This document shows positions 1 to 64,000 of a stretch of DNA of 64,000 nucleotides, piece after piece. Below the pieces are notes generated by a model, which did no database searches, was not told where the DNA came from, and was given only the letters and a program-made list of their open reading frames with translations. Within the stretch, counting starts at the first letter, position 1. Every line of letters begins with the position of its first letter. The position numbers and the translations under genes were made by a program. The DNA comes from Mollicutes bacterium (GTDB lineage Bacteria > Bacillota_I > Bacilli_A > RF39 > UBA660), in NCBI GenBank assembly GCA_012837765.1, contig DUQO01000018.1, positions 16,014 to 80,013 of the forward strand. The letters run 5' to 3'.

Positions 1-1095
1 CATTGCTATTGTTCTATTAACTAAATTACCAAGTGAATTAGCTAAATCAGCGTTTATCTTATCAACAATTAGATTATCTGTAATAATTCCATCGTTTGCA
101 TATGGCATTTCGCTTAACAAATAATACCTCACACCATCTACACCATATTTTGACACTAAATCATCGGCATATAGCAAACTTCCCTTTGATTTACTCATTT
201 TACCATCATCCATCAAAAACCATGAATGAGCATATATTTTTTTAGGTAATTGTTCTCCCAAAGCCATTAACATAATAGGCCAATAAATCATATGAAAACG
301 TAAAATGTCTTTTCCTATAATTTGTAAATCAGCAGGCCATAAATTATTGTATAAATCTTCGTGATTTCCATTTACATCATAACCTAAAAAGGTAATATAG
401 TTACTTAAAGCATCTATCCAAACATATATAACATGTTTTTCATCAAAAGAAACAGGTATTCCCCATTTTATTGATGCTCTTGAAACACATAGATCTTGTA
501 ACCCTGGTTTTATAAAATTATTGATTATCTCGTTTTTTCGAGTTGCTGGTTCAATAAAACCTGGATTTTCTTCTATATGCTTTGATAATTGATCAACGTA
601 TTTGCTTAATCTAAAAAAGTACGCTTCTTCACTTGTTCTAATTACTTCTCTTTCACAATCAGGACATTTTTTATCTGTTAATTGTGTTTCAGTAAAAAAC
701 GATTCACAAGGCTTGCAGTACCATCCCTCATATTTACCTAAATATATATCTCCTTGTTTATATAACCTATTAAATATTTCTGATACTTTTTCTTTGTGAA
801 TAGGATCGGTTGTTCTTACAAATTTATCATATGTAGTATTCATCAAATCCCATATTCTAGTTATTTCTTCTACTACCTCATCTACATATTCAATTGGTTT
901 TTTTCCTACCTCAAGAGCCTTATGTTCAATTTTCATACCATGTTCATCTGTACCAGTTTGTAAATAAACATTATAACCTTGCAAGCGTTTATATCTTGCA
1001 ATTGCATCTGCTAATACAATTTCATATGTGTTTCCTATATGCGGTTTTCCTGATGCATAAGCAATGGCTGTTGTTATATAATACTTTTTTCCCAT
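1..1095 (-). CDS. metG: Methionyl-tRNA synthetase, N-terminal part (gene continues past window edge)
   Basis: My translation from the ATG at 1095 on the minus strand gives MGKKYYITTAIAYASGKPHIGNTYEIVLADAIARYKRLQGYNV..., a class I aaRS HIGH-region typical of MetRS. RBS AAGGGAGTG lies 8 nt upstream. The gene is open-ended, so it is absent from the ORF track. Confidence 0.8.
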   Translation of the reverse strand, partial: MGKKYYITTAIAYASGKPHIGNTYEIVLADAIARYKRLQGYNVYLQTGTDEHGMKIEHKALEVGKKPIEYVDEVVEEITRIWDLMNTTYDKFVRTTDPIHKEKVSEIFNRLYKQGDIYLGKYEGWYCKPCESFFTETQLTDKKCPDCEREVIRTSEEAYFFRLSKYVDQLSKHIEENPGFIEPATRKNEIINNFIKPGLQDLCVSRASIKWGIPVSFDEKHVIYVWIDALSNYITFLGYDVNGNHEDLYNNLWPADLQIIGKDILRFHMIYWPIMLMALGEQLPKKIYAHSWFLMDDGKMSKSKGSLLYADDLVSKYGVDGVRYYLLSEMPYANDGIITDNLIVDKINADLANSLGNLVNRTIAM

Positions 1096-1112
1096 TTTTA
1101 AACACTCCCTTA

Positions 1113-1583
1113 TTAATAATCGCTTGTTCTTTCATTTGTAATTTTTGGTTCATCGTCACAAGTTAAAAATTTCACAAACACACCTTGTCCTATTTTGTCT
1201 CCTTTTGAAACTTCCCAGGTTGTTTTTCCTTCATTTTGTAAAACAATGTATAAATGTCCTTCATTGTCTTTGTTATTATAATAATCAGCATCGATTATGC
1301 CTACTTGATTGCATAGTCTTATATTATGCTTAATTCCCATACTGCTTCTAACAACAATCAGTAGTACTTCATCAGGTTCCATCATTACTTTTAACCCTGT
1401 TGGTATTTTTATTTTTTCACCACATTCTAATTTAAACGGAAAAAGCGAATGAAAATCATATCCTGCAGCTTGTTTTGTTCCTCTATTTGGTAATATTAAA
1501 TCGTCATACATTTCTTTAATATTATCATGACCTTTTAAATCCTTTACAAATTGTTCATAACTAATTTTTTCAAACTTTCTCAT
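1113..1583 (-). CDS. dut: dUTP diphosphatase (phage/YosS-like dUTPase fold)
   Basis: Motifs AGYDF, RSSMG, GIIDADY and KGDKIGQ resemble Bacillus YncF/YosS dUTPases. RBS AGAGGTGA present. No terminator before metG, 17 nt downstream. Confidence 0.75.
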   Translation of the reverse strand: MRKFEKISYEQFVKDLKGHDNIKEMYDDLILPNRGTKQAAGYDFHSLFPFKLECGEKIKIPTGLKVMMEPDEVLLIVVRSSMGIKHNIRLCNQVGIIDADYYNNKDNEGHLYIVLQNEGKTTWEVSKGDKIGQGVFVKFLTCDDEPKITNERTSDY

Positions 1584-1587
1584 TTAA

Positions 1588-1806
1588 TCACCTCTATAAA
1601 AAAATCCCTATATTGCAAAAACATAAGGACGAATGATCGCGGTACCACCTTAATTCATAGTAATTACTATGCACTCAAACTTTAACGCAGTAAACGGTCT
1701 TATGACAGCTAAAGGGCCATTTTCCGCAAGTTTTATACTCTTTTTCACCACCCAAGAGTTCTCTATGATAAACACTTGTTTCTCTTCCTTTTCAAAGCCT
1801 TTCAAT
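1588..1806 (-). ncRNA. T-box riboswitch leader upstream of dut-metG
   Basis: Minus strand carries AATTAAGGTGGTACCGCG (T-box consensus AAUUAGGGUGGUACCGCG, 1 mismatch) at 1639-1656. F-box-like CCGTTTAC at 1691-1698. AGAGA and GGUGA stem I elements present. Terminator hairpin TCCTTAT...ATAGGGA plus T7 at 1598-1629 sits immediately before the dut RBS. Confidence 0.7.
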
Positions 1807-1812
1807 GTTTGA

Positions 1813-1841
1813 ATTATATCATATGTTTTTAAAACATTCAA
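1813..1841 (-). promoter_or_regulatory. Sigma-A type promoter for the T-box leader (TTGAAT-17-TATAAT)
   Basis: Read on the minus strand: TTGAATgttttaaaaacatatgaTATAAT. Confidence 0.6.
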
Positions 1842-1891
1842 TAATTAATATCTTTTTATCTAAAACAAAAGTGATTAAATAATCACTTTAT

Positions 1892-2419
1892 TTACATTAT
1901 ATTGCGACTTAAAAATTTAGATACTATTTCTGCTATTTTTCCGTCTATCTCTTTTATTTTATTATCAAGACCTAAAACTAAAACAGATCCTACTACATCA
2001 CCATCTGCAATAATAGGATAGATAATATAAGATGTTTCCTCTTCATTTTCATTATCTATCTTTATTTTAGCTGGATTTTGCTCAGTAACAGTCTGTCGCT
2101 TTAGAATTAATTCACTATATTCAGTATTTAATTCTTGATTTTCATACTTTTTACGTAATGTGGAGGTTGCAGCTACTACTTTATCCCTATCTGTAATTAT
2201 AAGGTTTATTTCCATGGAATCATTTAGAGAATCAACAATTAGTTGAGCAACATCTCCAATCCCTTTTATAGTTGAATGTTTGGATAAAATTATAGAATCA
2301 TCATTAACCATAATTTCCATCAATTCACCATTTCTAATTTTCAAGTTTTTTCTAATTTCTTTTGGAATTACAATACGACCTAAATCATCAATTCGCCTTG
2401 ATACTCCTGTTGATTTCAA
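1892..2419 (-). CDS. spoVT: Stage V sporulation protein T (AbrB-type N-terminus plus GAF-like C-terminus)
   Basis: MKSTGVSRRIDDLGRIVIPKEIRKNL closely matches B. subtilis SpoVT MKATGIVRRIDDLGRVVIPKEIRR. Length is 175 aa. The B. subtilis order pth-mfd-spoVT is conserved. Confidence 0.85.
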   Translation of the reverse strand: MKSTGVSRRIDDLGRIVIPKEIRKNLKIRNGELMEIMVNDDSIILSKHSTIKGIGDVAQLIVDSLNDSMEINLIITDRDKVVAATSTLRKKYENQELNTEYSELILKRQTVTEQNPAKIKIDNENEEETSYIIYPIIADGDVVGSVLVLGLDNKIKEIDGKIAEIVSKFLSRNIM

Positions 2420-2484
2420 ATTATTACCTCTCTTTCCTTATGTCTTTTTTAGTATGTGAAGGTAATAACCATTTATACTTTTAT

Positions 2485-5400
2485 TTAAATAATAGTTAAC
2501 AACTCAATAATATAAAATAACCAGTGTTTATCTAGTTTATTTATATTTAAAATTATTCTTAAGCGATTGCTTTTATATGTAACACTAAAGGCATTAGATA
2601 TGTCGCATGCTTTCATATATAAATCATTTACTTTCATATTTTTAGATGCTTCTTTAGAAAATATTAATTCAACATTTACTTTGGTTTGATTTACCTTTTC
2701 AATTCCCTTTTCTTTCGCTGCCTTTTCAAACCATTCTTCATACATATATATTTCCATTGATTCAGATACTTTTCCAAAACGATCCTCTAATTCACTCTTT
2801 ACTTTTAATAAACTCTCATAACTATCTATTTGATTTATTTTTTGATGAATTTCAATTTTTAAATCATCTTCTTTTACATAATTATCTGTAATATGAGTTT
2901 CTACATCTATTAAAGGTTTCTCTTCAAGTTCCTCATTTTTATCTGACAACTTAGTATTTCCCTTGATTCTATCTATTTCTTCTGCCAGCATCTTTAAATA
3001 TAACTCTATTCCAACACTATCGATAAAGCCGGCTTGTTCTCTACCTAATATATCTCCAGCTCCTCTTATTGATAAATCCCTGAGTGCTATAGAAAATCCA
3101 CTACCTAAAGCCGTAAATTCCTTAATTACGTTTAACCTCTTTTGTGCTGTTTCATTTAATATCTTGTTTTTGCTATACATTAAATATGCATAAGCTATTT
3201 TATTACTTCTTCCTACTCGTCCTCTAATTTGATATAACTGACTCAAGCCAAAATGATCTGCATCCATAATAATTAAAGTATTTACATTTGGAATATCAAT
3301 TCCTGTTTCTATTATTGTAGTGCATAGTAAAACATCATACTCGCCAGCAATAAATTTAATCATCGTATCTTCTATTTTTTGTTTTGGCATTTGCCCATGT
3401 GCAAATGTTACACGTGCATCAGGTACTAATTTTTTTATTTCAACTGCTCTATATTCAATATCAGCAACTTTATTATGCAATAAATATACTTGACCACCTC
3501 TTGATAATTCTTTATAAATAGCATCTTTAATTATGTAATCATTATATTCTAAAACATAAGTTTGAACTGGAAAACGGTTCATTGGTGGTGTTTCAATCAA
3601 AGACAAGTTTTTTATACCAAGCATTGATATTTGTAATGTCCTTGGAATAGGTGTTGCAGATAAGGTTAATACATCTATACTACTTTTGTACTCTTTAATT
3701 TTTTCTTTGTGAGTTACACCAAATCTTTGTTCCTCATCTATTACAAGCAATCCTAAATTATTAAATTTGACGTCTTTGCTGAGTAAGCGATGCGTCCCAA
3801 TTACAAAATCAATAGTTCCTTTGACAAGACCTTTTGTTATTTCTTTTACCTCTTTAGAAGTTGTAAATCTATTTAAAAGAGCTATGTTAACAGCATGATT
3901 TTTAAATCTTTCTATAGCATTTTCATAATGTTGATTAGATAGAATTGTTGTAGGACAAAGGAAAGCAACCTGCTTATTATCTTGTATTGCTTTAAAAATT
4001 GCCCTAAAAGCAACTTCTGTTTTTCCATAACCAACATCTCCACATAATAATCGGTCCATTGGAGAATCTTTTTCCATATCTTCTTTTATTTGAGTTACAG
4101 CTCTAAGTTGATCTCTTGTAGGTTCATATAAAAAGTCCTGTTCAAATTCTAATTGCTCCTTATTATCAGGTGAAAAAGCAAATCCTTTTTTAGCTTCTCT
4201 TTCAGCTGCTGTTTTAAGCAATTTACCAGCAATATCTTGAAGCTTGTTCTTGATGCGTACTTTTGTTTTTTGCCACTCTGTTCCACCTAATTTGTGTAAT
4301 GTTGGCGTTATTCCTTCATTTGATGAGTACTTCCAAATTAAATCAATTTTTTCAACCGGAATATATAATTTGTCATCATCTTTATATTTTATCTGTAAAT
4401 AGTCTTTCTTGACACCTTTTTTTACAAGAGTCTCTATACCACAGTATTTTCCTATTCCATGAATCTGATGAACAACATAGTCTCCTATATTAAGTTTGCT
4501 TAAATCTTTTATTTTTGTGCCATACTTGAATTGACTTTTATAAACTCCTTTAGACTTAATTTTCTTAAATAAGTCACATTCACCAATAACTACAATATCT
4601 TCAATAATAAAACCAGACGCTATTTCTTTTTTTATAACATTAATTTTATTATGCATAATATTATTTTTATCAGTTATGACACAATGTTGTTCTATAAAAA
4701 ATACAAAACTATCTATTTGATTTTTATTTTTTAAACATACAATGACTGTCATACCCAAAGATATATAGCTATTTAAATCATTATTTAGTCGTTCAACATC
4801 ACTTTCATATTTACGAATGGTTTTAATATTATACTTATCTATATATGCAAGTTTTACATCAGGTAAAATGTCATCTATATTCATCACATATAACTCATCT
4901 TCATAATTTATATCTTCAAAACGATTCATATATGATGTGTCTATATTATTTCCGTGCTCCTGATGATAATTAAAGATTTCCTCTTGAAGGTTTAAATAGG
5001 AATTTTTAAGTTGGTTATAATCTATATATACAATAATAGGATTATTGAGATAATCACTAATTTTACTTACATCACCATAAAGCGGCAAATACTTTTGGGC
5101 CTTTTTATCACTATCTACTTCATCTGCAATAAACTCATCAAAGGGATGAATGGTTATCTCATCAATCTTTGAAATTGATAATTGTGTATCTAAATCAAAA
5201 TAACGAATAGATTCAATTTCATCACCCCATAATTCTATTCTAATAGGATTTGATTCACTTATTGGAAAAACATCTACTATATAACCACGTGTACCCATTT
5301 CACCTGTTTTAGTAACTATCGTTTCGTTAGTATATCCTATTTTATATAAATCACTTATGAGCTTTTCCTTACCTATTGTCATACCAGATGACAATTTGAT

Positions 5401-5778
5401 AATACTGTTAATCCATTTTTCTTTCAAAGGAAGAAACCTTAAATATCCCATGAGATGTGTTACAACAAAATGTTTATTATCTGAAGAAATAATTGATTTT
5501 ATTGTTTCTAGACGTGTTACTTTTAGATCTGGGCTAATAGCTAAGGCTTCACTAGTAAGAAAATCATCCATTGGAAAAAGCAATGTATTATTTTCCTCTT
5601 TTTGTAACAATTGTTGTATTTTATTAGCTTCATATAATGAATTAGTTAAAACTATAATATTACGGTTCTGCTCCTTAAATATTTTTTTCAAATAAAGCAC
5701 TAAAAGGTCATCAGTAAAACCTGATAACCCTATTTTTCCACCTTTATAACTTTTAAACAGTTTATCAACGATTTGCAT
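2485..5778 (-). CDS. mfd: Transcription-repair coupling factor
   Basis: 1097 aa with DEAD/helicase motifs GYGKTEVA, DEEQRFGV, SATPIPRT and the QLYQIRGRVGR motif. Confidence 0.9.
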   Translation of the reverse strand: MQIVDKLFKSYKGGKIGLSGFTDDLLVLYLKKIFKEQNRNIIVLTNSLYEANKIQQLLQKEENNTLLFPMDDFLTSEALAISPDLKVTRLETIKSIISSDNKHFVVTHLMGYLRFLPLKEKWINSIIKLSSGMTIGKEKLISDLYKIGYTNETIVTKTGEMGTRGYIVDVFPISESNPIRIELWGDEIESIRYFDLDTQLSISKIDEITIHPFDEFIADEVDSDKKAQKYLPLYGDVSKISDYLNNPIIVYIDYNQLKNSYLNLQEEIFNYHQEHGNNIDTSYMNRFEDINYEDELYVMNIDDILPDVKLAYIDKYNIKTIRKYESDVERLNNDLNSYISLGMTVIVCLKNKNQIDSFVFFIEQHCVITDKNNIMHNKINVIKKEIASGFIIEDIVVIGECDLFKKIKSKGVYKSQFKYGTKIKDLSKLNIGDYVVHQIHGIGKYCGIETLVKKGVKKDYLQIKYKDDDKLYIPVEKIDLIWKYSSNEGITPTLHKLGGTEWQKTKVRIKNKLQDIAGKLLKTAAEREAKKGFAFSPDNKEQLEFEQDFLYEPTRDQLRAVTQIKEDMEKDSPMDRLLCGDVGYGKTEVAFRAIFKAIQDNKQVAFLCPTTILSNQHYENAIERFKNHAVNIALLNRFTTSKEVKEITKGLVKGTIDFVIGTHRLLSKDVKFNNLGLLVIDEEQRFGVTHKEKIKEYKSSIDVLTLSATPIPRTLQISMLGIKNLSLIETPPMNRFPVQTYVLEYNDYIIKDAIYKELSRGGQVYLLHNKVADIEYRAVEIKKLVPDARVTFAHGQMPKQKIEDTMIKFIAGEYDVLLCTTIIETGIDIPNVNTLIIMDADHFGLSQLYQIRGRVGRSNKIAYAYLMYSKNKILNETAQKRLNVIKEFTALGSGFSIALRDLSIRGAGDILGREQAGFIDSVGIELYLKMLAEEIDRIKGNTKLSDKNEELEEKPLIDVETHITDNYVKEDDLKIEIHQKINQIDSYESLLKVKSELEDRFGKVSESMEIYMYEEWFEKAAKEKGIEKVNQTKVNVELIFSKEASKNMKVNDLYMKACDISNAFSVTYKSNRLRIILNINKLDKHWLFYIIELLTII

Positions 5779-5790
5779 TTAAGCACATCC

Positions 5791-6354
5791 TCATCTGCGT
5801 CCATTGTATTTGTTCATGAGATTGATAAAATCCATTTTTATAAAATCTATTAAAATGTCTTTGGTTTCTTCTAAAATTTCTTCTAGTATTTCTTTTTCCC
5901 CTTTTGAAAAATGCCCTAACACATAATCTCTTGCATCAATATCCTTATTATTTGAAATTCCAATTTTTAATCTTTTATATTCTTGAGTAGATAAATGTTG
6001 TTCTATATTTTTCAAACCATTATGTCCTGCTGAACCACCTTGCATTTTTAATTTATAAGTTCCTAATTTTAAATCTAAGTCATCATTAACAACTAAAATA
6101 TCATTAACATCAATTTTAAAGTATCGCATGAAATCTGCTATTACTTGGCCTGATAAATTAATATAATGTTGAGGTTTTAATAATATTACTTTTTCGCCAT
6201 CAATATTAACTTCAGTATATAAAGACCCTTTAAATTTTTTGTTAATTACTACCCCTAATGATGAAGCTAAAAAATCAATAACCATAAAACCTACGTTATG
6301 TCTAGTATTCTGATACTCTTTCCCTGGATTTCCTAAACCAACGATCAATTTCAT
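5791..6354 (-). CDS. pth: Peptidyl-tRNA hydrolase
   Basis: MKLIVGLGNPGKEYQNTRHNVGF. Start placed at the internal Met to avoid overlapping the upstream gene. Confidence 0.85.
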   Translation of the reverse strand: MKLIVGLGNPGKEYQNTRHNVGFMVIDFLASSLGVVINKKFKGSLYTEVNIDGEKVILLKPQHYINLSGQVIADFMRYFKIDVNDILVVNDDLDLKLGTYKLKMQGGSAGHNGLKNIEQHLSTQEYKRLKIGISNNKDIDARDYVLGHFSKGEKEILEEILEETKDILIDFIKMDFINLMNKYNGRR

Positions 6355-6358
6355 ACAA

Positions 6359-7081
6359 TCACTCTCCAAACATCTTTCTAACTTCCCTAGTGTAGTTTCC
6401 TTTCCTGTCATGTACAAAAAGAGGCGATTCTATTTTTATACCTTCTTTTCCATTTTTAATTCCTTCAATCAAAATAATGTTACAAGTTTCATCTTTATTA
6501 GGATAAATAAAGCGAATACGCTTCGGTTCAATATTATACTCTTTCATTTTATTCAATATTTCAATCATTCTATCAGGACGATGAACTATTCCAAAATAGC
6601 CTTGGTTTTTCAACAATTTTTTTGATACTTTTAAAATGTCATCAATATTTAACATTACTTCATGCCTTGCGACGGTCTTACAATAATTATTATTAACAAG
6701 ACTATCTTTATTATATTTAAAATATGGTGGATTTGATAACACTATATCAAAAGAGTCAGAATCAAAATGTTTATCTATTGTCCTTACATCTTCATTTAAT
6801 ATTTTGATTTGGTTTTTTAAGTTGTTAATTTCTACAGATTTGATAGCAAGTTGATATATAGGCTCTTGTATTTCTACACCTATAATATTAGCATTGGTTC
6901 TCGTTGATAACAGTAAAGGAATAGGTGCATTACCTGTTCCTAAATCAATGATGTTTTTAACTTTAGATCGAATAGTAATGAAGTTAGCAAGTAAAACAGA
7001 ATCAAGTGAAAAATTAAAATACTCTGTATTTTGCACTATCTTCATTCCTTCATATCCTACTAAATAATTAATTACTTCCAT
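6359..7081 (-). CDS. SAM-dependent N6-adenine methyltransferase, YabB/TrmN6-like (tRNA m6A37)
   Basis: GTGNAPIPLL SAM motif and NPPYF catalytic motif. Position after ricT matches B. subtilis yabB. Confidence 0.6.
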   Translation of the reverse strand: MEVINYLVGYEGMKIVQNTEYFNFSLDSVLLANFITIRSKVKNIIDLGTGNAPIPLLLSTRTNANIIGVEIQEPIYQLAIKSVEINNLKNQIKILNEDVRTIDKHFDSDSFDIVLSNPPYFKYNKDSLVNNNYCKTVARHEVMLNIDDILKVSKKLLKNQGYFGIVHRPDRMIEILNKMKEYNIEPKRIRFIYPNKDETCNIILIEGIKNGKEGIKIESPLFVHDRKGNYTREVRKMFGE

Positions 7082-7862
7082 TTTCGGCCTTTATAGTAAA
7101 AATTCCGTTATTTGGTACATCAACTTGATATGTTTGAGATAAGGCATCAATTGATATAACCCGTCCATAACCCTCTTTTGTTTCAACAAGTTGTCCAACT
7201 TCAGGTAATGTTTTTTTAGCTTCAGTATAAGTATCGTTTTCGTATGTTAAACAACATAGAAGACGACCACACGAACCATTTATCTTACTTGGATTTAAAG
7301 CTATATTTTGATTTTTAGCCATATTTATAGAAACACTATCAAAATCATATAAAAAATTAGTACAACATAAAACTCTTCCACATGGACCAACACCGCCAAC
7401 AGCCCTAGCTTTATCTCTTATTCCGATTTGTCTAAGCTCTATACGAGTACGATAAATAGAGGCTAGATCTTTTGCTAGTTCCCTAAAATCTATTCGAGAA
7501 TCTGCAGTAAAATGAAAGAGTAATTGTTTACGATCTAATGTAAAACTAGCATCTATTAAATTCATATTAAGTTTATGTTTCTCAATTAGTTTTTTACTTT
7601 CTTTAAAAGCATTTTCACTATCAATTAAATTTCTTTTATGATTTGCTATATCTTCTTTCGTGGCAATTCTAATTACATTTTTAAGTGGTAAATTGATATT
7701 TTCCTTTTTAACTTTAGTTTTTTCAATTATAACTCTTCCAAGTTGTATTCCTCTTTCTGTTTCAACAACTACATCCATATCCTTACTTAAGTTGTGTCCA
7801 GCGGGAGAAAAATAATATGTACGTCCCTTTTCTTCAAATGTAATTCCAACTACATCTATCAT
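7068..7862 (-). CDS. ricT: PSP1 C-terminal domain protein RicT/YaaT
   Basis: N-terminus and Cys cluster GGVGPCGRVLCC as in YaaT. Located downstream of holB as in B. subtilis. Confidence 0.7.
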   Translation of the reverse strand: MIDVVGITFEEKGRTYYFSPAGHNLSKDMDVVVETERGIQLGRVIIEKTKVKKENINLPLKNVIRIATKEDIANHKRNLIDSENAFKESKKLIEKHKLNMNLIDASFTLDRKQLLFHFTADSRIDFRELAKDLASIYRTRIELRQIGIRDKARAVGGVGPCGRVLCCTNFLYDFDSVSINMAKNQNIALNPSKINGSCGRLLCCLTYENDTYTEAKKTLPEVGQLVETKEGYGRVISIDALSQTYQVDVPNNGIFTIKAENGSN

Positions 7863-8872
7863 ATAAGTTCACCACTTTCCATCTCATATACTAACTTGTC
7901 CATCAGTAAATTAACATTTATATTATACTTTATTTTTTCTTTTGCCAACAATATTTTTTTTAATTTAAACATAATAACATCAATATCTTCTTTTGAAGCT
8001 AGATCCTTAATATCTTCAATATAATCATCAAAAATTTCTAATTTCCTGTTTAATTTATTATTTAATATATCCTTATAAAAAAGAATCATTATATCGAACG
8101 CCCATATTAAGCTGTTTTTATCATAAAATAAATCTATCCATGCTTTTTTTAATTCTGTAATAAAATCCATCTTCAGGGTTTCATATTTTTTAATGAACGA
8201 AATAATTGATTCTATTTTTTGAAAATTAGATTCATTAGATATAAATTCATTTAATTCGTTTGGGTTATTATAATATAACTTTCCAATCTTTATAAATGTT
8301 TTTCTATCTTCATTGTCTATAACGATATCTTCTATATCATTATTTTCTTCTTTTCTCAAATGAATAACTTGACACCTTGACGTTATAGTATTTAAAACGG
8401 AATGAATATCATCCGTTGTAAGTATCGCAATAATATTAGGAGCTGGTTCCTCTAAAAATTTTAATATACTATTTGCTGCCTGTATATTTAACTTATCAGC
8501 TCCCTGGATAATATATACTTTTTTAGTTCCTTCAAGTGGTTTCATTTTAAATTCTTCTTGTAGTTCTTTTAACTGGTCCTTTTTTATCCATAAACCATCT
8601 GGTTCTATGATTTTTAATTCGGTAAAGTTTTTATTGTCAATACGACGACAAATTGTACAATTACCACAAGTCTTATTATCTAAATAATTATTAGGACATA
8701 AAAGTGTTTTTGCGAATGAAAAAGCGAAAGATGATGCGCTTCTAATATTATCAGAGTGAAATAGGTATGCATGGGCAAGTTTATTGTTTTTTATTTCATT
8801 CTTTATAATATTATAAGCAATAGGTTGTCCATCTTTATGATCACCTAACATATAACACCTCCTAATATACAA
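7859..8872 (-). CDS. holB: DNA polymerase III delta-prime subunit
   Basis: AHAYLFHS..., zinc module CGNCTICRRI, AAA+ clamp-loader-like. Confidence 0.8.
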   Translation of the reverse strand: MYIRRCYMLGDHKDGQPIAYNIIKNEIKNNKLAHAYLFHSDNIRSASSFAFSFAKTLLCPNNYLDNKTCGNCTICRRIDNKNFTELKIIEPDGLWIKKDQLKELQEEFKMKPLEGTKKVYIIQGADKLNIQAANSILKFLEEPAPNIIAILTTDDIHSVLNTITSRCQVIHLRKEENNDIEDIVIDNEDRKTFIKIGKLYYNNPNELNEFISNESNFQKIESIISFIKKYETLKMDFITELKKAWIDLFYDKNSLIWAFDIMILFYKDILNNKLNRKLEIFDDYIEDIKDLASKEDIDVIMFKLKKILLAKEKIKYNINVNLLMDKLVYEMESGELI

Positions 8873-9059
8873 TAATAAGAATCATAGCTAAAAAAGGAAT
8901 AGCTGATATTCCAAAAATACTAATTAAACCTAATGTAAATATGTTTATTGGAATAAGCAAATTGAGTGGTGCAGCCATTAAATTATAAGCGTATAAAATA
9001 AAACCACCAAGAACTAATCTTTTAATAATTGAAAAAATTTTCTTTAGCATCTTGTTCAC
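8862..9059 (-). CDS. Small membrane protein, BofA-like pro-sigma-K processing inhibitor (putative)
   Basis: LLIPINIFTLGLISIFGISAIPFLAMIL aligns with B. subtilis BofA IHVPINLVTTAISGILGIPGIAALVVI. Sits directly after recR, as bofA does in B. subtilis. Confidence 0.45.
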   Translation of the reverse strand: MNKMLKKIFSIIKRLVLGGFILYAYNLMAAPLNLLIPINIFTLGLISIFGISAIPFLAMILIIVY

Positions 9060-9089
9060 CTCATTTAATTATATGAGGTTTATTTTTGC

Positions 9090-9689
9090 TTATGAAATTT
9101 TTTTGCGTTCAGATAAAGCTGTTTTTAATGTAAAGGTATCGATATATTCCATATCAGCCCCCATAGGAATCCCATGAGCAAGCTTTGATACTGCAATATC
9201 CTTGTTTTCAAGTTTTTTTGATATATACAACGCTGTAGCTTCTCCCTCAAGCGAAGGTTTAACAGCAATAATTATCTCTTTTATATTTTCATTATCTACT
9301 CTGTTAATAAGTTTATCTATATCAATATCATCTGGATCAATTCCGTTTGATGGAGAAATCAATCCTTTTAAAATATGATATTTACCATTAAAAAGATCGT
9401 TTTTTTCGAATAATATTAAACTTTTTACATCATCGACAACACAAAGAACATTATTATTTCTGTTCTTATCTTTACAAATATCACATTTTTCATCCTCTGA
9501 TAAGTTATTACATATTGAACAACGTTTTATTTTATCTTTTACATCTGTTATAGATTTAGCAAAAGAAGTTAAAACATCCTTATCAAAATCTAACATTGTA
9601 AGAGCCATTCTTTCAGCTGTTTTGTCACCAACGCCAGGTAAGTTTTTAAAATTTTCTATTAAGTTATTTAAACTTCTTGGGTATCCCAT
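9090..9689 (-). CDS. recR: Recombination protein RecR
   Basis: C4 zinc finger CSICNNLSEDEKCDIC, Toprim region, 199 aa. Confidence 0.9.
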   Translation of the reverse strand: MGYPRSLNNLIENFKNLPGVGDKTAERMALTMLDFDKDVLTSFAKSITDVKDKIKRCSICNNLSEDEKCDICKDKNRNNNVLCVVDDVKSLILFEKNDLFNGKYHILKGLISPSNGIDPDDIDIDKLINRVDNENIKEIIIAVKPSLEGEATALYISKKLENKDIAVSKLAHGIPMGADMEYIDTFTLKTALSERKKIS

Positions 9690-9690
9690 A

Positions 9691-9999
9691 TTACATCAAT
9701 CCTGACAACCCAGAGCCATATTTTCCTAATTTTTCTTCAATCTCAGCATCAACTTTTTTCAAAGCATCATTAACAGCAATAACAATAATATCTTGAAGCA
9801 TCTCAATATCGGTATCGTCAAATTTAAAATCCTTATCAAATGTTATTTTTAACACTTCTTTTTTCCCATTTACACTAACTTCTACAAAAGAATATTTCCC
9901 GGGAAATATTTTTGCATCAATTTCCTCCTTGGTTTTTAACATTTCTTGTTGTAATTTTTGTGCTTGTTTCATCATTGCTTGAATATTCACTTTTATCAT
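9691..9999 (-). CDS. ybaB: Nucleoid-associated protein YbaB/EbfC
   Basis: 102 aa between dnaX and recR, with the characteristic family pattern. Confidence 0.85.
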   Translation of the reverse strand: MIKVNIQAMMKQAQKLQQEMLKTKEEIDAKIFPGKYSFVEVSVNGKKEVLKITFDKDFKFDDTDIEMLQDIIVIAVNDALKKVDAEIEEKLGKYGSGLSGLM

Positions 10000-10003
10000 C
10001 CTT

Positions 10004-11728
10004 TCATTTTATTTCTATTAAATCTTCACCAAAAACATTTATAGCCTCTTCAATCTCTTTACTTCTTTTTTTAGGCTTTGGTGGTTTCTTTATTTCTTCC
10101 TCACTAATTTCTGGCAAAATATCAATTTTTTTCTTTTCTTTCATTATCTTTATGTAATGAGGTCTTATCTTTTGCCAATCTTCTTCCACTATATTTATTA
10201 TTTTATATTTTTCACTAAACATATTATCAATTAGCAACTCAATTTCACTTCTTAAATTATCTGCTCTCTCTACAATAGCATCATATTGATATGACCATAT
10301 AATACATTCATCAGAAGCGCCAACAATTTTACCATCTAATAATATTGTTGCTGCTTGTTTAAAATCCTTATTAATCAAAAACGTTGATAATTGACTACAT
10401 TTAGTTTTTAGATCATTAAGAAGTTTTTTCTTAGCTTTAGCTAAAGTATTATTGATTAGAATTTTTTTATACTTTGGAATATTTACAAAAGGAAGAAAAT
10501 CATCCTCTGTTGTTGTTTCTTTTAAGATTTCTTTTTTTACCCTCGTTTCCTCTTTGTAAACTTCTTCCTTCTTTGTAGGTTCCTTAATTTTTATTACTTC
10601 TGTTTCTACTTCTTTCTCTTCTTCAGAACTTACAGTTTCTTTTTTTGTATTTACATCGAGCAGTTTCAACAATATTATTTCGAAAATAGTTTTTGGATGT
10701 GTAGACACTTTTAAATCTTGTATCGACCTATTAAATTCACTTATATACAAGTATGTTTTTTCTTCACTTATTTTATTTATAAGATCTTGATGTTTTTCCA
10801 TATTATATGAATAATTCTCTTTAAAAAATTTCTTAGCTTTCTTATACAATAAAATGTCCTTCAAAAAAACAACAATATCTTCTGCAATTTTAATAAAGTC
10901 TTTACCTTCCTGATAAAAAATATCAACTTCTTTAAATACATCATTTAAATTACCGTCAACAATATTTTGGATTGTTTTTGCTATATCATCTTTTGAAACA
11001 GACGAACTTAAAAGTTCAACATCTTTTATATCAATATTATTATCTGTATAAGAATATAACTGCTCAAGTAACCCTATCGCATCTCTCATACCACCATCTG
11101 AAATTCTTGCTATCTCATAAAGTGCAGTATTTGTAATTTTAATTTGTTCTTCTTTCACAATATAATCTAATCTTATTTTCATTTGATCTTCAGTAATCTT
11201 TTTAAAATTATAATTTTGACATCTTGAAATAATAGTAAGAGGTAACTTATGCATTTCTGTTGTTGCTAATATAAAAACAACATGACGAGGTGGCTCTTCT
11301 AATGTTTTTAATAAAGCATTGAATGCACCTATTGATAACATATGCACTTCATCTATAATGTAAACCTTATACTTACATATACTAGGCGATAAATTGATTT
11401 TACTTTTTAAATCTCTAATCTCATCAACACCATTATTTGAAGCGGCATCTATTTCAACAACATCATTTGTTTGTTCAGCATCTATCAATTTACATATCTC
11501 ACACTCATCACATGGGACACCATCAATAGGATTCATACAGTTAATGGTCTTAGCAAATATTTTTGCAACACTTGTTTTTCCTGTTCCACGAGGACCACTA
11601 AAAAGATAAGCGTGACTAACTTTTTCTTCTTTCACTGCGTTTTTAAGAGTTTTAACAATCATATCTTGACCTACAACTCCATCATAATTGTTAGGTCTAT
11701 ATTTTCTATATAAAGCTCTATAAGTCAT
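10004..11728 (-). CDS. dnaX: DNA polymerase III subunits gamma/tau
   Basis: Walker A GPRGTGKTS, zinc module CDECEIC, DEVHML. Confidence 0.9.
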   Translation of the reverse strand: MTYRALYRKYRPNNYDGVVGQDMIVKTLKNAVKEEKVSHAYLFSGPRGTGKTSVAKIFAKTINCMNPIDGVPCDECEICKLIDAEQTNDVVEIDAASNNGVDEIRDLKSKINLSPSICKYKVYIIDEVHMLSIGAFNALLKTLEEPPRHVVFILATTEMHKLPLTIISRCQNYNFKKITEDQMKIRLDYIVKEEQIKITNTALYEIARISDGGMRDAIGLLEQLYSYTDNNIDIKDVELLSSSVSKDDIAKTIQNIVDGNLNDVFKEVDIFYQEGKDFIKIAEDIVVFLKDILLYKKAKKFFKENYSYNMEKHQDLINKISEEKTYLYISEFNRSIQDLKVSTHPKTIFEIILLKLLDVNTKKETVSSEEEKEVETEVIKIKEPTKKEEVYKEETRVKKEILKETTTEDDFLPFVNIPKYKKILINNTLAKAKKKLLNDLKTKCSQLSTFLINKDFKQAATILLDGKIVGASDECIIWSYQYDAIVERADNLRSEIELLIDNMFSEKYKIINIVEEDWQKIRPHYIKIMKEKKKIDILPEISEEEIKKPPKPKKRSKEIEEAINVFGEDLIEIK

Positions 11729-11793
11729 TTAATCACCTTCTTTAATCCTAAATTAATTATAACACTTTCACTATCAATATTGAATAACAAACA

Positions 11794-12201
11794 CTAGTTT
11801 CTCATTTTTTTAAAAAACAACTTTAATAATCTTGAACACTCCTTTTCTTGTACATCACTATTTGTAATAACAAGTGGCAAATCAACTTCTTTTGTATTTT
11901 TGGTACCATATACAACCTTATCCATACGTGCTTGTTTAATAGCACCCATACACATAGGACAAGGCTCTAAAGTAACATAGATTGTACAACCATTAAGACG
12001 CCAATCTTTTATTTTTTTACAAGCCTTTTTAATAGCTAGAATTTCTGCATGGCACGTTGTATCTTTTTTTGTTTCTCTTTTGTTATGTGCTCTTGCTATA
12101 ATTTTTGAATCTTTTACAATTACAGCTCCAACAGGAACTTCTCCCTTGCGAAGAGCCTTCTTTGCTTGCTCAATTGCTTCACTCATATATATTTCTTCCA
12201 T
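11794..12201 (-). CDS. tadA: tRNA-specific adenosine deaminase
   Basis: HAE and PCPMC zinc motifs. Start set at MEEIYMSEA, which has RBS AAAGGTGA; the ORF-track start at 12231 is GTG-initiated. Confidence 0.85.
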   Translation of the reverse strand: MEEIYMSEAIEQAKKALRKGEVPVGAVIVKDSKIIARAHNKRETKKDTTCHAEILAIKKACKKIKDWRLNGCTIYVTLEPCPMCMGAIKQARMDKVVYGTKNTKEVDLPLVITNSDVQEKECSRLLKLFFKKMRN

Positions 12202-12220
12202 ATTTTCACCTTTTAAAAAA

Positions 12221-12296
12221 AAGACGCACACAAAAAGGGATTGTTAAGGCTGCTTTCTTCCGAATCTGACCTGATTCCAATATTTTTGTTGCGCCA
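12221..12296 (-). ncRNA. ffs: Small (4.5S-type) SRP RNA
   Basis: Minus strand AGGUCAGAUUCGGAAGAAAGCAGCC matches the SRP domain IV consensus AGGUCAGGUCCGGAAGGAAGCAGCC, with a compensatory closing pair around the GGAA tetraloop. 5' GGCGCAACAAAAA pairs with 3' UUUUUGUGUGCGUC, followed by a U-run. Confidence 0.6.
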
Positions 12297-12301
12297 TATA
12301 T

Positions 12302-12330
12302 AATATACATTATTTTGCCTAAAAATACAA
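12302..12330 (-). promoter_or_regulatory. Promoter for the SRP RNA (TTGTAT-17-tgTATATT, extended -10)
   Basis: Read on the minus strand: TTGTATttttaggcaaaataatgTATATT, 7 nt upstream of the GGCGC RNA 5' end. Confidence 0.5.
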
Positions 12331-12358
12331 CCAAAAAAGGTTTTTATTATTCAAAAAT

Positions 12359-12480
12359 ATTTCCCGGGAAATATTTCCTACACCTTTGTTAACAAATGGT
12401 AACCAGGTTGTTATTTTTACAATGTTTCACGTGAAACATTGTAGTAGTTTTTTGATTATATGTTTCACGTGAAACATATA
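12359..12480. promoter_or_regulatory. Cluster of perfect palindromes: AAATATTTCCCGGGAAATATTT, TTGTTAACAA, CAATGTTTCACGTGAAACATTG, ATATGTTTCACGTGAAACATAT
   Basis: Read directly from the sequence. Two copies of a 16-bp TGTTTCACGTGAAACA core lie 45 bp apart (centre to centre). Candidate operator sites. Confidence 0.5.
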
Positions 12481-12626
12481 ACATCTTCTATTGTTAAAAT
12501 ACAAAATCTTTATAATTGCAAGATTCTATATGGCAACTTTATTTGAAACAATTTGTAAAGATGTGAAGCAATTGTTTTTTTTGCTGATATGCGATACTTT
12601 ATTAGCTTCTCATTTTAAAGATAATA

Positions 12627-12664
12627 AAAGCACTGACTTTATTGCATCAGTGCTTTCTTTTTTA
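12627..12664. terminator. Bidirectional rho-independent terminator after gyrA
   Basis: AAAGCACTGA / TCAGTGCTTT stem with T-runs on both strands. Confidence 0.7.
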
Positions 12665-15121
12665 TTCGTTGGTTTCCTCTTCTGTTTTTATTTCACCCTC
12701 TTCTTCAGTTTCTTCTTTTTCAACGTTAAAGCTTGTCGTTACTTTTTGTTCATCTTTTAAAGTAATCAATCTCACTCCTTGTGTTACTCTACTCATAATT
12801 GAAATTTGATCAATTGGTATTCTAATTACCATTCCACTATCTGTAATTATAATTAGATCTTGAGTTTCATCTACTACCTTAAAGGAAACTATTCCTCCAT
12901 TTTTATCTGTGCTATTTATTGTTTTAACTCCTTTGCTTCCTCTATGAGTTAAACGATATTCGCTAACTTTAGTTCTTTTACCATAACCGTTTTCTGTAAC
13001 AACTAACACTTCTTTTTCATCTTCTGCTATTTCGATTCCAACGCATTTTGAATCTCCTAAATTAATTCCTTTTACTCCAGAAGCAGTTCTTCCCATTATA
13101 CGAACTTCATCCTCATCGAATCGAACCATTCTTCCAGCTGAAGAGGCTAATAAAATTTGATCATTACCATTAGTTTTTCTTACCCCTATCAATTCATCTC
13201 CATCTTTAAGAGTGATAGCTATTTTTCCGCTAGAACGGATGTTTTCAAACTCTTTCATCTCTACTCGTTTGACTTGTCCGTTTCTTGTAGCAAAAATCAA
13301 ATTATAATCGTGTTCTTCTGCATGAACAGGGAGAACTGAGTTTACGTACTCATCAGATTCTATCGGTAAAATGTTTACTATTGGCAAACCTTTTGCTTGT
13401 CTACTGTACTCTGGTATTTCATATCCTTTTACTCGGTAAACTTTACCCTTATTAGTAAAGAATAAGAGATATTCATGAGTTGTCATTGTTACCAAATCTT
13501 GTACGAAATCTTCTTCATTAGTCGTCATTCCTTTAACACCAACACCACCTTTGTTTTGTAATTTATATGTGTCTGTTGGAATTCTTTTGATATATCCTTT
13601 ATTAGTAAGAGTAATTATTATATCTTCCACTGGAATAAGTGACTCATCTTCGATATATTCAATAGTCTCATTATCAATATAGGTTCTTCTCTCATCTCCA
13701 TATTTTTGTTTTATCTCAAGTAATTCGTTTTTCACAATTTCTAGAACCTTTTCTTCACTCGCTAATATTGATTTTAATTCGCTTATAAGTATTAATAAGT
13801 TTTTTAATTCCTCATCTATTTTTTCCCTTTCAAGGCCTGTCAATCTTCTCAATTTCATTTCTAGGATTGCTTCAGATTGAACATCAGTTAAACCAAATTT
13901 CTCCATCAAAGATTTTTTAGCAATAGCATCATCATTAGATGATTTTAATATTTTTATTATTTCGTCAATATGATCTAGTGCAATTTTCAATCCCTCTAAT
14001 ATATGAGCACGTTTTTCTGCCTTATCTAAATCAAATTGCGTTCTTCTATAAATAACTGTTCGTTGGAAATCAATATATTTTTCTATAATTTCTTTTAACC
14101 CAAACGTTCTTGGTTGTCCATCATGTAACATCAATAGATTTATACCATAACTAGTTTGTAATGGTGTATGTTTATATAGATTATTTAATATAACATTAGC
14201 TTTTGCGTCTCTTTTTAATTCTATTATTATCTTAACGCCATTTTTTACAGAAGATTCATCATATAAGTCAGATATTCCATCGATGACCTTATCTCTTACC
14301 AATTCTGCTATCTTTTTCTTTAAAGTTGTTTTATTTACTTTATATGGAATTTCTGTAATGACAATTTCTGATTTATTATTTTTTTCTACAATTTCAGCTT
14401 TCCCTCTGATTGTAATGGAACCCTTACCGGTTTCATAAGCTTTTTTGATACCACTATTACCTAAAATAATACCACCAGTTGGAAAATCTGGTCCTTTAAT
14501 ATGTTTCATCAATTCAAGAACATCTATATCGTGATTATCTATATAAGCCACGCATCCATCTATTACTTCAGATAAATTATGCGGTGGAATATTAGTTGCC
14601 ATTCCTACAGCAATTCCCATTGTCCCATTAACTAAAATGTTAGGAAATCTACTAGGTAATACCACTGGCTCCTTTTTCGTAGCATCAAAGTTATCTGTAA
14701 AATCAACAGTATTTTTATTAATATCTCTTAATAATTCAGTTGCTATTTTAGCTATACGAGCTTCGGTGTAACGATAAGCAGCTGCGCCATATCCGTCTAT
14801 TGAACCAAAGTTTCCGTGTCCATCAATCAATGGATATCTATAACTAAAATCTTGCGCCATTATTACAAGAGAATCATATGCTGCGGTGTCACCATGTGGG
14901 TGATAATTACCTATTACATTACCAACTGTTTTAGCGCTCTTCTGATATGGTTTTTCTGGTGTATAACCAGACTCATACATTGTATATAAAATTCTTCTGT
15001 GTACTGGTTTTAATCCATCTCTTAAATCGGGTAAAGCTCTAGATACAATAACGCTCATTGAATAATCCAAAAAGCTTTTTTCCATTTCTTTCGCTATGTT
15101 TACTTCGTATATTTTATCCAT
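12662..15121 (-). CDS. gyrA: DNA gyrase subunit A
   Basis: 819 aa with the active-site region AAMRYTEARIAKIA (Tyr) and an acidic C-terminal tail. Confidence 0.95.
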   Translation of the reverse strand: MDKIYEVNIAKEMEKSFLDYSMSVIVSRALPDLRDGLKPVHRRILYTMYESGYTPEKPYQKSAKTVGNVIGNYHPHGDTAAYDSLVIMAQDFSYRYPLIDGHGNFGSIDGYGAAAYRYTEARIAKIATELLRDINKNTVDFTDNFDATKKEPVVLPSRFPNILVNGTMGIAVGMATNIPPHNLSEVIDGCVAYIDNHDIDVLELMKHIKGPDFPTGGIILGNSGIKKAYETGKGSITIRGKAEIVEKNNKSEIVITEIPYKVNKTTLKKKIAELVRDKVIDGISDLYDESSVKNGVKIIIELKRDAKANVILNNLYKHTPLQTSYGINLLMLHDGQPRTFGLKEIIEKYIDFQRTVIYRRTQFDLDKAEKRAHILEGLKIALDHIDEIIKILKSSNDDAIAKKSLMEKFGLTDVQSEAILEMKLRRLTGLEREKIDEELKNLLILISELKSILASEEKVLEIVKNELLEIKQKYGDERRTYIDNETIEYIEDESLIPVEDIIITLTNKGYIKRIPTDTYKLQNKGGVGVKGMTTNEEDFVQDLVTMTTHEYLLFFTNKGKVYRVKGYEIPEYSRQAKGLPIVNILPIESDEYVNSVLPVHAEEHDYNLIFATRNGQVKRVEMKEFENIRSSGKIAITLKDGDELIGVRKTNGNDQILLASSAGRMVRFDEDEVRIMGRTASGVKGINLGDSKCVGIEIAEDEKEVLVVTENGYGKRTKVSEYRLTHRGSKGVKTINSTDKNGGIVSFKVVDETQDLIIITDSGMVIRIPIDQISIMSRVTQGVRLITLKDEQKVTTSFNVEKEETEEEGEIKTEEETNE

Positions 15122-15132
15122 GACATTACCTC

Positions 15133-18188
<3,056 letters not shown>

Positions 18189-18303
18189 ACACTATTTTTT
18201 TAACGCTCATTCAATCACCTTACACACCGTAACAATGTCATTATTTACATATTGATTATATCATAAAACACATGATAAAACCATCTTTTTCCCTTTAAAA
18301 ACA

Positions 18304-18330
18304 AGAAAAAAAAGCCTTTTCGGCTTTCTT
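18304..18330 (-). terminator. Rho-independent terminator after mnmE
   Basis: AAAGCC-TTTTC-GGCTTT hairpin followed by a T8 run on the minus strand. Confidence 0.65.
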
Positions 18331-18341
18331 TTAAATTGATA

Positions 18342-19697
18342 CTATTTCCCAAGACAAAATTGCTTGAATAATTCATCAATTAACTCTTCGCTATAGTTTT
18401 CTCCAACTATATTACCCAGCAATTCAAATATCCTTTTTAAGTCAATAGCTAACATATCAATAGGTAAATTGTCGTTTAAAGCAGTTTCTACATCTTTAAT
18501 AACTTTCATAACTTCATTTAGAAGGCCTATTTGTCTTGCATTTGATAAATATGTTAAATCAGCATGTTCTATTTTATCTATGCTAAACAATTCTTTTATC
18601 CTGTTTTTTAAGTTTTCTAAACCGTTTTCAGACATTGTATTTCCATAAATAACGTTTTCACCTTCTAATTTTGATTCATCAAGCTTTGATGGTAAATCAT
18701 CCTTGTTTATAAATATTATTCTCTTCGTTTGTTTTGTTTTCTCTAACAAGTCTAAATCATCTTCTGTAATACCTTCATTATTATTTAATATCAAAATAAC
18801 AAGATCAGTCTCATTTATTAGTTTCATACTTTTAGAAACACCTATTTGCTCAATTTTGTCATCTGTTTGTCTGATTCCTGCAGTATCGATAACATTTAAT
18901 ATTATTCCATCTATATTTACGTCACCTTCTACAATATCTCTTGTAGTTCCAGGTGTATCGGTAACAATGGCCTTTTCTTCATCAATCAATTTATTTAGAA
19001 GACTGCTTTTTCCAACATTTGGTCTCCCAATAATTATTGTTTTAATACCTTCTTTTATTACTCTACTATTTTCGGATTCTTTTAATATTCGTTCTGCTTC
19101 TTCTTTTATACTTTTAATACTTTCCTTTATCATCTCATTGGTAACAACTAAAATGTCCTCATATTCGGGATAATCAATATTTACATCTATATTTATCAAA
19201 ATGTCTCTAACTTTATTTCGTAACGATTTTATTAATTTAGATACTCTTCCTTCAACTTGATTTATTGCTAATTTGCGCATTTTTTCACTTTTAGCATTGA
19301 TCAGATCCATTACACCCTCTGCTTCTAATAAATCAATTCTTCCATTTAAGAAAGCTCTTTTAGTAAACTCTCCTGGTTCTGCTAATCTAACTCCCTTAGA
19401 TAGTATTAAAGAAAAAACCTTATTAGTTGTATTTATTCCACCATGACAATTAACCTCAACAACATCTTCTCTTGTATAAGTCCTCGGTGCCAACATGATT
19501 GACACTAAAACTTCATCAATTATTTCATCTCCATCTACAATATGACCATAATGAATAGTATGAGTCTCTTGTTTTGTTAAATCAGTACCTTTAAAAATCT
19601 TGTTAACAACGTCGATAGCATCGCTTCCACTTAGTCTTATGATAGAAACAGCTCCAACACCAAGTGCTGTTGATATTGCTGCAATTGTATCATTCAT
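18342..19697 (-). CDS. mnmE: tRNA modification GTPase MnmE
   Basis: G1 GRPNVGKSSLLN, C-terminal CLGK. Start set at MNDTIAAIST. Confidence 0.9.
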   Translation of the reverse strand: MNDTIAAISTALGVGAVSIIRLSGSDAIDVVNKIFKGTDLTKQETHTIHYGHIVDGDEIIDEVLVSIMLAPRTYTREDVVEVNCHGGINTTNKVFSLILSKGVRLAEPGEFTKRAFLNGRIDLLEAEGVMDLINAKSEKMRKLAINQVEGRVSKLIKSLRNKVRDILINIDVNIDYPEYEDILVVTNEMIKESIKSIKEEAERILKESENSRVIKEGIKTIIIGRPNVGKSSLLNKLIDEEKAIVTDTPGTTRDIVEGDVNIDGIILNVIDTAGIRQTDDKIEQIGVSKSMKLINETDLVILILNNNEGITEDDLDLLEKTKQTKRIIFINKDDLPSKLDESKLEGENVIYGNTMSENGLENLKNRIKELFSIDKIEHADLTYLSNARQIGLLNEVMKVIKDVETALNDNLPIDMLAIDLKRIFELLGNIVGENYSEELIDELFKQFCLGK

Positions 19698-19771
19698 GTT
19701 TACACCTCCTTTAAACAAAAAAACTTACTCTTTAAATTTATTTTTTTTGTGAAAAAAACGAATAACAGTAA

Positions 19772-19966
19772 TTATTCGTTAAGACCATATTTTTTGTTAA
19801 ATTTTTCAACACGTCCAGCTTTTGAAGTTCTTGTTTGTGTTCCAGTATAAAATGGATGACACTCTGAACATACTTCGACATGAATATCGTCAGTTGACAT
19901 TGTCTTAAAAGTAGCTCCACAACTACATGTAGCTGTAACTTCTTTATAAATCTTATTTTTCTTCAT
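19772..19966 (-). CDS. rpmE: 50S ribosomal protein L31
   Basis: [10 protein letters not shown]...[12 protein letters not shown] matches L31. A terminator hairpin AACGAATAAT...ATTATTCGTT overlaps the stop codon. Confidence 0.85.
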
Positions 19967-20056
19967 ATTAATGCTCCTCTCATAACGATGATAACCTCAA
20001 CAATTTGTAAATCTACTATATTATATCAACTTGATTAGAATTTGACAAGCAAAATT

Positions 20057-20806
20057 TTAATTTAATACTTTTTTATTTATAATCTCAATTATTTTCTTAG
20101 AAATTGCATCATATCCCTTGGCTGATGGGTGAATATCTAGTGGATTTGGTAAAAATTCTAGTTTTTTTTCAAATTGTTTGTGAATATCAACAAAATACAA
20201 ATCATATTTCTTACTTATATCTTTTAATTTATTATTAGCATATAAAAACACATAATCCAATTCTTTTGCTAAATTTTCTTTCATGTGCCATAAAGGATTA
20301 TAATATCCAACTAAAATGATATCTTCTTTACAATATTCTCTAATTAATATAATCAATTTTTCAATATCTAATATAACTTCATCAACATATTTTTTAAAAT
20401 CAACATCATTATAAAAAATTATATCTATGTTACTTACACCAAGTTTATAAAACAAGTCGTTTGCACCTATAGATAAAGTTATTACATCTGCCTTTGTAAG
20501 AGCATGTTTAATAGTAAGTTTCTTTCCTTCAACATTAACACTTCTATTATCCTTAATGTCATTTATTAGATCTGTTGTTCGATAACCACTTTTAGCGAAA
20601 GCCTTTGTATAAAATGTAAGTTTTTTTGATGATTGTAGATAATTTGCTACATAATCTGCATAACCATAAGATATTTTACCATATGGATTTTGACCTTCGG
20701 CAAGCGAATCACCTAAAGCTACATAATAAACACCATTATCAACTGTCATAAGGTATATCATGATGGGTAAACCAATAAATAATATTAAAATAAATATTTT
20801 TTTCAA
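20057..20806 (-). CDS. SGNH/GDSL-family hydrolase with N-terminal membrane anchor
   Basis: GDSL block ALGDSLAEG and SIGANDL motif. N-terminal hydrophobic segment. Confidence 0.6.
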   Translation of the reverse strand: MKKIFILILFIGLPIMIYLMTVDNGVYYVALGDSLAEGQNPYGKISYGYADYVANYLQSSKKLTFYTKAFAKSGYRTTDLINDIKDNRSVNVEGKKLTIKHALTKADVITLSIGANDLFYKLGVSNIDIIFYNDVDFKKYVDEVILDIEKLIILIREYCKEDIILVGYYNPLWHMKENLAKELDYVFLYANNKLKDISKKYDLYFVDIHKQFEKKLEFLPNPLDIHPSAKGYDAISKKIIEIINKKVLN

Positions 20807-20855
20807 TGAATATGACCTCCTAAAAAAAATAGAGCATTACCTCTATTTAATTATA

Positions 20856-22115
20856 TTAGACAATCTTTATTTTAGCACCTAAATTGCTAAGTTTATCTAC
20901 AAGGCCTTCGTAGCCGCGTAAAATATGTTCTATATTATATATACTAGTGGTCCCTTCAGCAACTAATGCTGCTAACACAAGGCAAGCGCCAGCTCTTAAG
21001 TCTGTCGCAACTACTTCACACCCTTTTAATTTAGTAGGTCCATATACCTTTGCTTCCTTACCATTTACTTTTATATTCGCACCCATTTTATTTAAATAAT
21101 CAACATTTTGAAATCTATTTTCAAATATTGTTTCTTCCACCAGAGAAACACCTTCACATTGACATAATAACGCTGTAATTGGTTGTTGCAAATCAGTTGG
21201 AAAACCAGGATAGGTAAAAGTTCTAATATTGACACCTTGCATATTATCAGACTTGCTGATCACAAAGTAATCATCTCCAATATCCACTTTTGTTCCAATC
21301 TCTTTTAATTTCGACGAAAGAGCTTCTAAATGTTCTGGAATTACATTTGCTATTTTTACATCTTTTCCAATCATTGCTGCTGCAATCATATACGTCCCTG
21401 CTTCAATACGATCAGGTATAACTTCATGGTAGCAACCATTTAATTTATCAACACCAATGATCATTATTTTGCTCGTTCCTGCACCAATTATTCTAGCACC
21501 CATATTATTTAGAAATATTGCAACATTAACAACCTCTGGTTCCTTTGCTGCATTTTCTATAATCGTTGTACCCTTAGCTTTAACAGCAGCAAGCATTATA
21601 TTGATAGTTGCTCCTACACTAGCAATATCTAAATAAATATTATTACCTATCAATTCATCAGCTTCAATTATATATTGATTACCTTTTTCTGTTATATTAG
21701 CACCTAAAGCTTCAAATCCCTTTAAATGTAAATTTATAGGTCGTACTCCTATTTTACAACCACCAGGAAAATACATTTTTACTTTTTTGTATTTTCCTAA
21801 TAATGCACCCATAAAATAATATGAGGCTCTTAATTTTTTTGAAATGGATTCAGGTATTTCTTTATTTTCTATATTGGTTGAATCAATAATCATCGTTTCA
21901 TTATCTATTTTCACGTTTGCACCTAAATATGTTAATATCTCATTTAATGCATCTCTATCTGTTATATTAGGAACATTAGATATTGTAACTACATCATCAC
22001 TTAATATTGATGCAGGGATTAGGGCAACCGCGCTATTTTTAGCACCGCTTATTTTTACGGTCCCATTTAATATATGATTCCCCTCTATTTCTAGCTTTTG
22101 CATATTTACCTCCAA
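20856..22115 (-). CDS. murA: UDP-N-acetylglucosamine 1-carboxyvinyltransferase
   Basis: KISGAKNSAVALIPASIL and active-site Cys region; about 419 aa. Confidence 0.9.
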   Translation of the reverse strand: MEVNMQKLEIEGNHILNGTVKISGAKNSAVALIPASILSDDVVTISNVPNITDRDALNEILTYLGANVKIDNETMIIDSTNIENKEIPESISKKLRASYYFMGALLGKYKKVKMYFPGGCKIGVRPINLHLKGFEALGANITEKGNQYIIEADELIGNNIYLDIASVGATINIMLAAVKAKGTTIIENAAKEPEVVNVAIFLNNMGARIIGAGTSKIMIIGVDKLNGCYHEVIPDRIEAGTYMIAAAMIGKDVKIANVIPEHLEALSSKLKEIGTKVDIGDDYFVISKSDNMQGVNIRTFTYPGFPTDLQQPITALLCQCEGVSLVEETIFENRFQNVDYLNKMGANIKVNGKEAKVYGPTKLKGCEVVATDLRAGACLVLAALVAEGTTSIYNIEHILRGYEGLVDKLSNLGAKIKIV

Positions 22116-22160
22116 ACATTTACATAATATCTTATTACTTTGTAGAATAAAGGTGACTCA

Positions 22161-23012
22161 TCACGCTTTGTTATTACTTCTAAAAAGATTTGTTTTCGTT
22201 ATTACTGTTTCTTTTATAGCATCTTTGCCTGAATTGATAATTTTTCGCGGATCATAAACATCAGAATTATCTTTAAGAAACCTTCTAACATTATTTGCCC
22301 ATGCTACTTGTAATTCAGTATTTATATTTATTTTACATATTCCAGAATCTATTGAATTGATTATAATTTCATCATTTATACCGGTTCCACCATGTAATAC
22401 TAGCGGTATTCCTAAAGCTTCTTTTATTTCTTTCATTCTCTTTATATCTATCTTAGGTTCCCCTTTATACAGTCCGTGAACACTTCCAAGGGCTGGAGCC
22501 AGAAAATCAACTCCTGTTTCATTCACTAATTTAATACAATCTTCTTTATTTGCATAAGCAATATCAGATGTTATTTCATCTTCTGTCCCGCCTATATGAC
22601 CAACTTCTGCTTCCACTGTAACATTCCTATGATGTGCATATGTTACAACGTCTTTTGTAATTTCAATATTTTTATCTAATGAATACGAAGAAGCATCTAT
22701 CATTACTGAAGTAAAACCATTATCAATTGCTTTTTTACAACTTTCTATACTTTGGCCATGATCTAAATGAAGAGCAACAGGGATTGTTATATTTAAATCA
22801 CTTATCAACCCCATAACCATGTTATATACTGTTTTATAACCGCCCATATACTTAGCTGCACCTTCACTTACGCCTAAAATAACGGGACTCTTTTGTTCAT
22901 TACAAGCCTCTAATATATTTTTTGCCCATTCTAAATTGTTTATATTAAATTGTGGAATGGCATAATTATTTTCTAAAGCTAGATTTAACATTTCTTTAGC
23001 ATTAACCAACAT
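22161..23012 (-). CDS. fba: Class II fructose-bisphosphate aldolase
   Basis: ALHLDHG, GGTGINDE, 283 aa. fba-murA adjacency as in B. subtilis. Confidence 0.85.
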   Translation of the reverse strand: MLVNAKEMLNLALENNYAIPQFNINNLEWAKNILEACNEQKSPVILGVSEGAAKYMGGYKTVYNMVMGLISDLNITIPVALHLDHGQSIESCKKAIDNGFTSVMIDASSYSLDKNIEITKDVVTYAHHRNVTVEAEVGHIGGTEDEITSDIAYANKEDCIKLVNETGVDFLAPALGSVHGLYKGEPKIDIKRMKEIKEALGIPLVLHGGTGINDEIIINSIDSGICKININTELQVAWANNVRRFLKDNSDVYDPRKIINSGKDAIKETVITKTNLFRSNNKA

Positions 23013-23091
23013 CTTATCACCTACTTATATAGTATTATGTTTTTGGTTACTAGTCAATTTATGCCATTCAAATTAACGTTATTTTACATTA

Positions 23092-23622
23092 TTAAAACAA
23101 ATACATTAGTGAAAATAATATTAAAATAATACCACCTATAAACTTTGATGGTTCACTAAATCTTGAACCTATAACACGACCTACTATTAAACCCATATAT
23201 GTAAAACAAAAGCTAGTAATAGAAAATATTAGACTGCATTGTAAAAAATTGTTACTTATAAACTTTATGCCAATTCCTGCAGAGAAACTATCTATACTTA
23301 CGACAAAAGCAAAAAGAATAGTTCCTATAAAATTGGTTAGATAAACATTGGTTTCTTTTTTCATGGCATCAAAAAGCATTTCTAAACCAATTAACATAAA
23401 TATTATATATACAATTATCTTTATATCAATAATTATGTATTTTTCTAATATATTACCTAAAGTCATTCCAAATAAAGGCATAACAAAGTGAAAAACACCT
23501 ACCGTAGAAGAAAGAATAATTCTTTTTCTTTTACTAAGTTCTAATACACCATAACATAAAGACAACGATAATGCATCCATACTTAATCCAATACCTATAA
23601 AAAAAATAGATAAAATCTCCAT
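23092..23622 (-). CDS. DUF204-family membrane protein (MntP/YwlD-like putative Mn efflux, or YtaF-like)
   Basis: GLSMDALSLS motif and multiple TM segments. Lies beside spoIIR as ywlD does in B. subtilis. Confidence 0.5.
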   Translation of the reverse strand: MEILSIFFIGIGLSMDALSLSLCYGVLELSKRKRIILSSTVGVFHFVMPLFGMTLGNILEKYIIIDIKIIVYIIFMLIGLEMLFDAMKKETNVYLTNFIGTILFAFVVSIDSFSAGIGIKFISNNFLQCSLIFSITSFCFTYMGLIVGRVIGSRFSEPSKFIGGIILILFSLMYLF

Positions 23623-23667
23623 ACTTGCCCTCCTTCTTAATTTTATTGAGAAACAAGCTATTTATGA

Positions 23668-24192
23668 TTAATTGAGAAATTTATCTATTATTTCTTGAAC
23701 AAAAAACTTATATTCAACTTCTGTTGATTCTTCAGCTTCTAACAAACATAATGGTGGAAATAATACACACCACCAATTACTTCCTTTACCCTCTCCAAGT
23801 TTTACCAATATAGATTCATAATATCCTTCATCATATTCAATACCTTTATATACCTTTTTAGGAAAATAATGAGATCCAAAATTAATATTATAACCAAGAT
23901 TGTAATTTTCTTTTTTAAGAACATCATTTATCTTTTTATCAAAATTATTAAGATTGGTTTTTATAATATTTCTTGCTTCAACAATGTTGTTAGCATCTTT
24001 TAAATAAGCATATACATCGCTTTGTAGTTCTGTTTTAACCTTTTCTTTAATACTTTGATCATAATTAGAATCACTATTAGCAAGAACTCTAAGTCTAATA
24101 GCATCATCAGGAATTATTTTCTTATTTGACGAAACCTCATAAAAAACAGTAAATAATAATGTTAAAATAATACCGCCAATTATTTTTTTCAT
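23668..24192 (-). CDS. spoIIR: Stage II sporulation protein R
   Basis: AIRLRVLANSDS and NWWCVLFPPLC match B. subtilis SpoIIR. Start set at the MKKIIGG signal peptide. Confidence 0.8.
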   Translation of the reverse strand: MKKIIGGIILTLLFTVFYEVSSNKKIIPDDAIRLRVLANSDSNYDQSIKEKVKTELQSDVYAYLKDANNIVEARNIIKTNLNNFDKKINDVLKKENYNLGYNINFGSHYFPKKVYKGIEYDEGYYESILVKLGEGKGSNWWCVLFPPLCLLEAEESTEVEYKFFVQEIIDKFLN

Positions 24193-24238
24193 ATAAAAAT
24201 CCGTCCTCCTATTACATATTGGACAGATTTGCAATTAT

Positions 24239-25075
24239 TTAATCAAAAATATTATAAAAAATGAAAAACATTCGATCTCTACCTTGTAAATCCTTTTTCA
24301 CTTCATATTTAGTTCCTTTAAAATACTTTTGAGAAAGTGCAATAAGATCTTCTTTTTGATCGGCTCCAATTTCAAAAGCAATTAAGGCTTTATCATTTAG
24401 TATTTTCTTAGCATCTTTTAAAATCAAATCATAATATTTTAACCCATCAGGTCCACCATATAAAGCTGTTTCTGGTTCATATTTTTTAACTATATCCATA
24501 ATTTCTTCATCTTCTTTTAAATAAGGTGGATTACTTATTAAAACATCATATTTTTTGTTTTTTTTAATAACTTCTTTTAACATATCAGATTTATATATAT
24601 CAACTTCTACACCTAATTTTTTGGCATTTTGTTTTGATAGTTCTATAGCATCAAAAGAAATATCAATTAATGTTGCCTTCAAGTTTGGAATTTCCTTTTT
24701 TAAAGATAAACCTATTACTCCTGAACCAGTTCCAACATCTATCAAAGATATATTATCATTAAAATAGTTTAAAATATATTGTTTCGTATAAAAAATGAGC
24801 TCTTCGGTTTCAAAGCGAGGTATTAATACACCCTCTTTTATATTAAACTCATAACCATAAAAATCAACATTACCTATAACATATTGAATAGGTATTCCTT
24901 TTTTTATCAATTCAGCTTTATCTTTAAAGTCTTTTACTTTCTCTTTATCTATTTTACTATTATTGCTTTTATCGATTTCTTGGAGTTTAAAATAATGTTT
25001 GATTAAATAATCAATAGTTTTATCATCTATTTTATATTTTTCTTTACTTATTTTTATTAATTCTTGATATGTCAT
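24239..25075 (-). CDS. prmC: Release factor glutamine methyltransferase
   Basis: GTGSGVIGL and NPPY motifs. 1-nt overlap with prfA. Confidence 0.85.
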   Translation of the reverse strand: MTYQELIKISKEKYKIDDKTIDYLIKHYFKLQEIDKSNNSKIDKEKVKDFKDKAELIKKGIPIQYVIGNVDFYGYEFNIKEGVLIPRFETEELIFYTKQYILNYFNDNISLIDVGTGSGVIGLSLKKEIPNLKATLIDISFDAIELSKQNAKKLGVEVDIYKSDMLKEVIKKNKKYDVLISNPPYLKEDEEIMDIVKKYEPETALYGGPDGLKYYDLILKDAKKILNDKALIAFEIGADQKEDLIALSQKYFKGTKYEVKKDLQGRDRMFFIFYNIFD

Positions 25076-26145
25076 TACTCGCCAGCTAGCTTTCTTTTTA
25101 AATCCTCTGTAATAAGTGGCTCTATTATTTCATCTAATTTACCTTCCATAATGCGATCTAATTGCATTACAGTAAGATTTATACGATGATCAGTAACTCT
25201 ATTTTGAGGATAATTATAAGTTCTAATTTTTTCAGAACGATCCCCTGTACCTATCTTTGAACGACGAATTGCACCTTCTTCTGCCTCTTTTTTTCTTTGT
25301 GCTTCTTCATAAATTTTATTTTTTAATATTTTAAGAGCTTTTTCCTTGTTTTTTATCTGACTACGTTCATTTTGACAAGTAACTACTAATCCTGTTGGAA
25401 TATGTGTTATACGAATTGCACTGTCTGTAGTATTTACTGATTGTCCACCAGCACCACTACTACGATATACATCTATCTTTAAATCACTATCTTTTATTTC
25501 TACATCTAATTCTTCTTGTTCTGGTGTAACAACGACAGTTGCAGTTGATGTATGAACACGACCTTGTGTTTCTGTTGCTGGAACCCGTTGAACCCTGTGA
25601 GCTCCACTTTCATATTTTAATTTTGAATAAACATTATCGCCTTTTATCATAAATTCTATTTGACTAAAGCCACCGGCTTCACTTGGCATACTATATATCA
25701 ATTCAGTCTTAAACCCCATATTAGCAGCATATCTAGTATACATATCATATAAATCACCTGCAAAAATATTTGCTTCAGCTCCTCCAGCTGCTCCTCTTAT
25801 TTCAACAATAACATTTTTATTATCGTTTTCATCCTTAGGTACTAAAAGAATCTCTATCTCTTCTTCTAGTTGTTCTTTTTGTTCTTCCAAACTATTCAAT
25901 TCTTCCTTTGCCATAGGACCTAATTCGCTATCATGAATAAGATTTTTTACATCATCAATTTGTTTTAATATGTTTTTATATTTTTCATATGCTGTAACAA
26001 TATCTTCTAAAGCAACTTTCTCTTTTGATATTTTTGTTGCTTTTTTAATATCATTTATTACTTCTGTAGTCATCAAAAGATTATTTAATTCGTCATATTT
26101 TGCTTTGATGTTCTCAAGTCTTTCTATCATCTTATCACCTTCCAC
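25075..26145 (-). CDS. prfA: Peptide chain release factor 1
   Basis: PATE tripeptide (RF1-type PxT) and the GGQ motif. Confidence 0.9.
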   Translation of the reverse strand: MEGDKMIERLENIKAKYDELNNLLMTTEVINDIKKATKISKEKVALEDIVTAYEKYKNILKQIDDVKNLIHDSELGPMAKEELNSLEEQKEQLEEEIEILLVPKDENDNKNVIVEIRGAAGGAEANIFAGDLYDMYTRYAANMGFKTELIYSMPSEAGGFSQIEFMIKGDNVYSKLKYESGAHRVQRVPATETQGRVHTSTATVVVTPEQEELDVEIKDSDLKIDVYRSSGAGGQSVNTTDSAIRITHIPTGLVVTCQNERSQIKNKEKALKILKNKIYEEAQRKKEAEEGAIRRSKIGTGDRSEKIRTYNYPQNRVTDHRINLTVMQLDRIMEGKLDEIIEPLITEDLKRKLAGE

Positions 26146-26151
26146 AAAGAA

Positions 26152-26610
26152 TTATTCTTCTAGTTCATCTTCCTCGCTAATAATTCTTAAATCACTCATA
26201 TCATCTGTATCATCGTTAAGAATGTCGTCTGCATCTTCATCAAGAATATCATCTTCATCTAAATCAAAATCTTCTTCAATTTCTTTTGCCTCTTCTGCAT
26301 CTTCTAATTCTTCTGGTATTTCATCGTATTCTTCTTCACTTTCATCAACAACGATATTTACAACATGATTTTCTCTTAAATCCCAATTAGTACTATTTAA
26401 TAGTATAAATCTTTTATCAGTAGTAAGTGAAGTGAAAAAATCAGCTATTAAACTTTCATATTCACTATCGCTCATTTCTAGCAAATTACAAATTTCTTTA
26501 AATAAAACAACTGTTGTTTTTGGTTCTTTTCCTTGTTTTATAATGTGATATGCAATATCTGTATACGACAATAATTCTAATTCATTTTTATCCATTTTAT
26601 AAATGTCCAT
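26152..26610 (-). CDS. rpoE: RNA polymerase delta subunit
   Basis: FFTSLTTDKRFILLNSTNWDLR matches B. subtilis RpoE [22 protein letters not shown]. Long Asp/Glu-rich C-terminal tail. Confidence 0.85.
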   Translation of the reverse strand: MDIYKMDKNELELLSYTDIAYHIIKQGKEPKTTVVLFKEICNLLEMSDSEYESLIADFFTSLTTDKRFILLNSTNWDLRENHVVNIVVDESEEEYDEIPEELEDAEEAKEIEEDFDLDEDDILDEDADDILNDDTDDMSDLRIISEEDELEE

Positions 26611-26619
26611 GATTTCCTC

Positions 26620-28233
26620 CTACATTTCTTCTGGTGCTTTTACACCAATTAAATTAAGTGCATTATTTATCACAATTTTAACCGCTTTAACAAGTAATAA
26701 TCTTTCATTTGTATATTCATCATCATCGGTTAAAATTTGCTCATTATTATAGTATATATGTAGTGCATTAGCAAGATCGTAAACATAATTAGTAATCAAA
26801 TGTGGTAATCTTTTTAAAGCACTTGCTTCAACAACATTTTTAAACTCACTAATTTTTGACAAAATATCATATGCGTATTCACTGTCAATTGTTCTAAATT
26901 GATCAACTTTTTTTAATTCTTTATTTTTTAACAAAGAACATATTCTAGCATGTGCATATGAAACATAATACACTGGATTATCTTGAGCCTTTTTAATAGC
27001 TAGTTCTATATCAAAATCCATTTGGGAATCTATATTTCTCATTGCAAAGAAGTAACGAGCAGCATCTATTCCAACTTCTTCGACAAGATCATTAACAGAA
27101 ACAACATTTCCTGTTCTTTTGCTCATCTTTACTTCTTCTCCACCCCTTAAAAGTCTAACCATTTGAATGATTTTTACTTCAAGTTTTTCCTTTTCATATC
27201 CTAAAGCTTCAATTGCTGCCTTTAATCTAGGAACATATCCATGATGATCAGCTCCAAAAACATCAATTAACATATCATATCCACGATCAAACTTGTCTAA
27301 GTGGTAGGCTATATCTGGTGTAATGTATGCATATTCATTATCACTTTTTACTAAAACTCTATCTTTTTCATCTCCATAGTCGCTTGATTTAAGCCATATA
27401 GCATTTTCTTTTGTATATGTCTTACCAAGAGAAGTTAATATTTCTAATGCTTCTTCTATTCTTCCTGCTTCTCTTATTTTTTTCTCACTTGTCCAAACGT
27501 CAAAACGAACTCTAAAATTTAACAAATCTTCTTTTATTTGATTTAACATCACATTCAAACCTATATCTTTAAAATAAGAAGTTGGCTTATCTAAACAAGC
27601 TCCTTTTTCTTTTTCATATATATTTTTAGCTATCTCTACAATCTCTTTTCCATAATATCCATCTTCCGGCATATTTTCTTCAAGACCACATAGTCCAAAA
27701 TATCTTTCTTGAATAGACTTACCTAAATTATCAATTTGGTTTCCACCATCGTTAATGTAATATTCTCTTGTAACATCATATCCTGCAAAAGATAATATTC
27801 TACATATATTGTCACCATATGCACTTCCTCTTGCATGTCCTAGATGAATTACACCTGTTGGATTTACACTTGCAAATTCAACATTAATTTTTTGACCATT
27901 ACCTATTTTACTTCTACCATAATCTTCTTTTTGCTCAAGAACTTCCGGAATTAAATTTAATAGTATTTTTTTGTTAATATAAAAATTCAAAAATCCAGGT
28001 CCTGCTATTTCAATCTTATCTATATATTCACTTGTTTCTATTAAATCTTTTATTTCATTTGCAATAGCAATTGAATTTTTTTTCATTAACGAAGAAAGTT
28101 GCATTGCAACGCTAGTAGCATAGTCACCATTTTTTTTATCATTTGGAATTTCCAATACTACATCTATATTAGTTATTTCCATTTTTTCTAATGCTTTTAA
28201 TATTATCTTTTTTATTTCTTCTTTGATATTCAT
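26620..28233 (-). CDS. argS: Arginyl-tRNA synthetase
   Basis: HLGHARG (HIGH) and KMSKR motifs. Start set at MNIKEE. Confidence 0.9.
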   Translation of the reverse strand: MNIKEEIKKIILKALEKMEITNIDVVLEIPNDKKNGDYATSVAMQLSSLMKKNSIAIANEIKDLIETSEYIDKIEIAGPGFLNFYINKKILLNLIPEVLEQKEDYGRSKIGNGQKINVEFASVNPTGVIHLGHARGSAYGDNICRILSFAGYDVTREYYINDGGNQIDNLGKSIQERYFGLCGLEENMPEDGYYGKEIVEIAKNIYEKEKGACLDKPTSYFKDIGLNVMLNQIKEDLLNFRVRFDVWTSEKKIREAGRIEEALEILTSLGKTYTKENAIWLKSSDYGDEKDRVLVKSDNEYAYITPDIAYHLDKFDRGYDMLIDVFGADHHGYVPRLKAAIEALGYEKEKLEVKIIQMVRLLRGGEEVKMSKRTGNVVSVNDLVEEVGIDAARYFFAMRNIDSQMDFDIELAIKKAQDNPVYYVSYAHARICSLLKNKELKKVDQFRTIDSEYAYDILSKISEFKNVVEASALKRLPHLITNYVYDLANALHIYYNNEQILTDDDEYTNERLLLVKAVKIVINNALNLIGVKAPEEM

Positions 28234-28610
28234 TATTGTACCTCCCACTTAAAATCAACTGTAAAAATTCCCATATCCTCATTATTGATTACTAATTTAT
28301 ATTTTATATAAAATGAATTAACATTTCTTTTTAAAATCAAAGTATTAACACTTAAATCTAATACCATTTTAGGTTTATATATATTATAAGAAGAATTATG
28401 CACTTTTTGTTCTTCAAAAATAAGTTTCATTGAATAGTCTTGATTCTCACGCTCAATAATTATTTTATCTTCCATAATAATTTTTACTGATACATTTTCT
28501 TCTTTATATATTATGGTTTTTTCTTTTTCATTATAAGTTCCAACTTCGTTAATAAAACATTCTTCCCCTAAACCATCAATTATACTCATTTTGATTTTAA
28601 CTTTTTTCAT
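28233..28610 (-). CDS. DUF1934 (YwiB-like) beta-barrel protein
   Basis: 125 aa immediately upstream of argS, as ywiB-argS in B. subtilis. Confidence 0.55.
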   Translation of the reverse strand: MKKVKIKMSIIDGLGEECFINEVGTYNEKEKTIIYKEENVSVKIIMEDKIIIERENQDYSMKLIFEEQKVHNSSYNIYKPKMVLDLSVNTLILKRNVNSFYIKYKLVINNEDMGIFTVDFKWEVQ

Positions 28611-28776
28611 TTTCTCACCTATAAATTATTCGTTGCAATTATAACATAACTATATAAAAAAATAAACAACAAAAGATACACTTTATTTTTTAAACTATAT
28701 TTAGGTTATGAATATTACGATAATGTTATATTCTTTTATTTTATTAACATACTAAATATAGAATTTGGGTGATTAA

Positions 28777-30699
28777 GTGAAAAAAATAAAATGGTTTCTC
28801 TTTTTTGTTTGTTTTTGTATATATTCTTTCTTTTTTATTCATTATGGTTTTTATTTAGTTGCTAAGTTTACATCTAAAATAGATATTAGAAATGCTAATA
28901 GTGTTTTTTTGTATGATAACAACGAAAACTTGTTTTTTCAAGGTAATGGAAAAAAAGAGTGGATTTCTCTTAACAAGATGTCTAAACATATTATTAATGC
29001 AACTATTTCGATTGAAGATAAAAACTTCTATCACCATGTTGGGTTTGATTATTTAAGAATAATTAAATCCTTATATGAAAACGCAAAATCTAGAAAATAT
29101 GTACAAGGTGCTTCTACTATAACACAGCAATATGTTAAAAACTTATACCTTGACTTTGATAAAAGATGGGATAGAAAGATCGAAGAAGCTTGGCTTACTA
29201 TTAAAATGGAAGTTAAATATTCAAAAGATGAAATTCTAGAAGGCTATTTAAATACTATAAATTATGGTAATGGTGTATTTGGAATAGAAAATGCTGCAAG
29301 ATATTATTTTGATAAGAGTGCTGCAGATTTAACACTTGCAGAAGCATCAATGTTAGCGGGAATTCCTAACTCCCCTAATAACTATTCGCCTTTAAATGAT
29401 GAATTAGAAGCTAAAAAAAGGCAACATGTAATTTTAACAAGCATGGTTAATAATAACTACATAACCGAAGAAGAAAAAAAAGAAGCGTTTGATACAAAAC
29501 TTACATATATAGGCAAAAAAGAAAAATATAATTTATCAACATTAATGTATTATCAAGATGCCGTTATGAAGGAATTATACAATATAAAATATATTCCTTC
29601 TTCATTAATTGAAACTGGAGGTTTAAAAATATACACAAATCTTAATATAGAAGCACAAACTATTTTAGAAAATGCAATTAATAATAATTTAAAAGAAAAT
29701 CAAGACATGCAAATAGCATCAGTTGTTGTAGAACCTAAAACAGGTAAAATAATTGCATTAACAGGTGGACGTGATTACCAAAAATCACAATTTAATAGGG
29801 CTACTCAGTCAAAACGACAAGTTGGATCAACAATAAAACCTTTCCTTTATTATGCAGCTTTGGAAAACGGTTTTACTTCTTCTACAACTTTTTTAAGTGA
29901 ACCTACTGTTTTTACATTTGGTGAAAATGATTCTTATGCACCTAATAATTATGGACAATTATATCCTAATAAGCCTATCTCAATGGCTGCAGCTATAGCT
30001 TTTTCAGATAATATATATGCTGTTAAGACTCATTTGTTTATTGGTGAAGATGTTCTTGTTAAAACGATGAAAAGAGTTGGGGTTAAAGAAAAATTAAATC
30101 CTAATGCCTCTTTACCTCTTGGAACAGGAGAGTTAAATATTATTGATTTTTTAACTGGTTATAATACTATTGCTAATGAGGGCGTTAAAGTTGATCTTCA
30201 TTTAATAAATAAAATTACTGATGCAAATGATAATGTTATATATGAACATAAAAATAATGAAGAAGCTGTACTAGATAAAAATATAACATATATATTAAAT
30301 GATTTACTTACAACAACATATGACTACAATATGCTTGATTATAGTACCCCTACATGTTTAAATATTTCAGCCAAAATATCAAATAAATGGGCTTTAAAAA
30401 CTGGTACAACCGATTTTGATGCTTGGACTGTTGGTTATAATAAAGATTTATTAGTTGGTGTTTGGACAGGATATGATGATAATAAACTTTTAGCGTCAGG
30501 AGAATCAAAATATTCAAAAAATATATGGGTAGATACTGCTGAAGGATATTTGAAAAATAAAGAAGTTAATTGGTATGAAATGCCGGAAAATGTTGTTGGA
30601 ACATTAGTAAATCCGATAAACGGTAATATTAATGACAAAACAAGCAATAAAAAAAGAATTTTATATTATCTAAGAGGTAGTGAACCACAGATAAGATAA
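28777..30699 (+). CDS. Class A penicillin-binding protein (transglycosylase plus transpeptidase)
   Basis: GT51 motifs GASTITQQYVKN and RKIEEAWL. Transpeptidase motifs STIKP (SxxK), SDN and KTGTT. N-terminal TM anchor. Confidence 0.85.
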   Translation: MKKIKWFLFFVCFCIYSFFFIHYGFYLVAKFTSKIDIRNANSVFLYDNNENLFFQGNGKKEWISLNKMSKHIINATISIEDKNFYHHVGFDYLRIIKSLYENAKSRKYVQGASTITQQYVKNLYLDFDKRWDRKIEEAWLTIKMEVKYSKDEILEGYLNTINYGNGVFGIENAARYYFDKSAADLTLAEASMLAGIPNSPNNYSPLNDELEAKKRQHVILTSMVNNNYITEEEKKEAFDTKLTYIGKKEKYNLSTLMYYQDAVMKELYNIKYIPSSLIETGGLKIYTNLNIEAQTILENAINNNLKENQDMQIASVVVEPKTGKIIALTGGRDYQKSQFNRATQSKRQVGSTIKPFLYYAALENGFTSSTTFLSEPTVFTFGENDSYAPNNYGQLYPNKPISMAAAIAFSDNIYAVKTHLFIGEDVLVKTMKRVGVKEKLNPNASLPLGTGELNIIDFLTGYNTIANEGVKVDLHLINKITDANDNVIYEHKNNEEAVLDKNITYILNDLLTTTYDYNMLDYSTPTCLNISAKISNKWALKTGTTDFDAWTVGYNKDLLVGVWTGYDDNKLLASGESKYSKNIWVDTAEGYLKNKEVNWYEMPENVVGTLVNPINGNINDKTSNKKRILYYLRGSEPQIR

Positions 30700-30704
30700 A
30701 TTCT

Positions 30705-32009
30705 TTAATTTTTGTTTATTTTAATTATTACTTGAAAAATATTTTCAAAATCTAATTCTTCTATATTTACTTTAAAATCTGCCTTTTCTAATTTAGTTAC
30801 AACATCCCTTATTGCTGATATAGCACTATTAAAATCTCCCGATACAGGTTCATTTCTGTCAGCACTTAACCCGTTTGTTTGACGATATTCTGCTACTAAA
30901 CTATCAGTAAAAGTTTTAGCTTCCATAGGTTTTGGTTGTTCTTGATTATTATTTTTCAAAAATGGAAAAGAATTAGTTTCTTCATTTTCTTCATCATCAG
31001 GAAAAGTAATAAAACGAGGCTTAGGTTCTGCTGTTTCTTCCACATTAGTAGTGGTAGTACTTTCTTCATTTTTAGGAACTATACCTAATAATTTATTAAC
31101 ATCTGCTTTTTCTGGTTCAGGGTTAATATCTTTTGCTTCTTCTTTTATAAGATTGATGTCAATTTTTTGTATTCCTTCGTTAGGAATGCTTATTGGTGGA
31201 GGAGTTGAGACATTAACGTCTTTCTCTTCTTCTTTAGCTTTTGGTATTTCTATATATGGAATAGGTGCTGATAAACGAGAAGAAATATCATTAAAATCTA
31301 ATGTTTCTACTGGATTATTAATGTTTGGTATATTTTCCTTTGCAATCAAGTTTTGTTTTTGTACTTCCATTCTATTACTTTCATTTTGATTATTATTTGG
31401 ATTATTTATTGATTTTATCATTTCGTCTGTTTGTTTAACAGTTAATCTATTAGTCAAAATTTTATTTAATATTGCTTTTTGATCTTCTTCATTTTTTAAA
31501 TTTAATAAGCTTCTAGCATGGCGTTCTGATATTCTACCATTTAATAAAGCTTCCTTTACTTCACTTGAAAGTCCAAGTAATCTTAGTTTATTAGAAATAG
31601 TTGATTGATTTTTTCCCATTCTAGCAGCTAGTTGTTCTTGTGTTAAATATCCTCTATCTAACAGTTTTTTATATGACTCAGCTTCTTCAAGAGCAGACAA
31701 ATCTTTTCTTTGAATATTTTCTACAATTGCAACTTCAGCACTTGCGTTATCATCTAAATTCATTACAATTGCAGGTACTTTTTGAAGTCCAGCCATTTGG
31801 GCAGCTTTATAACGACGCTCTCCAGCAATAATTTCATATTTATCATTTATTTTTCTAACCACCAAAGGTTGAATTATTCCGTGTTGTTTTATAGAATCAG
31901 CGAGTTCATTTAATGCTTTTTCGTCAAAAGTTAGACGCGGTTGAAAACGATTAGGAATTATATCATCTATAAATAAAGATACTACTTCCTTTTCATATTT
32001 ATCATTCAT
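30705..32009 (-). CDS. ParB/Spo0J/Noc-family protein with long C-terminal extension (434 aa)
   Basis: N-terminal ParB box GERRYKAA with an HTH, followed by an N/Q-rich low-complexity extension. No parA/soj in the window. Confidence 0.7.
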   Translation of the reverse strand: MNDKYEKEVVSLFIDDIIPNRFQPRLTFDEKALNELADSIKQHGIIQPLVVRKINDKYEIIAGERRYKAAQMAGLQKVPAIVMNLDDNASAEVAIVENIQRKDLSALEEAESYKKLLDRGYLTQEQLAARMGKNQSTISNKLRLLGLSSEVKEALLNGRISERHARSLLNLKNEEDQKAILNKILTNRLTVKQTDEMIKSINNPNNNQNESNRMEVQKQNLIAKENIPNINNPVETLDFNDISSRLSAPIPYIEIPKAKEEEKDVNVSTPPPISIPNEGIQKIDINLIKEEAKDINPEPEKADVNKLLGIVPKNEESTTTTNVEETAEPKPRFITFPDDEENEETNSFPFLKNNNQEQPKPMEAKTFTDSLVAEYRQTNGLSADRNEPVSGDFNSAISAIRDVVTKLEKADFKVNIEELDFENIFQVIIKINKN

Positions 32010-32062
32010 GTGGACCCCTCCATATTCTACACTAATTATATAATACTATTAAAAAACCACTT

Positions 32063-32767
32063 TTACAATGGTTTTTTAATAATTTCTTTAAAATGACGAG
32101 GATATTTCTTGTTTATATAATCAATTTTCCTTATTTTTATAAGGGTTCTTTTACTTTTTTCTATTGGAAGGAAAAATGTTGTAATTTGTTCTATTTTGCT
32201 ATTTAATAAATTTAAATTGTTTTCTATTCCTTGAAGTTCTTCTTCAACATTAGATTTCATACTTATAAAATATTTATCAATTTTAACTAAAGGTAAGCAT
32301 AATTCGGTTAATATAGAAAGCTTTGCTACAGCTCGCGAGGTCACAATATCAAATTTATTACGGTTTGTTTTAGCATATTCTTCTGTTCTTATATGTATTG
32401 CTTCAACATCTTTTAATTCTAATTCAGCAATTACTTCATTTAAAAAATTTATTCTTTTCTTTAAACTATCTATCAATACAACTTTTATGTGTGGAAACAT
32501 TATTTTTATTACAAGCCCTGGAAATCCAGCTCCCGTTCCAATATCACATAAATTTTCTACTTCATTAAAATCACATGCTTTAACTAAAGTGAGGCTATCA
32601 TAGAAATGTTTTAAATAAACACTTTCCTTTTCAGTAATATTAGTTAAATTCATTACTTTATTTTTTTCTACTAATAATTCATAATATTTGTTCAGTTGAC
32701 TTTTTTGATTATCATCTATATTTATACCTAATTTAATTATATAATCTATAAATTCATTTTCACACAT
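32063..32767 (-). CDS. rsmG: 16S rRNA m7G527 methyltransferase
   Basis: DIGTGAGFPG SAM motif. 8-nt overlap with mnmG. Confidence 0.85.
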   Translation of the reverse strand: MCENEFIDYIIKLGINIDDNQKSQLNKYYELLVEKNKVMNLTNITEKESVYLKHFYDSLTLVKACDFNEVENLCDIGTGAGFPGLVIKIMFPHIKVVLIDSLKKRINFLNEVIAELELKDVEAIHIRTEEYAKTNRNKFDIVTSRAVAKLSILTELCLPLVKIDKYFISMKSNVEEELQGIENNLNLLNSKIEQITTFFLPIEKSKRTLIKIRKIDYINKKYPRHFKEIIKKPL

Positions 32768-34574
32768 TTGGATAATACTTCCTTAAATAAACAGTTAAAA
32801 TTGATATATCAGATGGATTTACTCCACTAATTCTCATTGCTTGACCAATAGATAAAGGTTTAACTTCTTTTAGTTTTTGCTTCGCTTCACTAGCTAAATT
32901 AGGTATTTTATCATAATCAATATCAATAGGAATTATTTTTGATTCATTCTTCAACATTTTTTGAGCCTCTTTTATTGTTTTTTGAATATATCCTTCATAC
33001 TTTACATTTATTTCTACTTGTTCTAATATTTTTTTGTCACTTTCACTTATATATTCTTTTAGATCTTCTATTTTTATTTCTGGTCTTTTTAATAAAATAT
33101 AAGCATTACATTTATATTCTTTTATATAAAGCTTTTTTAATTCTTCTATTGTATCTTTTAGTTTTTGCTTTTTTACTAATAATTTTGAATATTTTTCTTC
33201 ATCTATTAAACCAACTTGATATCCATATTCCCTTAATCTTAAATCTGCATTATCATCCCTTAGTAACAAACGATATTCTGCTCTTGATGTTAAAAGACGA
33301 TACGGTTCTTTTGTTCCTTTTGTTACTAAATCATCTATTAAAACTCCAATATATGATTCATTTCTCTTTAAAATCAATGGATCTTTTCCTTCTAATTTTA
33401 AAGAAGCATTTATTCCTGCTATCAATCCTTGACCCGCTGCTTCTTCATAACCACTTGTCCCATTAATTTGTCCTGCTGTAAATAAATTTTTAATAAGTTT
33501 TGTTTCTAAACTAGGTTTAACTTGAGTTGGTGATATAGCATCATATTCTATTGCATATGCATATTTTAAAATTACAGCATTTTCAAGACCTGGCAAACTA
33601 TGAACCATTAGATCTTGAATCTCTTTTGGCATACTTGTTGAAAAACCTTGTAGATATATATCATTATAGTGTTTACTTTCTGGTTCTAAAAACAATTGAT
33701 GCTTTTCTTTATCTGCAAAACGAACTATTTTATCTTCAATTGAAGGACAATATCTAGGTCCAATTCCAGTAATATCATCTAAACCGCCATACATACTTGC
33801 CTTATGAAGGTTTTCTCTAATAATTTGATGTGTAAGAGGTGTTGTATAAATTAGATGACATGGTTCTTGGTCTTCAATTTTATAATTTGGTTCATCATCA
33901 AAACTAAAAGCTAATAATTCATTGTCCCCTTTTTCAATTTTAGTTTTACTAAAATCTATAGAATCTTTTTTTATTCTTTGTGGAGTTCCGGTTTTTAATC
34001 TCAATATTTCAAAACCGTATTTTTTTAGATTTTCACTTAAATGAAGTGATGTTTTTTCTCCATCTGGTCCGCTACTTGTTCTCTTACTTCCTACTAAAAT
34101 ATCACTTTTTAAATATGTTCCAGTTGTTAAAATAACTATTTGACTATTTATTTTTGTACCATCATTTAAAATTATACCATATACTTTTTTGTCTTCAACG
34201 ATTAAGTCTTCAACCATTGCTTCTTTTATTTCAAGGTTTTCTTGACTCTTTAAAGTTTTTAACATTTCTTTAGGATACATTACTTTATCAACTTGAGATC
34301 TTAATGATCTTACGGCTGGTCCTTTAGCACGATTTAACAATTTCATTTGAATTTGTGTTTTATCTGCAATTTTCCCCATTACTCCACCTAAAGCATCGAT
34401 TTCACGAACAACAATTCCTTTAGCACTTCCTCCAATAGATGGATTACAAGGAAGAGTTGCTATATTATTTATATTTCCTGTTACTAATAGTGTTTTATGG
34501 TTCTTTTTAGCGCAAGCAAGTGCAGCTTCACATCCTGCATGTCCTCCGCCAACAACAATAACATCATAATTCAT
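32760..34574 (-). CDS. mnmG: tRNA uridine 5-carboxymethylaminomethyl modification enzyme MnmG
   Basis: FAD motif VIVVGGGHAGCEAA, 604 aa. Confidence 0.95.
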   Translation of the reverse strand: MNYDVIVVGGGHAGCEAALACAKKNHKTLLVTGNINNIATLPCNPSIGGSAKGIVVREIDALGGVMGKIADKTQIQMKLLNRAKGPAVRSLRSQVDKVMYPKEMLKTLKSQENLEIKEAMVEDLIVEDKKVYGIILNDGTKINSQIVILTTGTYLKSDILVGSKRTSSGPDGEKTSLHLSENLKKYGFEILRLKTGTPQRIKKDSIDFSKTKIEKGDNELLAFSFDDEPNYKIEDQEPCHLIYTTPLTHQIIRENLHKASMYGGLDDITGIGPRYCPSIEDKIVRFADKEKHQLFLEPESKHYNDIYLQGFSTSMPKEIQDLMVHSLPGLENAVILKYAYAIEYDAISPTQVKPSLETKLIKNLFTAGQINGTSGYEEAAGQGLIAGINASLKLEGKDPLILKRNESYIGVLIDDLVTKGTKEPYRLLTSRAEYRLLLRDDNADLRLREYGYQVGLIDEEKYSKLLVKKQKLKDTIEELKKLYIKEYKCNAYILLKRPEIKIEDLKEYISESDKKILEQVEINVKYEGYIQKTIKEAQKMLKNESKIIPIDIDYDKIPNLASEAKQKLKEVKPLSIGQAMRISGVNPSDISILTVYLRKYYPNV

Positions 34575-34895
34575 AATTTCACCTCCCTTTTTGTCTCACA
34601 TATTATATATGATTTTTTAAAATTTTACTAGTTAAAAATTATTGATTATAATTATAAAAAATAGTACCACATTTTTTGTGATACTATTTTATGTTTAATT
34701 CGTTATATCTAACAATTTAAAAAGTTATCTTACAATTTTTTAAATTCAAGTCCTTTTAACACTACTTTAAAATGAACTTTTTTTTGAATTATCTATCATA
34801 ATTGATATACCTGGTACTGCTATTGCGAGTATTACAGCTAAAAGTTATACCAAGGTAAACTTTTTTTAAACTTATCACTCTATTATAATTATAAT

Positions 34896-37436
34896 TTAAA
34901 GTCCTTCTCCAACAGATAAGACAGCACGAAAGCCATAACCACCACCAAACTCAGCACCCATAAAATATTCAAAATTGAAAGGACCCGCAGAGGCACCACT
35001 ACCATAATAACCACCGCGAATAAACCAAGGATTACTGTTATTTGCCATATAAGAATAGTCTCCATACCATGATGTTGAGCCTGTTCCCACATTACTTGTC
35101 TCATAAAGTGCATCGCCTTTAGACGATATAGTTAATTTATAATTTTCTGTTTGATTATCCGTTTCAGCTACTTCATATACATCTTTATATTTAGAGTGTG
35201 ATATGTAAGCACTTTCACCATATACTGTTAAATATACGTGTGAATTATCTACATAGGCGGATAAATATTCCCAGGCTCCTCCTGACATATCATATATACC
35301 TGTTATATTTCCTGTTGTACTTGCCTTTACTCCATCAGTTGTATGGTACTCATTACAGATACTTTCATTTGTTGCATTTACTCCACTACCTGCACATCCT
35401 GTTTTATTTGAAGTGTTTGAATTATTCCATATTTCATTTGGATTACCATACTGTGATTTAGATAGATATGCTACTGCGCCCCATTCGGTATTCTTCATCA
35501 TATGGGTATCTATTCCATTACCACTGGTTCCCCAGCCATAGATTGAATTAGTTTCCATACTCCTTACTTTGTTAAATATATTATTTACTGATATGTATCT
35601 CCATGAAATTACTCCTGGTACTATTTTAACATTGTTACTTCCGTCATTGCTTGACTCAAATTTTCCTACCCAAATTCCTGTAAGTTCAACACCACCAAAG
35701 GTGAAAGCTGGATGACTTGTCCATGTTCCATTAGAGTCTGTTGCACGCCCTGTATTTACTAATGTTACTGTGCCTCCTAATGTATCATCTATACCTTTAC
35801 TAAATTGAACCTCGATTGTTCCTGTACTAGATGAATGCCATCCTGATGTAATCCTATATATATATCTTGGGATCCAGACCCACATTGAACCATCAGCTGT
35901 TTTAGCATTAGCCCACATCATTTCATCATAATTATACCATTCAGAATCTGACAAACTTGTATTAACCCAGGTTGTTCCATTCCATTTAATTGGGATCATT
36001 CCTTCTGCTAAAATAGGAGCGTTTGCTATACTTTTTTCACGAACATCTATTATTCTTTTAATACTCGTCTTATTTCCACTAAAATCACTAACTACATATT
36101 CAATTTTGTATGTTCCAGGTTTATTTATATTTAAATTACTAATTTTAATTATTTTGTCTGTTATATCCCCATCTACATTATCAATTGCTGTAGCTCCTGC
36201 ATCTACATACTCTTCACCAACATATAGATTTATTAAATTATCACCTAACAATGTGATTACAGGTTTTTCTCTATCAACACTAACAATGTCTTTTATCACA
36301 TATGGATTATCAAATTCACCTGTTCCTCTATCAATATATATATTTCCTTTTAAATTAATAACAGGTCTTGTGTGAATTGTAGTGTTGGCATCAACAGGAG
36401 CACCTAATGAACCAACAGAATTAACAGTCCATACTTTGGTGGAATTATTATCAGGTGTAAGAGTCCAATAATTATAAAAGTTTTTATATAAATAATTATC
36501 ATTTTTACAACTGATTCCATTATCACCTGATGTTTTATATGCTGTCAAACAATTATTATCTAGACTAGCGTATAAATAATCACTTCCATTTAATAATCCT
36601 ATTGATAAATTTGTTGTTTGTGTTACACATTCATTATTTAAAAATGTTGATTTTGTAACTCCACTAGTGCTATAACCTATTTTTCCAACACACCATTTGT
36701 TCGTTTGTACTTTTGCTTTGTTATTTTCACTTATGTTTGAATTGTACCAATTTTGCAATCTTGTCGCTATAGAAACAGAACTTTTATATTCATTTGTGTT
36801 TGAATTATCAAATGTTCCATTTCCTATATTTCCATTTTGTTCTGTTCCTTCTCCTTTTCGTTTTCCTTCATATATTATTTTTATAGAATCATCATTATTT
36901 ATTTTGACAATGCGCCATAAAGAATCATTAAATTCAATCCAATTTTTAGGATTTAATCCTCTATAATAATAAGTATTATTTGAATAATTAAAATGCAAAC
37001 CTGGAGTAGTTCCTGAAACTACATTAGTTGATTCAGTTAATTTATCAACTAAGAAAATTGGTGCATAACAACCTCTATCTTCATAACAAATAGATAATGT
37101 TTTTTTTGTTTCACGAACAACAAAAATCTTTTTAGTTAAATCAATTTCTTCGTCACTTCTAGGATCTTTAACAGGCAATTTTAATAAATTATCTTCTTTT
37201 AAATCATTTAATGACAAACTATAATAATTATAAGTATCAAGATGTTTTTCTATTTCATCACGGTGTCTTGAAACATATAATCTAGCATTATTTTCAAAAC
37301 TATCTATTAAAATATTATATGAATTTTCCTTAGCATTTCTTATCATTTTAAAAACGCTAGGTATAACAAGAGATGATAATATTACAAGTATAACTATTAC
37401 TGCTAATAATTCAACTAATGTAAATCCCTTTTTCAT
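34896..37436 (-). CDS. Large prepilin-type N-terminal domain protein with DUF5011 Ig-like domain and FGE-sulfatase-like C-terminal domain
   Basis: Class III signal MKKGFTLVELLAVIVIL (G|FTLVE). DUF5011 block PVITLLGDN...GATAIDNVDGDIT...PGTY...VSDFSGN. C-terminal motifs NTEWGAVAY, GIYDMSGGAWEY, PWFIRGGYY and GGGYGFRAV parallel the FGE/SUMF1 blocks. Own promoter and RBS AGGTGA. The ORF-track start is a TTG; the ATG is at 37436. Confidence 0.6.
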   Translation of the reverse strand: MKKGFTLVELLAVIVILVILSSLVIPSVFKMIRNAKENSYNILIDSFENNARLYVSRHRDEIEKHLDTYNYYSLSLNDLKEDNLLKLPVKDPRSDEEIDLTKKIFVVRETKKTLSICYEDRGCYAPIFLVDKLTESTNVVSGTTPGLHFNYSNNTYYYRGLNPKNWIEFNDSLWRIVKINNDDSIKIIYEGKRKGEGTEQNGNIGNGTFDNSNTNEYKSSVSIATRLQNWYNSNISENNKAKVQTNKWCVGKIGYSTSGVTKSTFLNNECVTQTTNLSIGLLNGSDYLYASLDNNCLTAYKTSGDNGISCKNDNYLYKNFYNYWTLTPDNNSTKVWTVNSVGSLGAPVDANTTIHTRPVINLKGNIYIDRGTGEFDNPYVIKDIVSVDREKPVITLLGDNLINLYVGEEYVDAGATAIDNVDGDITDKIIKISNLNINKPGTYKIEYVVSDFSGNKTSIKRIIDVREKSIANAPILAEGMIPIKWNGTTWVNTSLSDSEWYNYDEMMWANAKTADGSMWVWIPRYIYRITSGWHSSSTGTIEVQFSKGIDDTLGGTVTLVNTGRATDSNGTWTSHPAFTFGGVELTGIWVGKFESSNDGSNNVKIVPGVISWRYISVNNIFNKVRSMETNSIYGWGTSGNGIDTHMMKNTEWGAVAYLSKSQYGNPNEIWNNSNTSNKTGCAGSGVNATNESICNEYHTTDGVKASTTGNITGIYDMSGGAWEYLSAYVDNSHVYLTVYGESAYISHSKYKDVYEVAETDNQTENYKLTISSKGDALYETSNVGTGSTSWYGDYSYMANNSNPWFIRGGYYGSGASAGPFNFEYFMGAEFGGGYGFRAVLSVGEGL

Positions 37437-37464
37437 CAATTAAATCACCTATTTTCCTGAATTA

Positions 37465-37493
37465 ATGATACCTTTAAAGTTTCTTTAAGTCAA
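37465..37493 (-). promoter_or_regulatory. Promoter of the prepilin-like gene (TTGACT-17-TATCAT)
   Basis: Lies just downstream of the dnaN terminator on the minus strand. Confidence 0.5.
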
Positions 37494-37518
37494 GAAAAAG
37501 AACTTATTAATAAGTTCT
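37490..37518 (-). terminator. Terminator overlapping the dnaN stop codon
   Basis: Perfect 20-bp palindrome AGAACTTATTAATAAGTTCT followed by a T5 run on the minus strand. Confidence 0.6.
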
Positions 37519-38631
37519 AACAGGTACTATTAATTGAATTAAACTTTCATCATTTAAAGCTTTAATTATAAATTGTTTAGTTTCATTTATTAATAACATT
37601 TTTATTTTTTCACTTTGGAAACTTTTTAAAGCTTCCATCATAAACCTTGCATTAAAAGAAATTTTTAAATTATTATTATTATTTTTTTCAACAATTATTC
37701 GTTCTTCTACTTTTCCAACTTGAAGTGTATCACATGAAGTAATCAATTCGTTGTTTGTAATTTTCATTTGAATTATATTTTTATCTGTATCACTTAATAA
37801 AGATGTTCTATCTATTATATTATATAACTCATCTAAATTAACTATTACTTCTATATTGTGTTCGGTTGGAATTAAAGTACTAATATTTGGAAAAGTACCA
37901 TTTAATAATCTAGATTGAAATAATAAATTATCAAATTTAAATATTATTTTATTATTAAAAATATGTAATTCAATCTTTTCATCTTCATTTAATAACTTAG
38001 ATAATTCAATTAAACTACTTTTTGGAATAACTATGTCTATATTATCATTAATGGAATTATCTAAGTTTATTTTTTTAACTGCTAATCTATAAGAATCAGT
38101 TGCTACAGCTTCTAAGATATCACCATCTATTTTTATATTTATACCAGTTAAAATTGGTCTGGATTCTTGCATTGAAGCTGCAAAAGATGTTTGATTAATA
38201 ATGTTAAGTAAATGTTTTTGCTCAAGAATAATTGGAGTTTTAATAAGATCAAGGTTATAATCTGGAAATTCAGTTGCATCTATTCCATTTAAGTTATATT
38301 CTGATGATGGAGTGGTAATTAAAATTTTTAAACCATCTGTTTCTAAATTAATTATTTCGTGAGGAATTTTTCTTGTTATATCAAGTATATATCTTCCTGG
38401 TATAACTATACTTCCAGTTTCATTTATCTCTTGGATATTACTTTTATCTATAAAAGTTTTAATAACAATACTTTCATCACTAGCTTCTAAATATAAACCA
38501 TTTTCATTTAGTGTAAATTTAATACCTGCTAAAACAGGAATAACATTTTTAGTTGATACAGCTCTTGCTACATAATTTAAATTACTTAACAAAATATCCT
38601 TTTTAATTTTTAATTTCATTTTTTCCTCCAT
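37507..38631 (-). CDS. dnaN: DNA polymerase III beta sliding clamp
   Basis: 374 aa immediately downstream of dnaA, beta-clamp three-domain length. Confidence 0.9.
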   Translation of the reverse strand: MEEKMKLKIKKDILLSNLNYVARAVSTKNVIPVLAGIKFTLNENGLYLEASDESIVIKTFIDKSNIQEINETGSIVIPGRYILDITRKIPHEIINLETDGLKILITTPSSEYNLNGIDATEFPDYNLDLIKTPIILEQKHLLNIINQTSFAASMQESRPILTGINIKIDGDILEAVATDSYRLAVKKINLDNSINDNIDIVIPKSSLIELSKLLNEDEKIELHIFNNKIIFKFDNLLFQSRLLNGTFPNISTLIPTEHNIEVIVNLDELYNIIDRTSLLSDTDKNIIQMKITNNELITSCDTLQVGKVEERIIVEKNNNNNLKISFNARFMMEALKSFQSEKIKMLLINETKQFIIKALNDESLIQLIVPVRTY

Positions 38632-38743
38632 TTTTATTATTATTTAAATAATATTATTATTATTATTGTTGTTGATAATGTTGATAAGATGTTTAAAGCT
38701 TTAAATTAAAGACTTTTAGAAATATAAAACTGTTTATAATTTG
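38632..38743. promoter_or_regulatory. oriC part between dnaA and dnaN: two abutting DnaA boxes plus an AT-rich unwinding region
   Basis: TGTTGATAA at 38670-38678 and again at 38679-38687 (TTATCAACA on the minus strand), flanked by (ATT)n runs. Confidence 0.7.
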
Positions 38744-40135
38744 TTATTTCAATTGTTGAATTAAATTGTCAATCATATTTTTTATTTCTTTATTACATTT
38801 TATATCACGTTCTATTTTATCGCAAGCATGAATTACAGTTGAATGATTTTTTCCACCAAACTCCATTCCTATTTTAATGAAAGATTCATCTGTTAATTTC
38901 CTTGATAAATACATAGCAACTTGTCTTGGATAAGAAATTTCATAAGTTCTTCGGTTTGATTTTAAATCATCAACCCTAACCTTATAAAATTCAGCTACGG
39001 TTTTTTGAATTCGATGAATATCATTTTTTAATGATAATGATTTGTTTAAATAATCTTTTAAAGCTTCAATTGCAACATCTAAATTGATTTTTGGAACATT
39101 AAACATAGTTGCATAAGCATATATTCTTGTTAAAGCTCCTTCTAATTGCCTAACATCAGCTTGAAAGTTATTAGCTACATATTCTAAAACGTCGTTTGTA
39201 ATTGTTTTACTTAAATCCCTGTTGATCATTTTCTTTTTCAAAATATTAATTCTAAGTTCATAATCAGGAGGGTAAATATTAACTTTAAGCCCCCAATTAA
39301 ATCTCGTTACAAGTCTTTCTTCCAATAGTTTTAAATCATCTGGTGAACGATCTGATGAAATAATAATTTGTTTATTATCATCATATAAATCATTAAATGT
39401 ATGGAAAAATTCTTGTTGTGATGCAGGAGCACCACTAAGCATTTGAATATCATCAATAATAAGAACATCAATATTTCTATATTTATCTTTAAAATACTCT
39501 ATATAATCATAATTAGTACCATTACTATCTCTTTTTGTTAAGTTAAGAAAATCAGATACAAATTTTTCGCTTGTTACATATAAAACCTTTTTATTTGTAT
39601 TTTTTACTATATAATTTCCAATAGCATGCATTAGATGTGTTTTACCAAGTCCACTATTTCCATATATAAATAAAGGATTATATGCTTTACCAGGGTTTTC
39701 TGCAACAGAAACCGCAGCAGCATGTGCAAAAAAGTTGCTTTCTCCTACAATAAAATTATCAAATATATATTTTGTATTTAAATTAGCTTGAATAGGATCA
39801 TTATATGGAACACCAATATTATCATTATTTGAAATTTGTTTCTTTTTAACATTTATTTCTTCTTCTAAAATAAATTGAAATTCAAAATTAGTTCCTGTTA
39901 CTTCATTAAATGTTTCGACTATTAAATCAATATAATTGTCATTCAAGTGTTTTTTATGAACATGCATAGGAACAATAACTTTTGCAATTCCATTATCCAA
40001 TTCATATAATTTAGTACCTTTAAACCAAGTATCAAAAGGAAGGGAAGTAAGCTTAGAACGAATAATGTTTAAAAAGTTTTGCCATATAGTATCTTTATCC
40101 ATTTTTATCACATCCTTGTTTACATCTAATATCAT
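38744..40135 (-). CDS. dnaA: Chromosomal replication initiator DnaA
   Basis: AAA+ motifs GNSGLGKTHL and box VII, C-terminal DNA-binding domain, 463 aa. Confidence 0.95.
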   Translation of the reverse strand: MILDVNKDVIKMDKDTIWQNFLNIIRSKLTSLPFDTWFKGTKLYELDNGIAKVIVPMHVHKKHLNDNYIDLIVETFNEVTGTNFEFQFILEEEINVKKKQISNNDNIGVPYNDPIQANLNTKYIFDNFIVGESNFFAHAAAVSVAENPGKAYNPLFIYGNSGLGKTHLMHAIGNYIVKNTNKKVLYVTSEKFVSDFLNLTKRDSNGTNYDYIEYFKDKYRNIDVLIIDDIQMLSGAPASQQEFFHTFNDLYDDNKQIIISSDRSPDDLKLLEERLVTRFNWGLKVNIYPPDYELRINILKKKMINRDLSKTITNDVLEYVANNFQADVRQLEGALTRIYAYATMFNVPKINLDVAIEALKDYLNKSLSLKNDIHRIQKTVAEFYKVRVDDLKSNRRTYEISYPRQVAMYLSRKLTDESFIKIGMEFGGKNHSTVIHACDKIERDIKCNKEIKNMIDNLIQQLK

Positions 40136-40507
40136 TTTACCTTATTTTATAACGTTTTGAACAAAAAAAGTGAAAAAACCTACAAAAAAAGAGTTGTTAA
40201 CATACTTATCAACACCAAAAACCTTATATTTGTAATAAAAAGAAGAGTTATCAACAAAATGTTGTTGATAATAACTTTTTTTATAATAAATTTGATTGTT
40301 GATATTGTTAATAACTCATCAAAACTTATAATAAAAGAAAAAAATTAAAAAAATATCAACAAAAAACCTAATTTATTTTGTCAATAATAAATATTTATCA
40401 ACAAGGAAAATTTTTTTTTAAAAAGAAATAATAAAATAAACCAATATCTTTTATTGACAATGAAGATGTGTTTAATTATAATGTTAATGAATGTGGAGGT
40501 GTATTAA
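40136..40507. promoter_or_regulatory. oriC part upstream of dnaA: cluster of DnaA boxes, plus the divergent dnaA and rpmH promoters
   Basis: TTATCAACA at 40206, 40248 and 40395. TGTTGATAA at 40263. One-mismatch boxes at 40297 and 40353. rpmH promoter TTGACA-17-TATAAT at 40455-40483. Confidence 0.8.
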
Positions 40508-40636
40508 ATGAAAAGACCTTTTCAACCAAATAAAAGAAAAGCTAAAAAGAAACATGGTTTTTTTGCTAGAAAAGAAGGAAAAGGAAAAATTCTAAAAAGA
40601 AGAAGAGTAAAAGGACGTAAAAGACTTTCTAAATAA
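40508..40636 (+). CDS. rpmH: 50S ribosomal protein L34
   Basis: My translation MKRPFQPNKRKAKKKHGFFARKEGKGKILKRRRVKGRKRLSK; RBS GGAGGTG. Below the ORF-track size cutoff. Confidence 0.85.
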   Translation: MKRPFQPNKRKAKKKHGFFARKEGKGKILKRRRVKGRKRLSK

Positions 40637-40674
40637 ATCCACAAGATGTGGCTTTTTTAGTATGAGGTGATGAA

Positions 40675-41013
40675 ATGAAAAAAATAAATATCATCCGCAA
40701 ATCAAAAGAGTTTGCAAAAATGATTAAAAATCGTCATTATTATAGTAATCGTTTTTTTATTATATATATAATGAAAAAGAGTGAAAAATATTTTCGTTTC
40801 GGCATCTCTATACCAAAAAAAGTAGGAAAAAGTGTAATTCGAAACAAAATTAAAAGACAAATAAAAAGCATTATCGATAATAATAAAAAATTTAATAGGG
40901 ATTTAGACTATGTTATAATAGTAAGGAAAGAAATATTAAATTTAAAATACAAGGAAATGGCTGAAAGTCTTAATTTGTTATTATCAAAAATTGATGGAGA
41001 GTGTAAAAAATGA
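40675..41013 (+). CDS. rnpA: RNase P protein component
   Basis: 112 aa basic protein after rpmH; pattern ...IRKSKEF... Confidence 0.85.
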   Translation: MKKINIIRKSKEFAKMIKNRHYYSNRFFIIYIMKKSEKYFRFGISIPKKVGKSVIRNKIKRQIKSIIDNNKKFNRDLDYVIIVRKEILNLKYKEMAESLNLLLSKIDGECKK

Positions 41014-41930
41014 GAAGAAACAAAATAATATTATTGATTTTAGTTTTATTTACTATAACAGGATGTACAACATATATAAAAGATGAAAACAACAAAGGAG
41101 TAAAATATGAATTAACAGGACAAAACTTACCATCAAATATTTTATGTAAACCAACTGATAAAGATGTAATTGAAATATATGAAAAGTATGAAATCGATAT
41201 TAAATCTCTACCAGAATGTAATGAATTTAAAATAAGTGATGGTGGATATGAAGGTTTATGGAATAGTGTTTTTGTAAAACCATTAGCTTGGTCAATATTA
41301 AAACTTGGATCTTTAATTAAAAATTATGGTTTATCTTTAATGATTATAGGATTTTTAATAAGATTAGCAATGTATCCTGTAACAAAAGGAACAGCTATGC
41401 AATCAGAAAAATTAGCGAAAGCTAAACCAGAGATGGAACAAATTGAAAAAAAATATAAAGATAAAACAAGTCAAGAAGATATGATGAAAAAAAGTCAAGA
41501 AATGATGGTTGTTTATCAAAAATATAAGATTAATCCATTATCAAGTTGTTTATTTGCTCTTCTACAATTACCATTATTCTTTGCTTTTTTAGAAGCTGTA
41601 AATAGAGTTCCAGCTATATTTGAAGGTAACCTTTTATTCTTTCAACTAGGAACAACTCCTTTAACTGCAATAATAAACAAAGGACAATTTCAATATTTAA
41701 TAATTGTTGCTTTACTTGCAATCGTAACAAAATATTCATTTAAATTAAATAAAACAGCAACAATTGATGCTGAAGCCAATAGACAAATGGATTTTATGAA
41801 CAAATTTTTAATGTTCTTTATTCCATCAGCATCGATGACTATGTCGACAGCTATTTCATTATATTGGATTACATCAAGTACTTTCACGATATTGCAAAAC
41901 ATTATTGTTAAAAGGAGAGAAGTAAAATGA
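41010..41930 (+). CDS. yidC: Membrane protein insertase YidC/SpoIIIJ (lipoprotein)
   Basis: Lipobox FTITGC, 5 TM core, rpmH-rnpA-yidC-jag synteny. Confidence 0.85.
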   Translation: MRRNKIILLILVLFTITGCTTYIKDENNKGVKYELTGQNLPSNILCKPTDKDVIEIYEKYEIDIKSLPECNEFKISDGGYEGLWNSVFVKPLAWSILKLGSLIKNYGLSLMIIGFLIRLAMYPVTKGTAMQSEKLAKAKPEMEQIEKKYKDKTSQEDMMKKSQEMMVVYQKYKINPLSSCLFALLQLPLFFAFLEAVNRVPAIFEGNLLFFQLGTTPLTAIINKGQFQYLIIVALLAIVTKYSFKLNKTATIDAEANRQMDFMNKFLMFFIPSASMTMSTAISLYWITSSTFTILQNIIVKRREVK

Positions 41931-42532
41931 ATATATACTCATATGAAGGAAGGAATATAGATGATGTAAAAGAAAAGGCATTATCAGAATTAGGAAAAAA
42001 TGAGGAAGATCTTTTTATTAATGTTATAGAAGATGAAGCTGGACTATTTAAAACAAAAAGAGTTAGATTAGAAATAATATCTAAAGAAGAATTGTTAGAA
42101 TATTTAAAAGGTACTTTAATTGATATAGTAAACAAAATGGGGATAGAGGCAAGAGTTGAGGCAAAAAAAAGAAAAGATAATTTTAAATTTACTCTTTTTT
42201 CAAATAATAATTCAATTCTTATTGGTAAGGGTGGCCGAACAATAGAAAGTTTACAAATAATTATAAGACATATTGTATCAAATAAAATCAAACTTCCTAT
42301 TAACATTACATTAGATGTTGAAGATTATAGGGAAAAGCAAATAAAAAAATTAGAATTTTTAGCTAGAAAAACAGCTAAAGAAGTATTAGCAACAGGAATA
42401 GATGTAAAATTAGATTCTATGAATTCATATGAAAGAAGAATAGTACATGAAGAGGTTGCCAAAATAGAAGGTGTTCATACAATTAGTGAAGGTGAAGAGC
42501 CAAATCGTTATGTAGTAATAAAAGTAAATTAA
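41927..42532 (+). CDS. khpB: Jag/KhpB RNA-binding protein (KH plus R3H)
   Basis: KH-like GKGGRTIESLQ and R3H YERRIVHEEV. Confidence 0.8.
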   Translation: MNIYSYEGRNIDDVKEKALSELGKNEEDLFINVIEDEAGLFKTKRVRLEIISKEELLEYLKGTLIDIVNKMGIEARVEAKKRKDNFKFTLFSNNNSILIGKGGRTIESLQIIIRHIVSNKIKLPINITLDVEDYREKQIKKLEFLARKTAKEVLATGIDVKLDSMNSYERRIVHEEVAKIEGVHTISEGEEPNRYVVIKVN

Positions 42533-42562
42533 AAAAGACGAATTTTTTTCGTCTTTTCTTTA
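42533..42562 (+). terminator. Terminator after jag
   Basis: AAAAAGACGAA-ttttttt-CGTCTTTT. Confidence 0.6.
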
Positions 42563-42606
42563 TATTTATATGTCTTTATGTTAAAATAAAAATAGTAGGT
42601 GATAAA

Positions 42607-43050
42607 ATGAAAATAGGTATAGCATCTGATCATAGAGGATATAATTTAAAAGCAAAACTAATAAAATATTTATCCAAAAAAGGATATGAAGCAATTGATT
42701 ATGGAACAGATTCAAGTGAATCAGTTGATTATCCTGATTTTGCTTTTAAGTTAGGTGAAGAATACAATAAAGAATCATTTGATTATGGTATTGCTATTTG
42801 TGGTAATGGAATAGGAATATCAATAGCATGTAATAAAGTAAAAGGTGTAAGATGTGCTAAAGTTGATAGCAAAAAAGAAGCAATTTATGCAAGAAAACAT
42901 AATGATGCAAATATAATATCAATAGGAACAGATAAGTTTTTTTTCGAAATAAAAGATATAGTTGATGCTTTCTTAGATTCTAATTTTACAAATGAAGAAA
43001 GACATGTTAGACGTATTAATAAAATAAAGGATTATGAAAACAAAAAATGA
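42607..43050 (+). CDS. rpiB: Ribose-5-phosphate isomerase B
   Basis: MKIGIASDHRGY... and ICGNGIGISIA (RpiB/LacAB family). Confidence 0.85.
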   Translation: MKIGIASDHRGYNLKAKLIKYLSKKGYEAIDYGTDSSESVDYPDFAFKLGEEYNKESFDYGIAICGNGIGISIACNKVKGVRCAKVDSKKEAIYARKHNDANIISIGTDKFFFEIKDIVDAFLDSNFTNEERHVRRINKIKDYENKK

Positions 43051-43247
43051 ATGTAAAGACTCTTTTATATATTGTTATTGTTCCAATATCAATATGGTTA
43101 GTTTCTTCAATGAAATTAGAAAATTTATTTAAAAAAAAGCGAACATATCAAATTGCAACATTCTATTTATTTTTAGCGTTAGGAATATCTTATTTAGTAG
43201 TGAATTTTATATATGATTTTTATGAAGTATCAAGAATAATACAATAA
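43047..43247 (+). CDS. Small two-TM membrane protein (DUF1146-like)
   Basis: 66 aa, two hydrophobic helices; start overlaps the rpiB stop. Confidence 0.3.
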   Translation: MNVKTLLYIVIVPISIWLVSSMKLENLFKKKRTYQIATFYLFLALGISYLVVNFIYDFYEVSRIIQ

Positions 43248-43248
43248 G

Positions 43249-44199
43249 GTGATGCTTATGAAACAAATAATTTATATTTCACTGCTTCTTATAGCTATTC
43301 CTTTTTTTATTGTCATAATATCATCTTTTGAGGGAGAAATACCAAAAGATGAACAAAAGGAACTAGAAGTTGAAGAAAAAGTATATGTTAGATTAAAAAG
43401 AGAAAAAACAGGAAATATAGAAAAAATAGAATTAGAAGAATATGTGTTGGGAGTATTAGCTGGAGAAATGCCAGTATCTTTTCATATTGAAGCTTTAAAA
43501 GCACAAGCTGTAGCATCACGAAGTTATGTTTTGAAAAGATTAAAATACAACAAAGAAAATGATTATGATGTAGTTGATAGTGTAACAAATCAAGTATATT
43601 TAGATAATTCATATTTAGAAGAAAAATGGTTAGATAAATATAATGAAAATATTGCAAAATTAAAAAAAGCAGTGACTGAAACAAAATTAGAATGTATTTT
43701 TTATGAAGGAGAAATAGCAGATGCTCTTTTTTTCTCTACTAGTAATGGTTTTACAGAAAATAGTGAAGAGATATTTAATAATACTGTTCCATATTTAAGA
43801 AGTGTTGAATCAGTATGGGATGAAAAAACATCTCCTGTTTTTAATGATCAAAAGACATATAACAAAAATGATTTTTATAATATGTTAGGAATAAAAAAGA
43901 GTAAAAAATTAGAAACTAGAATAACTGAGTATTCTGATTCCGGCCGTATAGTAAAAATAAAAATAAATGGTATTGAAATGAAAGGTTCAGATGTAAGAAC
44001 TAAATTAGGTTTAAGATCAACAGATTTTCAAATACAAGAAGAAGGTGAAAAAATAATTATAAAAACTAGCGGATTTGGTCATGGAGTTGGTATGAGTCAA
44101 TATGGAGCTTTAGGAATGGCTAATGAAGGATATAAATATGATGAAATATTAAAATATTATTATCAAGGAATAAGCATTAATAAATATAAAAATAAATAA
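43249..44199 (+). CDS. spoIID: Stage II sporulation protein D (SpoIID/LytB amidase enhancer)
   Basis: YVLGVLAGEMPVSFHIEALKAQAVASRSY matches the SpoIID signature. Confidence 0.85.
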   Translation: MMLMKQIIYISLLLIAIPFFIVIISSFEGEIPKDEQKELEVEEKVYVRLKREKTGNIEKIELEEYVLGVLAGEMPVSFHIEALKAQAVASRSYVLKRLKYNKENDYDVVDSVTNQVYLDNSYLEEKWLDKYNENIAKLKKAVTETKLECIFYEGEIADALFFSTSNGFTENSEEIFNNTVPYLRSVESVWDEKTSPVFNDQKTYNKNDFYNMLGIKKSKKLETRITEYSDSGRIVKIKINGIEMKGSDVRTKLGLRSTDFQIQEEGEKIIIKTSGFGHGVGMSQYGALGMANEGYKYDEILKYYYQGISINKYKNK

Positions 44200-44258
44200 C
44201 TTAATTTTTTTTGTATATTATTCTCATTATTGTTAAAACTCTTAATGAGGTGATATAT

Positions 44259-44894
44259 ATGACACATAAAAGGAAGTTAAAACCCTTTGTAATTCCTATG
44301 CTTTATAGTATTGCTTTTTTAGCTTTTGTAATAAGTTTGTTTTTCTTACGTGAAGCCTTAAACATGCCTGTTTTTGATGAAGATGATGATTATACTTATG
44401 TAAGTAAAACAATTTTTGATGATGATGTTCCTGTTGTTGGTAATACAAAAAGTATTATAAGACCATACAAAGATAGTGAAATAAAAATATTAAAGTATTT
44501 TTATGATAAAGATGCCGAAGTAGATAAACAAAAAGAATCAATTATTTTTTATGAAAACATCTATATGCCTAATTCTGGTGTTGATTATGGGGGAAAAGAA
44601 AATTTTGAAGTTGTTTCCATATTGGATGGAACTGTAATAGATGTAAAAGAAGATGATTTGTTAGGAAAGATAGTAGAAATTAGACATAGTAATGAAATGA
44701 TAAGCGTTTATCAAAGTTTATCTGAGGTTACGGTTAAAAAACAGGATACTGTTTCACAAGGTCAGATAATTGGAAAAAGTGGAACTTGTAATATTTTACC
44801 AGACTTAAAAGATCATCTTCATTTAGAAATAATTTTTAACGGTAAAGTAATTGATCCAGAAAAAGCATTTGATAAAACTATAAAAGATTTATAA
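44259..44894 (+). CDS. spoIIQ: Stage II sporulation protein Q-like M23/LytM-domain membrane protein
   Basis: IVEIRHSNEMISVYQSLSEVTVKKQDTVSQGQIIGKSG matches B. subtilis SpoIIQ VVEVEHADGLSTVYQSLSEVSVEQGDKVKQNQVIGKSG. Retains HLHLEI. N-terminal TM. Start at MTHKRK with RBS GAGGTGA. Confidence 0.75.
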   Translation: MTHKRKLKPFVIPMLYSIAFLAFVISLFFLREALNMPVFDEDDDYTYVSKTIFDDDVPVVGNTKSIIRPYKDSEIKILKYFYDKDAEVDKQKESIIFYENIYMPNSGVDYGGKENFEVVSILDGTVIDVKEDDLLGKIVEIRHSNEMISVYQSLSEVTVKKQDTVSQGQIIGKSGTCNILPDLKDHLHLEIIFNGKVIDPEKAFDKTIKDL

Positions 44895-44963
44895 GGCAGG
44901 AATGCCTTTTTTTATGAATAAAAAGGTTTAAAATTTATATACTTTAACAAGAGAGGTGAGGCA

Positions 44964-45221
44964 GTGAAGAGTGACATTTTAAAAAGGGTTTTAGATGAGG
45001 CTTTTCATATTATTAATACAGAAGACACTATTAGAAATATAGCTAAAGTATTTAATGTAAGTAAAAGTACGGTGCATAAGGATTTGAATGAAAGATTATA
45101 TCAAATTGATGTTAAATTACATGAGAAAGTATCAGAAATTTTAAAGCATCATATAGAAGTTAGACATTTAAGAGGTGGGGAATCTACAAGACAAAAATAT
45201 TTAAAAATAAACAACTCCTAA
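44964..45221 (+). CDS. spoIIID: Stage III sporulation protein D
   Basis: VSKSTVHKDLNERL and VRHLRGGEST match SpoIIID GVSKSTVHKDLTERL and IRHLRGGEAT. Confidence 0.85.
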   Translation: MKSDILKRVLDEAFHIINTEDTIRNIAKVFNVSKSTVHKDLNERLYQIDVKLHEKVSEILKHHIEVRHLRGGESTRQKYLKINNS

Positions 45222-45294
45222 TAATAATTGCAAAAAATATGATAGAATATATATATAGATAATACACAGTTACATTTATAGAAGGGATGGTAGT

Positions 45295-46290
45295 ATGTTT
45301 AATAAGGATATAGGTATTGATTTAGGAACAGCAAATGTGTTGGTTTATGTAAAAGGACAAGGTATCGTTTTAAACGAACCTAGTGTTGTTGCAATTGATT
45401 CAGAAACAAAAAAACCTCTTACTGTAGGTACAGAAGCTCATGAAATGTTAGGAAGAACTCCAGGTAAAGTAAAAGCAATTAAACCGATGAAAGAAGGAGT
45501 TATTGCTGATTTTGAAATAACAGAAATAATGTTAAATTACTTTATAAAAAAAATAAAAGGTAAAAATATTTTTTCTCGTCCACGTATTCTTATTTGTTGT
45601 CCAGCTAATATAACGCAAGTTGAAAAAAATGCTATTAAAGAAGCAGCAGAAAGAACAGGAGCAAGAAGAGTATATCTTGAAGAAGAACCAAAAGTAGCGG
45701 CTGTAGGAGCAGGACTTGATATTGCCAAACCAAGCGGAAATATGGTTATTGATATAGGTGGTGGAACAACAGATATAGCAGTATTATCATTAGGAGGTAT
45801 TGTAAATAGTGCATCGATAAGGATAGCAGGAAATACTTTTGATAACGATATTGCAAAATATATAAAAGACAAATATAAATTATTGATTGGTGAAAGAACA
45901 GCTGAAGAAATAAAAATTAGAATAGGAACGGTTGCAAAAGGAAGTAAAAAAGAAAAAATGGATGTCCGTGGAAGGGATTTGGTAACTGGACTTCCACATA
46001 GTGTAACAATAACATCAGAAGAAATGGAAGAAACTTTAAGAAAAAGTGTCTATGAAATAATAAAGGTAACAAAAACAGTATTAGAGCAAACACCACCAGA
46101 ATTATCGGCAGATATAATCGATAAAGGAATTGTTATAACTGGTGGAGGTGCATTGATTGATGGATTTGATACATTATTAGCACAAGAATTAAAAGTACCA
46201 GTTTTTATAGCTGAAAGTCCTTTAACATGTGTAGTAGAAGGAACAGGAATTATGTTAGATAATTTACATCTTCTCGATAATTATTTATAA
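45295..46290 (+). CDS. mbl: Actin-like rod-shape protein Mbl/MreB
   Basis: DLGTANVLVYVKGQGIVLNEPSVVA; position after spoIIID. Confidence 0.85.
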   Translation: MFNKDIGIDLGTANVLVYVKGQGIVLNEPSVVAIDSETKKPLTVGTEAHEMLGRTPGKVKAIKPMKEGVIADFEITEIMLNYFIKKIKGKNIFSRPRILICCPANITQVEKNAIKEAAERTGARRVYLEEEPKVAAVGAGLDIAKPSGNMVIDIGGGTTDIAVLSLGGIVNSASIRIAGNTFDNDIAKYIKDKYKLLIGERTAEEIKIRIGTVAKGSKKEKMDVRGRDLVTGLPHSVTITSEEMEETLRKSVYEIIKVTKTVLEQTPPELSADIIDKGIVITGGGALIDGFDTLLAQELKVPVFIAESPLTCVVEGTGIMLDNLHLLDNYL

Positions 46291-46297
46291 TTAGACA

Positions 46298-46326
46298 AAG
46301 AGGTCGTTTTTCCTCTTTTTTTTGAT
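46298..46326 (+). terminator. Terminator after mbl
   Basis: AAAGAGG-tcgttttt-CCTCTTT followed by a T-run. Confidence 0.6.
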
Positions 46327-46374
46327 GCAAAAAAAAAGACGTATGATATAATTGTTTTGGAAGGTGGATAAGAA

Positions 46375-47427
46375 ATGAAGTATGATTTAAAACAGGTTTT
46401 AATTATTTTGACCGTAACTTTTACTTTTACTATGTTAATAGTACCAATAATTAAAAAAATCTCATTACATATTGGTGCAGTAGATAGGCCTAATGAAAGA
46501 AGAATAAATAAAAAAGATATGCCAAATCTTGGAGGATTAGCCATTTTTGCTGGTTTTTTACTAGGTTATATTTTATTTTGTGAACAAACAGTTATTATGA
46601 ATTCTGTTTTAGTTGGAGGTTTTATTCTAATTATTACAGGAATGATTGATAGTATTAATTCTCTTAAAGCAAGATATCAATTTTTTGCTCATTTACTATC
46701 GGCTTTCATTGTTGTTTTTTATGGGGGATTGTCACTTAATGTAATAGATGCCTTTGGATATACTATTAATTTTGGGATTTTTTCATATCCAATAACTATA
46801 TTTTTTATAGTAGGTATGATAAATGTCATCAATCTTATAGATGGGCTTGATGGCTTAGCTTCAGGTATATCTTCCATTTTCTTTTTAACGATTGGAATCA
46901 TAGCATTTATTATGAATAAAATAGGAGGCCTTGATATAGCTCTTTCATTTGTTATGTTAGGTTCAACACTAGGTTTTCTAGTTCATAATTTTTATCCTGC
47001 TAAAATATATATGGGTCAATCAGGATCTATGTTTTTAGGATATATTATAGCAGTAATAGCTTTATTAGGTTTTAAAAATGTTACATTAACTTCTTTTCTT
47101 GTTCCTATATTAATAATGGCAATACCAATAATAGACACTTTTTTTGCTATTTTAAGAAGAATAATAAATAAGCAGTCTATAGCTTCTGCTGACAAACAAC
47201 ATTTACATCATCAATTGTTAAAAATGAACTTTTCTCATAGAACAACAGTACTTATAATCTATTATATAGATGCCTTATTTGCTTTTGCATCTATTGTATA
47301 TGTTTTAAAAGATGCAAAATTAGGAATCTTTCTTTATGTAATACTTCTCATAATAGTAATATGGTTTGTTGTAACAACTAACATCATTATAAATAGGGAA
47401 AAACCTAAAAAAAATGCGCGTAAGTAA
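46375..47427 (+). CDS. tagO: UDP-GlcNAc:undecaprenyl-phosphate GlcNAc-1-phosphate transferase (WecA/TagO, GT4 MraY-like)
   Basis: NVINLIDGLDGLASG motif, about 10 TM. Confidence 0.8.
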   Translation: MKYDLKQVLIILTVTFTFTMLIVPIIKKISLHIGAVDRPNERRINKKDMPNLGGLAIFAGFLLGYILFCEQTVIMNSVLVGGFILIITGMIDSINSLKARYQFFAHLLSAFIVVFYGGLSLNVIDAFGYTINFGIFSYPITIFFIVGMINVINLIDGLDGLASGISSIFFLTIGIIAFIMNKIGGLDIALSFVMLGSTLGFLVHNFYPAKIYMGQSGSMFLGYIIAVIALLGFKNVTLTSFLVPILIMAIPIIDTFFAILRRIINKQSIASADKQHLHHQLLKMNFSHRTTVLIIYYIDALFAFASIVYVLKDAKLGIFLYVILLIIVIWFVVTTNIIINREKPKKNARK

Positions 47428-47578
47428 AATAAAAATAAGGTGTTTTATGTCTAATTATTATTATTAACAATTATCAAAAAATAAGATTACTAAATAAGAT
47501 TGTTATCTTTCATACTATGAAAAAATCAAATAAAATGTTATAATGTAAACGAATAGTTAATAGTAAAGGAGTATACTT

Positions 47579-48295
47579 ATGCTTCATTTTGTAATCTTTG
47601 ATGACAATGAGTTGATAAGAGAAAAAGTAAACAAAGTAATAACTAAATTAATGTTACCGACGGATATAGAATATAAAACGTTGGAATTTTCCAAATACAA
47701 TAAAAGTTTTGCTCAATTGATAGAAAGAAGAGGAGAAAAGAAAATATATATATTAGATATAGAAGTAGATTCTTACTCTGGTTTGGATGTTGCAAGAAAA
47801 ATAAGAGAGAGAGATTGGGAAAGCATTATAATAGTTTTAACAGCACATTATGAACTTGCATATGATGCCTTTAAAAATAGACTAATGTTGTTAGATTTTA
47901 TTTCAAAATTTGATAATTATGAACAAAATTTATATGATGTTTTAAAATTAGCATTAAAAGCATCACATGTTAAAAAACAATTTTCTTTTACTTCCAATAG
48001 AATGGCATATAGGGTTGATTACGATGATATTTTATATATTATCAAGGATACAGCAAAAAGAAATACAATTGTTAAAACTTTTTCTAAAGAATACCCTGTA
48101 TCACTTAACTTAAATGAAATAATGGCAATGTTGCCAGATAATTTTATTCAAACACATAGAGCATGTACAATTAATAGGGATAATGTAAAAACAATTGATT
48201 TTAAAGAAAACATTATAACATTTATTAATAATGAAAAAATATCAATGTTATCAAAAACATATAAGAAAGAAGTGAAAGAACATGTCTTTAGTTGA
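47579..48295 (+). CDS. LytTR-family response regulator (AgrA-like)
   Basis: Receiver with phospho-acceptor Asp in YILDIEVDS. C-terminal LytTR module ...ILYIIKDTAKRNTIV...QTHRACTIN. Confidence 0.8.
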   Translation: MLHFVIFDDNELIREKVNKVITKLMLPTDIEYKTLEFSKYNKSFAQLIERRGEKKIYILDIEVDSYSGLDVARKIRERDWESIIIVLTAHYELAYDAFKNRLMLLDFISKFDNYEQNLYDVLKLALKASHVKKQFSFTSNRMAYRVDYDDILYIIKDTAKRNTIVKTFSKEYPVSLNLNEIMAMLPDNFIQTHRACTINRDNVKTIDFKENIITFINNEKISMLSKTYKKEVKEHVFS

Positions 48296-49595
48296 TTTGA
48301 TTGGCCCCTCTTTTATCTTCAACATATTTCAACTAAAACTATCATCTGTAATAATAAAAGAAAAAATAGACTTTAAAAACGGAAAAAACATATTTTTATT
48401 TATACTTTTAATAGTAATGCTTTCCTTTTCAACTTTAGTTTTTAATAATTTTTTACGAGTGGTATTCAATTTCTTATGTTTGCTCTTTTTCTATTATTTT
48501 ATTCATAACAAAGGAATAAATGTAGCATTTATCGTTTCGTTTATTGCCTTCTTTTTATTTTTTATGTCAGAAATAATATTTTCTTCAATGTTATACTTTG
48601 TTAGTCAAATATGGGATATATCTATTGATATTGAAAAAAATACATTGCTATATTTAATATCAAATATATCAATTGGTTTTATGGCTATTATAATATATCG
48701 AATAAAAAAAATAAAACAAATTATTTTTACTTTGATTAAAAATTATGAAAAAACCAAATTTACTAAAACCATGTTGATAATACTAATGTTAATTTTTGTA
48801 TTAGTAAATAAAAATTTTTTATTGTTTGATTTTTATTTTGATTATCTTTTGAATCTATTTATTGTAGCGTTATTTTGCTTAATAGCTTATTTATTATTAA
48901 AGGAAAAAAATGCAAATGTGTCATTATCTAAAAAATATGATCAACTGTTTAGTTATTTAGAAAATTATGAAAAAGAACTTAATAAAAAAAGTATAATAAT
49001 TCATGAATTTAATAATCAACTAATTGCTATAAAAGGATTCAATGATAAGAAAAATAAGCATTTAGAACAATACCTAAATTCTATAATTAAAGATAATCAA
49101 AAGGGTGGAGAAAAGTTTCTTGATGATATGGAAAACCTTCCAAAGGGAGGATTAAAAGGATTAATTTATTATAAATTAGGATATCTGAAAGATGAAGGAA
49201 TTAATGTTGTAACTGATATTAGTTCAACTGTTAGAAAAAATGCCTTCGCTAAATTTGATCCTTCTTTATATAGAGATATTTTAAAAATAGTAGGTGTGTT
49301 GTTAGATAATGCTGTAGAGGCTGCAAAAGAATCAAAAGAAAAGCAAATATCATTAGAAATCTTTTGTACTAAAAATGATTTTAATATTGTATTATCTAAT
49401 ACCTTTTGTAATAATATTGATCTTGAAAAAATAGATGAATCAAAATATTCGACAAAAGGTAAGGATAGGGGATATGGACTTGCATTAGTAAAGCAAATAG
49501 TTAAAGATAATCCTAAATTGCAAGTTAAAAAAGAAATAATTAATAATTTCTTTGTTTCGACATTAACAATTGAACTAAAAAACACTTCTAATTAG
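48282..49595 (+). CDS. AgrC-like (HPK10) membrane sensor histidine kinase
   Basis: Six N-terminal TM helices, H-box IIIHEFNNQLIAIKG, GHKL motifs LLDNAVEA and GYGLALV. Confidence 0.7.
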   Translation: MSLVDLIGPSFIFNIFQLKLSSVIIKEKIDFKNGKNIFLFILLIVMLSFSTLVFNNFLRVVFNFLCLLFFYYFIHNKGINVAFIVSFIAFFLFFMSEIIFSSMLYFVSQIWDISIDIEKNTLLYLISNISIGFMAIIIYRIKKIKQIIFTLIKNYEKTKFTKTMLIILMLIFVLVNKNFLLFDFYFDYLLNLFIVALFCLIAYLLLKEKNANVSLSKKYDQLFSYLENYEKELNKKSIIIHEFNNQLIAIKGFNDKKNKHLEQYLNSIIKDNQKGGEKFLDDMENLPKGGLKGLIYYKLGYLKDEGINVVTDISSTVRKNAFAKFDPSLYRDILKIVGVLLDNAVEAAKESKEKQISLEIFCTKNDFNIVLSNTFCNNIDLEKIDESKYSTKGKDRGYGLALVKQIVKDNPKLQVKKEIINNFFVSTLTIELKNTSN

Positions 49596-49611
49596 ATAGA
49601 AGTGTTTTTTA
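49578..49611. terminator. Bidirectional terminator between the convergent kinase and agrD
   Basis: Perfect 13-bp inverted repeat AAAAACACTTCTA / TAGAAGTGTTTTT. Confidence 0.65.
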
Positions 49612-49616
49612 GATTA

Positions 49617-49751
49617 TTATTCTATTATTGATTTTGGTGCTTCTGGTTCATCAAACCAAAAAAGAATGCATCCAACATGAGCAGCATTAGAAGCAAGTAA
49701 GCCAACTACTGCTGCAAAGCGTCCTATAATCTTTAGTGTCCTCTTTTTCAT
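49617..49751 (-). CDS. agrD: AgrD-like autoinducing peptide precursor (44 aa)
   Basis: My translation MKKRTLKIIGRFAAVVGLLASNAAHVGCILFWFDEPEAPKSIIE: amphipathic leader, conserved Cys, C-terminal DEPEAPK tail (compare S. aureus ...CDFIMDEVEVPKEL). RBS GGGAGGAATATT. Below the ORF-track cutoff. Confidence 0.7.
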   Translation of the reverse strand: MKKRTLKIIGRFAAVVGLLASNAAHVGCILFWFDEPEAPKSIIE

Positions 49752-49784
49752 AATATTCCTCCCTTCTCATTCTTTATCAAATCA

Positions 49785-50390
49785 TCATTTTTTTTGATGA
49801 TATGATTTGTAGTTGTTATATGGTAAATTTAGTAATCTATATGAAATGGGTATTATTAGTAAAGATTCAATTACTAATGAAAATATAAGGCAATTTGATA
49901 CTAAGTTATTGCTTATAAAAAATGACAACAAACCATAAAAAATAGCTGTCAAAGAAGAAAGTAATTTATATTTTTTTCTTCTTTTTTTATTTATTAGTGG
50001 TCGTTTATGAGTGTCTGCAGGAGCATATAAAATAATAATAATAAAGCAAATAATAAAAATTAATATTTTTATAAATAAATTTATTACTAATACTGAGGCT
50101 AAATAAGATGTAAAAATAAAAACACTACCAGATAAAAACAAACAAATTCTGCTATTAGGAGCATGCAATCCAAAAGCATATAATCTAATACCACTAAATA
50201 TAATTGTTAATAACAAAAATTCTTTTAAAAGATTTAGAAAAAAACTGACTGTAACAAAAAGTATTGTTTTTCCAAGTAACAAGTATATTGCTTCTAAACC
50301 ATAACTAATTTTTTCGATATGTATATTGTTGTATGAGTTGTCATTTTTTTCTATCACCATAAGTAACTTATTTATAACTGCATTTTTCAT
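49785..50390 (-). CDS. agrB: AgrB-like membrane peptidase/cyclase
   Basis: Catalytic region FGLHAPNSRICLF (His/Cys) and YAPADTHKRP, 201 aa polytopic membrane protein. Confidence 0.8.
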   Translation of the reverse strand: MKNAVINKLLMVIEKNDNSYNNIHIEKISYGLEAIYLLLGKTILFVTVSFFLNLLKEFLLLTIIFSGIRLYAFGLHAPNSRICLFLSGSVFIFTSYLASVLVINLFIKILIFIICFIIIILYAPADTHKRPLINKKRRKKYKLLSSLTAIFYGLLSFFISNNLVSNCLIFSLVIESLLIIPISYRLLNLPYNNYKSYHQKK

Positions 50391-50404
50391 TAACTTCGCT
50401 CCCT

Positions 50405-50481
50405 ATTATAATAATTTTATCTTTTTTTCAAACATAATTTTTTTCAAGCGCTTGAAAAGTGTTAGTAAATGTTTGAAATGA
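50405..50481 (-). promoter_or_regulatory. agrB promoter with LytTR-type direct repeats
   Basis: 9-bp repeats TTGAAAAGT (50452-60) and TTGAAATGA (50473-81) separated by exactly 12 bp, upstream of a TTGAAA..TATAAT promoter with 15-16 bp spacing. Confidence 0.55.
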
Positions 50482-50695
50482 AGAAAAAGGGCCAATCAAA
50501 TATGTCGAAAGTCATTTTATGTCAAAAAAAAGGCGTTTTGTGTTTTGTTTAGTTTTTAAAAGTCTTAATTTATTAGAATATAATAGTAAATTAGTTATTA
50601 TGCGCAATAAATGTCACAATTTGTATTACTGCTTTTGTTGAAAAGCATAATTGTGTGAGTTATAGTGGTATTGTAAGGTTTTACTAGAAGGTGAG

Positions 50696-50920
50696 GTGCA
50701 AGAGGTGGTCGGAAAAGTAAAATGGTTTAATAATGAAAAGGGATATGGATTTATTGACTACTTAGAAGGTGAAGATATCTTTGTTCATTACAGCAACATT
50801 AAGCAAGAAGGCTTTAAAACTCTTTGTGAAGGACAAATGGTTAAATTTGATTTAATTCACACGGAAAAAGGACTACAAGCGATAAATGTTGAAAACGTTA
50901 ATGTAGCTACCGTTGTATAG
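50696..50920 (+). CDS. Cold-shock protein (CspA family)
   Basis: [18 protein letters not shown] motifs. GTG start after AGGTGAGGTG. Confidence 0.85.
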
Positions 50921-50997
50921 GTAGTTTTTTTTTAGATTTAATATTTGTAATTAATGTATTAAATGTTATAATTAATTTATAGAATGGAGGTATATAT

Positions 50998-51528
50998 ATG
51001 AAAATAGAAATTCGTGGCGACAAACTTTTAATCACAAAAGCAATTAAAAATTACATTGAAGAAAAGTTGAGTAAGCTAGACAAATATTTTAAAAAACCGG
51101 AAAATATTACCGCTAAAATAACACTTAAAGTAAGAGGGAGAAGCAAAATTATAGAGGTAACTATACCACTAAATTCTTTTATATTACGTAATGAAGAAGA
51201 ACATGGCGATTTATATGCCGCTATTGATCTTGTAGTTGATAAATTAGAAAGGCAAGTTGTAAAAAATAAAACTAAAATTAAAAGTAAACCATTAAAGTCA
51301 AAGAACATTGAAATCATCTTTGAGGATGAAGAAGAGGTTTTAGAAAAACCAGAAGTAATAGTAAAAAGGAAAAAATTAGAAATGAAACCAATGAGTGAAG
51401 AAGAAGCAATTTTGCAAATGAATTTATTGAATCATGATTTCTTTATTTTCAAAGATGCTGAAACAAATCACATTCATGTTTTGTATAAAAGAAAAGATGG
51501 AAATTATGGAATAATAGAAACAAAATAG
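50998..51528 (+). CDS. hpf: Ribosome hibernation promoting factor, long form
   Basis: MKIEIRGDKLLITKAIKNYIEEKL... with C-terminal dimerisation domain. hpf-secA-prfB synteny as B. subtilis yvyD-secA-prfB. Confidence 0.85.
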   Translation: MKIEIRGDKLLITKAIKNYIEEKLSKLDKYFKKPENITAKITLKVRGRSKIIEVTIPLNSFILRNEEEHGDLYAAIDLVVDKLERQVVKNKTKIKSKPLKSKNIEIIFEDEEEVLEKPEVIVKRKKLEMKPMSEEEAILQMNLLNHDFFIFKDAETNHIHVLYKRKDGNYGIIETK

Positions 51529-51548
51529 AATAAGATTATTATAATTAA

Positions 51549-51575
51549 AATCACACAAATCGTGTGATTTTTCTC
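51549..51575 (+). terminator. Terminator after hpf
   Basis: AATCACAC-aaatc-GTGTGATT followed by a T5 run. Confidence 0.6.
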
Positions 51576-51609
51576 TTAGATATGATACAATATTATATGA
51601 CTTGAGAGG

Positions 51610-54114
51610 ATGATGAAAATGGGTTTTCTTAAAAGTGTTTTTAATCATGAATACAGGGAACTAAAAAAATTTAATGCTATTGCTACTAAAGTAGATGAGT
51701 TAGATAGTGTTATGCAGAAACTATCTGATTATGAATTAAAGGCTAAAACAAATGAATTTAAAGAGAGATTGGCAAATGGTGAAACACTAGATGATTTATT
51801 AGTTGAAGCTTTTGCGGTAGTAAGAGAAGCGGCGTTTCGTACTATAAAAGAAAAACCATATTTTGTACAAATTTTAGGTGGTATTACAATTCACTATGGT
51901 AATATTGCTGAAATGAAAACAGGTGAAGGAAAAACCTTATCTTTAACAATGCCTGCTTATTTAAATGCATTAACAGGTGAGGGTGTACATGTTATTACAG
52001 TAAACGAATATCTAGCTAGTTTTCATGCTGGATGGATGGGACAAATATTTGAATTTCTTGGTTTAACTGTAGGTGTTAATTTACGAGAATTAGACTTTGA
52101 AGAAAAGAAAAATGTATACAATTGCGATATCATGTATACAACAAATAGTGAGTTAGGTTTTGACTATTTAAGAGATAACATGGTAGTAAATAAAGAAAGA
52201 AGAGTTCAAAGAGGACTCAATTTTGCAATCGTTGACGAGGTTGACTCAATTTTAATAGATGAAGCACGTACTCCACTAATAATTTCTGGTGGCTACATGA
52301 AATCTTTAAATTTATACAAAGATGCTGATATGTTTGCAAAAACATTGCGTGAAAATGAAGGTTATATAAAAGATGAAAAAACCAATGCTATTAGTTTAAC
52401 AGAAGAAGGTTCAATCAAAGCTGAAAATTATTTTAAAATTGAAAACTTATATGATATTAAACATTCAGCTCTAGTTCATCATATAAACCAAGCTATTAAA
52501 GCTAATTTTGGTATGAAAAAAGATGTGGATTATGTTGTACAAGATGACGAAGTGGTAATAGTAGATCAATTTACCGGACGTCTAATGAAAGGACGAGCTT
52601 TTAGTGAGGGATTACATCAAGCTATAGAAGCAAAAGAAGGAGTAACAATAAAAGAAGAAACTCGTACTTTAGCAACAATTACTTTTCAGAATTTATTTAG
52701 AATGTATAAAAAGTTATCAGGTATGACTGGTACTGCAAAAACAGAAGAAGAGGAATTTAGAAACATATATAACATGTATGTTATTCAAATACCTACAAAT
52801 AGACCAGTTATAAGAAAAGACTTGCCAGATTTAATATATACAAACAAAGAAGGAAAATACAATGCAATTATTCGTGTTATACAAGAATGTTATAAAAATG
52901 GTCAACCAGTTTTAGTAGGAACTATTGCTATTGAAACAAGTGAACTTATTAGCAATACGTTACGAAAAAAGAAAATACCACATGAAGTATTAAATGCTAA
53001 AAACCACGCGAGAGAAGCTGAAATTATAGCTAAAGCAGGAGAAAAAGGTGCAGTTACTATTGCAACTAACATGGCTGGTCGTGGAACGGATATCAAATTA
53101 GGAGAAGGAGTTAAGGAACTAGGTGGTTTATTTGTTATAGGTACTGAACGTCATGAATCAAGACGTATTGATAACCAATTAAGAGGTCGTGCAGGACGTC
53201 AAGGAGACCCTGGCGTTTCCCAATTCTTTGTCTCGTTAGAAGATGATATCATGGTTCGTTTTGGTTCTGATAGAATTAAAGGAATGATGCAGTCTTTAGG
53301 TTTTGGTGGGGATCAAGCAATTCGTAGTAAGATGTTTACAAATGCTATGGAAACAGCCCAAAAGAGAGTAGAAGGATATAACTTTGATATTAGAAAACAA
53401 TTACTTCAATATGATGATGTCATGAACAGACAAAGAGAAATAATATATGAAAAAAGAAATAGTATTTTAGATGAAGATTCAATTCATGACTATATATTGA
53501 AAAGTATAATGGATTATATAGAAAGATTAGTATTTAGTCATTTAATAGAAGAAAAAGTATTAACATTAAACGATAAATCAGAGATTATTGAAGCTGTAAA
53601 TGAAAATTTATTAAAGAACGACAGAATGTCAGTTGATGATATAAAAGAAGATGATGAAAATACAATAGTAAGAAAAATATATGAAAAAGTAATACATGAT
53701 TATGAGCAAAAAATAAAAGATCTGCCAAATGATATAATCAACGATTTTGAAAAAGCAATTCATTTAAATGTTATCGATAGACATTGGATGGAACATATTA
53801 ATACAATGGAACATTTAAGAGAAGGAATAGGTTTAAGGGGTTACGCTCAAGAAAACCCTCTTCAAGCTTATGTTTCAGAAGGATTTGCTCTATTTGAAGA
53901 AATGTTAGCTAGAATTGATGAACAAACAACAATATATATATTGAAGGCAGAAATAAAACAAAATTTAGAGACTAAAGAAGTTGCAAATATAGCTACTAAT
54001 GAAGATAAGAGTAAAACAATAAAGAGACAACCAAAAAAAGTAAATAAGATAGGAAGAAATGAGCCTTGCCCATGTGGCAGTGGCAAGAAGTATAAACAAT
54101 GTTGTGGTAAATAA
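51610..54114 (+). CDS. secA: Preprotein translocase ATPase SecA
   Basis: 834 aa with DEAD-motor motifs and the C-terminal zinc motif CPCGSGKKYKQCCGK. Confidence 0.95.
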   Translation: MMKMGFLKSVFNHEYRELKKFNAIATKVDELDSVMQKLSDYELKAKTNEFKERLANGETLDDLLVEAFAVVREAAFRTIKEKPYFVQILGGITIHYGNIAEMKTGEGKTLSLTMPAYLNALTGEGVHVITVNEYLASFHAGWMGQIFEFLGLTVGVNLRELDFEEKKNVYNCDIMYTTNSELGFDYLRDNMVVNKERRVQRGLNFAIVDEVDSILIDEARTPLIISGGYMKSLNLYKDADMFAKTLRENEGYIKDEKTNAISLTEEGSIKAENYFKIENLYDIKHSALVHHINQAIKANFGMKKDVDYVVQDDEVVIVDQFTGRLMKGRAFSEGLHQAIEAKEGVTIKEETRTLATITFQNLFRMYKKLSGMTGTAKTEEEEFRNIYNMYVIQIPTNRPVIRKDLPDLIYTNKEGKYNAIIRVIQECYKNGQPVLVGTIAIETSELISNTLRKKKIPHEVLNAKNHAREAEIIAKAGEKGAVTIATNMAGRGTDIKLGEGVKELGGLFVIGTERHESRRIDNQLRGRAGRQGDPGVSQFFVSLEDDIMVRFGSDRIKGMMQSLGFGGDQAIRSKMFTNAMETAQKRVEGYNFDIRKQLLQYDDVMNRQREIIYEKRNSILDEDSIHDYILKSIMDYIERLVFSHLIEEKVLTLNDKSEIIEAVNENLLKNDRMSVDDIKEDDENTIVRKIYEKVIHDYEQKIKDLPNDIINDFEKAIHLNVIDRHWMEHINTMEHLREGIGLRGYAQENPLQAYVSEGFALFEEMLARIDEQTTIYILKAEIKQNLETKEVANIATNEDKSKTIKRQPKKVNKIGRNEPCPCGSGKKYKQCCGK

Positions 54115-54160
54115 CCTCGCAAAGCCCCATAAAATAAGGGCTCGTGAGGTTTTTTCTTTT
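54113..54160 (+). terminator. Terminator after secA
   Basis: ACCUCGCAAAGCCCC...AAGGGCUCGUGAGGU followed by a U6 run. Confidence 0.65.
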
Positions 54161-54318
54161 TTCAAAAAGTTGTACTTTTTACTCAAAAGGTGCTTCTACA
54201 TACGTTTTACATACGAATTTTTCGGTGATTTTGAGCATAATCCTGACAAATTAATTGTAAAAAATATGATATAATTAAATAGACAAATAGTAATTTGTAA
54301 AACGATCGGAAGTGAATC

Positions 54319-55032
54319 ATGAATCAAGAAAAGTTTGGTAAATTTATAAAAGAAATAAGAAAGAAAAATAATTTAACACAAAAACAATTAGCAGATAAAT
54401 ATAATGTTACTTATCAAGCAGTTAGTAAATGGGAAAACGGAAGAAATATGCCTGATACTACACTGATAAAACAAATGAGCAATGATTTTGATATTAGTTT
54501 AGAAGAAATGTTTGAGGGAGAGTTAAAAGAAAACAAAAATAGTAAACAAAACAAGAAAAATATAATTCTTATATCTCTACTAATAATATGTTTAATAGTT
54601 ATATTTATTTTATCAATAAATTTTCAAAATAATAATGGTAATTTTAATTTTAAAACTTTATCTAGTAATTGTGATAATTTCAATATTTCAGGAAACATTG
54701 CATACAATGATAAAAAAACTTCTATTTATATTTCTAATATAAAGTATTGTGGAGGTAACGATACTACTGAATATAAAGAAATTGAATGTGTATTATATGA
54801 ATCAAATAATGACATTGAGAAAAAAATAAGTTCTTGTAATTATAAGGAAGAAAAAAATATTACATTAGAAAATTTTTTACAAACTGTTACCTTAACTGTT
54901 GATAATTATAAAAAAATTTGTAAGGAATATTCTGAAAATAGTTTATTTTTATCAATTAATGCAACAGATAATAACGGAAAGATTACTACTTACAAAATTC
55001 CATTGACATTAGAACAAAGCTGCTCTAATTAA
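54319..55032 (+). CDS. XRE-family HTH regulator with single TM and Cys-containing extracytoplasmic domain
   Basis: N-terminal HTH KNNLTQKQLADKYNVTYQAVSKWENG, TM segment IILISLLIICLIVIFILSI, C-terminal domain with 6 Cys. Confidence 0.6.
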   Translation: MNQEKFGKFIKEIRKKNNLTQKQLADKYNVTYQAVSKWENGRNMPDTTLIKQMSNDFDISLEEMFEGELKENKNSKQNKKNIILISLLIICLIVIFILSINFQNNNGNFNFKTLSSNCDNFNISGNIAYNDKKTSIYISNIKYCGGNDTTEYKEIECVLYESNNDIEKKISSCNYKEEKNITLENFLQTVTLTVDNYKKICKEYSENSLFLSINATDNNGKITTYKIPLTLEQSCSN

Positions 55033-55102
55033 ACTCAACTGAATGTTGAGTTTTTTCAACTCTTTCGTTATAGAAAATTTAATTAAATAATTTTATAATG
55101 AA

Positions 55103-55801
55103 ATGGAAAGGAGCAAAATTTTTATGAAAAAAATATTTTTTACAATTACAATGGCATGTATATTGTGTCTAGGTGTGTGTGCTTGTACAGCTAATACCGA
55201 ATTAAAGAAATTGCCAAATCCAGAAATAACGGAAGGAATACGAGGAGAACAATTTGGTATAGATAAGAACATTAATGAGGAAACAATTGATGAATATCTT
55301 AATAGACCCGATAGTGTGTATCGTGATATGAGAATGCTTAAAGATCCAGGTAATTATGAAGCGATTGGAGGAGATTCTTATCTTTCTGGTTTTGTAAAAG
55401 GATTTGAAGTAGTGCCATATCCATTATTAGTAAATGTTATAGGATTACCAGAAGAAGTTGGTGATACCTATACAGGAAAAACATTATATACATTAAACGA
55501 TAATGGGAAATACATTGCAAATTATGAAGAATCACTTGAAATCTTAGAATATTATTTTCCTAAAGATAAAAATATATTTTTAATGTGCGGTGGTGGAGGT
55601 TATGCTGGAATGACTAAAACTATGTTAGTATCACTTGGATGGGACGAAAATAAAATTTATAATGTTGGTGGATATTGGTATTATGAAGGAACTAATAATG
55701 TAGAAGTGAAAAAAACAAACTCTGATAACTCAATATCATATGATTTTTGGAAAGTAGTTTATCATGATATTGATTTTGATAATTTACATGAGGTAAAATA
55801 A
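55103..55801 (+). CDS. Lipoprotein, possibly rhodanese-like fold
   Basis: Signal/lipobox MACILCLGVCAC. IFLMCGGGGYAG...KIYNVGG resembles the rhodanese CxxGxR...VYNLxGG blocks, but the Arg is replaced. Confidence 0.4.
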   Translation: MERSKIFMKKIFFTITMACILCLGVCACTANTELKKLPNPEITEGIRGEQFGIDKNINEETIDEYLNRPDSVYRDMRMLKDPGNYEAIGGDSYLSGFVKGFEVVPYPLLVNVIGLPEEVGDTYTGKTLYTLNDNGKYIANYEESLEILEYYFPKDKNIFLMCGGGGYAGMTKTMLVSLGWDENKIYNVGGYWYYEGTNNVEVKKTNSDNSISYDFWKVVYHDIDFDNLHEVK

Positions 55802-56664
55802 TGAAAAAATTAATATTTTTTTCACTTACTATGATTTTTTGTTTGTTATTAGTTGGATGTAATAATAAACAAGATACATTTTCTTTAGATAAAGAATATT
55901 ATCAAAATAATTCGTTTAATGAATTAGATAAAAATACATTTGATGATTTAATTAACAATAAAAAATCTTTTGCTATATTTATATATCAACCGTTATGTAC
56001 AACTTCTTATGAATTTAATAAAATTTTAACTGAGTTCGCTAATCAATATCAAATAAGTTTTTACAAGATGTCATTTTCTGATATGAAGGAAACTGAGTTA
56101 AAGGAATATATTAAATATTATCCATCTTTAGTAATTTATCATGAAGGAGAAATAGTAGATTATTTAGATGCCAATAGAGATTCAGATAGTGAATATTATA
56201 AAAGTGTTGATGGATTTAAAAAGTGGTTTTCTAATTATGTGTCAATTCAAAAAAAGAATGATAATGATAATTTGATTTTAGAGGAAGAAACTAATAATGA
56301 TACAAAAATTGATGCAAAGTTAGAAGATATTGTATATGATGAAAATAAAGTAAATATTTATTTCTTTTGGGGTAATGGATGCCCTCATTGTGAAGAAGAA
56401 TTCAAATTTTTGAAAAGTATTGAAACTGAATATGGAAATTATTTTACATTGAATACATTTGAAGTCTGGTATAGTAAAGATAATGCGGAAATATTAGAGC
56501 AATTTGCTAATGCTATGGGAGATGAAGTAAAAGGTGTTCCATATACCATTATTGGGAATAAAACATTTTCAGGATTTAGTAAAAATTATGAAGAACAATT
56601 TTTAAATGCTATAAAAGAGCAATATCATAATAGTTATGATGTTTATTTTGATAAAACACAATGA
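55801..56664 (+). CDS. Lipoprotein with thioredoxin/DsbA-like CPHC motif
   Basis: Lipobox LLLVGC. WGNGCPHCEEEF is a CxxC redox motif (CPHC as in DsbA). TAATG overlap with the upstream gene. Confidence 0.55.
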   Translation: MKKLIFFSLTMIFCLLLVGCNNKQDTFSLDKEYYQNNSFNELDKNTFDDLINNKKSFAIFIYQPLCTTSYEFNKILTEFANQYQISFYKMSFSDMKETELKEYIKYYPSLVIYHEGEIVDYLDANRDSDSEYYKSVDGFKKWFSNYVSIQKKNDNDNLILEEETNNDTKIDAKLEDIVYDENKVNIYFFWGNGCPHCEEEFKFLKSIETEYGNYFTLNTFEVWYSKDNAEILEQFANAMGDEVKGVPYTIIGNKTFSGFSKNYEEQFLNAIKEQYHNSYDVYFDKTQ

Positions 56665-57048
56665 CAAATTACAATTTATCTAACTATAAACAGTTGAAAT
56701 TAGTGTTTTTTACATACATTTTTACATACGTTCTGTAGAGTTTGGTGTTCAAATTTTAGTTGTAGAAAATACAAATTCTTTGTAATTTCAACAAGAAATT
56801 TGTAAAAATTGCAGAAAAATTGCAGATTCTACACCATGTGGCTCAGGTAAAAAATATAAACAATGTTGTGGAAAATAACTTGCAAACCCACATAAAATAA
56901 TAAAAATATCGATTAGACTCATTTTATATTTGATGTTGTGGTTTTAGTTTTTAATTTTAAAAGGTGATCATAAAATATATAATGAATTTATGATATAATT
57001 GTAAGTATGAGAAAATGACAAATAATAATTTGAAAGGGAGTTGATTTT

Positions 57049-57204
57049 ATGAAAAAGAAAAAATTATTATATGCAATTACTTGTGCTTTAGGAAGTGGAA
57101 TGATAGGATTTTTTGCAGCAGATTTAAATGAGGTATATAGAATAGCATTATTTACTATTGGAGTTGTTTTAATGGTAAGTTCAATTATAAAATTAAGTAA
57201 ATAA
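57049..57204 (+). CDS. Small membrane peptide (51 aa)
   Basis: My translation MKKKKLLYAITCALGSGMIGFFAADLNEVYRIALFTIGVVLMVSSIIKLSK. RBS AAAGGGAG, upstream TGATATAAT. Confidence 0.3.
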   Translation: MKKKKLLYAITCALGSGMIGFFAADLNEVYRIALFTIGVVLMVSSIIKLSK

Positions 57205-57449
57205 ATAGTAATTTGAAAGTGAGATAATAGACGGAAGATAAGCAAATATTGCTTGATAATATAAATAAAGTACATACTAAATAATAAATTACAATTTATC
57301 AATTAGATTATCAATAAATTTTGATAGTCTTTTTTTTGTTCAACTTCAGATTGGTTGTGGTAGAAAGGTTAAACATTGTTTATTTAAAATTCCAAATTTA
57401 AAGGATTTTAAAAAATATGATATAATTTTAAATAGAGGAGACTTTAATT

Positions 57450-57554
57450 ATGAAAATTATTACGAAAGAAAAAGCTTATGTTCAATTAAAAGACATTGTG
57501 GAGTTGTTGAATCTTCTTTCAGGACTCCCTGGTTATGGCCTTATTCAGTTATAA
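57450..57554 (+). CDS. Small peptide (35 aa) with strong promoter and RBS
   Basis: My translation MKIITKEKAYVQLKDIVELLNLLSGLPGYGLIQL. RBS AGAGGAGA, extended -10 TGATATAAT at 57416-57428. Confidence 0.25.
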   Translation: MKIITKEKAYVQLKDIVELLNLLSGLPGYGLIQL

Positions 57555-58072
57555 AAAAGTGTTATGGAGAAGTATTAATTTGTACAAAAAATAATATGTA
57601 TGAATTTATAGAGTTTACAGATAAAGACACGATTAACTTTTTTAATAACCTTGATCATATTGCTGACTATTATCAGTTAAAGGATTTAAATGAAGAAGAA
57701 CTAATTAATTATGCTCAATCAATTGTTGAAGAAACCAAAAAATTAATAAAAAAATATAATTTTATGTCTAACAAAGAAAAATCGAAAAAATATTGCCGTA
57801 TAAAAAAACAGTGTGACAAAATGATTATAAAATTAATTCTATTAGAGATGTTTTATGGTTTAAACAAGGGTATCTAGATTTTGAATTACCAGTGGAAGCA
57901 GAGTATCCAATAGATTATGATATGAATAAGATTGAGAAATCAAAGAGTATAAAAAAATTAGCAAAATCACTATTTAACAAAAACAAACATAGATAAAGGT
58001 ATAAAAAGACAAGTGGTTAACAATTAAAAACTTTTTGTATTGTACAAAAGGTTTTTCTTTGTATACTATATG

Positions 58073-58100
58073 TTGAAAAAGGGATTATCCATGGTATAAT
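58073..58100 (+). promoter_or_regulatory. prfB promoter (TTGAAA-16-tgGTATAAT)
   Basis: Read directly from the sequence. Confidence 0.5.
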
Positions 58101-58115
58101 TATATTGGTGATAAT

Positions 58116-59229
58116 ATGGAAATGAAACAAATAAAACAAGAGTTTGAAACATATAAAAATGAAATTGAAGAAATATGGAGGCTTCTTTGACTTAACAGAA
58201 AAGGAAGAAAAAATTAAAGAATTAACTATTCAAATGAACAATCCAGACTTTTGGAATGATAAAGAAAAAGCAGAGAAAATAATCGAAGAATGTAATAATC
58301 TTAAAACAATTGTTGGGAATGTATCGACATTAAAAAAGACTATAAACGACAATATAGAAATGATAGAAATGTTGGATGAAGAACCAAATGATGAAATAGT
58401 TAGTATAATTGAGGCAGAAATGCCAGGTATAGAAAAGAAACTTGATGATCTTAGGCTAGAAGTAATATTGAATGAACCATATGATAAGAATAATGCTTTA
58501 CTAGAAATTCATGCAGGGGCAGGTGGAACAGAGTCTTGTGATTGGGCTAGTATGCTTATGCGTATGTATTTAAGATGGTGTGATGTAAAATCTTATAAAT
58601 ACGAGATACTAGATGTACAAAACGGAGATGAAGCTGGAATAAAAAGAGCTAATATCTTAATAAAAGGGTTTAATGCATATGGATATTTAAAAGGGGAAAA
58701 AGGAGTTCATCGATTAGTTCGTATCTCACCTTTTGATGCTAATAAAAGACGTCATACATCTTTTGCAGCAATTGAAGTTATACCACAAATAGATGATAGT
58801 ATTGAAGTTGAACTAAAGGATTCAGAACTAAAGATAGACGTATATCGTAGCAGTGGTGCTGGTGGACAATCAGTAAATACAACAGACAGTGCGGTAAGAA
58901 TCACGCATCTACCTACTGGAGTTGTTGTAACATGTCAAAACGAACGTAGTCAGATTAAAAATAAGGAAAAAGCTCTTCAAGTATTAAAAAGTAAATTATA
59001 TCAATTGGAATTAGAAAAAAGAGATAAATCCTTATCAGTAATGAAAGGAAATCTTTCCGAAATTAATTTTGGATCGCAAATAAGATCCTATGTTATGCAT
59101 CCTTATATGATGGTTAAAGATCATCGCACGGAAGAAGAAACAAGTAATGTTTTGAAAGTATTAGATGGGGATATAGATATGTTTATAGAAAAGTATTTGA
59201 AGGGGCGAATTAGTAATGAAAAAAAATAA
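58116..59229 (+). CDS. prfB: Peptide chain release factor 2, with programmed +1 frameshift at CTT TGA C (58185-58191)
   Basis: Frame 0 reads MEMKQIKQEFETYKNEIEEIWRLL then TGA. SD-like GGAGG sits 3 nt upstream of CTT TGA C. The +1 frame continues DLTEKEEKIKEL...SPF...GGQ through 59229. Parallels B. subtilis ...DFRGSL*DLESKE... Confidence 0.85.
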
Positions 59230-60085
59230 TGAATTAAAAAATATAAATAAATTGATAGAAAAAAGACATATCTTTAAGAGATATATCCTTTCTATAATAG
59301 CTATTTTTGTTTTAGCAGCGACATATAATTTATTTATATTGCCAAATAATTTAGTTTATGGTGGTGTTAGTGGTATAGCTGTTATAACAAAAAAAATAAT
59401 AGACCCTTCAGTTCTTATTTTTATTGTTAATGCCATTCTTCTAATTTTTAGTTTTATAATATTAGGAAAAGAAAAAACAAAAGGTTCAATATTGGGAATA
59501 ATGTTATATCCTATATTTATTGAATTAACTAAAGATATAGGAACTATTTTTGTTTTAGAAAACAAAGATATTTTACTAAATGTTCTTTTTGCAGGTTTTT
59601 TATCTGGTGTAGCAGCTGGAACTATTTTAAAAAATGGATTTAGTACAGGTGGGACTGATATAGCAGCTCAAATAGTATCAAAAGTATTTAAAATATCAGT
59701 TGGAAAATCATTACTAATAATTGATAGTATCATTATAATTTGTGGTGGAATTTATTTAGGAATTATAAATGTAATGTATGCTATTGTTTTATTATATATT
59801 TATAGTTTAATGACAGATAAAATAATACTAGGAATATCAGATAATAAAGCTTTTTATATAATTACTAAGAACGAAGATGAAGTGAAAGATTTCATCTTAA
59901 ACAACCTTAATCATGGCGTAACAATTTTAAAAGCTAAAGGAGGATATGAAGGTCGAAAAGAAAATGTATTATTATGCGTTGTACCTGCAAGGCATTATTT
60001 CAAACTCAAAGAAGGAATAGCTTTAATTGATGAAGAAGCATTCTTTGTAGTAACTGATGCCTATGAGGTTAGAGGAGGCGCATAA
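59216..60085 (+). CDS. YitT-family membrane protein (DUF161 plus DUF2179)
   Basis: GGVSGIAVITKK..., C-terminal DUF2179-like domain. The B. subtilis prfB neighbour yvjA belongs to this family. Confidence 0.7.
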   Translation: MKKNNELKNINKLIEKRHIFKRYILSIIAIFVLAATYNLFILPNNLVYGGVSGIAVITKKIIDPSVLIFIVNAILLIFSFIILGKEKTKGSILGIMLYPIFIELTKDIGTIFVLENKDILLNVLFAGFLSGVAAGTILKNGFSTGGTDIAAQIVSKVFKISVGKSLLIIDSIIIICGGIYLGIINVMYAIVLLYIYSLMTDKIILGISDNKAFYIITKNEDEVKDFILNNLNHGVTILKAKGGYEGRKENVLLCVVPARHYFKLKEGIALIDEEAFFVVTDAYEVRGGA

Positions 60086-60089
60086 TATT

Positions 60090-60929
60090 ATGAGAAAAAG
60101 AGTAAAAGGAATAGTTACAGTTATTTTTGCTTGTTTCTTTTTAGCTTTATCATTTAACATAACAGTGTTACCTCTTGAAATAGTAATAGGCGGAAGTAGT
60201 GGACTTTCTATTATTGCTAACCATTTTTTTGGAATTGCTCCTGCAATTGTTGTTTTTATTTGTTATTTATTTGCTATTATTTTTGGTTTACTATTCTTAG
60301 GCAAAGATAAAATTAAAAAATCAATAGTAGGAAGTTTTATATATCCGTTTTTTGTATATGTTACATCACCACTTAGTTTATATATTAAAAACCTTTCTTT
60401 AAATACAAGTGAGTACCTTGTTATTCTAATTATTGGAGCTGTTGTAGCTGGTGCAGCACATGGTATGATATACAAGGTAGGTTATACGGCAGGTGGGAGT
60501 GACATAGCATCACAAATAATAAATAAGTATTTTGGAATTACTGTAGGAACAGCCAATATCTTTATCAATGCAATTATAGTAATATCAGGCGGTGTTATTT
60601 TTGGTTGGGATAAAGTACTTTATGCAATCTTGATTCTTTATATTATAGGTGCAGTAACAGATAAAGTATTGCTTGGAATTTCGTATAGTAAGAAATTTTA
60701 TATAATTACAAATAAAGATGAAGAAATAAAGGAATATATATTTAACGAATTTAACACAACGGTAACCGAATTAGAATCTATTGGTGGATATACTAATAAA
60801 GCAGATCAAGTAATAATGTGTGTTGTACCAACAAGAGAATACTTCAAATTAAAAGAAGGTATAGAAATAATAGATAAAGATGCTTTCTTTATTATTACAG
60901 ATGCATATGAGTTAAAAAATAAAGCGTAA
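60090..60929 (+). CDS. YitT-family membrane protein (tandem paralogue)
   Basis: Collinear with the preceding gene (GGSSGLSIIANHF..., ...FFIITDAYELKN). Start set at MRKRVKG. Confidence 0.7.
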   Translation: MRKRVKGIVTVIFACFFLALSFNITVLPLEIVIGGSSGLSIIANHFFGIAPAIVVFICYLFAIIFGLLFLGKDKIKKSIVGSFIYPFFVYVTSPLSLYIKNLSLNTSEYLVILIIGAVVAGAAHGMIYKVGYTAGGSDIASQIINKYFGITVGTANIFINAIIVISGGVIFGWDKVLYAILILYIIGAVTDKVLLGISYSKKFYIITNKDEEIKEYIFNEFNTTVTELESIGGYTNKADQVIMCVVPTREYFKLKEGIEIIDKDAFFIITDAYELKNKA

Positions 60930-60987
60930 ATACATATTTTTTCATATTTTTATGTTATACTTATAAAAGTAGTAATGAGGTGAACAA

Positions 60988-61683
60988 ATGGAACTTATTA
61001 GAATTAGAGGAGTAGAAAAACAGTACAAAAATGGTGTAACTGCTTTATGCAATCTTAATTTGAGTATAAAAAAGGGAGACTTTGTTTTTGTAATAGGGGC
61101 ATCAGGTTCCGGAAAATCAACATTAATAAAATTGTTACACCGTGAAGAAAGACCAAATAAGGGACAAATAATCATAGGTGGAATAGATGTTGCTAAACTC
61201 AAAAATGGAAAGGTATATAAATTAAGACGTAAGCTTGGTGTAGTGTTTCAAGATTTTAAACTCTTACCCCGCTTAACTGTTTTTGAAAATGTTGCTTTTG
61301 CTCTTGAAATCTTTGGTTTACCAAAAGATGAGATTAGAGATAAAACAATAAAAGCTTTAGAATTAGTAGGCTTGAAAAACAAGGCAAAACAATTTCCAAA
61401 TCAATTATCTGGCGGTGAACAGCAAAGAGTTGCAATTGCAAGAGCAATTGTTAACGGACCAAAATTGTTATTATGTGATGAACCGACAGGTAATCTAGAT
61501 CCTGATACAAGCTTCGGCATAATGAAAGTCTTAGAGGTAATAAATAATATGGGGACAACAGTAGTTATGGCCACACATGATAAAGAAATTGTTGATAGAA
61601 TGAAAAAAAGAGTAATTCTTCTAGATGAAGGAAAATTAATAAAAGATTATGCGAAAGGAACTTACAGTAATGAGGTTGCTTAG
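60988..61683 (+). CDS. ftsE: Cell division ATP-binding protein FtsE
   Basis: Walker A GASGSGKST, LSGGEQQR signature, 231 aa. Confidence 0.9.
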   Translation: MELIRIRGVEKQYKNGVTALCNLNLSIKKGDFVFVIGASGSGKSTLIKLLHREERPNKGQIIIGGIDVAKLKNGKVYKLRRKLGVVFQDFKLLPRLTVFENVAFALEIFGLPKDEIRDKTIKALELVGLKNKAKQFPNQLSGGEQQRVAIARAIVNGPKLLLCDEPTGNLDPDTSFGIMKVLEVINNMGTTVVMATHDKEIVDRMKKRVILLDEGKLIKDYAKGTYSNEVA

Positions 61684-62569
61684 AATGATAGGAAGAGACA
61701 TCAGAGATGCCATAAAGAGTGTCTTCCGTAATTTCAGTTTAAGTATGGCATCAATTTCTTGTATATCTATTACATTAATCTTAGTAGGTTTAGCAATTTT
61801 ATCTTCGTATAATGTAGATCATTTTACAAAATTAATAGAACAAGATTTTTCAGTGTTCGTATATCTTGATAAAGATATCACAGATGAAGAAATAGCAATA
61901 GTGGAAGAAGAACTTAAGAAAAACAACAATATTGTACAATATGATTTTGACAGTAAAGAAGAAATAGCACAATCTATGATGGAAACATCAGATGTTCTTA
62001 GGAACATAATGGAAAAGTGGGAAGAAGATGAAAATCCGCTTAATGATGTTTTTAGATTAAAATTAAAAGATATAAGGGAAGTAAAAACAACAGCCCAAAA
62101 ACTTGAAAAAATGGATAATGTTTCATTAGTTGATTATGGTGAAAAAATTGTTAATAATTTTATAATTGCTTTTGATGTAATTGAAAAAATACTAATAATA
62201 GTTGTCTTATTATTTATTGTGGTTACAGCATTTTTAATAGCAAATACGATAAAACTAGCTATTTTCTCAAGAAGAAGGGAAATAGAAATAATGAGATTAG
62301 TTGGAGCATCAAATTTTAATATTGAGCTACCATTTATAGTTGAAGGTTTAATTCTTGGCATATTTGGGTCAATAATACCAATAATAATTGTGATATATGG
62401 TTATTTTTCATTTTATATAAAATATGATGGACAATTTTTCTCGCCATTTATGAGATTAGTTGTACCAGAGCCATTTGTTTATATTGTATCTCTTATCCTT
62501 GTATCAATAGGTATCATTGTTGGTATGATGGGAAGTTTAAGAGCTGTTCGTAAGTATTTAAAAATATAG
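61649..62569 (+). CDS. ftsX: Cell division permease FtsX
   Basis: 4-TM FtsX topology with a large first extracytoplasmic loop; follows ftsE. Confidence 0.8.
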   Translation: MRKELTVMRLLRMIGRDIRDAIKSVFRNFSLSMASISCISITLILVGLAILSSYNVDHFTKLIEQDFSVFVYLDKDITDEEIAIVEEELKKNNNIVQYDFDSKEEIAQSMMETSDVLRNIMEKWEEDENPLNDVFRLKLKDIREVKTTAQKLEKMDNVSLVDYGEKIVNNFIIAFDVIEKILIIVVLLFIVVTAFLIANTIKLAIFSRRREIEIMRLVGASNFNIELPFIVEGLILGIFGSIIPIIIVIYGYFSFYIKYDGQFFSPFMRLVVPEPFVYIVSLILVSIGIIVGMMGSLRAVRKYLKI

Positions 62570-62575
62570 AAAGGG

Positions 62576-63274
62576 TTGGATAATATGAATCAAGGCAATA
62601 ACTTTAATTTTGGAATTGGTGAAAGTGGAAATGACGCAAGTACATATCAAAGTTATTATAGACATCAACCAAATAAAAGTAATCCACTTTTAATAATTAT
62701 AGTAATTTTAATAATTCTAATAATTCTTGGCATGCTTTGGTTCTCTGGTTTTTTCACACCTCTAGATAGGCAAGCAGAATACAAAAAACTATATAATAGA
62801 GTTTGTTCTGCTTCAATTACTTATGCCGAAGATCATAATAAAAAAGATAAAAATAATCCTGGAAAAATAATATATCTTACAGTAGGACAGTTAGCATCTG
62901 CCAATTTAGTAGAAGCAAATTTAGTGAATTATCTTAATAATGAGCCAATTCCTTTAAGTACTTATATAAGATTAGAAGTTTTACCTAGTGGTACTTTCAA
63001 ATGCTATGGGTTTGTTGATAAAAGTGAAGATAAAGAAAGACCTGTTATTACACTATTGGGAGAATCAACAATACATAGTAAAGTTGGAGAAACGGTTACA
63101 GATCCAGGTGCAACAGCTCTAGATAATAAGGATGGCGATATAACAGAAAAAATTAAAAGAAGTGGGAATGTTAATATAAACATCCCAGGAACATATAGGG
63201 TTTATTATACTGTAAGTGATATATCTGGTAATATTTCAAAAACCGTTGTAAGAACATACATTATTGGATATTAG
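62576..63274 (+). CDS. Type II membrane protein with C-terminal DUF5011 Ig-like domain
   Basis: TM segment LLIIIVILIILIILGMLWFSGFF. RPVITLLGEST...GATALDNKDGDIT...PGTYRVYYTVSDISGN parallels the domain in the 34896-37436 protein. Confidence 0.5.
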   Translation: MDNMNQGNNFNFGIGESGNDASTYQSYYRHQPNKSNPLLIIIVILIILIILGMLWFSGFFTPLDRQAEYKKLYNRVCSASITYAEDHNKKDKNNPGKIIYLTVGQLASANLVEANLVNYLNNEPIPLSTYIRLEVLPSGTFKCYGFVDKSEDKERPVITLLGESTIHSKVGETVTDPGATALDNKDGDITEKIKRSGNVNINIPGTYRVYYTVSDISGNISKTVVRTYIIGY

Positions 63275-63282
63275 AAATAAAA

Positions 63283-63312
63283 ATAAGAAACATAGCATTT
63301 CTTATTTTTTTA
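63283..63312 (+). terminator. Terminator after the DUF5011 gene
   Basis: ATAAGAAA-catagca-TTTCTTAT followed by a T-run. Confidence 0.55.
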
Positions 63313-63448
63313 TCATTTTTTGATGAAATGTAGTATGAATTAGATTGCTCATGTAAAAAACATGTTATTAGTGTATAATAATAACGTGCATTATCAGTTG
63401 ACACGAACTTTTGTTTGATATATAATTAAAATACTTTGGGGTGATGAA

Positions 63449-64000
63449 ATGTCATTTAAACTTGTTTCTAAATATAAACCAAGTGGAGATCAACCTAATG
63501 CTATTAAAGAATTGGTTAAAGGCATTAAGGAAGGTAAAAAACATCAGGTTTTGTTAGGAGCTACTGGTACAGGAAAAACATTTACAATTTCAAATGTAAT
63601 AGCAGCTGTTAACAAACCTGTTTTAGTGCTTGCTCATAACAAAACACTAGCAGGGCAATTATATAGTGAATTTAAAGAACTATTTCCGAATAATAGGGTT
63701 GAATATTTTGTCTCATATTATGATTATTATCAACCAGAAGCTTATGTTCCTTCAACTGATACTTATATTGAAAAAGACGCTTCCATAAATGATGAAATAG
63801 ACGAATTACGACATTCTGCCACTTCAGCTTTACTTAGTCGAAAAGATGTGATTGTTGTCGCTTCTGTTTCATGTATTTATGGTATTGGAGAAGTCGAAGA
63901 TTACAAAAATAAAATGTTAATATTAAGTATTGGAGATAAAGTAGAAAGAAATGCTGTACTGAAAAAACTAGTCGAAATGTTGTATGAAAGAAATAATTTT
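63449..64000 (+). CDS. uvrB: Excinuclease ABC subunit B, N-terminal part (continues past window)
   Basis: My translation [26 protein letters not shown]...[10 protein letters not shown]...[14 protein letters not shown]. Open-ended, so absent from the ORF track. Confidence 0.9.

Follow-up and report, generated by a model that had tools for sequence, protein, structure and literature searches.

A methionine-type T-box leader precedes a dut-like gene and metG in a Mollicutes bacterium

The DNA analysed here, referred to as the window, is a 64,000-nt stretch of contig DUQO01000018.1 from a Mollicutes bacterium, with a GC content of 27.6%. Close to its start, and on the minus strand, a T-box leader RNA (1622..1804(-)) is followed by a dut-like gene encoding a protein of 156 amino acids (1583..1113(-)) and by the first 365 codons of metG (1..1095(-)), which begins with ATG at 1095 and continues past the window start. 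The Rfam scan found this leader to be the sole T-box within the window; the only other Rfam family matched is the bacterial small SRP RNA (RF00169, 12305..12208(-), 61.5 bits). No tRNA genes were found in the 64-kb window.

A first-pass annotation, made from the sequence alone, had proposed a T-box riboswitch at this position, and the Rfam covariance-model scan bears this out. RF00230 matches 1804..1622(-) over its full length (model positions 1-219) with 107.9 bits (E 7.1e-23; curated gathering score 93). We relied on the covariance model for this assignment rather than on the minimum free energy (MFE) of the whole leader, which was no better than that of shuffled sequences (z 0.04); such values are usual for T-boxes and uninformative. 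Of stem I, the RF00230 alignment shows the base and the 5' S-turn strand, and both the AG bulge (AGAGA) and the distal loop (GGUGGUGAAA) align to the consensus. The 3' strand of the specifier loop reads GGAA-A-AUG-G and also aligns to the consensus (GAA-A-AUG-G-CC in the model alignment), which places the methionine specifier codon AUG at 1720..1718(-), followed by the purine G1717. An AUG specifier had been suspected within 1717-1725, the reverse complement of which, GGAAAAUGG, contains this codon. AUG followed by a purine occupies the same specifier column in about 30 related metG-linked leaders, and here too the specifier agrees with the synthetase gene downstream, metG.

The remaining elements follow in the expected order. 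Stem II is reduced to 3 bp (GUC-AUAA-GAC), the F-box GCGUUA is present in stem IIA/B of the model alignment, and stem III pairs CAUAGU with ACUAUG. The T-box sequence AAUUAAGGUGGUACCGCG (1655..1638(-)) carries the UGGU tRNA-acceptor-binding bulge at 1647..1644. In the stem I K-turn (1709-1716(-) and 1790-1797(-)), the 5' UGA is present, and the 3' strand reads UUAG where the consensus has GGAG; the UUAG variant also occurs in L122 and L124, the most similar metagenome leaders, and in L053. The T-box sequence, F-box and stem I elements named in the first-pass annotation are thus all present. Its RNA strings are minus-strand reads, although it gave no strand itself.

The expression platform is of the classical terminator/antiterminator design. 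The antiterminator (1651..1625(-)), seen in the centroid fold and in the RF00230 consensus structure, consists of helix A1 (AAGG/CCUU), a 7-nt bulge (UGGUACC) and helix A2 (GCGA/UCGU), and alone folds at about -5.7 kcal/mol. The intrinsic terminator (1630..1598(-)), likewise anticipated, is an 11-bp hairpin, GUCCUUAUGUU-UUUGC-AAUAUAGGGAU (1630..1604), followed by a U7 tract (1604..1598). Its hairpin folds at -10 kcal/mol, far below shuffled sequences (z = -4.4; 1 of 200 shuffles as good). The 5' arm of the terminator is the 3' strand of the antiterminator, with the strand ...GUCCUU... common to both folds, so that the two structures are mutually exclusive. The terminator stem is rich in A and U and contains just 2 G-C pairs. 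A simple terminator scan of 1..2600 found no terminator, although direct folding shows the hairpin at 1630..1604, because the scan rule requires at least 3 G-C pairs; its silence does not reflect a true absence. About 15 nt separate the U-tract from the dut ribosome-binding site (RBS).

Directly 5' of the RF00230 match lies a promoter-like site (1841..1813(-)) with a -35 hexamer TTGAAT (1841..1836), a 17-nt spacer and an extended -10 element, TGaTATAAT (10/12 consensus matches, TG present). The transcript start predicted from it lies a few nucleotides 5' of the start of the T-box model. In this region of 27.6% GC, promoter-like sites are not enriched over shuffled sequences (15 found against 18 expected), so position alone supports the site. 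We infer from that position that it acts as the leader promoter, as the first-pass annotation had supposed.

The gene behind the leader starts at 1583, with an RBS, GAGGUG, at 1594..1589. Its product matches Pfam PF00692 (53.9 bits against a gathering score of 22, E 2e-14) and aligns best with the Streptococcus mutans dUTPase 3H6X (E 3e-26). We tested the motif patterns of trimeric dUTPases (AGxD; RSS; G-x-ID-x-DY; G-x-x-x-x-Q; and, for motif V, R-G-x-G-G-F-G-S-T-G). Aligned with 3H6X and Escherichia coli Dut, motifs I-IV are intact (AAGYDF, VRSSMG, GIIDADYY and GDKIGQG). With 3H6X and PRK13956-type trimeric dUTPases, the protein shares LP(K/N)R-T-x-x-AAGYD, RSS, the extended motif III IDxDYYNNxxNEGH and the motif IV GxxxxQG. 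The glycine-rich motif V, sought at the C-terminus, is absent. The protein stops at ...E-R-T-S-D-Y (window 1113-1130(-)), whereas 3H6X (148 aa) goes on with R-T-G and its last 7 residues. Only the arginine and an aromatic residue at +4 are retained of motif V, which reads R-x-G-G-[IFL]-G-S-T at the corresponding stretch of those relatives that bear it. The short R-x-S-D-Y-stop end is conserved in about 40 of the 80 related loci described below. Motif V normally closes the dUTPase active site over the phosphates and uracil (PMC12524310).

All three NCBIfam dUTP diphosphatase models matched by the product score below their cutoffs: the equivalog PRK13956 at 114.4 bits (cutoff 223), the superfamily model TIGR00576 at 87.3 bits (cutoff 102.55) and the equivalog PRK00601 at 77.8 bits (cutoff 103). 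The earlier designation dut therefore stands as to family but goes too far as to function, given these scores and the missing glycine-rich motif. The gene is best called dut-like, and dUTPase activity of its product is plausible.

The second gene is metG. Its 365-aa fragment matches PRK12267 with 582 bits and TIGR00398 with 422.8 bits (cutoff 336), the HIGN and KMSKS signatures are seen within it, and the full-length protein on matching metagenome contigs (L081-L085) has 516 aa. The spacer between the two genes, UAAGGGAGUGUUUAAAA (1112..1096(-)), measures 17 nt and contains only the metG RBS, AGGGAG. Neither a scan nor the sequence itself revealed a terminator or promoter within it, and a gap of this length leaves no room for either, in keeping with the proposal that dut runs into metG without a terminator. 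With a covariance-model score over the leader and an uninterrupted junction between the genes, the first-pass reading stands at the two points where it was most exposed. No clear terminator was found 3' of metG on the metagenome contigs.

An identical Dut protein is encoded on 11 metagenome contigs. Among the six of these that were listed, dut is directly followed by metG in all six, and spoVT precedes the leader in every listed contig that reaches far enough upstream. The gene order was read from the window (1892-8872(-)) and L081, and begins with a holB-like gene. On the longest contig it runs from PSP1/yaaT-like through methyltransferase, pth, mfd, spoVT, leader and dut to metG (516 aa), after which come a small ORF, tatD, yabE-like, ksgA, yabG, veg, spoVG and yabP. 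This gene order and the low GC content point to an uncultured low-GC gut bacterium that keeps sporulation-associated genes. In the closest GTDB genomes, all of them metagenome-assembled genomes (MAGs) of uncultured gut 'Bacilli', 'Clostridia' or 'Tenericutes', Dut is only about 60% identical.

We compared the locus with 80 species-level loci from relatives, which are uncultured gut Bacilli (L001-L080). A T-box lies upstream of the dut-like gene in 46 of the 80, and in 45 a T-box motif is located some 60 nt before the start of dut. Among these 45 T-box loci, metG follows 8-35 nt after dut in 39, usually with spoVT and often with mfd upstream. Four loci have dut-metG with no T-box at E <= 0.01, and in about 30 a homologue of dut stands in an unrelated context. 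No other arrangement is as common in the lineage as T-box-dut-metG. The first-pass annotation had called a dUTPase gene in a T-box-controlled synthetase operon unusual, which holds relative to the literature but not within this lineage.

The dut-like gene also stands behind the leaders of other synthetase genes. Leader-dut-tyrS occurs in L059 (3826-5657), L061 and L039 (TIGR00234, 367 bits), leader-dut-valS in L020 (3739-6910; PRK13208 985 bits, Rfam T-box 124.8 bits) and leader-dut-thrS in L053 (50-2674; TIGR00418 742 bits, Rfam T-box 77 bits). Further loci with a dut-like gene behind tyrS, valS or thrS T-boxes are L088-L097, L094, L110-L111, L120-L132 and L148-L159. A metagenome scan seeded with these Dut-locus proteins added about 16 tyrS-, 6 thrS- and 34 metG-linked loci, in which the gap from dut to the synthetase gene is mostly 8-35 nt. 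Across the T-box-linked loci the specifier agrees with the synthetase downstream: AUG plus purine with metG, UAC plus A or U with tyrS, ACC or ACU plus A with thrS, and GUA plus G with valS, the one exception being a small metG-linked clade with GUG. The leaders are thus tuned to the synthetase and not to dut, and the four genomes with dut-metG but no T-box, together with the roughly 30 unrelated contexts, indicate that dut does not need a T-box.

Several relatives depart from the two-gene layout. In L011 (2802-5681), the only one of the 80 loci with the order T-box, HAD/YjjG-like nucleotidase gene, dut, metG, a HAD-type hydrolase gene lies between the Met T-box and dut-metG; its product best matches YjjG-like and pyrimidine 5'-nucleotidase-like models, all below cutoff. 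One MAG, RGIG4073, carries two dut-like copies (L002 and L068), one T-box-linked with an extra 341-aa ORF of unassigned family before metG, the other in an unrelated context. In the 190-nt dut-thrS gap of L053, a possible ORF of 66 codons with coiled-coil-like character (732-932) overlaps the dut stop by 11 nt and also the thrS start (TAATG). In L138 (3501-4391), a different sequence of about 150 codons has either joined the dut-like gene at its 3' end or broken into it there, so that no metG comes next within the contig; as a guess, this sequence is a mobile-element insertion.

The leaders of relatives also include variants that are absent from the window. Eight species-level loci (L027, L050, L028, L040, L041, L054, L057 and L071) and the metagenome contig L121 have GUG plus purine instead of AUG plus purine, and the gene downstream is still a bona fide metG (L027 MetRS, 802 bits). 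In L027 the specifier region lies at about 3860-3875, where Rfam's own alignment is ambiguous. For the anticodon CAU to read GUG, the first codon position would have to form a G.U pair, as happens at GUG start codons. A minimal stem I is found in the tyrS-linked leaders L059 (3861-3900), L061 (2965-3010), L039 (3341-3375), L077, L109, L110, L126, L130 and L132. It consists of a base helix, a K-turn-like GA element and a 4-bp helix whose 9-nt terminal loop carries UAC-A. Distal stem I and stem II are both missing from these leaders, which score 55-63 bits with Rfam, below threshold, and a promoter immediately upstream leaves no room for more; other tyrS-linked leaders retain the full stem I.

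Terminators vary as well. Of 100 leaders folded, 37 have what we call nested terminators (for example, L039 3398-3475, L059 3920-3990, L015 and L133), in which the hairpin next to the U-tract is a downward extension of the antiterminator. Its 5' arm joins the stem III 3' strand to AAUUAAGG, from the 5' side of helix A1. Because this arm uses the stem III strand, such a terminator competes with stem III and not with A1/A2. We assessed it with an alignment-free comparison of own and swapped duplexes, having dropped column pair counting on account of MAFFT drift in the 3' arm. Arms paired with their own partners gave -6.98 kcal/mol, against -5.99 kcal/mol when swapped between leaders (permutation p = 1e-4), a difference that is uncontrolled for relatedness and stems from divergent leaders, L015 and L133 among them. 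A third terminator design, in L008, L031, L048 and L074, pairs into the T-box motif itself.

Neighbour-joining trees of the short Dut protein are poorly resolved. The T-box-metG context is found on most of their deep branches, tyrS-, thrS- and valS-linked copies occupy several derived positions, and most unlinked R-x-S-D-Y copies group in a single derived clade. L020, with a Val leader, and L060, with a Met leader, are reciprocal nearest neighbours (leader 68%, Dut 72%), by small margins over other pairs. We read these patterns as suggesting that T-box-dut-metG is ancestral in the lineage and that the synthetase partner was exchanged on several occasions. That dut always holds the same slot could be due to selection or to recombination favoured at the conserved T-box sequence.

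In its architecture the leader resembles the synthetase T-box leaders of Firmicutes (RF00230; archetype Bacillus subtilis tyrS). It has the same stem I with specifier loop, AG bulge and distal loop; the same order of stem IIA/B with F-box, stem III and a T-box sequence of 14-18 nt with a UGGN bulge; the same use of the antiterminator 3' strand as terminator 5' arm; and a synthetase gene as target. It differs in the 3-bp stem II, in the K-turn 3' strand UUAG and in having a dUTPase-like, non-amino-acid gene between leader and synthetase gene. An experimentally characterised Met-specific T-box is the met leader of Staphylococcus aureus metICFE-mdh (PMC3771891). Both leaders have an AUG specifier and a terminator overlapping the T-box; the S. 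aureus leader senses uncharged methionyl-tRNA (PMC3771891), as would the window leader to judge by its sequence. However, the S. aureus leader controls methionine biosynthesis genes and prefers initiator tRNA-fMet (PMC3771891), whereas dut and metG are the targets in the window. According to the reviews and comparative studies consulted (PMC3766115, PMC2494555), T-box regulons consist of aminoacyl-tRNA synthetases, genes of amino-acid biosynthesis and transporters, with no mention of dut, and a full-text search found no link between dut or dUTPase and a T-box in the literature searched. The riboswitch is thus a textbook Met T-box before metG and mechanistically nothing new; the content of the operon is unusual relative to the literature searched and typical for the lineage.

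Taken together, it is very probable that a canonical, transcription-attenuating tRNA-Met T-box controls a two-gene operon made up of a passenger dut-like gene and metG. Following this logic, transcription would start from the extended -10 promoter at 1841..1813(-), and the AUG of stem I would face the CAU anticodon of tRNA-Met. When the tRNA-Met is uncharged, its free ACCA end would pair with the UGGU bulge and stabilize the antiterminator (1651..1625), allowing RNA polymerase to continue into dut and metG. With charged tRNA-Met, the terminator (1630..1604 plus U7), as the more stable structure, would form and transcription would stop about 15 nt before the dut RBS. Regulation would serve the synthetase, with the dut-like gene as a co-transcribed passenger that receives all its expression via the leader. 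We read this passenger arrangement as ancestral and widespread in low-GC uncultured gut Bacilli. A rationale for dut under a Met T-box based on methionine, folate and thymidylate metabolism was set aside as the main explanation, since the same gene stands under Tyr, Thr and Val T-boxes.

The retention of the dut-like gene directly behind the T-boxes of four synthetase genes counts against a plain passenger, since a purely neutral one is not an easy explanation for it. A less probable alternative is that dut is kept behind T-boxes by selection, the cell gaining from more dUTP sanitation, or from another activity of Dut, when charging falls or translation demand rises; dut would then be a genuine member of the T-box regulon. 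The same family is the leader-proximal cistron in metG, tyrS, thrS and valS T-box operons, the T-box-linked copies fall in several places of the Dut tree, and repeated chance moves into a slot of a few nucleotides between T-box terminator and synthetase start are very unlikely. The pyrimidine-nucleotidase-like (HAD/YjjG-like) gene between T-box and dut in L011 would be a second gene of this kind. However, the specifier follows the synthetase and never anything related to dut, and the loci with dut-metG but no T-box, or with the homologue elsewhere, speak against this reading. Recombination between conserved T-box sequences could bias the landing site, and the Dut tree is too poorly resolved for independent events to be counted on it. 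We also know of no biochemical link between dUTP hydrolysis and tRNA charging. The broader proposition, that a Dut-family protein was repeatedly placed or retained as first cistron of Met, Tyr, Thr and Val T-box operons, reflecting either selected coupling of charging to dUTP sanitation or a non-enzymatic role of the often motif-V-less Dut, we regard as rather doubtful.

We consider it unlikely that the T-box mainly controls dut while metG is transcribed largely from its own promoter inside the dut coding region. A promoter-like site does lie there (1303..1275(-), TAGGCA-17-TATAAT, 10/12 matches), and some T-box-independent metG transcription may start from it. However, its -35 element is poor, its -10 hexamer simply coincides with the codons of the conserved motif III residues D-Y-Y-N-N, such matches are no more frequent than in shuffled sequences, and the AUG specifier makes regulatory sense only for metG. 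Less probable still is a leader devoid of any regulatory role, as a T-box remnant in decay or one that is read through constitutively. The weak, AU-rich terminator, the K-turn variant, the reduced stem II and the loss of the T-box altogether in some relatives would fit such decay, but RF00230 matches from end to end with a score over the curated threshold, the functional elements are all intact, shuffled sequences fold far less stably than the terminator, and leaders with matching specifiers are kept across dozens of species.

That the mechanical 63-aa ORF over promoter and leader (1841..1650(-)) is a real small-protein gene and the RNA match a coincidence is highly improbable: the frame is open for 63 codons and one metagenome gene caller predicted a product of 32 aa there, but the same bases match the RNA model (E 7e-23), the TTG start is the -35 hexamer, there is no RBS, the leaders of relatives are set apart by many indels whose lengths are not divisible by three, and the called product has no Pfam match. 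As the first-pass annotation had concluded, the ORF is not a gene.

What stands out at this locus is a dUTPase-family gene that, as we infer, depends entirely on T-box read-through for its transcription, and the recurrence of the same dut-like slot in metG, tyrS, thrS and valS operons across many uncultured gut Bacilli. The related leaders form a compact natural series of T-box variants, some with a mini stem I, some with GUG ahead of metG and some with terminators in competition with stem III. A selected coupling would tie DNA-precursor sanitation to translational status and, if true, make dut the first gene of nucleotide metabolism in a T-box regulon. If the coupling is neutral, the locus would be a clear case of conserved leader sequences shaping operon evolution in small, AT-rich genomes.

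Follow-up and report, generated by a model that had tools for sequence, protein, structure and literature searches.

What is a cluster of long palindromes doing in a short non-coding gap near the replication origin of a bacterial chromosome, and which proteins would read it? The gap, 356 bp between the SRP RNA gene and the gyrA stop codon, lies in the window analysed here (the whole 64-kb stretch of DNA), which is the origin region, at 28% GC, of a spore-forming Firmicute with an RNA polymerase delta subunit. The preliminary description of this DNA placed a dense cluster of palindromes upstream of the SRP RNA/tadA unit, a position that our annotation confirms, and proposed that the duplicated palindrome in it looked like a paired operator for a dimeric regulator and also had the shape of sites bound by ParB and Noc. 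The features of the gap and its flanks are as follows:

9893-9908: NBS-2, exact TATTTCCCGGGAAATA, within a palindrome at 9891-9910, inside the ybaB/ebfC coding sequence
11794-12231, minus strand: tadA
12208-12305, minus strand: SRP RNA gene (ffs), upstream of tadA (Rfam RF00169, 61.5 bits)
~12302-12330, minus strand: ffs promoter-like element, TTGTAT-17 nt-TATATT, conserved in the alignment with relatives and apart from the sites
12358-12373: NBS-1, exact TATTTCCCGGGAAATA, within a CCCGGG-centred palindrome of 22 bp at 12355-12376
12386-12395: TTGTTAACAA, inside a 12-bp palindrome at 12385-12396
12398-12406: TGGTAACCA, a small near-palindrome in the cluster
12423-12438: parS-1, exact TGTTTCACGTGAAACA, the perfect palindrome extending to 12418-12443 (26 bp)
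12461-12476: parS-2, exact TGTTTCACGTGAAACA, the perfect palindrome extending to 12456-12481 (26 bp)
12511-12516: TATAAT, in a window-specific stretch of ~190 bp
12626-12657, minus strand: terminator-like hairpin just 3' of the gyrA stop, the origin-side limit of the site-bearing gap
12662-15121, minus strand: gyrA

The gap thus holds a parS pair and NBS-1, and NBS-2 lies 2.5 kb from the cluster on its origin-distal side. As far as the letters go, the nature of the large palindromes is settled by recognising parS and NBS in them, motifs that are themselves already known. Consensus parS is TGTTTCAC-GTGAAACA and consensus NBS is TATTTCCC-GGGAAATA (Jalal et al. 2020, PMC7383237). The former is, letter for letter, the duplicated 16-mer, and the latter is the core of the CCCGGG-centred palindrome (which reads, in full, AAATATTTCCC and then GGGAAATATTT), so that what had been noticed as a ParB/Noc-like shape is an exact match to both consensus sites. 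The 22-bp palindrome around CCCGGG had been described as we find it. The other two had been given as 22-bp palindromes sharing a 16-bp core and lying 45 bp apart; two exact copies of TGTTTCACGTGAAACA are indeed present, but the perfect palindromes are 26 bp long, their common core is 18 bp and their centres are 38 bp apart. NBS-1 and parS-1 are separated by 49 bp.

These sites stand out from the rest of the window. When all perfect palindromes in the 64 kb are ranked by length, the two parS sites and NBS-1 take the first three places and NBS-2 the fourth. Four matches to parS at up to three mismatches occur in the window, against a mean of 0.45 in shuffled sequences, none of which (0/100) reached four. 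Short palindromes, in contrast, are as frequent as simulated: 138 of at least 10 bp (32 of them 12 bp long) were counted, and Markov simulations gave 146 +/- 13. For that reason TTGTTAACAA and TGGTAACCA are at chance level, and since their palindromic form is not kept in the two closest relatives, we rejected both as functional sites. The three large palindromes of the cluster, in contrast, are far beyond chance. A consensus scan also scores the parS-1 palindrome and the TAGTTTTTTG that follows it (12417-12444, plus strand) as terminator-like. We did not retain a terminator here, the hit being a by-product of a palindrome followed by a T-run; the score is probably incidental, and a parS-1 hairpin could pause plus-strand transcription.

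To place the cluster relative to the origin, we located dnaA, the DnaA-box-like clusters and the GC-skew minimum, which lies near 40 kb. The gene and origin features are:

38744-40135, minus strand: dnaA
38670-40403: oriC, with TTATCAACA DnaA-box-like clusters on both sides of dnaA, at the GC-skew minimum

Matches resembling TTATCCACA number 24 in all, and 6 of the 24, every one of them TTATCAACA, fall in two short gaps beside dnaA (38670-38687 and 40206-40403), a placement at the GC-skew minimum that is consistent with a bipartite oriC. On the plus side of the origin follow rnpA, yidC and jag, and on the minus side dnaN, mnmG and rsmG, with recF, gyrB and gyrA further out. The cluster is 26-28 kb from dnaA, from the DnaA-box clusters and from the skew minimum, and therefore 26-28 kb from oriC, a typical distance for parS (review PMC7333895). 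We read the cluster, with a probability of about 0.85, as an origin-proximal centromere-like locus, in which the non-coding gap between gyrA and ffs/tadA carries a pair of consensus parS sites together with a single consensus NBS.

Several further observations concern the content of the window. Gene order departs from that of Bacillus in that mnmE (18342-19718, minus strand) adjoins recF, not jag, and no soj or spo0J follows the noc-type gene, unlike in Bacillus. Between dnaN and mnmG lies the gene for a protein of 847 aa (34896-37439, minus strand) that has a bacterial surface Ig-like domain. An agr-like quorum-sensing module (47579-50390) lies ~8-10 kb from oriC and comprises a LytTR response regulator (47579-48295, plus strand), a GHKL histidine kinase (48282-49595, plus strand) and AgrB (49785-50390, minus strand). 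Immediately upstream of an ORF of 156 aa (1113-1583, minus strand), for which dUTPase is the only Pfam hit, is a T-box leader (1622-1804, minus strand; Rfam, 107.9 bits); such a gene is an unusual one to follow a T-box. The release factor 2 gene (58144-59229, plus strand) is listed as a single ORF of 361 aa with a TTG start.

Conservation and amplification of the sites in relatives

If the palindromes form a functional locus, they should be visible in related genomes. With GyrA as the anchor, we retrieved 80 loci from species-representative genomes, in which GyrA is 65-75% identical to that of the window. This sample consists of uncultured MAGs or metagenome-derived scaffolds, mostly labelled Bacilli, Tenericutes or Mollicutes, with some labelled otherwise (Muribaculaceae, for example). 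Across the 80 relatives the order gyrA-sites-tadA-dnaX-ybaB-recR is kept, and sites are missing altogether only where the contig stops less than 150 bp past gyrA. With up to one mismatch allowed, 317 parS sites fall within 2.5 kb after gyrA, against 0 in the remaining 1.09 Mb, and the copy number per locus ranges from 1 to ~17. Exact NBS are often interleaved with them, 95 lying within the same 2.5 kb. The sites form two clean classes, with 180 exact parS and 123 exact NBS against 6 mixed sites, and the commonest variant, TGTTCCACGTGAAACA, still fits the parS pattern TGTTNCACGTGAAACA.

Alignment with the two closest relatives (L007 and L008) resolves the gap into conserved blocks, namely both parS sites, the NBS, the ffs promoter-like element and ffs, separated by spacers that have mostly diverged. 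Conservation extends over all 16 positions of the sites, beyond the central hexamers. The window carries an extra stretch of ~190 bp, including the gyrA terminator and the TATAAT, that the two closest relatives do not have; in these, parS starts 14-19 bp past the gyrA stop. Both also carry an NBS at a distance equivalent to that of NBS-2 in the window.

A second search did not depend on the GyrA anchor. We scanned 241 million metagenome records for the pattern NBS-N(20-50)-parS and found it in at least 120 contigs. Among the matches listed, 119 of 120 have gyrA, tadA or dnaX next to the sites, and the GC content is 20-33% throughout. Since these matches lie at the same locus, the juxtaposition of NBS and parS belongs to the gyrA-tadA locus in this group. 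Far from being absent elsewhere and unconserved in relatives, which the preliminary description had named as the finding that would speak against its view, the sites are kept at one and the same locus in ~200 related contigs (the 80 loci and the metagenome matches listed).

In some relatives the sites have become tandem arrays, which Tandem Repeats Finder resolves as follows:

L022: 34-bp unit x17.2, one parS per unit
L067: 83-bp unit x13.2, one parS variant and one NBS per unit
L084: 74-bp unit x9, NBS only

Within a single 83-bp repeat array there can be 13 NBS and 10 parS. Contigs often end in or just past parS/NBS arrays (L011, L015, L017, L019, L020, L028, L029 and many of L090-L209); evidently because of these repeats, many public short-read assemblies break right after gyrA.

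The distribution of NBS beyond the cluster is uneven. In the relatives (L007-L086), 33 exact NBS occur in 261 kb of origin-distal flank, against 1 in 767 kb on the gyrA-gyrB-recF side, a ~100-fold difference in density, and none was found in 111 kb of noc and oriC loci. In the origin-region stretches examined, NBS are thus concentrated beside parS and on the origin-distal flank. In three of four relatives checked, an NBS lies 6.8-7.1 kb beyond gyrA inside a conserved ORF, which we take to be RsmI-like, where it encodes ISREIS and uses a CGG arginine codon, expected to be rare at such GC content.

From the placement of the motifs, this distribution suggests a localised Noc-type zone beside a ParB zone, where the Noc-type protein could act either as a second clamp that cooperates with ParB or as a boundary to ParB spreading. 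As a boundary, tightly bound Noc-type dimers, or their clamps, on NBS would stop sliding ParB on its way to the strong ffs promoter and to tadA-dnaX, so that the sites would provide insulation and not a joint complex. DNA-bound proteins do block sliding ParB clamps; in the window and in its two closest relatives, the parS pair is separated from the ffs promoter by an NBS; and the ~100-fold excess of exact NBS lies on the origin-distal flank. However, NBS and parS alternate unit by unit in many relatives, as in the 83-bp array, and in others NBS lie on both sides of parS; neither arrangement fits a single boundary. We regard a mainly insulating role for the NBS as unlikely.

The Noc-type ParB-family protein

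The window encodes one protein that could bind such sites:

30705-32009, minus strand: ParB-family protein gene, 434 aa, just after rsmG; sole family member in the window

This protein has the features of the ParB/Noc superfamily, with the ParB CTP-binding boxes (GERRY and ENIQRKDL motifs), a helix-turn-helix domain and a C-terminal dimerisation domain. It scores 184 bits against TIGR00180 and carries the Pfam domains ParB_N and HTH_ParB. Its best PDB matches are Noc structures (E ~1e-59; Noc and Spo0J hits together span E 1e-59 to 1e-48), and it shares 48% identity with Noc across the N-terminal and DNA-binding domains. The NCBIfam Noc profile TIGR04285 gives 298.4 bits, under the cut-off of 315, through a match limited to residues 8-226. 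Beyond this, a low-complexity linker of ~150 aa precedes the C-terminal domain, whose last 74 aa bear a weak resemblance to Noc (E 0.012, in a comparison with a manually entered B. subtilis Noc sequence).

To ask which site the protein would prefer, we turned to the four positions that set specificity in this family, which read R-T-A-G in ParB and Q-K-K-R in Noc (Jalal et al. 2020, PMC7383237). The 434-aa protein has Q173, K179, G184 and R201 (recognition region GKNQSTISNKLRLLGL...ISERHAR). In the published work, NBS binding takes no more than one lysine, at position 179 or at 184; R173 is invariant among the parS-specific and parS-binding variants of a mutational scan; and variants of dual specificity exist, most of them with T or S at 201 (Jalal et al. 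2020, PMC7383237). The text consulted lists neither of the combinations QKGR and QKNR. By these rules, Q-K-G-R makes the 434-aa protein a predicted binder of NBS and not of parS.

The same residues recur in the 270 closest homologues examined, which comprise the 120 nearest and the 150 best 50%-cluster representatives (59-79% identical). Q173 and R201 are present in all 270 and K179 in nearly all. A point against the assignment is position 184, which is G or N and not the usual K. The overall build of the 434-aa protein is likewise found in 150 of the 150 cluster representatives, whose lengths run from 242 to 678 aa.

A feature shared by known Noc proteins is missing. Noc carries at its N-terminus (~aa 1-10) a membrane-targeting amphipathic helix that is reported to occur in all Noc proteins examined and to be indispensable for both membrane binding and nucleoid occlusion (PMC8429893, PMC4331003). 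In contrast, the 434-aa protein begins at the equivalent of Noc residue ~20-23 and so is without this helix. The gene start offers no alternative, as only 53 nt separate rsmG from the ORF and there is no upstream start codon that would lengthen the N-terminus. Most homologues have the same short N-terminus.

We also searched for the protein that would bind parS. Among the genes of the 64-kb window there is neither a parS-type ParB (R173 with a small residue or G at 201) nor a ParA. A phmmer search with the ParB-family domain of the window's protein as query, run over the ORFs of the window, of the related loci and of the 120 metagenome loci, returned only the Noc-type gene, and neither a parS-type ParB nor a ParA was found within ~8-10 kb of the cluster in ~200 related loci. 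Beside the noc-type gene itself, three relatives show the order rsmG, noc-type gene and a convergent PBP1A gene, with no soj or spo0J. Both the 120 nearest homologues and the 150 best cluster representatives belong to the Noc-type family and include no parS-type ParB; a ParB of this clade, if present, would rank below them. Because the consensus parS is strictly conserved, we infer that a canonical, parS-type ParB is encoded elsewhere in the genome, outside the window.

Alternatively, a single ParB-family protein might serve both site types, the canonical ParB having been lost and the Noc-type paralogue, perhaps in a version whose specificity has relaxed, left as the sole centromere binder. 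It is true that the origin region contains only one ParB-family gene, at the position of noc-soj-spo0J in Bacillus, that relatives also lack soj and spo0J there, and that the mutational scan of Jalal et al. yielded dual-specificity variants. Yet the natural sites are of two strict kinds with almost no hybrids, as two specificities would maintain, and arrays of parS only and of NBS only occur as well. Moreover, parS binders keep R173 and the dual variants mostly have T or S at 201, whereas this family has Q173 and R201 throughout. We consider it improbable that one protein reads both sites.

Transcriptional and chance explanations

Could an ordinary dimeric transcription factor instead use the palindromes as a paired operator, as the preliminary description proposed, acting on ffs/tadA or on a plus-strand transcript that starts near 12511? 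The sites are palindromic and duplicated, they lie upstream of ffs on the minus strand, and a TATAAT is present at 12511-12516. However, the conserved ffs promoter-like element is clear of the sites: NBS-1 begins 27 bp past its -35 box, and the parS sites are 90-150 bp off. The plus-strand unit fares no better, because the TATAAT belongs to the window-specific stretch that the closest relatives lack, and a promoter scan of the region found no excess of promoter-like sites but fewer than in shuffled sequences. A copy number of 1-17 among relatives is, in addition, not one that an operator would tolerate, and the sequences are those of ParB and Noc consensus sites. An operator is, in our judgement, highly improbable. 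As for transcribed products of the gap, an Rfam search returned no RNA family other than ffs, and we rejected an 89-aa plus-strand ORF (12491-12760), which overlaps the 3' end of gyrA, crosses the terminator and covers a stretch that the closest relatives lack.

That the palindromes are chance, restriction-modification-related or selfish repeats of no cellular function, a view for which one could cite the CCCGGG and CACGTG in their cores and the tandem amplification in relatives, is effectively refuted by conservation, since all 16 positions and not the hexamers alone are kept at one orthologous locus in ~200 contigs while the spacers diverge, and no shuffle out of 100 matched the count of parS-like sites. 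The resemblance to SmaI, HpaI and PmlI restriction sites, remarked on in the preliminary description, is incidental.

Two predicted clamps at one locus and their relation to known systems

In this protein family, ParB nucleates at parS, slides in a CTP-dependent manner and loads SMC (review PMC7333895), and by analogy with ParABS the same steps would be expected here. A canonical ParB, encoded outside the window, would bind each parS as a dimer, take up CTP, close into a clamp and slide onto the flanking DNA. The resulting partition complex would load SMC, mark the origin region for segregation and, if a ParA exists, be pulled apart after replication. The Noc-type paralogue would load likewise at NBS-1, 49 bp away from parS-1, and at NBS-2, such that two different CTP clamps would be loaded side by side on one stretch of DNA.

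Since the Noc-type paralogue is without a membrane helix, a role in organising the origin region, with or against ParB, seems likelier than nucleoid occlusion, although assigning it this job over the classical one is speculation. More broadly, we propose tentatively, at slightly less than even odds, that the group has one composite centromere of interleaved parS and NBS at gyrA-tadA/dnaX, and a widespread helix-less clamp of Noc specificity that works alongside ParB and is not a nucleoid-occlusion factor. The helix-less protein might represent a stage of Noc evolution in which specificity came first and the helix later, or else a secondary loss.

What goes beyond the known motifs is the locus-specific co-clustering of parS and NBS, the mixed tandem arrays and the large family of helix-less proteins with predicted Noc specificity; a literature search of limited extent returned no description of parS/NBS co-clustering or of a helix-less Noc. 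In practical terms, the sites offer a ready marker by which to find the origin and centromere in a large group of Bacilli that live, uncultured, in guts and digesters. The side-by-side and alternating arrays imply that two paralogous CTP clamps would be loaded on the same few hundred bp. A predicted Noc-type DNA specificity without a membrane anchor bears, in turn, on how Noc arose from ParB and on what an NBS binder does when it is unable to tether DNA to the membrane.

The closest parallel for the parS half of the locus is the chromosomal ParABS system, exemplified by Spo0J(ParB)-parS of B. subtilis, which uses the same 16-bp TGTTTCACGTGAAACA in several origin-proximal copies. In B. subtilis the parS sites are dispersed over hundreds of kb, mostly inside genes. 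Here, in contrast, the parS sites of the window crowd into a single non-coding gap past gyrA, and the arrays of relatives reach up to ~17 copies. A second difference from ParABS is that genes for ParB and ParA lie near neither oriC nor the sites in the window and the related loci searched.

The NBS half resembles the Noc-NBS system of B. subtilis, with an identical consensus TATTTCCCGGGAAATA, a gene that directly follows rsmG (gidB), the place of noc in Bacillus, and Q173, K179 and R201 in the predicted binder. [quoted passage not shown] The sites differ in distribution too: published NBS are described as spread over the whole chromosome except for a scarcity near the terminus, whereas in the stretches examined here they are concentrated beside parS and on one flank.

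Multi-site centromeres are known from Streptomyces coelicolor and Listeria innocua, which have 20-23 parS, and parS tends to multiply near the original site (PMC7333895). The present locus is like these in having many copies of a ParB site close together. In their 34-, 74- and 83-bp units, the arrays of relatives also resemble iterated plasmid centromeres, of which sopC of F is one. Unlike known arrays, however, which consist of one site type read by one ParB, those described here interleave two site types, for two paralogous specificities, sometimes within a single repeat unit, as in the 83-bp unit of L067.

Follow-up and report, generated by a model that had tools for sequence, protein, structure and literature searches.

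A probable Noc descendant without a membrane anchor and a twice-inverted gene order at the replication origin of an uncultured Mollicutes bacterium

The 64-kb stretch of Mollicutes bacterium DNA analysed here (the window) carries a replication origin whose flanking genes are not ordered as in Bacillus, together with a gene for a ParB-family protein of 434 aa. An earlier note on this DNA had proposed inversions across oriC and a Noc-like or stand-alone ParB with an N/Q-rich C-terminal extension. The locus raises the questions of how, and in which lineage, this order arose and of what the 434-aa protein does at a chromosome origin.

The GC skew changes sign at ~40 kb of the window, and copies of the DnaA-box variant TTATCAACA flank dnaA, two in the dnaA-dnaN spacer and four in the dnaA-rpmH spacer (Table 1). 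The DnaA-box total across the 64 kb is not above chance, and the informative part is only the clustering of TTATCAACA beside dnaA. From dnaA, a minus-strand run leads through dnaN, mnmG and rsmG to the ParB-family gene, with rpmH, rnpA, yidC and jag on the arm opposite to the dnaN-mnmG side. These coordinates agree with the earlier placement of mnmG-rsmG-parB after dnaN on the same strand; the interval given for it (30705-37439) holds that gene order and also an unmentioned ORF, between dnaN and mnmG, for an 847-aa prepilin-type protein. This protein is lineage-variable, being 469 aa in one relative (L012; relatives' loci are numbered L) and absent from L017 and L159. Similarly, mnmE does adjoin recF-gyrBA, and recF is coupled to gyrB as described, the recF stop codon overlapping the gyrB start in the sequence ATGA with no remB/yaaA or other gene between them. 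The absence of remB does not mark the rearrangement, as remB is missing from this position even in relatives with a Bacillus-like order. On its other side the ParB-family gene converges with a gene for a class A penicillin-binding protein (PBP), and in relatives' loci across the whole radiation this noc/PBP junction stands in place of the Bacillus noc-soj-spo0J. To the left of the window, a ~8 kb extension (L014) holds only the Bacillus-like metS-tatD-ksgA-yabG-veg-spoVG-divIC, and neither ParA nor a second ParB.

Table 1. Features of the window, with positions, strands and the observations on which each row is based
Feature	Position	Strand	Basis or remark
Second perfect NBS, within ybaB coding sequence	9893..9908	.	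same site in ybaB of L014, L035, L036, L037
Perfect 16-bp NBS TATTTCCCGGGAAATA	12358..12373	.	49 bp to nearer parS; kept in L035, L036, L037
Two perfect 16-bp parS palindromes TGTTTCACGTGAAACA	12423-12438, 12461-12476	.	spacer from gyrA to SRP RNA gene
mnmE-recF-gyrB-gyrA block	12662..19718	-	gene identities; recF/gyrB overlap 4 nt
gyrA	12662-15121	-
gyrB	15133-17055	-
recF	17052-18188	-
Inversion junction mnmE/recF, from inversion 1	18189..18341	-	L159 has jag-mnmE-recF
mnmE	18342-19718	-
Inversion junction rpmE/mnmE, from inversion 2	19719..19771	-	rpmE at 19772-19966; L035, L036, L037
Class A penicillin-binding protein, convergent with noc	28777..30699	+	domain match
Probable Noc-lineage ParB-family gene, 434 aa	30705..32009	-	ORF; ParB_N (PF02195, ParB-type N-terminal domain) 121 bits, HTH_ParB 116 bits
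C-terminal domain, helix and two strands	30708..30854	-	alignment; pLDDT 88-94 (AlphaFold2)
Linker, residues ~203-385 (~180 aa)	30855..31403	-	pLDDT 40-66; alignments, conservation, composition
CTPase-type N-terminal domain (residues 8-100) and helix-turn-helix DNA-binding domain (102-202)	31404..31988	-	alignments
rsmG	32063-32767	-
mnmG	32760-34574	-
Inversion junction dnaN/mnmG	34575..37506	-	filled by 847-aa protein
847-aa ORF at dnaN/mnmG junction	34896-37439	-	prepilin-type N-terminus, DUF6273, Ig-like domain
dnaN	37507-38631	-
Bipartite oriC, both sides of dnaA	38632..40507	.	TTATCAACA DnaA-box clusters; GC-skew sign change
dnaA	38744-40135	-
Inversion junction jag/rpiB, from inversion 2	42533..42606	+	identical junction in L012, L013

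The window order is the fixed outcome of two successive oriC-spanning inversions, and all three states along this path exist in relatives, which bears out the inversions proposed earlier. The ancestral, Bacillus-like order is seen in L158 and in CAG:433 (L010); the intermediate that a two-inversion path predicts, with jag-mnmE-recF, is L159; and the window order is common to at least six independent assemblies of relatives, with window-type order found in L008 (Noc 64% identical), L012 and L013 (53%) and L017 (48-49%), and in L035, L036 and L037 (RecF 73, 70 and 65% identical). The first inversion, with breakpoints at mnmE/mnmG and dnaN/recF, put dnaA-dnaN-mnmG-rsmG-noc together on one arm, opposite an arm that ran rpmH-rnpA-yidC-jag-mnmE-recF-gyrBA. 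The second, with breakpoints at jag/mnmE and rpmE/rpiB, then shifted ~19 kb (mnmG to rpmE) in between dnaN and mnmE-recF. All genes are still co-directional with replication after both events. As close relatives carry the same order, the rearrangement is old and ancestral to a clade, and the notion of an event in this genome alone has to be given up. The source is an uncultured organism known only through metagenome assemblies, which might favour a mis-assembly or a recent private event, but the same junctions recur in assemblies made independently, from different samples, and in species whose Noc proteins are only 48-64% identical, and both the skew and the strand of the genes run coherently through every junction, so that this explanation is hardly credible. 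Symmetric inversions around the replication origin, with X-shaped genome alignments, are a known phenomenon. The events described here resemble them in that each has one breakpoint on either replichore and leaves the orientation of genes to replication unchanged; they differ in that both occurred within 10-30 kb of oriC, reshuffling the most conserved origin gene block, and in having an extant intermediate (L159), by virtue of which the rearrangement is unusually well resolved. The rearrangement is ordinary biology, and shows that even the dnaA-dnaN-recF-gyrBA block is breakable.

A stop codon upstream and a ribosome-binding site (GGAGGGG) 6 nt before the start codon define where the 434-aa gene begins, which leaves no room for a longer N-terminus. 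In the CTPase-type domain, G63, E64, R65, R66, E97, N98, Q100 and R101 (GERR and ENxQR motifs) are invariant among 56 family sequences, and an invariant Lys (K68) takes the place of the third Arg of GERRxRA in the same 56. What had been taken for a C-terminal extension is an internal linker that precedes a conserved, high-confidence C-terminal domain, and the residues abundant in it are N, E, P, I and K rather than N and Q. The linker is mostly disordered and varies from 130 to 300 aa among relatives, with conserved islands VETLDF, IDINxIKExAxDINP, ADVNxLLG, RFI followed by an acidic run, and TDSLVxEYRQ. The protein ends in 45 residues that can be aligned with the B. subtilis Noc C-terminal domain, and it thus keeps a Noc-type dimerisation domain. 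At the opposite end, PNRFQPR is preceded by 18 residues versus 39 in B. subtilis Noc, and the N-terminal amphipathic membrane-targeting helix of Noc is missing from the family. A hydrophobic-moment scan of the linker for a relocated membrane helix gave nothing convincing, and nothing comparable to that of Noc. In B. subtilis Noc the N-terminal membrane helix is required for nucleoid occlusion and, as the 434-aa protein has no membrane-targeting helix, nucleoid occlusion in the known manner cannot be assumed for it.

The residues that confer NBS specificity on Noc are Q173, K179, K184 and R201; A1 is read by Q173 and C6 by R201, and a single Lys at 179 or 184 suffices (Jalal 2020). Three equivalents, Q135, K141 and R163, are present in the 434-aa protein; among 56 family members Q135 and R163 never vary and K141 is >90% conserved, and the Q and R are found in 102 of 102 readable homologues. 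The fourth position, equivalent to 184, is G146 rather than K, and N, A, S or T in relatives. Noc structures (7NFU, 7NG0, 7OL9) are the best solved-structure matches by sequence and fold, and the gene lies directly downstream of rsmG (gidB), as in all relatives compared. With the perfect NBS sites described below, these features agree with the suggestion of a Noc-like protein. The top NCBIfam match is also to Noc (TIGR04285), at 298.4 bits and so under the curated cut-off of 315; a linker-deleted construct aligns over model positions 1-255 of 255 and scores 306.7 bits, still under 315, and the proteins of relatives score 287-299. As controls, B. subtilis Noc and Spo0J scored 373 and 258 bits, the hand-entered B. 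subtilis reference sequences behaving as expected in these scans. For the 434-aa protein the Noc model is 114 bits ahead of the ParB domain model, versus 32 for B. subtilis Spo0J. A scan of a genome collection with the Noc protein and peptides from its variable regions recovered L017 and L018 as the only true relatives, the rest being unrelated ParB-like genes of Clostridia.

The protein shares with Noc of B. subtilis and Geobacillus thermoleovorans (7OL9, 7NFU, 6Y93) a CTP-binding N-terminal domain, a helix-turn-helix with the Q173, K179 and R201 equivalents, the C-terminal dimerisation domain, a location downstream of rsmG and an identical 16-bp NBS in the genome. Unlike these proteins, it starts ~22 residues later, without the N-terminal membrane helix or helix alpha-2, has a motif-bearing linker between the DNA-binding and C-terminal domains, has no Lys at the fourth specificity position, and is not adjacent to soj-spo0J. 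Given the missing membrane helix and the TIGR04285 score below the cut-off, we class it as a Noc variant and not as a member of that family.

The palindromes at 12.4 kb that the earlier note had marked for a parS search are two perfect parS sites, with none expected from shuffles of the window. They lie downstream of gyrA, ~27.8 kb from oriC and 50-90 bp from an NBS, and belong to the genome, not demonstrably to the 434-aa protein. There are two perfect NBS 16-mers in the 64 kb, where none is expected by chance, and they contain the only CCCGGG hexamers of the window. Both parS and NBS are retained in L035 and L036 despite diverged spacers, and L037 has five perfect parS, seven perfect NBS and two near-perfect NBS within 1.3 kb, an array in which a tandem-repeat finder resolved no repeat unit. 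An Rfam scan of the gyrA-tadA spacer matched SRP RNA alone, and no known RNA thus includes the palindromes. In metagenomes, a parS and NBS cluster, often amplified, is present in 120 of the 120 matches listed, all of them low-GC, with gyrA, tadA or dnaX within 2.5 kb of the sites in 115; a cluster can hold as many as 10 parS and 9 NBS. Adjacent NBS and parS preferentially lie ~26, 36, 47, 58 and 69 bp apart, close to n + 1/2 helical turns, with peaks about every 10 bp, and the cluster is possibly helically phased. The literature searched held no description of parS and NBS side by side, which is weak negative evidence.

Since perfect parS sites are kept across diverged relatives, interleaved with NBS, we infer that a separate parS-binding ParB, with or without a ParA, is encoded outside the window. 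The statement that the 434-aa gene is the sole ParB-family gene thus holds within the 64 kb, and there only. That the window has no parA was confirmed in six-frame tblastn with B. subtilis Soj (E > 1) and by the absence of a KGGxGK[ST] motif; a ParA of its own is not expected next to a Noc, and with the conserved parS sites pointing to another ParB the description of an orphan or stand-alone ParB does not fit.

Might the 434-aa protein instead be the only ParB-family protein of the lineage, reading both parS and NBS and, with no ParA, acting in centromere binding as well as in occlusion? Neither a Spo0J-type ParB nor Soj was found in six-frame searches of the window and of 159 further loci (~1.4 Mb from the radiation, mostly origin-proximal), parS and NBS are always neighbours with regularly peaked spacings, and dual-specificity variants do exist in a mutational scan (Jalal 2020). 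In that scan, however, parS binders invariably had R173 and dual binders mostly T or S at 201; these parS-type residues, an R at 173 and a small residue at 201, are missing from the present family, with its invariant Q and R. A single reader of both sites would also make two distinct perfect palindromes unnecessary, and the absence of a second ParB rests on ~10-30 kb sampled around the origin of each genome. We consider such dual specificity improbable. Less probable still is the stand-alone ParB of the earlier note, a canonical chromosomal ParB (Spo0J) whose ParA has been lost and to which a tail has been added. The protein has the fold and CTP motifs of ParB/Spo0J, and perfect universal parS sites lie near the origin. 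In favour of this reading, a generic ParB/RepB/Spo0J domain model does match the protein at 184 bits, NCBI names it "ParB/RepB/Spo0J family partition protein", and Firmicutes that have ParB and no ParA are known, among them S. aureus and S. pneumoniae. Against this, the recognition residues are Noc-type Q and R and not the R and G of canonical ParB, the N-terminal ParA-contact peptide of B. subtilis Spo0J is missing from the alignment and no parA is adjacent, the C-terminal domain aligns with Noc and not Spo0J, the gene occupies the noc position after rsmG, and the Noc model leads the ParB model by a margin far from that of Spo0J.

Probably, then, the 434-aa protein is the Noc descendant of its lineage, without a membrane anchor and in a twice-inverted gene order, and a separate parS-binding ParB would be encoded elsewhere in the genome. 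Staphylococcus aureus, a Firmicute with an incomplete ParABS (no ParA) that retains both Noc and ParB, offers a parallel; its noc presumably also follows rsmG, with parB elsewhere in the genome. S. aureus Noc differs in being membrane-associated and without a long linker, and no interleaved, conserved parS/NBS cluster is reported for S. aureus in the literature searched. By its domains, the 434-aa protein would most likely nucleate on NBS, shut into a CTP-dependent clamp and spread, and its output, the weakest step of this scheme, would probably come through a partner bound to the linker motifs rather than through direct membrane binding.

The relatives constitute a whole family of Noc descendants that have kept NBS recognition, lost the membrane helix and gained a long motif-bearing linker, and loss of the helix means either a membrane-independent second output of Noc or another route to the membrane. 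A broader reading, tentative and in our view rather doubtful, is that in a large uncultured low-GC radiation of Bacilli a single composite, centromere-like gyrA-tadA cluster loads ParB and, next to it, an anchor-less Noc, Noc being an origin- or centromere-associated adaptor acting via its linker motifs and not a genome-wide membrane tether; at its extreme, a sole ParB-family protein would serve both sites. If a separate ParB exists, it and Noc would both load, close to the origin, at the spacer downstream of gyrA. With parS and NBS conserved as an interleaved and often amplified cluster at one fixed locus, and as known models treat the loading of ParB and Noc as separate, the cluster predicts a direct interplay of two CTP-dependent clamps.

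A switch in the sign of GC skew at ~40 kb, the divergence of the dnaA and rpmH arms, and the clustering beside dnaA of the DnaA-box variant TTATCAACA together indicate that the window (28% GC) spans oriC. A perfect TTATCCACA DnaA box occurs nowhere in the 64 kb. Exact copies of the window proteins are found solely in biogas-digester and similar metagenome assemblies, with "Mollicutes bacterium" or "Bacilli bacterium" as the NCBI organism label. The former is misleading, given the presence of a sporulation gene set (spoIIR, spoIID, spoIIID, spoVT, bofA, yabG, spoVG and yabP; window positions 23668-24234, 43249-45221 and 1892-2419, and L014, which extends the window at its left end). A gene for a class A penicillin-binding protein (PBP) is also present. 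As the SRP RNA extends into the 5′-end of the longest tadA-like ORF, the deaminase start must be downstream of the GTG at 12231. In the extended contig, the dUTPase gene is followed by metS. The 152-aa protein is conserved in all relatives, with 47-85% identity.

Features of the origin region discussed in the text
Feature	Position	Strand or direction	Remarks
T-box leader	1622-1804	-	107.9 bits; upstream of dUTPase gene
NBS in ybaB	9893-9908		perfect
Longest tadA-like deaminase ORF	11794-12231	-	5′-end overlapped by SRP RNA
SRP RNA	12208-12305	-	Rfam RF00169, 61.5 bits
NBS/parS cluster	12358-12476		perfect NBS at 12358; perfect parS at 12423 and 12461
152-aa protein	26152-26610	-	between argS and prfA; no Pfam match
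434-aa ParB-family gene	30705-32009	-	
847-aa ORF	34896-37439	-	prepilin-type N-terminal methylation motif, DUF6273, Ig-like domain, weak FGE-sulfatase-like C-terminus
TTATCAACA, dnaA-dnaN spacer	38670-38687		2 copies
dnaA	38744-40135	leftward	with dnaN
TTATCAACA, dnaA-rpmH spacer	40206-40403		4 copies
rpmH-rnpA-yidC-jag		rightward	
agr-like quorum-sensing module	47579-50390		LytTR response regulator, GHKL histidine kinase; AgrB on opposite strand

NCBIfam and Pfam searches confirmed every gene named in the earlier note, with dnaN followed on one strand by mnmG, rsmG and the 434-aa ParB-family gene, mnmE directly upstream of recF-gyrB-gyrA, and recF overlapping gyrB at an ATGA; the 847-aa ORF between dnaN and mnmG had been overlooked. 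The 64 kb contain no parA (best six-frame tblastn match to B. subtilis Soj, E = 1.1; no deviant Walker A motif), and B. subtilis Spo0J matches the 434-aa gene alone. That remB is absent between recF and gyrB is also correct, and this is common to relatives with the ancestral order.

The neighbourhoods of Noc and RecF homologues in independent assemblies establish that the order is not private to this genome. On the noc side, the window-type order is found in L008 (Noc 64% identical), L012/L013 (53%; GCA_002411005.1) and L017 (48-49%), in which dnaA-dnaN, a pilin-like gene or none, and mnmG-rsmG-noc are followed by a convergent PBP gene and then by DUF1934-argS-prfA-prmC-spoIIR-mntP-fba-murA, though argS and DUF1934 are not present in all of them. 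On the gyrase side, L035, L036 and L037 (RecF 73, 70 and 65% identical) have rpmE-mnmE-recF-gyrB-gyrA-tadA-dnaX-ybaB-recR. The order is therefore fixed in a clade, and by the refuting condition of the earlier note, that close relatives have this order, a private rearrangement is rejected. More distant relatives retain the Bacillus-like state. In L158, oriC is flanked by recF-comK-dnaN-dnaA and, on the opposite arm, by rpmH-rnpA-yidC-jag-mnmE-mnmG-rsmG-noc; CAG:433 (L010) matches L158 in its rpmH arm, apart from inserts at mnmE/mnmG and noc/PBP gene. Two oriC-spanning inversions would convert this ancestral order to that of the window, inversion A with breakpoints at mnmE|mnmG and dnaN|recF, and inversion B with breakpoints at jag|mnmE and rpmE|rpiB. 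This path was predicted from the ancestral and window orders, and an extant intermediate was found afterwards. L159 (GCA_036681025.1, JAXDEL011767819.1), which encodes a 499-aa Noc-like protein, has the order predicted to follow inversion A, with arms noc-rsmG-mnmG-dnaN-dnaA and rpmH-rnpA-yidC-jag-mnmE-recF-gyrB-gyrA. The inversions across oriC proposed in the earlier note are therefore well supported by ancestral, intermediate and window-type orders. Such inversions are a known kind of event, and the gene order is real and ordinary, ancestral to a clade and with its path resolved.

Wherever the region beyond noc is visible in a sampled relative, its neighbour there is the convergent PBP gene rather than soj-spo0J, with inserts between the two in L010 and L018 and a direct junction in all others. 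This loss of the noc/soj-spo0J adjacency predates the inversions. The pilin-like gene at the dnaN|mnmG junction, a later insertion, encodes 846-847 aa, or 469 aa in L012, and is absent from L017 and L159. Another ORF with an Ig-like domain is located at 62576-63274.

The 434-aa protein has ParB_N and HTH_ParB domains (Pfam), and among NCBIfam models it best matches TIGR04285 (nucleoid occlusion protein), with a score of 298.4 bits, just under the cut-off of 315. With the linker deleted, the score is 306.7 bits and the alignment extends across the whole model (positions 1-255); as controls, B. subtilis Noc and Spo0J score 373 and 258 bits, respectively. Sequence and fold comparisons both place Noc of Geobacillus and Bacillus nearest among solved structures, and the last 45 residues (pLDDT ~90 in the predicted model) align with the B. 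subtilis Noc C-terminal domain and not with that of Spo0J. Four residues determine specificity, Q173/K179/K184/R201 for the 16-bp Noc-binding site (NBS) and R173/T179/A184/G201 for parS; Q173 reads adenine 1, R201 reads cytosine 6, a single Lys at 179 or 184 is enough and R173 is always kept by parS binders (Jalal et al. 2020). The equivalent positions here are Q135, K141, G146 and R163, with Q and R invariant and K at >90% in a 56-member alignment, and with Q and R in all 102 homologues that have a readable motif. There are two perfect NBS in the window, none being expected by chance, and these contain its only two CCCGGG hexamers. One lies inside the ybaB coding sequence, where it is read as CCC GGG codons in a genome of 28% GC, and has been retained at this position in L014, L035, L036 and L037. 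The gene, for which a Noc-like ParB was one of two readings offered in the earlier note, is a Noc descendant, and its product very probably binds NBS.

There are, nevertheless, departures from B. subtilis Noc. Proteins of this family start ~22 residues later and lack helix alpha-2 as well as the amphipathic helix for membrane targeting. A stop codon upstream and a GGAGGGG ribosome-binding site define the start of the 434-aa gene. The extra length, previously described as an N/Q-rich C-terminal extension, is an internal linker (residues ~203-385) rich in N, E, P, I and K, mostly with pLDDT <55. Linker length is variable, with relatives' proteins spanning 287-554 aa, and there are conserved islands (VETLDF, IDINxIKExAxDINP, ADVNxLLG, RFI plus an acidic run, and TDSLVxEYRQ). 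A search of the linker for a relocated membrane helix found nothing convincing. Given the missing helix and the TIGR04285 score below cut-off, the protein is filed as a Noc-lineage variant rather than a member. What was called an "orphan extended ParB" is thus descended from Noc, has no membrane anchor and carries conserved motifs in its linker.

The palindromes at 12.4 kb, for which the earlier note had suggested a parS search, are two perfect 16-bp parS, 49 and 87 bp from the NBS at 12358, where gyrA and the SRP RNA gene are separated by a spacer. The same three sites are present in L035 (15526-15621) and L036 (15571-15710, one parS with a single mismatch), with the sequence between the sites diverged. 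L037 has five perfect parS, seven perfect NBS and two near-perfect NBS in a 1.3-kb spacer (15519-16696), several arranged as NBS-11 bp-parS units, and L159 has one parS and a near-perfect NBS at this location. Public metagenomes, scanned for parS with an NBS at a distance of 6-36 bp, yielded at least 120 loci (L038-L157). Among the matches listed, GC is 0.19-0.38 in all 120, gyrA, tadA or dnaX is within 2.5 kb of the sites in 115, and clusters have up to 10 parS and 9 NBS; of the other five listed, three are contigs of <2 kb in which no gene is recognisable, and in two the cluster is at a contig end, several kb from dnaX. The gyrA-tadA cluster is spread across a wide low-GC Bacilli radiation, whatever the origin gene order. 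Many of the listed loci have the ancestral order dnaA-dnaN-recF-gyrB-gyrA, so the cluster is older than the inversions, and inversion B shifted it from ~9 kb to ~28 kb from oriC.

At the 120 loci among the matches listed, distances from the centre of an NBS to that of a neighbouring parS peak at ~26, 36, 46-47, 58 and 69 bp. For 180 distinct spacers of 20-50 bp, a range left unbiased by the search, the resultant is 0.44-0.46 at periods of 10.5-11.5 bp, with a maximum of 0.27 in 5000 uniform draws, although the loci are phylogenetically non-independent. This ~10-bp periodicity is no more than suggestive of helical phasing, with the sites on opposite DNA faces; the spacings in the window (65 and 38 bp) do not follow the rule.

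Under the published rules for recognition residues, parS binding by the 434-aa family would be excluded. With parS conserved, another ParB, of the Spo0J type, is implied, and the 434-aa protein would then not be the orphan ParB that was proposed. Neither the window nor any of the fetched loci yielded a Spo0J-type ParB; S. aureus provides a precedent for Noc and ParB without ParA. The most interesting result, the composite cluster of parS and NBS conserved downstream of gyrA, lies outside the interval that the earlier note had covered.

Follow-up and report, generated by a model that had tools for sequence, protein, structure and literature searches.

Type IV pili gain functions through modules that are grafted onto minor pilins, and diversity-generating retroelements (DGRs) hypermutate the C-type-lectin tips that phage fibres and Bacteroides type V pili bear. 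Modular pilins are a described class with grafted modules in 264 architectures (Raynaud et al. 2021, PMC8179133), among them Streptococcus sanguinis PilB, which joins a pilin to a vWA module, and PilC, which joins a pilin to a lectin (PMC8179133). The protein described here is encoded in a 64-kb window, by which we mean the whole stretch of DNA that was analysed. It resembles PilB and PilC in its class III signal peptide and its small pilin module, after which grafted non-pilin binding modules follow, and likewise in its monoderm host and in the tip display and adhesin role that are expected of it. It differs in carrying three grafted modules instead of one, in a terminal module that is a TaqVP-like C-type lectin of the FGE subtype and not a vWA or concanavalin-type lectin, and in a gene that lies outside any pilus operon.

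TaqVP, the DGR variable protein of a Thermus aquaticus prophage (PDB 5vf4; PMC6328139), represents the "TaqVP-like" class. The C-terminal RGG...GFR segment of our protein corresponds to its variable region (VR), and two homologues from the same family, at loci L045 and L032, are DGR-diversified. TaqVP is, however, a single-domain prophage protein with adjacent template repeat (TR), Avd and reverse transcriptase (RT), whereas the domain described here would sit at the tip of a multidomain protein that is cellular and pilin-anchored, with neither TR nor RT within 64 kb. The adhesins of Bacteroides type V pili, which are diversified by DGRs (bioRxiv 10.1101/2024.11.15.621889), are alike in concept—a pilus-borne adhesive subunit of gut bacteria whose C-type-lectin-fold tip is hypermutable by a cellular DGR. 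They differ in pilus type (type V versus type IV), in phylum (Bacteroidota versus Bacillota) and in the anchoring module, and our gene has no DGR beside it.

The gene in its origin region

The 846-aa open reading frame of the first-pass annotation stands, with the ATG at 37436 as the likely start codon (Table 1); a longer version from an upstream TTG covers 34896..37439 on the minus strand and encodes 847 aa. The feature had been drawn to 37494, an end that takes in the promoter-like site, while the reading frame itself ends at 37436 or 37439. As to the promoter that the gene was said to own, the TTGACT-17-TATCAT site is present, but such sites are not above chance here: the AT-rich stretch holds 28 of them against 22.7 ± 6.1 expected from shuffles, with no enrichment. 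A dnaN terminator had been claimed as well. The terminator scan makes no call at the dnaN stop codon, whereas folding gives an AT-rich hairpin of 8 bp (37518-37499) followed by a U-run, which is plausible as a weak terminator.

Table 1 Features of the locus (positions within the window)
Feature	Position	Strand	Basis or remark
Whole gene, modular type IV pilin-like protein	34896..37436	-	846 codons and stop; ORF list and sequence
Leader peptide MKKG, ending with Gly-1	37425..37436	-	read from sequence; N_methyl and TIGR02532 above threshold
Pilin module, aa 1-130	37047..37436	-	hydrophobic alpha-1 helix with Glu+5, small beta-sheet head, Cys117-Cys123 pair
DUF6273 region, aa ~140-385	36282..37019	-	predicted C-type-lectin-like domain, four cysteines
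DUF5011 / Bact_surface_Ig-like domain, aa 395-466	36039..36254	-	probable spacer
C-terminal TaqVP-like, FGE-subtype C-type-lectin domain, aa 467-846	34899..36038	-	
Segment equivalent to DGR variable region, aa 794-846, including RGG...GFR	34899..35057	-	putative ligand-binding loop
Ribosome-binding site AGGTGA	37445..37450	-	8 nt 5' of ATG; sequence
Promoter-like site TTGACT-17-TATCAT	37465..37493	-	10/12 consensus matches (consensus scan)
AT-rich hairpin over dnaN stop codon with U-run	37494..37518	-	weak candidate terminator; RNA fold z-score -3.76 (region)
Candidate terminator of the gene, 14-bp hairpin with T-run	34648..34690	-	~200 nt past stop codon; terminator scan and fold

The gene had further been taken for an insertion between dnaN and mnmG. 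The order dnaA–dnaN–gene is, however, kept in four orthologues of 59-65% identity; hence, the gene belongs to the origin region by vertical inheritance and is no insertion, and a recent insertion or a mobile element at the origin was rejected on the same ground. The window ORFs were checked from a length of 120 aa upward, and all fall among housekeeping, sporulation, agr-like, secA or ftsEX genes; the stated absence of pilus-assembly genes (prepilin peptidase, assembly ATPase, platform) from the window was thereby confirmed, and a six-frame search finds a single prepilin motif in it.

This motif is the canonical prepilin leader that had been recognized before, MKKG/FTLVELL, with Gly-1 and Glu+5. 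The class III signal peptide, MKKG/FTLVELLAVIVILVILSS, comprises a short basic leader, Gly-1, a hydrophobic stretch and Glu+5, with the prepilin-peptidase cleavage site predicted before F5. Both Pfam N_methyl (PF07963; 22.1 bits, cutoff 21.2) and TIGR02532 (26.3 bits, cutoff 16.3) score above their cutoffs, and in 7/7 orthologues Gly-1 and Glu+5 are invariant. An AF2 model (m45c47b1e6a8a) predicts a helix at residues 7-69 and then strands at 71-128, with pLDDT of about 80-92 there; the modelled alpha-1 helix and beta-sheet head are as expected of a type IV pilin or pseudopilin. A PDB profile search matches the pilin module to PilE1, geopilin and GspG.

Grafted modules and their family

A modular pilin is defined by an N-terminal N_methyl motif (IPR012902) together with at least one domain without pilus specificity, and here the motif is accompanied by DUF6273, DUF5011 and a C-type-lectin fold. 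The DUF6273 region did not appear in the domain list of the first-pass annotation. Its HMM match (PF19789, aa 202-365) is borderline with 23.7 bits versus a cutoff of 23.5, and several orthologues carry a precomputed DUF6273 match. The fold appears to be C-type-lectin-like; since a homologue search with this region alone returned only 9 proteins, the domain model rests on a shallow alignment. The DUF5011 block was identified correctly, as the HMM (PF16403) aligns over its full length to aa 395-466 with 71 bits versus a cutoff of 27, and this Ig-like domain is a probable spacer.

In structure comparison, the C-terminal 380 aa have a C-type-lectin fold of the FGE subtype, and a DGR variable protein without enzymatic function is by far their closest match. 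The IgA peptidase of Thomasclavelia ramosa (PDB 9qa6; PMC12237041) and the C-terminal domain of Legionella Lcl (8q4e) share only 14-18% sequence identity with our protein. In 9qa6 the match would be the N-terminal C-type-lectin-like domain of the IgAse; unlike this enzyme, our protein has no peptidase domain.

The family of the C-terminal domain counts 3,996 representative clusters at 50% identity and is hosted by uncultured gut and digester Bacillota. No Pfam model captures it, and its annotations are automatic only. The identical protein is already in public databases as "DUF5011 domain-containing protein", thousands of relatives bear automatic prepilin or PilA labels, and modular pilins as such are described (PMC8179133), so that calling the arrangement undescribed was an overstatement. 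In a species-representative genome collection, the best match to the protein is 50% identical. Pilin-type N-termini are found in 125/201 motif-defined members—101 of these 125 with Glu5—and the remaining 76 include many N-terminal fragments. Walker-A ORFs beside members at L015, L019 and L037, which had looked GspE-like, are in fact ABC exporters.

At L045 and L032, family members form cassettes of target (VR), TR, bAvd and RT, and the VR/TR mismatches fall on template adenines in 16/17 and 22/25 cases, respectively. This family is large and little studied, and cellular DGRs rewrite at least some of its members. The tail of our protein aligns with the VRs of these two DGR targets, the highest-entropy columns of the family fall on template Asn codons, and the protein has the C-type-lectin fold with a C-terminal variable loop that characterizes a DGR variable protein. 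In the 64-kb window, however, no template repeat came up, whether by BLAST with the last 505 nt of the gene or by an "X or A" degenerate pattern, both of which match only the gene itself. Neither RVT_1 nor bAvd occurs among the window ORFs, a scan for YxDD ORFs included, and a DGR inside the window was rejected on these searches. The degenerate pattern of the tail has zero matches in viral contigs. A bias toward NNT third positions in the tail was dropped as a DGR signature, because a genome of 27.6% GC favours T-ending codons anyway.

Filament adhesin, membrane anchor, enzyme or DGR target

We consider the protein to be probably a modular type IV pilin—a minor pilin or pseudopilin—that displays lectin-type binding modules as an adhesin with a probably static loop, and neither an enzyme nor an insertion; the option of a minor-pilin adhesin, already raised in the first-pass annotation, is thus retained for this large prepilin-type protein with non-pilin modules. 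The pilin module with its class III signal peptide would carry DUF6273, the DUF5011 spacer and the TaqVP-like domain. A prepilin peptidase encoded elsewhere would cleave after Gly4, and the alpha-1 helix might then dock the protein in a type IV filament. The tip is the most likely place, as the shaft has no room for a 720-aa cargo; otherwise, the helix might hold the protein in the membrane. At the far end, the lectin fold would present a putative ligand-binding loop (aa ~806-834) that might mediate adhesion. The gene itself, conserved in the origin region, would be expressed separately. For this host, processing and filament incorporation are predictions, because the window encodes none of the assembly components.

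That the protein never enters a filament, its prepilin-like N-terminus serving only as export and anchor signal, is unlikely. Such a surface lectin would be anchored in the manner of a pseudopilin, with the Ig-like spacer carrying its cargo through the wall. The gene and most relatives are solitary amid housekeeping genes, distant from assembly genes, some paralogues (the 445-aa protein of L087 and several family members) bear a plain transmembrane anchor in place of the prepilin N-terminus, and as a filament subunit the protein would have a very bulky cargo. However, Glu5 of type IV pilins is a feature of filament assembly and not of anchoring, and it is strict together with Gly-1 in all orthologues. 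In addition, one close relative (L093), whose C-domain is 61% identical, adjoins a T2SSE ATPase and a 165-aa prepilin, and filament display of bulky modular pilins is known experimentally (PMC8179133). An enzyme—FGE, SUMF1 or EgtB-like—that modifies a cell-surface substrate from a pseudopilin anchor, the second option of the first-pass annotation, is hardly credible. Of the FGE-like domain claimed before, the fold remains: the domain shares with FGE/SUMF1 (PF03781) a C-type-lectin fold of the FGE subtype as well as motifs such as GIYDMSGGAWEY and GFR, and a weak match to Pfam FGE-sulfatase (17.3 bits, E 0.004, aa 650-731 only) exists. This match is, however, below the gathering cutoff of 23.3 bits. 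The cysteines of the protein are residues 117, 123, 249, 270, 296, 310, 681 and 694 only, with none in aa 695-846 and, unlike in FGE, no catalytic pair before GFR. It is the variable loop that falls on the catalytic site of FGE in superposition (PMC6328139), and in our family this would-be active-site loop is hypervariable and the least conserved part, the opposite of an active site. With the HMM score, the missing cysteines and the fold ranking all against it, the enzyme reading is largely refuted and was rejected; the protein is not an FGE-type or sulfatase-maturing enzyme.

For the adhesin, the remaining alternative concerns the loop. The gene might be a live remote target, with TR, bAvd and RT elsewhere in the genome rewriting aa ~806-834 through adenine mutagenesis into a hypervariable pilus-borne adhesin, which we regard as distinctly unlikely. 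Some family members are proven cis targets, and no block diverges more among seven orthologues than the tail (41% identity versus 50-75% elsewhere). Its adenine fraction of 0.12-0.13, versus 0.40 in the rest of the gene, is as low as that of active VRs (0.14 at L045) and would fit recent or ongoing retrohoming from a remote template; compared with the L045 and L032 templates, the gene matches at 59-60% of non-A positions and 30-37% of A positions. Much of the adenine depletion is, however, explicable by glycine and aromatic codons alone, and Glu823 and Met826 occupy hypervariable, template-Asn-equivalent positions that are unreachable from AAY codons via adenine changes alone. The orthologue tails differ by indels, a change that, to our knowledge, DGRs do not make. 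The two flanks, of 34.9 kb and 26.5 kb, contain neither a repeat of the 3′ end nor an RT; cassettes are rare, with 2 intact and 1 decayed among 80 family loci, and none is near the closest relatives. A look-up restricted to exact amino-acid sequences found two orthologues (P0005 and P0007), each unchanged in two sequencing runs. Since no retroelement is present at the locus, the loop, a homologue of a DGR variable region, is now most likely a static, ordinarily evolving descendant of such a system.

For annotation, this means a correction, as family members are not FGE enzymes. A bolder generalization—that gut and digester Bacillota with reduced genomes have, in the pilin-anchored TaqVP-like lectins, a large and uncharacterised class of adhesins on type IV filaments, with DGR-programmed loops and the origin-proximal gene rewritten in trans—is improbable as it stands; if true, a gene next to dnaN would give the cell a hypermutable adhesin at the pilus tip. 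For the gene itself, the outcome is more modest, namely a conserved and probably static family member. The family, on the other hand, is a meeting point of a type IV pilin module that carries a TaqVP-like lectin and, in at least some members, of DGR rewriting. It offers candidate adaptable adhesins of uncultured gut Bacillota and, from active through decayed to DGR-free copies, a natural series in which the domestication of variable proteins can be studied.

The pilin-like gene and its genomic setting

The query, the pilin-like gene between dnaN and mnmG, starts at an ATG with AGGTGA 8 nt ahead of it and a TTG one codon 5' of it. The N-terminus of its product (MKKG, then FTLVELLAVIVIL) bears Gly-1 and Glu+5, and both N_methyl (22.1 bits against a Pfam cutoff of 21.2) and TIGR02532 (26.3 bits against 16.3) pass their thresholds. 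The prepilin leader proposed in the first-pass annotation thus holds, as does its DUF5011 block (PF16403; Pfam, 71 bits, aa 395-466). GspG and ComGC-GF match partially, within the first ~50 residues only, and DUF6273 (Pfam, aa 202-365) lies barely over its cutoff at 23.7 against 23.5 bits. In a model of aa 1-470 (pLDDT 87), a helix (7-69) and the strands after it (71-128) make up a predicted pilin module, with a predicted Ig-like domain farther along.

Of the two signals annotated upstream, the promoter-like site is present in the sequence, although such sites are no more frequent in the query region than in shuffled sequence. The dnaN terminator appears on folding as an 8-bp AT-rich hairpin plus U-run across the dnaN stop but was not called by the terminator scan; a stronger hairpin with a T-run, found by scan and folding, lies ~200 nt 3' of the query gene. 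The gene had also been described as inserted between dnaN and mnmG, which does not stand: because the dnaA-dnaN-gene order is kept in the window and in the related loci L003, L086 and L087/L088, the query gene is a long-standing part of the origin region. In L087/L088, the orthologous pilin gene is directly followed by a paralogue that a plain transmembrane segment anchors and whose lectin domain is 51% identical to that of the query; the window lacks this paralogue and bears a 320-bp spacer only.

In all six frames of the window (GC 27.6%), the prepilin motif occurs just once. A Pfam scan of its other ORFs of at least 120 aa identified dUTPase, SpoVT, Mfd, Pth, PSP1, HolB, RecR, DnaX, TadA, MnmE, a GDSL lipase, MurA, Fba, MntP, SpoIIR, PrfA, PrmC, ArgS, a class A penicillin-binding protein (PBP), ParB, RsmG, MnmG, an agr-like locus, HPF, SecA, PrfB, two YitT proteins and FtsEX. 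Annotated orthologous loci that match served to assign DnaN, DnaA, RnpA, YidC and Jag; gyrA, gyrB and recF were assigned by position and size alone. Among these ORFs, we found neither a reverse transcriptase (RT) nor, in line with the earlier reading, a pilus-assembly gene.

Sporulation genes and a PBP in the window (SpoVT, SpoIIR, class A PBP; e.g., 1892-2419, 23668-24234, 28777-30699) mark the organism, on gene content, as a walled, spore-forming member of Bacillota, for which the MAG label "Mollicutes bacterium" is misleading. SpoIID and SpoIIID occur in its relatives. Near the window's end, an ORF followed by uvrB encodes a protein in which an Asn/Gln-rich N-terminus and a plain transmembrane helix are combined with a segment resembling a pilin head and with a DUF5011 Ig-like domain (67.5 bits); the DNA of this ORF is 68% identical to that of the query Ig domain (36071-36281). 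The protein seems to be a second surface protein, of non-prepilin type, that has the DUF5011 module in common with the query.

Features of the window and of related loci from other genomes (VR, variable region; TR, template repeat)
Locus	Feature	Coordinates	Strand	Remarks
Window	Query ORF	ATG 37436 to stop 34898-34896	minus	846 aa
Window	TTGACT-17-TATCAT promoter-like site	37493-37465	minus	present in sequence
Window	agr-like quorum-sensing locus	47579-50390
Window	LytTR response regulator	47579-48295		agr-like locus
Window	GHKL histidine kinase	48282-49595		agr-like locus
Window	AgrB	49785-50390	opposite to regulator/kinase genes	agr-like locus
Window	prfB homologue	58144-59229	plus	PCRF + RF-1; listed with TTG start
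Window	DUF5011 ORF	62576-63274	plus	232 aa
L087	Paralogue	11993-13330		445 aa
L088	Paralogue	12673-14010
L045	Target	7163-8818		551 aa, MKKGFTLAELI...
L045	VR	8664-8815		self-comparison
L045	TR	9263-9417		self-comparison
L045	bAvd	9935-10279
L045	RT (RVT_1)	10264-11298
L032	VR	4192-4337		self-comparison
L032	TR	4480-4625		self-comparison
L067	Segment compared with the template-like repeat	2959-3111		pilin-type member of 946 aa, followed by the repeat
L067	Template-like repeat	3405-3545		69% identity

The C-terminal domain and its family

The C-domain (aa 467-846), modelled from a 128-sequence alignment, reached a pLDDT of 97.2 and a pTM of 0.95. With this model, Foldseek retrieved TaqVP—the variable protein of a Thermus aquaticus prophage diversity-generating retroelement (DGR; PDB 5vf4)—at E 8e-11, in agreement with the fold comparison, whose next matches were PvdO (13.6), Treponema TvpA (13.0), CarF (12.8), PorK (12.1), a paralogue of formylglycine-generating enzyme (FGE; 12.0) and Bordetella phage Mtd (11.4). 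The family sequence profile found 5vf4 as its sole non-pilin match in the PDB at E < 0.01. Its predicted fold places the module among the TaqVP-like DGR variable proteins.

The FGE likeness noted at first pass survives at the level of the fold, whereas the Pfam score for FGE-sulfatase stays under threshold (17.3 against 23.3, aa 650-731 only). The enzyme reading does not hold, because the segment equivalent to the FGE active site is devoid of cysteine and is the least conserved stretch of the protein; the query cysteines are 117, 123, 249, 270, 296, 310, 681 and 694.

A search with the C-domain gave at least 7,971 proteins at E <= 1e-3 among 8,000 candidates scored, and an exhaustive search gave 3,996 representative clusters (E <= 1e-3), of which 1,037 reach E <= 1e-30. 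Most relatives measure 510-560 aa—a prepilin N-terminus, a short head and the lectin domain—and are annotated automatically, for example as "type IV pilus assembly protein PilA" or "type II secretion system protein [Bacilli bacterium]". The strict G-x-x-x-x-E prepilin motif is present in 101 of 201 motif-defined members and a G-x-T-L-type variant in a further 24; many of the remainder are fragments, and several pilin-like members escape the patterns (e.g., P0126, KKGISSIE). Giant proteins bear up to ten domain copies: P0233 (4,340 aa; pilin-like N-terminus KGLSLLVLIITIII), P0235 (4,516 aa) and P0231 (2,338 aa) hold 4-10 in tandem. The proteins come from MAGs of uncultured Bacilli, Clostridia or "Tenericutes" living in gut, rumen and digesters, and a single genome often encodes several paralogues.

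The N-terminal 466 aa of the query are elsewhere joined to Laminin_G_3, Gly-rich or Fib_succ_major C-termini; the modules of such proteins are shuffled. At L091 (75-14000) and L092 (422-8745), three or four large prepilin-type genes (586-1,408 aa) with many DUF5011/HYR-type Ig repeats form arrays in which tRNA synthetase genes are interspersed, and their common DNA blocks, 72-93% identical, point to gene conversion or to modules being actively shuffled. A family member adjoins a tandem pair of ABC exporter genes in three unrelated MAGs (L015 3691-7804, L019 1305-4810, L037 11998-16009; for L037, which also has a TetR regulator, only the first exporter gene was scanned), which may be coincidence or a conserved neighbourhood.

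The query and most family members stand isolated among housekeeping genes. In locus L093, a member with a C-domain 61% identical to that of the query directly follows a 165-aa prepilin (KGFFLAE), with a T2SSE ATPase gene in divergent orientation to the pair. Gly-1 and Glu+5 are strictly kept in all query orthologues, which likewise argues for incorporation into a filament rather than mere anchoring.

By its architecture, the protein is one of the "modular pilins" defined by Raynaud et al. (PMC8179133), who counted >1,200 proteins in 264 architectures. DGR-diversified pilus adhesins have been described for Bacteroides type V pili, in a study that also remarks on the likeness of variable proteins in cellular Bacillota to receptor-binding modules that have been co-opted (bioRxiv 10.1101/2024.11.15.621889). 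The GspG-type pilin domain is mentioned among DGR targets only as "scarcely represented" (PMC11661182), and we found no description of a large pilin-plus-TaqVP-like family in the literature.

Retroelement cassettes and the status of the query

Self-comparison of 85 related loci revealed two complete DGR cassettes, L045 and L032 (target of 607 aa; bAvd and RT after the TR). VR/TR mismatches fall at template adenines in 16 of 17 cases for L045 and 22 of 25 for L032. The two templates stem from different MAGs and resemble each other closely, whereas their target proteins have diverged much further, which suggests that the template cassette is strongly conserved or has been transferred. The repeat in L067 shows mismatches also at non-adenine positions, and PrsA-like, MraZ and MraW genes instead of an RT lie downstream; it looks like a decayed DGR.

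In the family alignment, high-entropy columns (at least 3.1 bits; domain mean 1.7) correspond to query residues 802, 806, 810, 812, 813, 816, 821, 823-826, 831, 833 and 834. Since all of these except 802 are Asn codons of the L045/L032 templates, the family's binding-loop diversity, as read from the alignment, carries a DGR imprint.

Could the query itself be the target of a remote template elsewhere in the genome? Its 3' end (34899-35057) varies more between orthologues than any other block (41% identity against 50-75% elsewhere), its adenine fraction of 0.12-0.13, against 0.40 in the body, falls to the level of the active L045 VR, and its agreement with the foreign templates is 59-60% at non-A positions and only 30-37% at A positions. 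However, such features are also expected from glycine/aromatic richness and ordinary diversifying selection. Neither an RT nor a second copy of the 3' end occurs in the 34.9 kb and 26.5 kb that flank the gene, and a cis template is present at only 3 of 80 family loci—being absent from the orthologues and the closest C-domain relatives (61-65% identity). Glu823 (GAA) and Met826 (ATG) moreover occupy template-Asn positions, although adenine changes in AAY can yield neither codon; the tails of the orthologues are set apart by indels, and two orthologues were each unchanged in sequence between two runs. A remote template is hence unlikely, and the query is probably a static member of the pilin-plus-TaqVP-like family.

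Follow-up and report, generated by a model that had tools for sequence, protein, structure and literature searches.

How does a locus signal when its regulator and kinase genes run head-on into the genes for a peptide signal, and which of the two gene pairs would the signal control? This was asked of positions 47579-50481 of the window (the whole 64,000-nucleotide stretch of DNA that was analysed), which comes from an uncultured low-GC gut Bacillota organism represented by a metagenome-assembled genome only. Profile searches and catalytic residues confirmed the locus as an intact agr-type system for cyclic-peptide quorum sensing. The reading that we favour, and consider quite probable from the sequence, is a functional autoinducing-peptide system of the agr type that is carried as two convergent operons, with feedback on signal synthesis only.

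Gene content and layout

The preliminary description had a LytTR regulator and an AgrC-type kinase on the plus strand converging on agrD-agrB on the minus strand, and the four open reading frames were recovered with exactly the ends it gave. The regulator gene agrA (47579-48295, 238 aa) lies ahead of the kinase gene agrC (48282-49595, 437 aa), as described; both are on the plus strand and the start of agrC overlaps the end of agrA by 14 nt. The processing genes agrD (49617-49751, 44 aa) and agrB (49785-50390, 201 aa) lie on the minus strand beyond a terminator, in agreement with the proposal that they are transcribed apart. The end coordinate of the locus, 50481, is no gene boundary; it is the outer edge of a repeat pair at 50448-50481.

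The HMM searches suggested at that stage gave matches of AgrB to PF04647 (3.1e-32, well over the cut-off of 23), of AgrA to LytTR PF04397 (5.7e-17) and of AgrC to HATPase_c_5 PF14501 (1.5e-12). All four genes are full length and none of them, agrB and agrD included, is a pseudogene. A second agr copy and a second protease of the CPBP/MroQ type were searched for with phmmer, and neither was found in the 64-kb window. AgrB relatives were absent from the phage collection searched.

Conservation across related loci

The genomic context of the locus was taken from the loci of relatives (89 related loci). The arrangement AgrB> AgrD> <AgrC <AgrA is kept in every sufficiently long locus among them, as is the chromosomal position (spoIIID-mreB-GT4 / agr / csp-hpf-secA). 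In about 80 species the genes keep their lengths (AgrB/AgrD/AgrC/AgrA ~200/40/435/238 aa), and AgrB identities range over 36-62%. The four genes are therefore maintained as a unit, given the conserved order and protein lengths. In a collection holding one genome per species, about 570 pattern-matched stretches encode an AgrB relative. Elsewhere among clostridial agr loci, at least three additional layouts occur.

Decay was seen in some relatives. AgrA is shortened to 144-158 aa, without the LytTR domain, in L007/L008 and L081, and L044 has a split AgrC and an AgrD with Thr replacing Cys/Ser. These cases would fit a reading of the present locus as a decaying or silent remnant that has lost signalling. 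For the window itself this is very improbable, as every open reading frame is full length and no defect is seen in the catalytic residues, ribosome-binding sites, promoter elements, terminator or repeat pair.

Signal synthesis and the predicted peptide

AgrB is a predicted membrane endopeptidase/cyclase with several hydrophobic segments (hydropathy) and with catalytic His76 and Cys83, seven residues apart. An alignment of 32 homologues shows no variation at H76, C83, R69, G74 or P124. Besides PF04647, the protein matched NF002210 (2.4e-37), and an NCBI MAG protein labelled accessory regulator AgrB shows 100% identity to it. A search of solved structures with AgrB gave no meaningful match.

The AgrD precursor reads MKKRTLKIIGRFAAVVGLLASNAAHVG-CILFWF-DEPEAPKSIIE and was matched to TIGR04223 at 25.6 bits (cut-off 19). 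A gap of 33 nt separates the agrB stop from the start of agrD, which follows a ribosome-binding site GGGAGG. The precursor agrees with the general AgrD pattern of ~40-50 aa with an amphipathic N-terminal leader, a Cys/Ser core and an acidic Pro-containing C-terminal recognition tail. In nearly all of the ~70 AgrD sequences of the clade, Cys stands exactly 6 residues ahead of the conserved DEPExPKSLI tail; the core of the closest relative is CMLFWF. Because of this clade-wide C-x5-DEPExP spacing in the AgrD alignment, the macrocycle is predicted to be a six-residue thiolactone, C-I-L-F-W-F, closed from Cys28 to Phe33. The core had earlier been given as CILFW(F); its letters are present as written, and the five-residue ring CILFW is less likely than the six-residue ring that the alignment favours.

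By homology, AgrB (His76/Cys83) would remove the acidic tail DEPEAPKSIIE and cyclise Cys28 onto Phe33. The N-terminal leader of AgrD would then be trimmed by a protease. If this left no exocyclic tail, the thiolactone would turn into a head-to-tail cyclic hexapeptide by the kind of rearrangement shown in Ruminiclostridium cellulolyticum.

Receptor and regulator

AgrC is an AgrC-like sensor histidine kinase with about six hydrophobic segments within residues 36-206 (hydropathy) and a GHKL ATPase domain at residues 332-430. Its best match among solved structures was the kinase module of S. aureus AgrC (9.7e-11). His241, which sits in HEFNNQL, aligns ('iihefnnql') with the phospho-acceptor region of the S. 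aureus protein ('frhdyvnil'). AgrA is a response regulator with REC and LytTR domains and a predicted acceptor Asp60 in YILDI. Response_reg PF00072 (8e-08) was matched above cut-off, as was LytTR, and the top NCBIfam match was AgrA (2.9e-15). Its PDB matches were ComE (1.5e-09) and the LytTR domain of S. aureus AgrA (3e-08). The window yielded no LytTR protein besides AgrA. The staphylococcal equivalogs scored far below their cut-offs (NF046049 AgrA, 56.5 vs 400 bits; NF046015 AgrC, 56 vs 500), so these proteins are distant family members to which ligand and DNA specificity are not transferable.

The proteins diverge in the manner of agr systems. AgrA is the most conserved (78-81% identity to its closest relatives), and the sensor half of AgrC (42-51% identity to close relatives) diverges faster than the kinase half (60%). 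This pattern bears on whether the two operons belong together. AgrCA might instead eavesdrop on a foreign peptide or a non-peptide cue, the AgrBD peptide serving as interference against competitors. The operons are transcriptionally independent, clostridia offer examples of orphan agrBD pairs or separate receptors (C. difficile agr1, C. perfringens agrBD), and effects of gut AIPs on other species have been reported (PMC11953309). Such a non-cognate pairing is nevertheless improbable here: the four genes stay adjacent and in unchanged order in all related loci of sufficient length, over the whole range of AgrB identities, the fast divergence of the AgrC sensor half and the AgrD core beside a conserved AgrA is what would be expected of a co-evolving ligand-receptor pair, and a predicted AgrA site on the agrBD promoter links both arms. 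A cognate pair is the reading kept in what follows.

Terminator between the two operons

A bidirectional intrinsic terminator lies at 49575-49612 and serves both strands. It consists of an A-tract, a perfect 16-bp stem, a 6-nt loop and a T-tract; it covers the last agrC codons, and the agrC stop codon is inside the loop. The preliminary description was right to see a perfect, bidirectional hairpin here but gave its stem as 13 bp. The folding energy (RNAfold) is -19.5 kcal/mol for the plus transcript and -21.4 kcal/mol for the minus transcript. A terminator scan of the 3.5-kb region returned 3 terminator-like sites, vs 0.4 expected. Of 64 related loci, 58 have an equivalent hairpin with z < -2 separating the agrD stop from the agrC stop. 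The shared hairpin would end both operons and block antisense read-through.

Promoters and the predicted AgrA site

A putative sigma-A promoter of agrA-agrC was located at 47517-47544 on the plus strand, with a -35-like ATGAAA, a 16-nt spacer and an extended -10, TGtTATAAT. It matches the consensus at 10/12 positions, with the TG (consensus scan). A PWM scan of 47428-47578 returned no LytTR-type repeat pair scoring at least 3 upstream of agrA. In the relatives, 0 of 72 loci had a pair scoring at least 12 upstream of agrA, and no repeat period was enriched there. A AATAAGATT repeat with a 13-nt period, noted by eye upstream of agrA, was dropped for the same two reasons, the lack of period enrichment in 72 loci and of a PWM pair.

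The other operon is preceded by a predicted AgrA (LytTR) binding site at 50448-50481 on the minus strand, made of two 13-nt direct repeats with a 21-bp period that are directed at agrB. In the minus-strand reading it is TCATTTCAAACAT-N8-ACTTTTCAAGCGC. The published AgrA consensus is [TA][AC][CA]GTTN[AG][TG], in 9-bp repeats that lie upstream of the promoter, 12-13 bp apart (PMC5600425). The core of the pair, TCATTTCAG, fits this consensus at 8/9 positions and has the published 12-13 bp spacing (PMC5600425). The pair scored 22.8 with the family PWM and is the only one above 14 in the 64-kb window, on a scale inflated by the training of the PWM on the same family in which pairs were then counted; shuffled sequence yielded 4-9 pairs at 12 or more, none of them near 22.8. 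Across 860 kb of related loci, the 260 nt upstream of agrB contain 39 of the 43 pairs scoring at least 16. A count that does not depend on the PWM placed 21-bp-period repeats upstream of agrB in 19/84 loci of the clade vs 2.4 expected.

A putative -10 hexamer of the agrB-agrD promoter, TAAAAT (50414-50419, minus strand), starts 28 nt downstream of the pair. The -35 region is poor, and the predicted 5' UTR of agrB, ~17 nt long, includes the ribosome-binding site AGGGAG. In related loci, a -10-like hexamer starts 28-29 nt past the pair in 15/15 agrB-directed cases and 36/42 cases directed at the cold-shock gene csp, where it is often TGGTAAAAT; every other offset accounts for at most 7/42. The closest relatives, L098 and L099, share the repeat arrangement of the window and have TAAAAT at the same offset.

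The motif was first taken as TTGTCTGAAATG pointing at agrB. That reading implied that distal pairs (-155..-120) drive agrB via a long leader and that the window pair is 'inverted'. A search for -10 elements at 5/6 or better gave no peak in that orientation. The TTGTCTGAAATG orientation was rejected because the reverse complement (TCATTTCAG...) fits the published LytTR/AgrA orientation and gives a sharp -10 peak 28-29 nt downstream in both classes of pairs, and because the closest relatives have the same arrangement as the window. An 18-bp perfect palindrome at 50441-50458 includes one repeat half-site. A role as operator or RNA hairpin was weighed and set aside, since the palindrome amounts to the half-site plus flanking A/T, has no T-tract and is not conserved in relatives.

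A real agr system might still carry this pair by chance, or as the site of another regulator, its operons being constitutive or otherwise controlled, with no direct autoinduction. An agrB-directed pair at 12 or more is present in only 21 of 84 related loci, T/A-rich repeats arise easily in a window of 72% A+T, the half-site within the palindrome could suit a dimeric regulator, and the PWM is family-trained. We regard this account as unlikely, since the score stands at 22.8 against a next best of 14, the distance to agrB and the 28-nt offset of the -10 are the same as in relatives, the enrichment of the 21-bp period owes nothing to the PWM, the core resembles the published consensus, and no second LytTR protein was found in the window. 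The sequence statistics point to AgrA acting on the pair. Given the count of 21 in 84 loci, some members of the clade may lack autoinduction of agrBD.

Proposed signalling circuit

In the favoured reading, agrB-agrD would be transcribed from the minus strand, and agrA-agrC on the plus strand from the strong extended -10 promoter, which has no regulator boxes. This makes constitutive expression of the receptor arm probable, and its autoinduction is not predicted. By homology, the extracellular peptide would bind the polytopic sensor of AgrC, His241 would be phosphorylated and the phosphate passed to Asp60 of AgrA. Phosphorylated AgrA would then bind the repeats at 50448-50481 and activate the agrBD promoter 28 nt downstream, as the sequence statistics suggest. 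A positive feedback loop would thus be closed on signal synthesis alone, autoinduction probably being limited to signal production. For the output of the circuit, sporulation or other density-dependent traits can only be guessed at, by analogy with clostridial precedents.

Repeat pairs facing the cold-shock gene

In 47 of 84 related loci (about half of the species) a repeat pair faces the divergent cold-shock gene, and in many loci both pairs stand back to back, ~30 bp apart. No csp-directed pair was found in the window by the PWM scan. A degenerate csp-directed candidate at ~50511-50544 was rejected (score <5, wrong distance from any -10). The csp gene of the window has a promoter of its own, TTGAAA-17-TATAGT.

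These pairs lead to a broader proposal that we make tentatively, being slightly more doubtful than convinced of it. In this uncultured small-genome lineage of gut Bacillota, agr would be a vertically inherited core feature beside csp-hpf-secA, and the agrB-csp region a P2/P3-like bidirectional AgrA switch whose 'P3' side drives csp (an RNA chaperone gene) or its ~100-nt leader instead of RNAIII. If this is true, the subclade of the window represents a derived state in which the agrBD-side pair alone is retained. RNAIII itself was looked for, and a search of 46000-52000 against Rfam gave no family at E up to 1; a lineage-specific RNA may still be present.

What is new here is the prediction of a six-residue ring, the agrB-directed repeat pair, the box-less agrA and the csp-facing pairs in relatives. 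The growing list of signals from gut Bacillota gains one predicted autoinducing peptide (C-I-L-F-W-F core), and a whole uncultured lineage with reduced genomes is seen to retain a complete agr whose place in the chromosome is fixed. In practice the gain is modest: so short a peptide can be synthesised, and the predicted regulator site is a ready reporter design. The organism is not yet culturable, so only synthetic-peptide or heterologous routes are available. Specialists may be interested in the signal-arm-only autoinduction and in the boxes of relatives wired to a cold-shock gene; the split layout is no news.

Comparison with known systems

The agr locus of S. aureus is a single agrBDCA operon transcribed from P2, with RNAIII transcribed divergently from P3. 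The same four families are found in the window, with the AgrB His/Cys, the AgrC His and the AgrA Asp conserved, and in both systems a pair of ~9-bp direct repeats with a 21-bp period lies upstream of the agrB/agrD promoter. The 31-bp P2-P3 spacer of S. aureus resembles the back-to-back pairs of the relatives, ~30 bp apart. The window differs in having two convergent operons across a terminator rather than one co-directional operon, in placing agrA ahead of agrC behind a box-less promoter of its own, and in a predicted ring of six residues where S. aureus has five. The unusualness that the preliminary description implied does not hold, as the convergent layout is already annotated elsewhere and S. 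aureus is the wrong yardstick.

The agr genes of C. acetobutylicum are co-directional, in the order B-D-C-A. The units of the window converge instead, and its sensing unit has the order A-C. The two are alike in that the synthesis and sensing genes form separate transcription units and in the six-residue AIP, CVLVTL in C. acetobutylicum (PMC12312760; PMC3754575). Separate agrBD and agrCA operons and six-residue rings have already been described in clostridia (PMC12312760). Rc-AIP1 (CWFWSY) of Ruminiclostridium cellulolyticum, a sporulating member of the Bacillota, likewise consists of Cys and five hydrophobic or aromatic residues. Whereas the peptide of the window is a prediction, Rc-AIP1 is experimentally tail-less and rearranges to a homodetic cyclopeptide that controls sporulation.

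The agr2 locus of Clostridioides difficile R20291 is listed as agrA, agrC, agrD, agrB (PMC3754575; PMC8534292). It shares with the window a regulator placed before the kinase and an order reversed relative to S. aureus. Its authors suggest one agrACDB transcript, implying one strand, whereas in the window agrB, followed by agrD, is encoded on the opposite strand. An explicit account of the convergent agrBD/agrAC layout was not found in the literature, and the precedent is in annotated plasmid records. Alkaliphilus sp. B6464 (pB6464) and Clostridium tagluense (pCM022-183) carry the identical layout, agrB> agrD> <GHKL kinase <LytTR regulator, in which the regulator gene precedes the kinase gene and overlaps it. 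These loci differ from that of the window in being plasmid-borne, in belonging to the class Clostridia, in lying outside the csp-hpf-secA context and in sharing an AgrB identity of only 35-40%. Among the variants of this well-known system the split convergent layout is common, and it is not new.

Gene content and integrity of the agr locus

The ORF coordinates and gene identities given in the preliminary description held for all four genes, each of which was confirmed by profile search. The agrA-like gene (47579-48295, plus strand) encodes a 238-aa protein with a LytTR domain (5.7e-17) and a receiver domain. It overlaps by 14 nt the agrC-like gene (48282-49595, plus strand; 437 aa), which matched HATPase_c_5 (1.5e-12). 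On the minus strand, agrD (49617-49751; 44 aa) scored 25.6 bits with TIGR04223 against a cut-off of 19, and agrB (49785-50390; 201 aa) matched PF04647 (3.1e-32). PF04647, LytTR and HATPase_c_5, previously named as the families to be checked, were all recovered, together with the AgrD family. The top solved-structure match of the kinase was the S. aureus AgrC kinase module (9.7e-11). His241 of the window protein (HEFNNQL) was aligned with the His of 'RHDYVN' in S. aureus AgrC, and about six hydrophobic segments were found in residues 36-206. The regulator matched ComE and the LytTR domain of AgrA in the same type of search and contains the motif YILDI, which we take to be the acceptor-Asp motif of AgrA. 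Plausible ribosome-binding sites were found at all four genes. None of them has the appearance of a pseudogene, including agrB and agrD, for which this had been envisaged: the AgrB catalytic pair (His76 and Cys83, seven residues apart) is invariant in a 32-sequence alignment.

Predicted signal peptide and receptor divergence

The window AgrD reads MKKRTLKIIGRFAAVVGLLASNAAHVG-CILFWF-DEPEAPKSIIE. Across the clade (about 70 AgrD sequences), Cys is almost always placed exactly six residues ahead of the conserved DEPExPKSLI tail; the distance is seven residues in a few, and Ser or Thr replaces Cys in one sequence each. Alignment by eye of published AIPs with their precursors places AgrB cleavage in characterised systems directly before a [D/Y/H]-E/Q-P motif. 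From this spacing and the equivalent cleavage position, a macrocycle of six residues, C-I-L-F-W-F, is predicted. This is the six-residue type of C. acetobutylicum (CVLVTL) and R. cellulolyticum (CWFWSY). The core is CMLFWF in the closest relative and CAFFWF in another. A product without a tail would be expected to rearrange into a homodetic cyclopeptide (PMC8251862). Identity to close relatives was 42-51% in the sensor half of AgrC, 60% in its kinase half and 78-81% in AgrA. This is how agr systems usually diverge, with signal and receptor evolving fast as a pair and the regulator conserved.

In the related locus L044, AgrD has Thr where all others have Cys or Ser (…EKA-TPWLWF-DEPE…) and the adjacent AgrC is split into ORFs of 113 and 309 aa; the locus is either decaying or wrongly assembled. 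Two agrD copies with different cores (CIVLWI and CMLLWL) stand in tandem in the related locus L024, and L031 has a duplicated agrB fragment/agrD plus three AgrC-like ORFs, which suggests that signal and receptor were locally duplicated and diversified.

Terminator, promoters and predicted AgrA sites

The hairpin between the convergent stops (49575-49612, both strands) has a perfect 16-bp stem and a 6-nt loop, with an A-tract on one flank and a T-tract on the other. Its energy is -19.5 kcal/mol in the plus transcript and -21.4 kcal/mol in the minus transcript. The bidirectional terminator initially described is real, but its perfect stem is of 16 bp and not 13. Hairpins of the same A-tract/stem/T-tract type separate agrD and agrC in 58 of 64 related loci.

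The regions upstream of agrB and of agrA were searched for direct repeats, in the window as well as in every related locus. Upstream of agrB, repeats with a 21-bp period and at least 9/10 matches were present in 19 of 84 loci, against 2.4 in shuffled sequences; other periods stayed at background level. Upstream of agrA, no period was enriched in the window or related loci. Iterative refinement of a weight matrix, trained on the same family that it scores, gave the half-site TCATTTCAGACAA. Its core agrees with the published AgrA consensus [TA][AC][CA]GTTN[AG][TG] at 8/9 positions (PMC5600425), and the spacing of the pairs with the published 12-13 bp (PMC5600425, PMC4227749). In 860 kb of related loci, where four pairs scoring at least 16 were expected by chance anywhere, 43 were found, 39 of them within 260 nt upstream of agrB. 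No pair scoring at least 12 was found upstream of agrA in 72 loci. With orientation taken from the published consensus, a -10-like hexamer begins 28-29 nt downstream of 15/15 agrB-directed pairs.

In the window, the predicted AgrA site (50448-50481, agrB-directed) scored 22.8, the next best pair scoring 14, and is the only strong pair in 64 kb. Exactly 28 nt downstream is a putative -10 (TAAAAT, 50419-50414, minus strand). The closest relatives likewise carry this one pair only, in the same place. The extended -10 promoter of agrA (TGtTATAAT, 47536-47544, plus strand) has no repeat boxes. We propose, on the basis of sequence statistics, a functional reading of the split layout. The agrA-agrC sensing arm would be made constitutively and AgrA~P would activate the agrB-agrD signal arm, so that peptide synthesis alone would be under positive feedback. 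Insulation of the two convergent units would come from the terminator that they share.

The four pairs of the related loci that fall outside the region upstream of agrB (L038:8879-8912, L024:5687-5720, L053:1478-1511 and L017:9843-9876) scored 17-23 and equal the number expected by chance. That of L038 sits just past agrA, pointing away from it, and may indicate one more target gene. One half-site of the window pair is overlapped by a perfect palindrome of 18 bp, TTTTCAAGCGCTTGAAAA (50441-50458). Its sequence is not conserved in relatives, although another palindrome, GACCTTTTAAAGGTC, stands about as far from agrB in L003. L007 and L008 are loci of one species, the most abundant relative; the contig collection has its AgrB in 88 blocks. 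Their regulator beside agrC is only 144 aa long (L007:7085-7519). It gave a weak receiver match and lacks a LytTR domain, for which the distance to the next gene is too short. In L081 the regulator is 158 aa long. The repeat pair upstream of agrB is absent from L007/L008 and L081, which suggests an agr system whose DNA-binding output has been lost.

Repeat pairs directed towards csp

A second pair, facing the divergent cold-shock gene csp, was found in 47 of 84 related loci (about -155 to -120 from the agrB start in, e.g., L010, L045, L086 and L049). A -10, often TGGTAAAAT, begins exactly 28-29 nt away in 36/42 of these pairs. Where both pairs occur they stand back to back, usually with about 30 bp between them, which recalls S. 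aureus, where a 31-bp spacer separates the AgrA sites of P2 and P3. Given these boxes and this spacing, csp or its leader may be a direct AgrA target in such species. The csp-directed pair is absent from the window (50482-50695) and its nearest relatives, in all of which csp has its own conserved TTGAAA-17-TATAGT promoter. Many relatives share a conserved element, ATGTCG(A/G)AA, in the leader on the csp side, some 20 nt downstream of their csp-directed -10. The window copy (50503-50512, plus strand) directly adjoins the agrB-directed pair, suggesting that this subclade lost or replaced the stretch with the csp-side boxes and -10.

Conservation of the locus in the lineage

In a metagenome-assembled genome listed at NCBI as 'Mollicutes bacterium', one protein is 100% identical to the window AgrB. 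G+C content of the window is 27.6%, and spoIID, spoIIID and mreB adjoin the locus (SpoIID-like, SpoIIID and MreB/Mbl proteins in 43249-47427 and 50696-54114). By these features the organism is a low-GC Bacillota bearing sporulation genes and no classical mollicute. Labels of related genomes range over Bacilli, Tenericutes, Clostridium and Erysipelotrichaceae and extend even to Muribaculaceae or Ignavibacteriales, so that taxonomic naming in this lineage is unreliable.

Nine loci were fetched from metagenomes/MAGs, with AgrB homologues 44-52% identical to that of the window. The layout recurs in 9/9 and the neighbourhood is mostly alike, in the order spoIIID-mreB-glycosyltransferase 4, agrA agrC > < agrD agrB, csp-hpf-secA. 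Scanning the AgrB alignment against one genome per bacterial species gave at least 569 matching stretches. The best 80 loci carry the labels Bacilli, Tenericutes, Clostridium sp. CAG:594 or CAG:762, or Candidatus Coprosoma; one of them comes from a circular genome of 1.2 Mb. Among these 80, every long-enough contig has AgrB> AgrD> <AgrC <AgrA. AgrB, AgrD, AgrC and AgrA lengths are stable in related loci (about 200, 40, 435 and 238 aa). This constant order and these stable lengths mark the layout as an old trait of the lineage, vertically kept.

Comparison with other agr systems

In clostridia, agrBD and agrCA are often separate operons and some rings have six residues (primer, PMC12312760); C. 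difficile agr2 is listed as agrA, agrC, agrD, agrB (PMC3754575). Eight annotated plasmid-borne agr loci, found via the window AgrB, were sampled and fell into four layouts: that of the window in 2/8, co-directional B-D-C-A in 2/8, A> C> <D B> in 3/8 and <A D> B> C> in 1/8. In the Clostridium estertheticum plasmid loci L094, L096 and L097, a gene for a CPBP-family intramembrane protease abuts agrB; MroQ, the AIP-maturation protease of S. aureus, belongs to this family. An NRPS gene comes after in L094. A search of the window for CPBP homologues found none.

What this analysis adds is the prediction of a ring of six residues, synteny throughout the lineage and a predicted AgrA site on the agrBD, not the agrAC, promoter. 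The split, convergent organisation was borne out by the ORFs and the terminator, but its implied unusualness was not, as the layout recurs beyond the lineage; it is unusual only relative to staphylococci. The locus is real and the interpretation given to it was right, but it is an ordinary case in a family that is well known. Gene order in that family is fluid and the window variant is already present in RefSeq annotations: the plasmids of Alkaliphilus sp. B6464 and C. tagluense show B> D> <C <A and, again as in the window, an overlap between the regulator and kinase genes.
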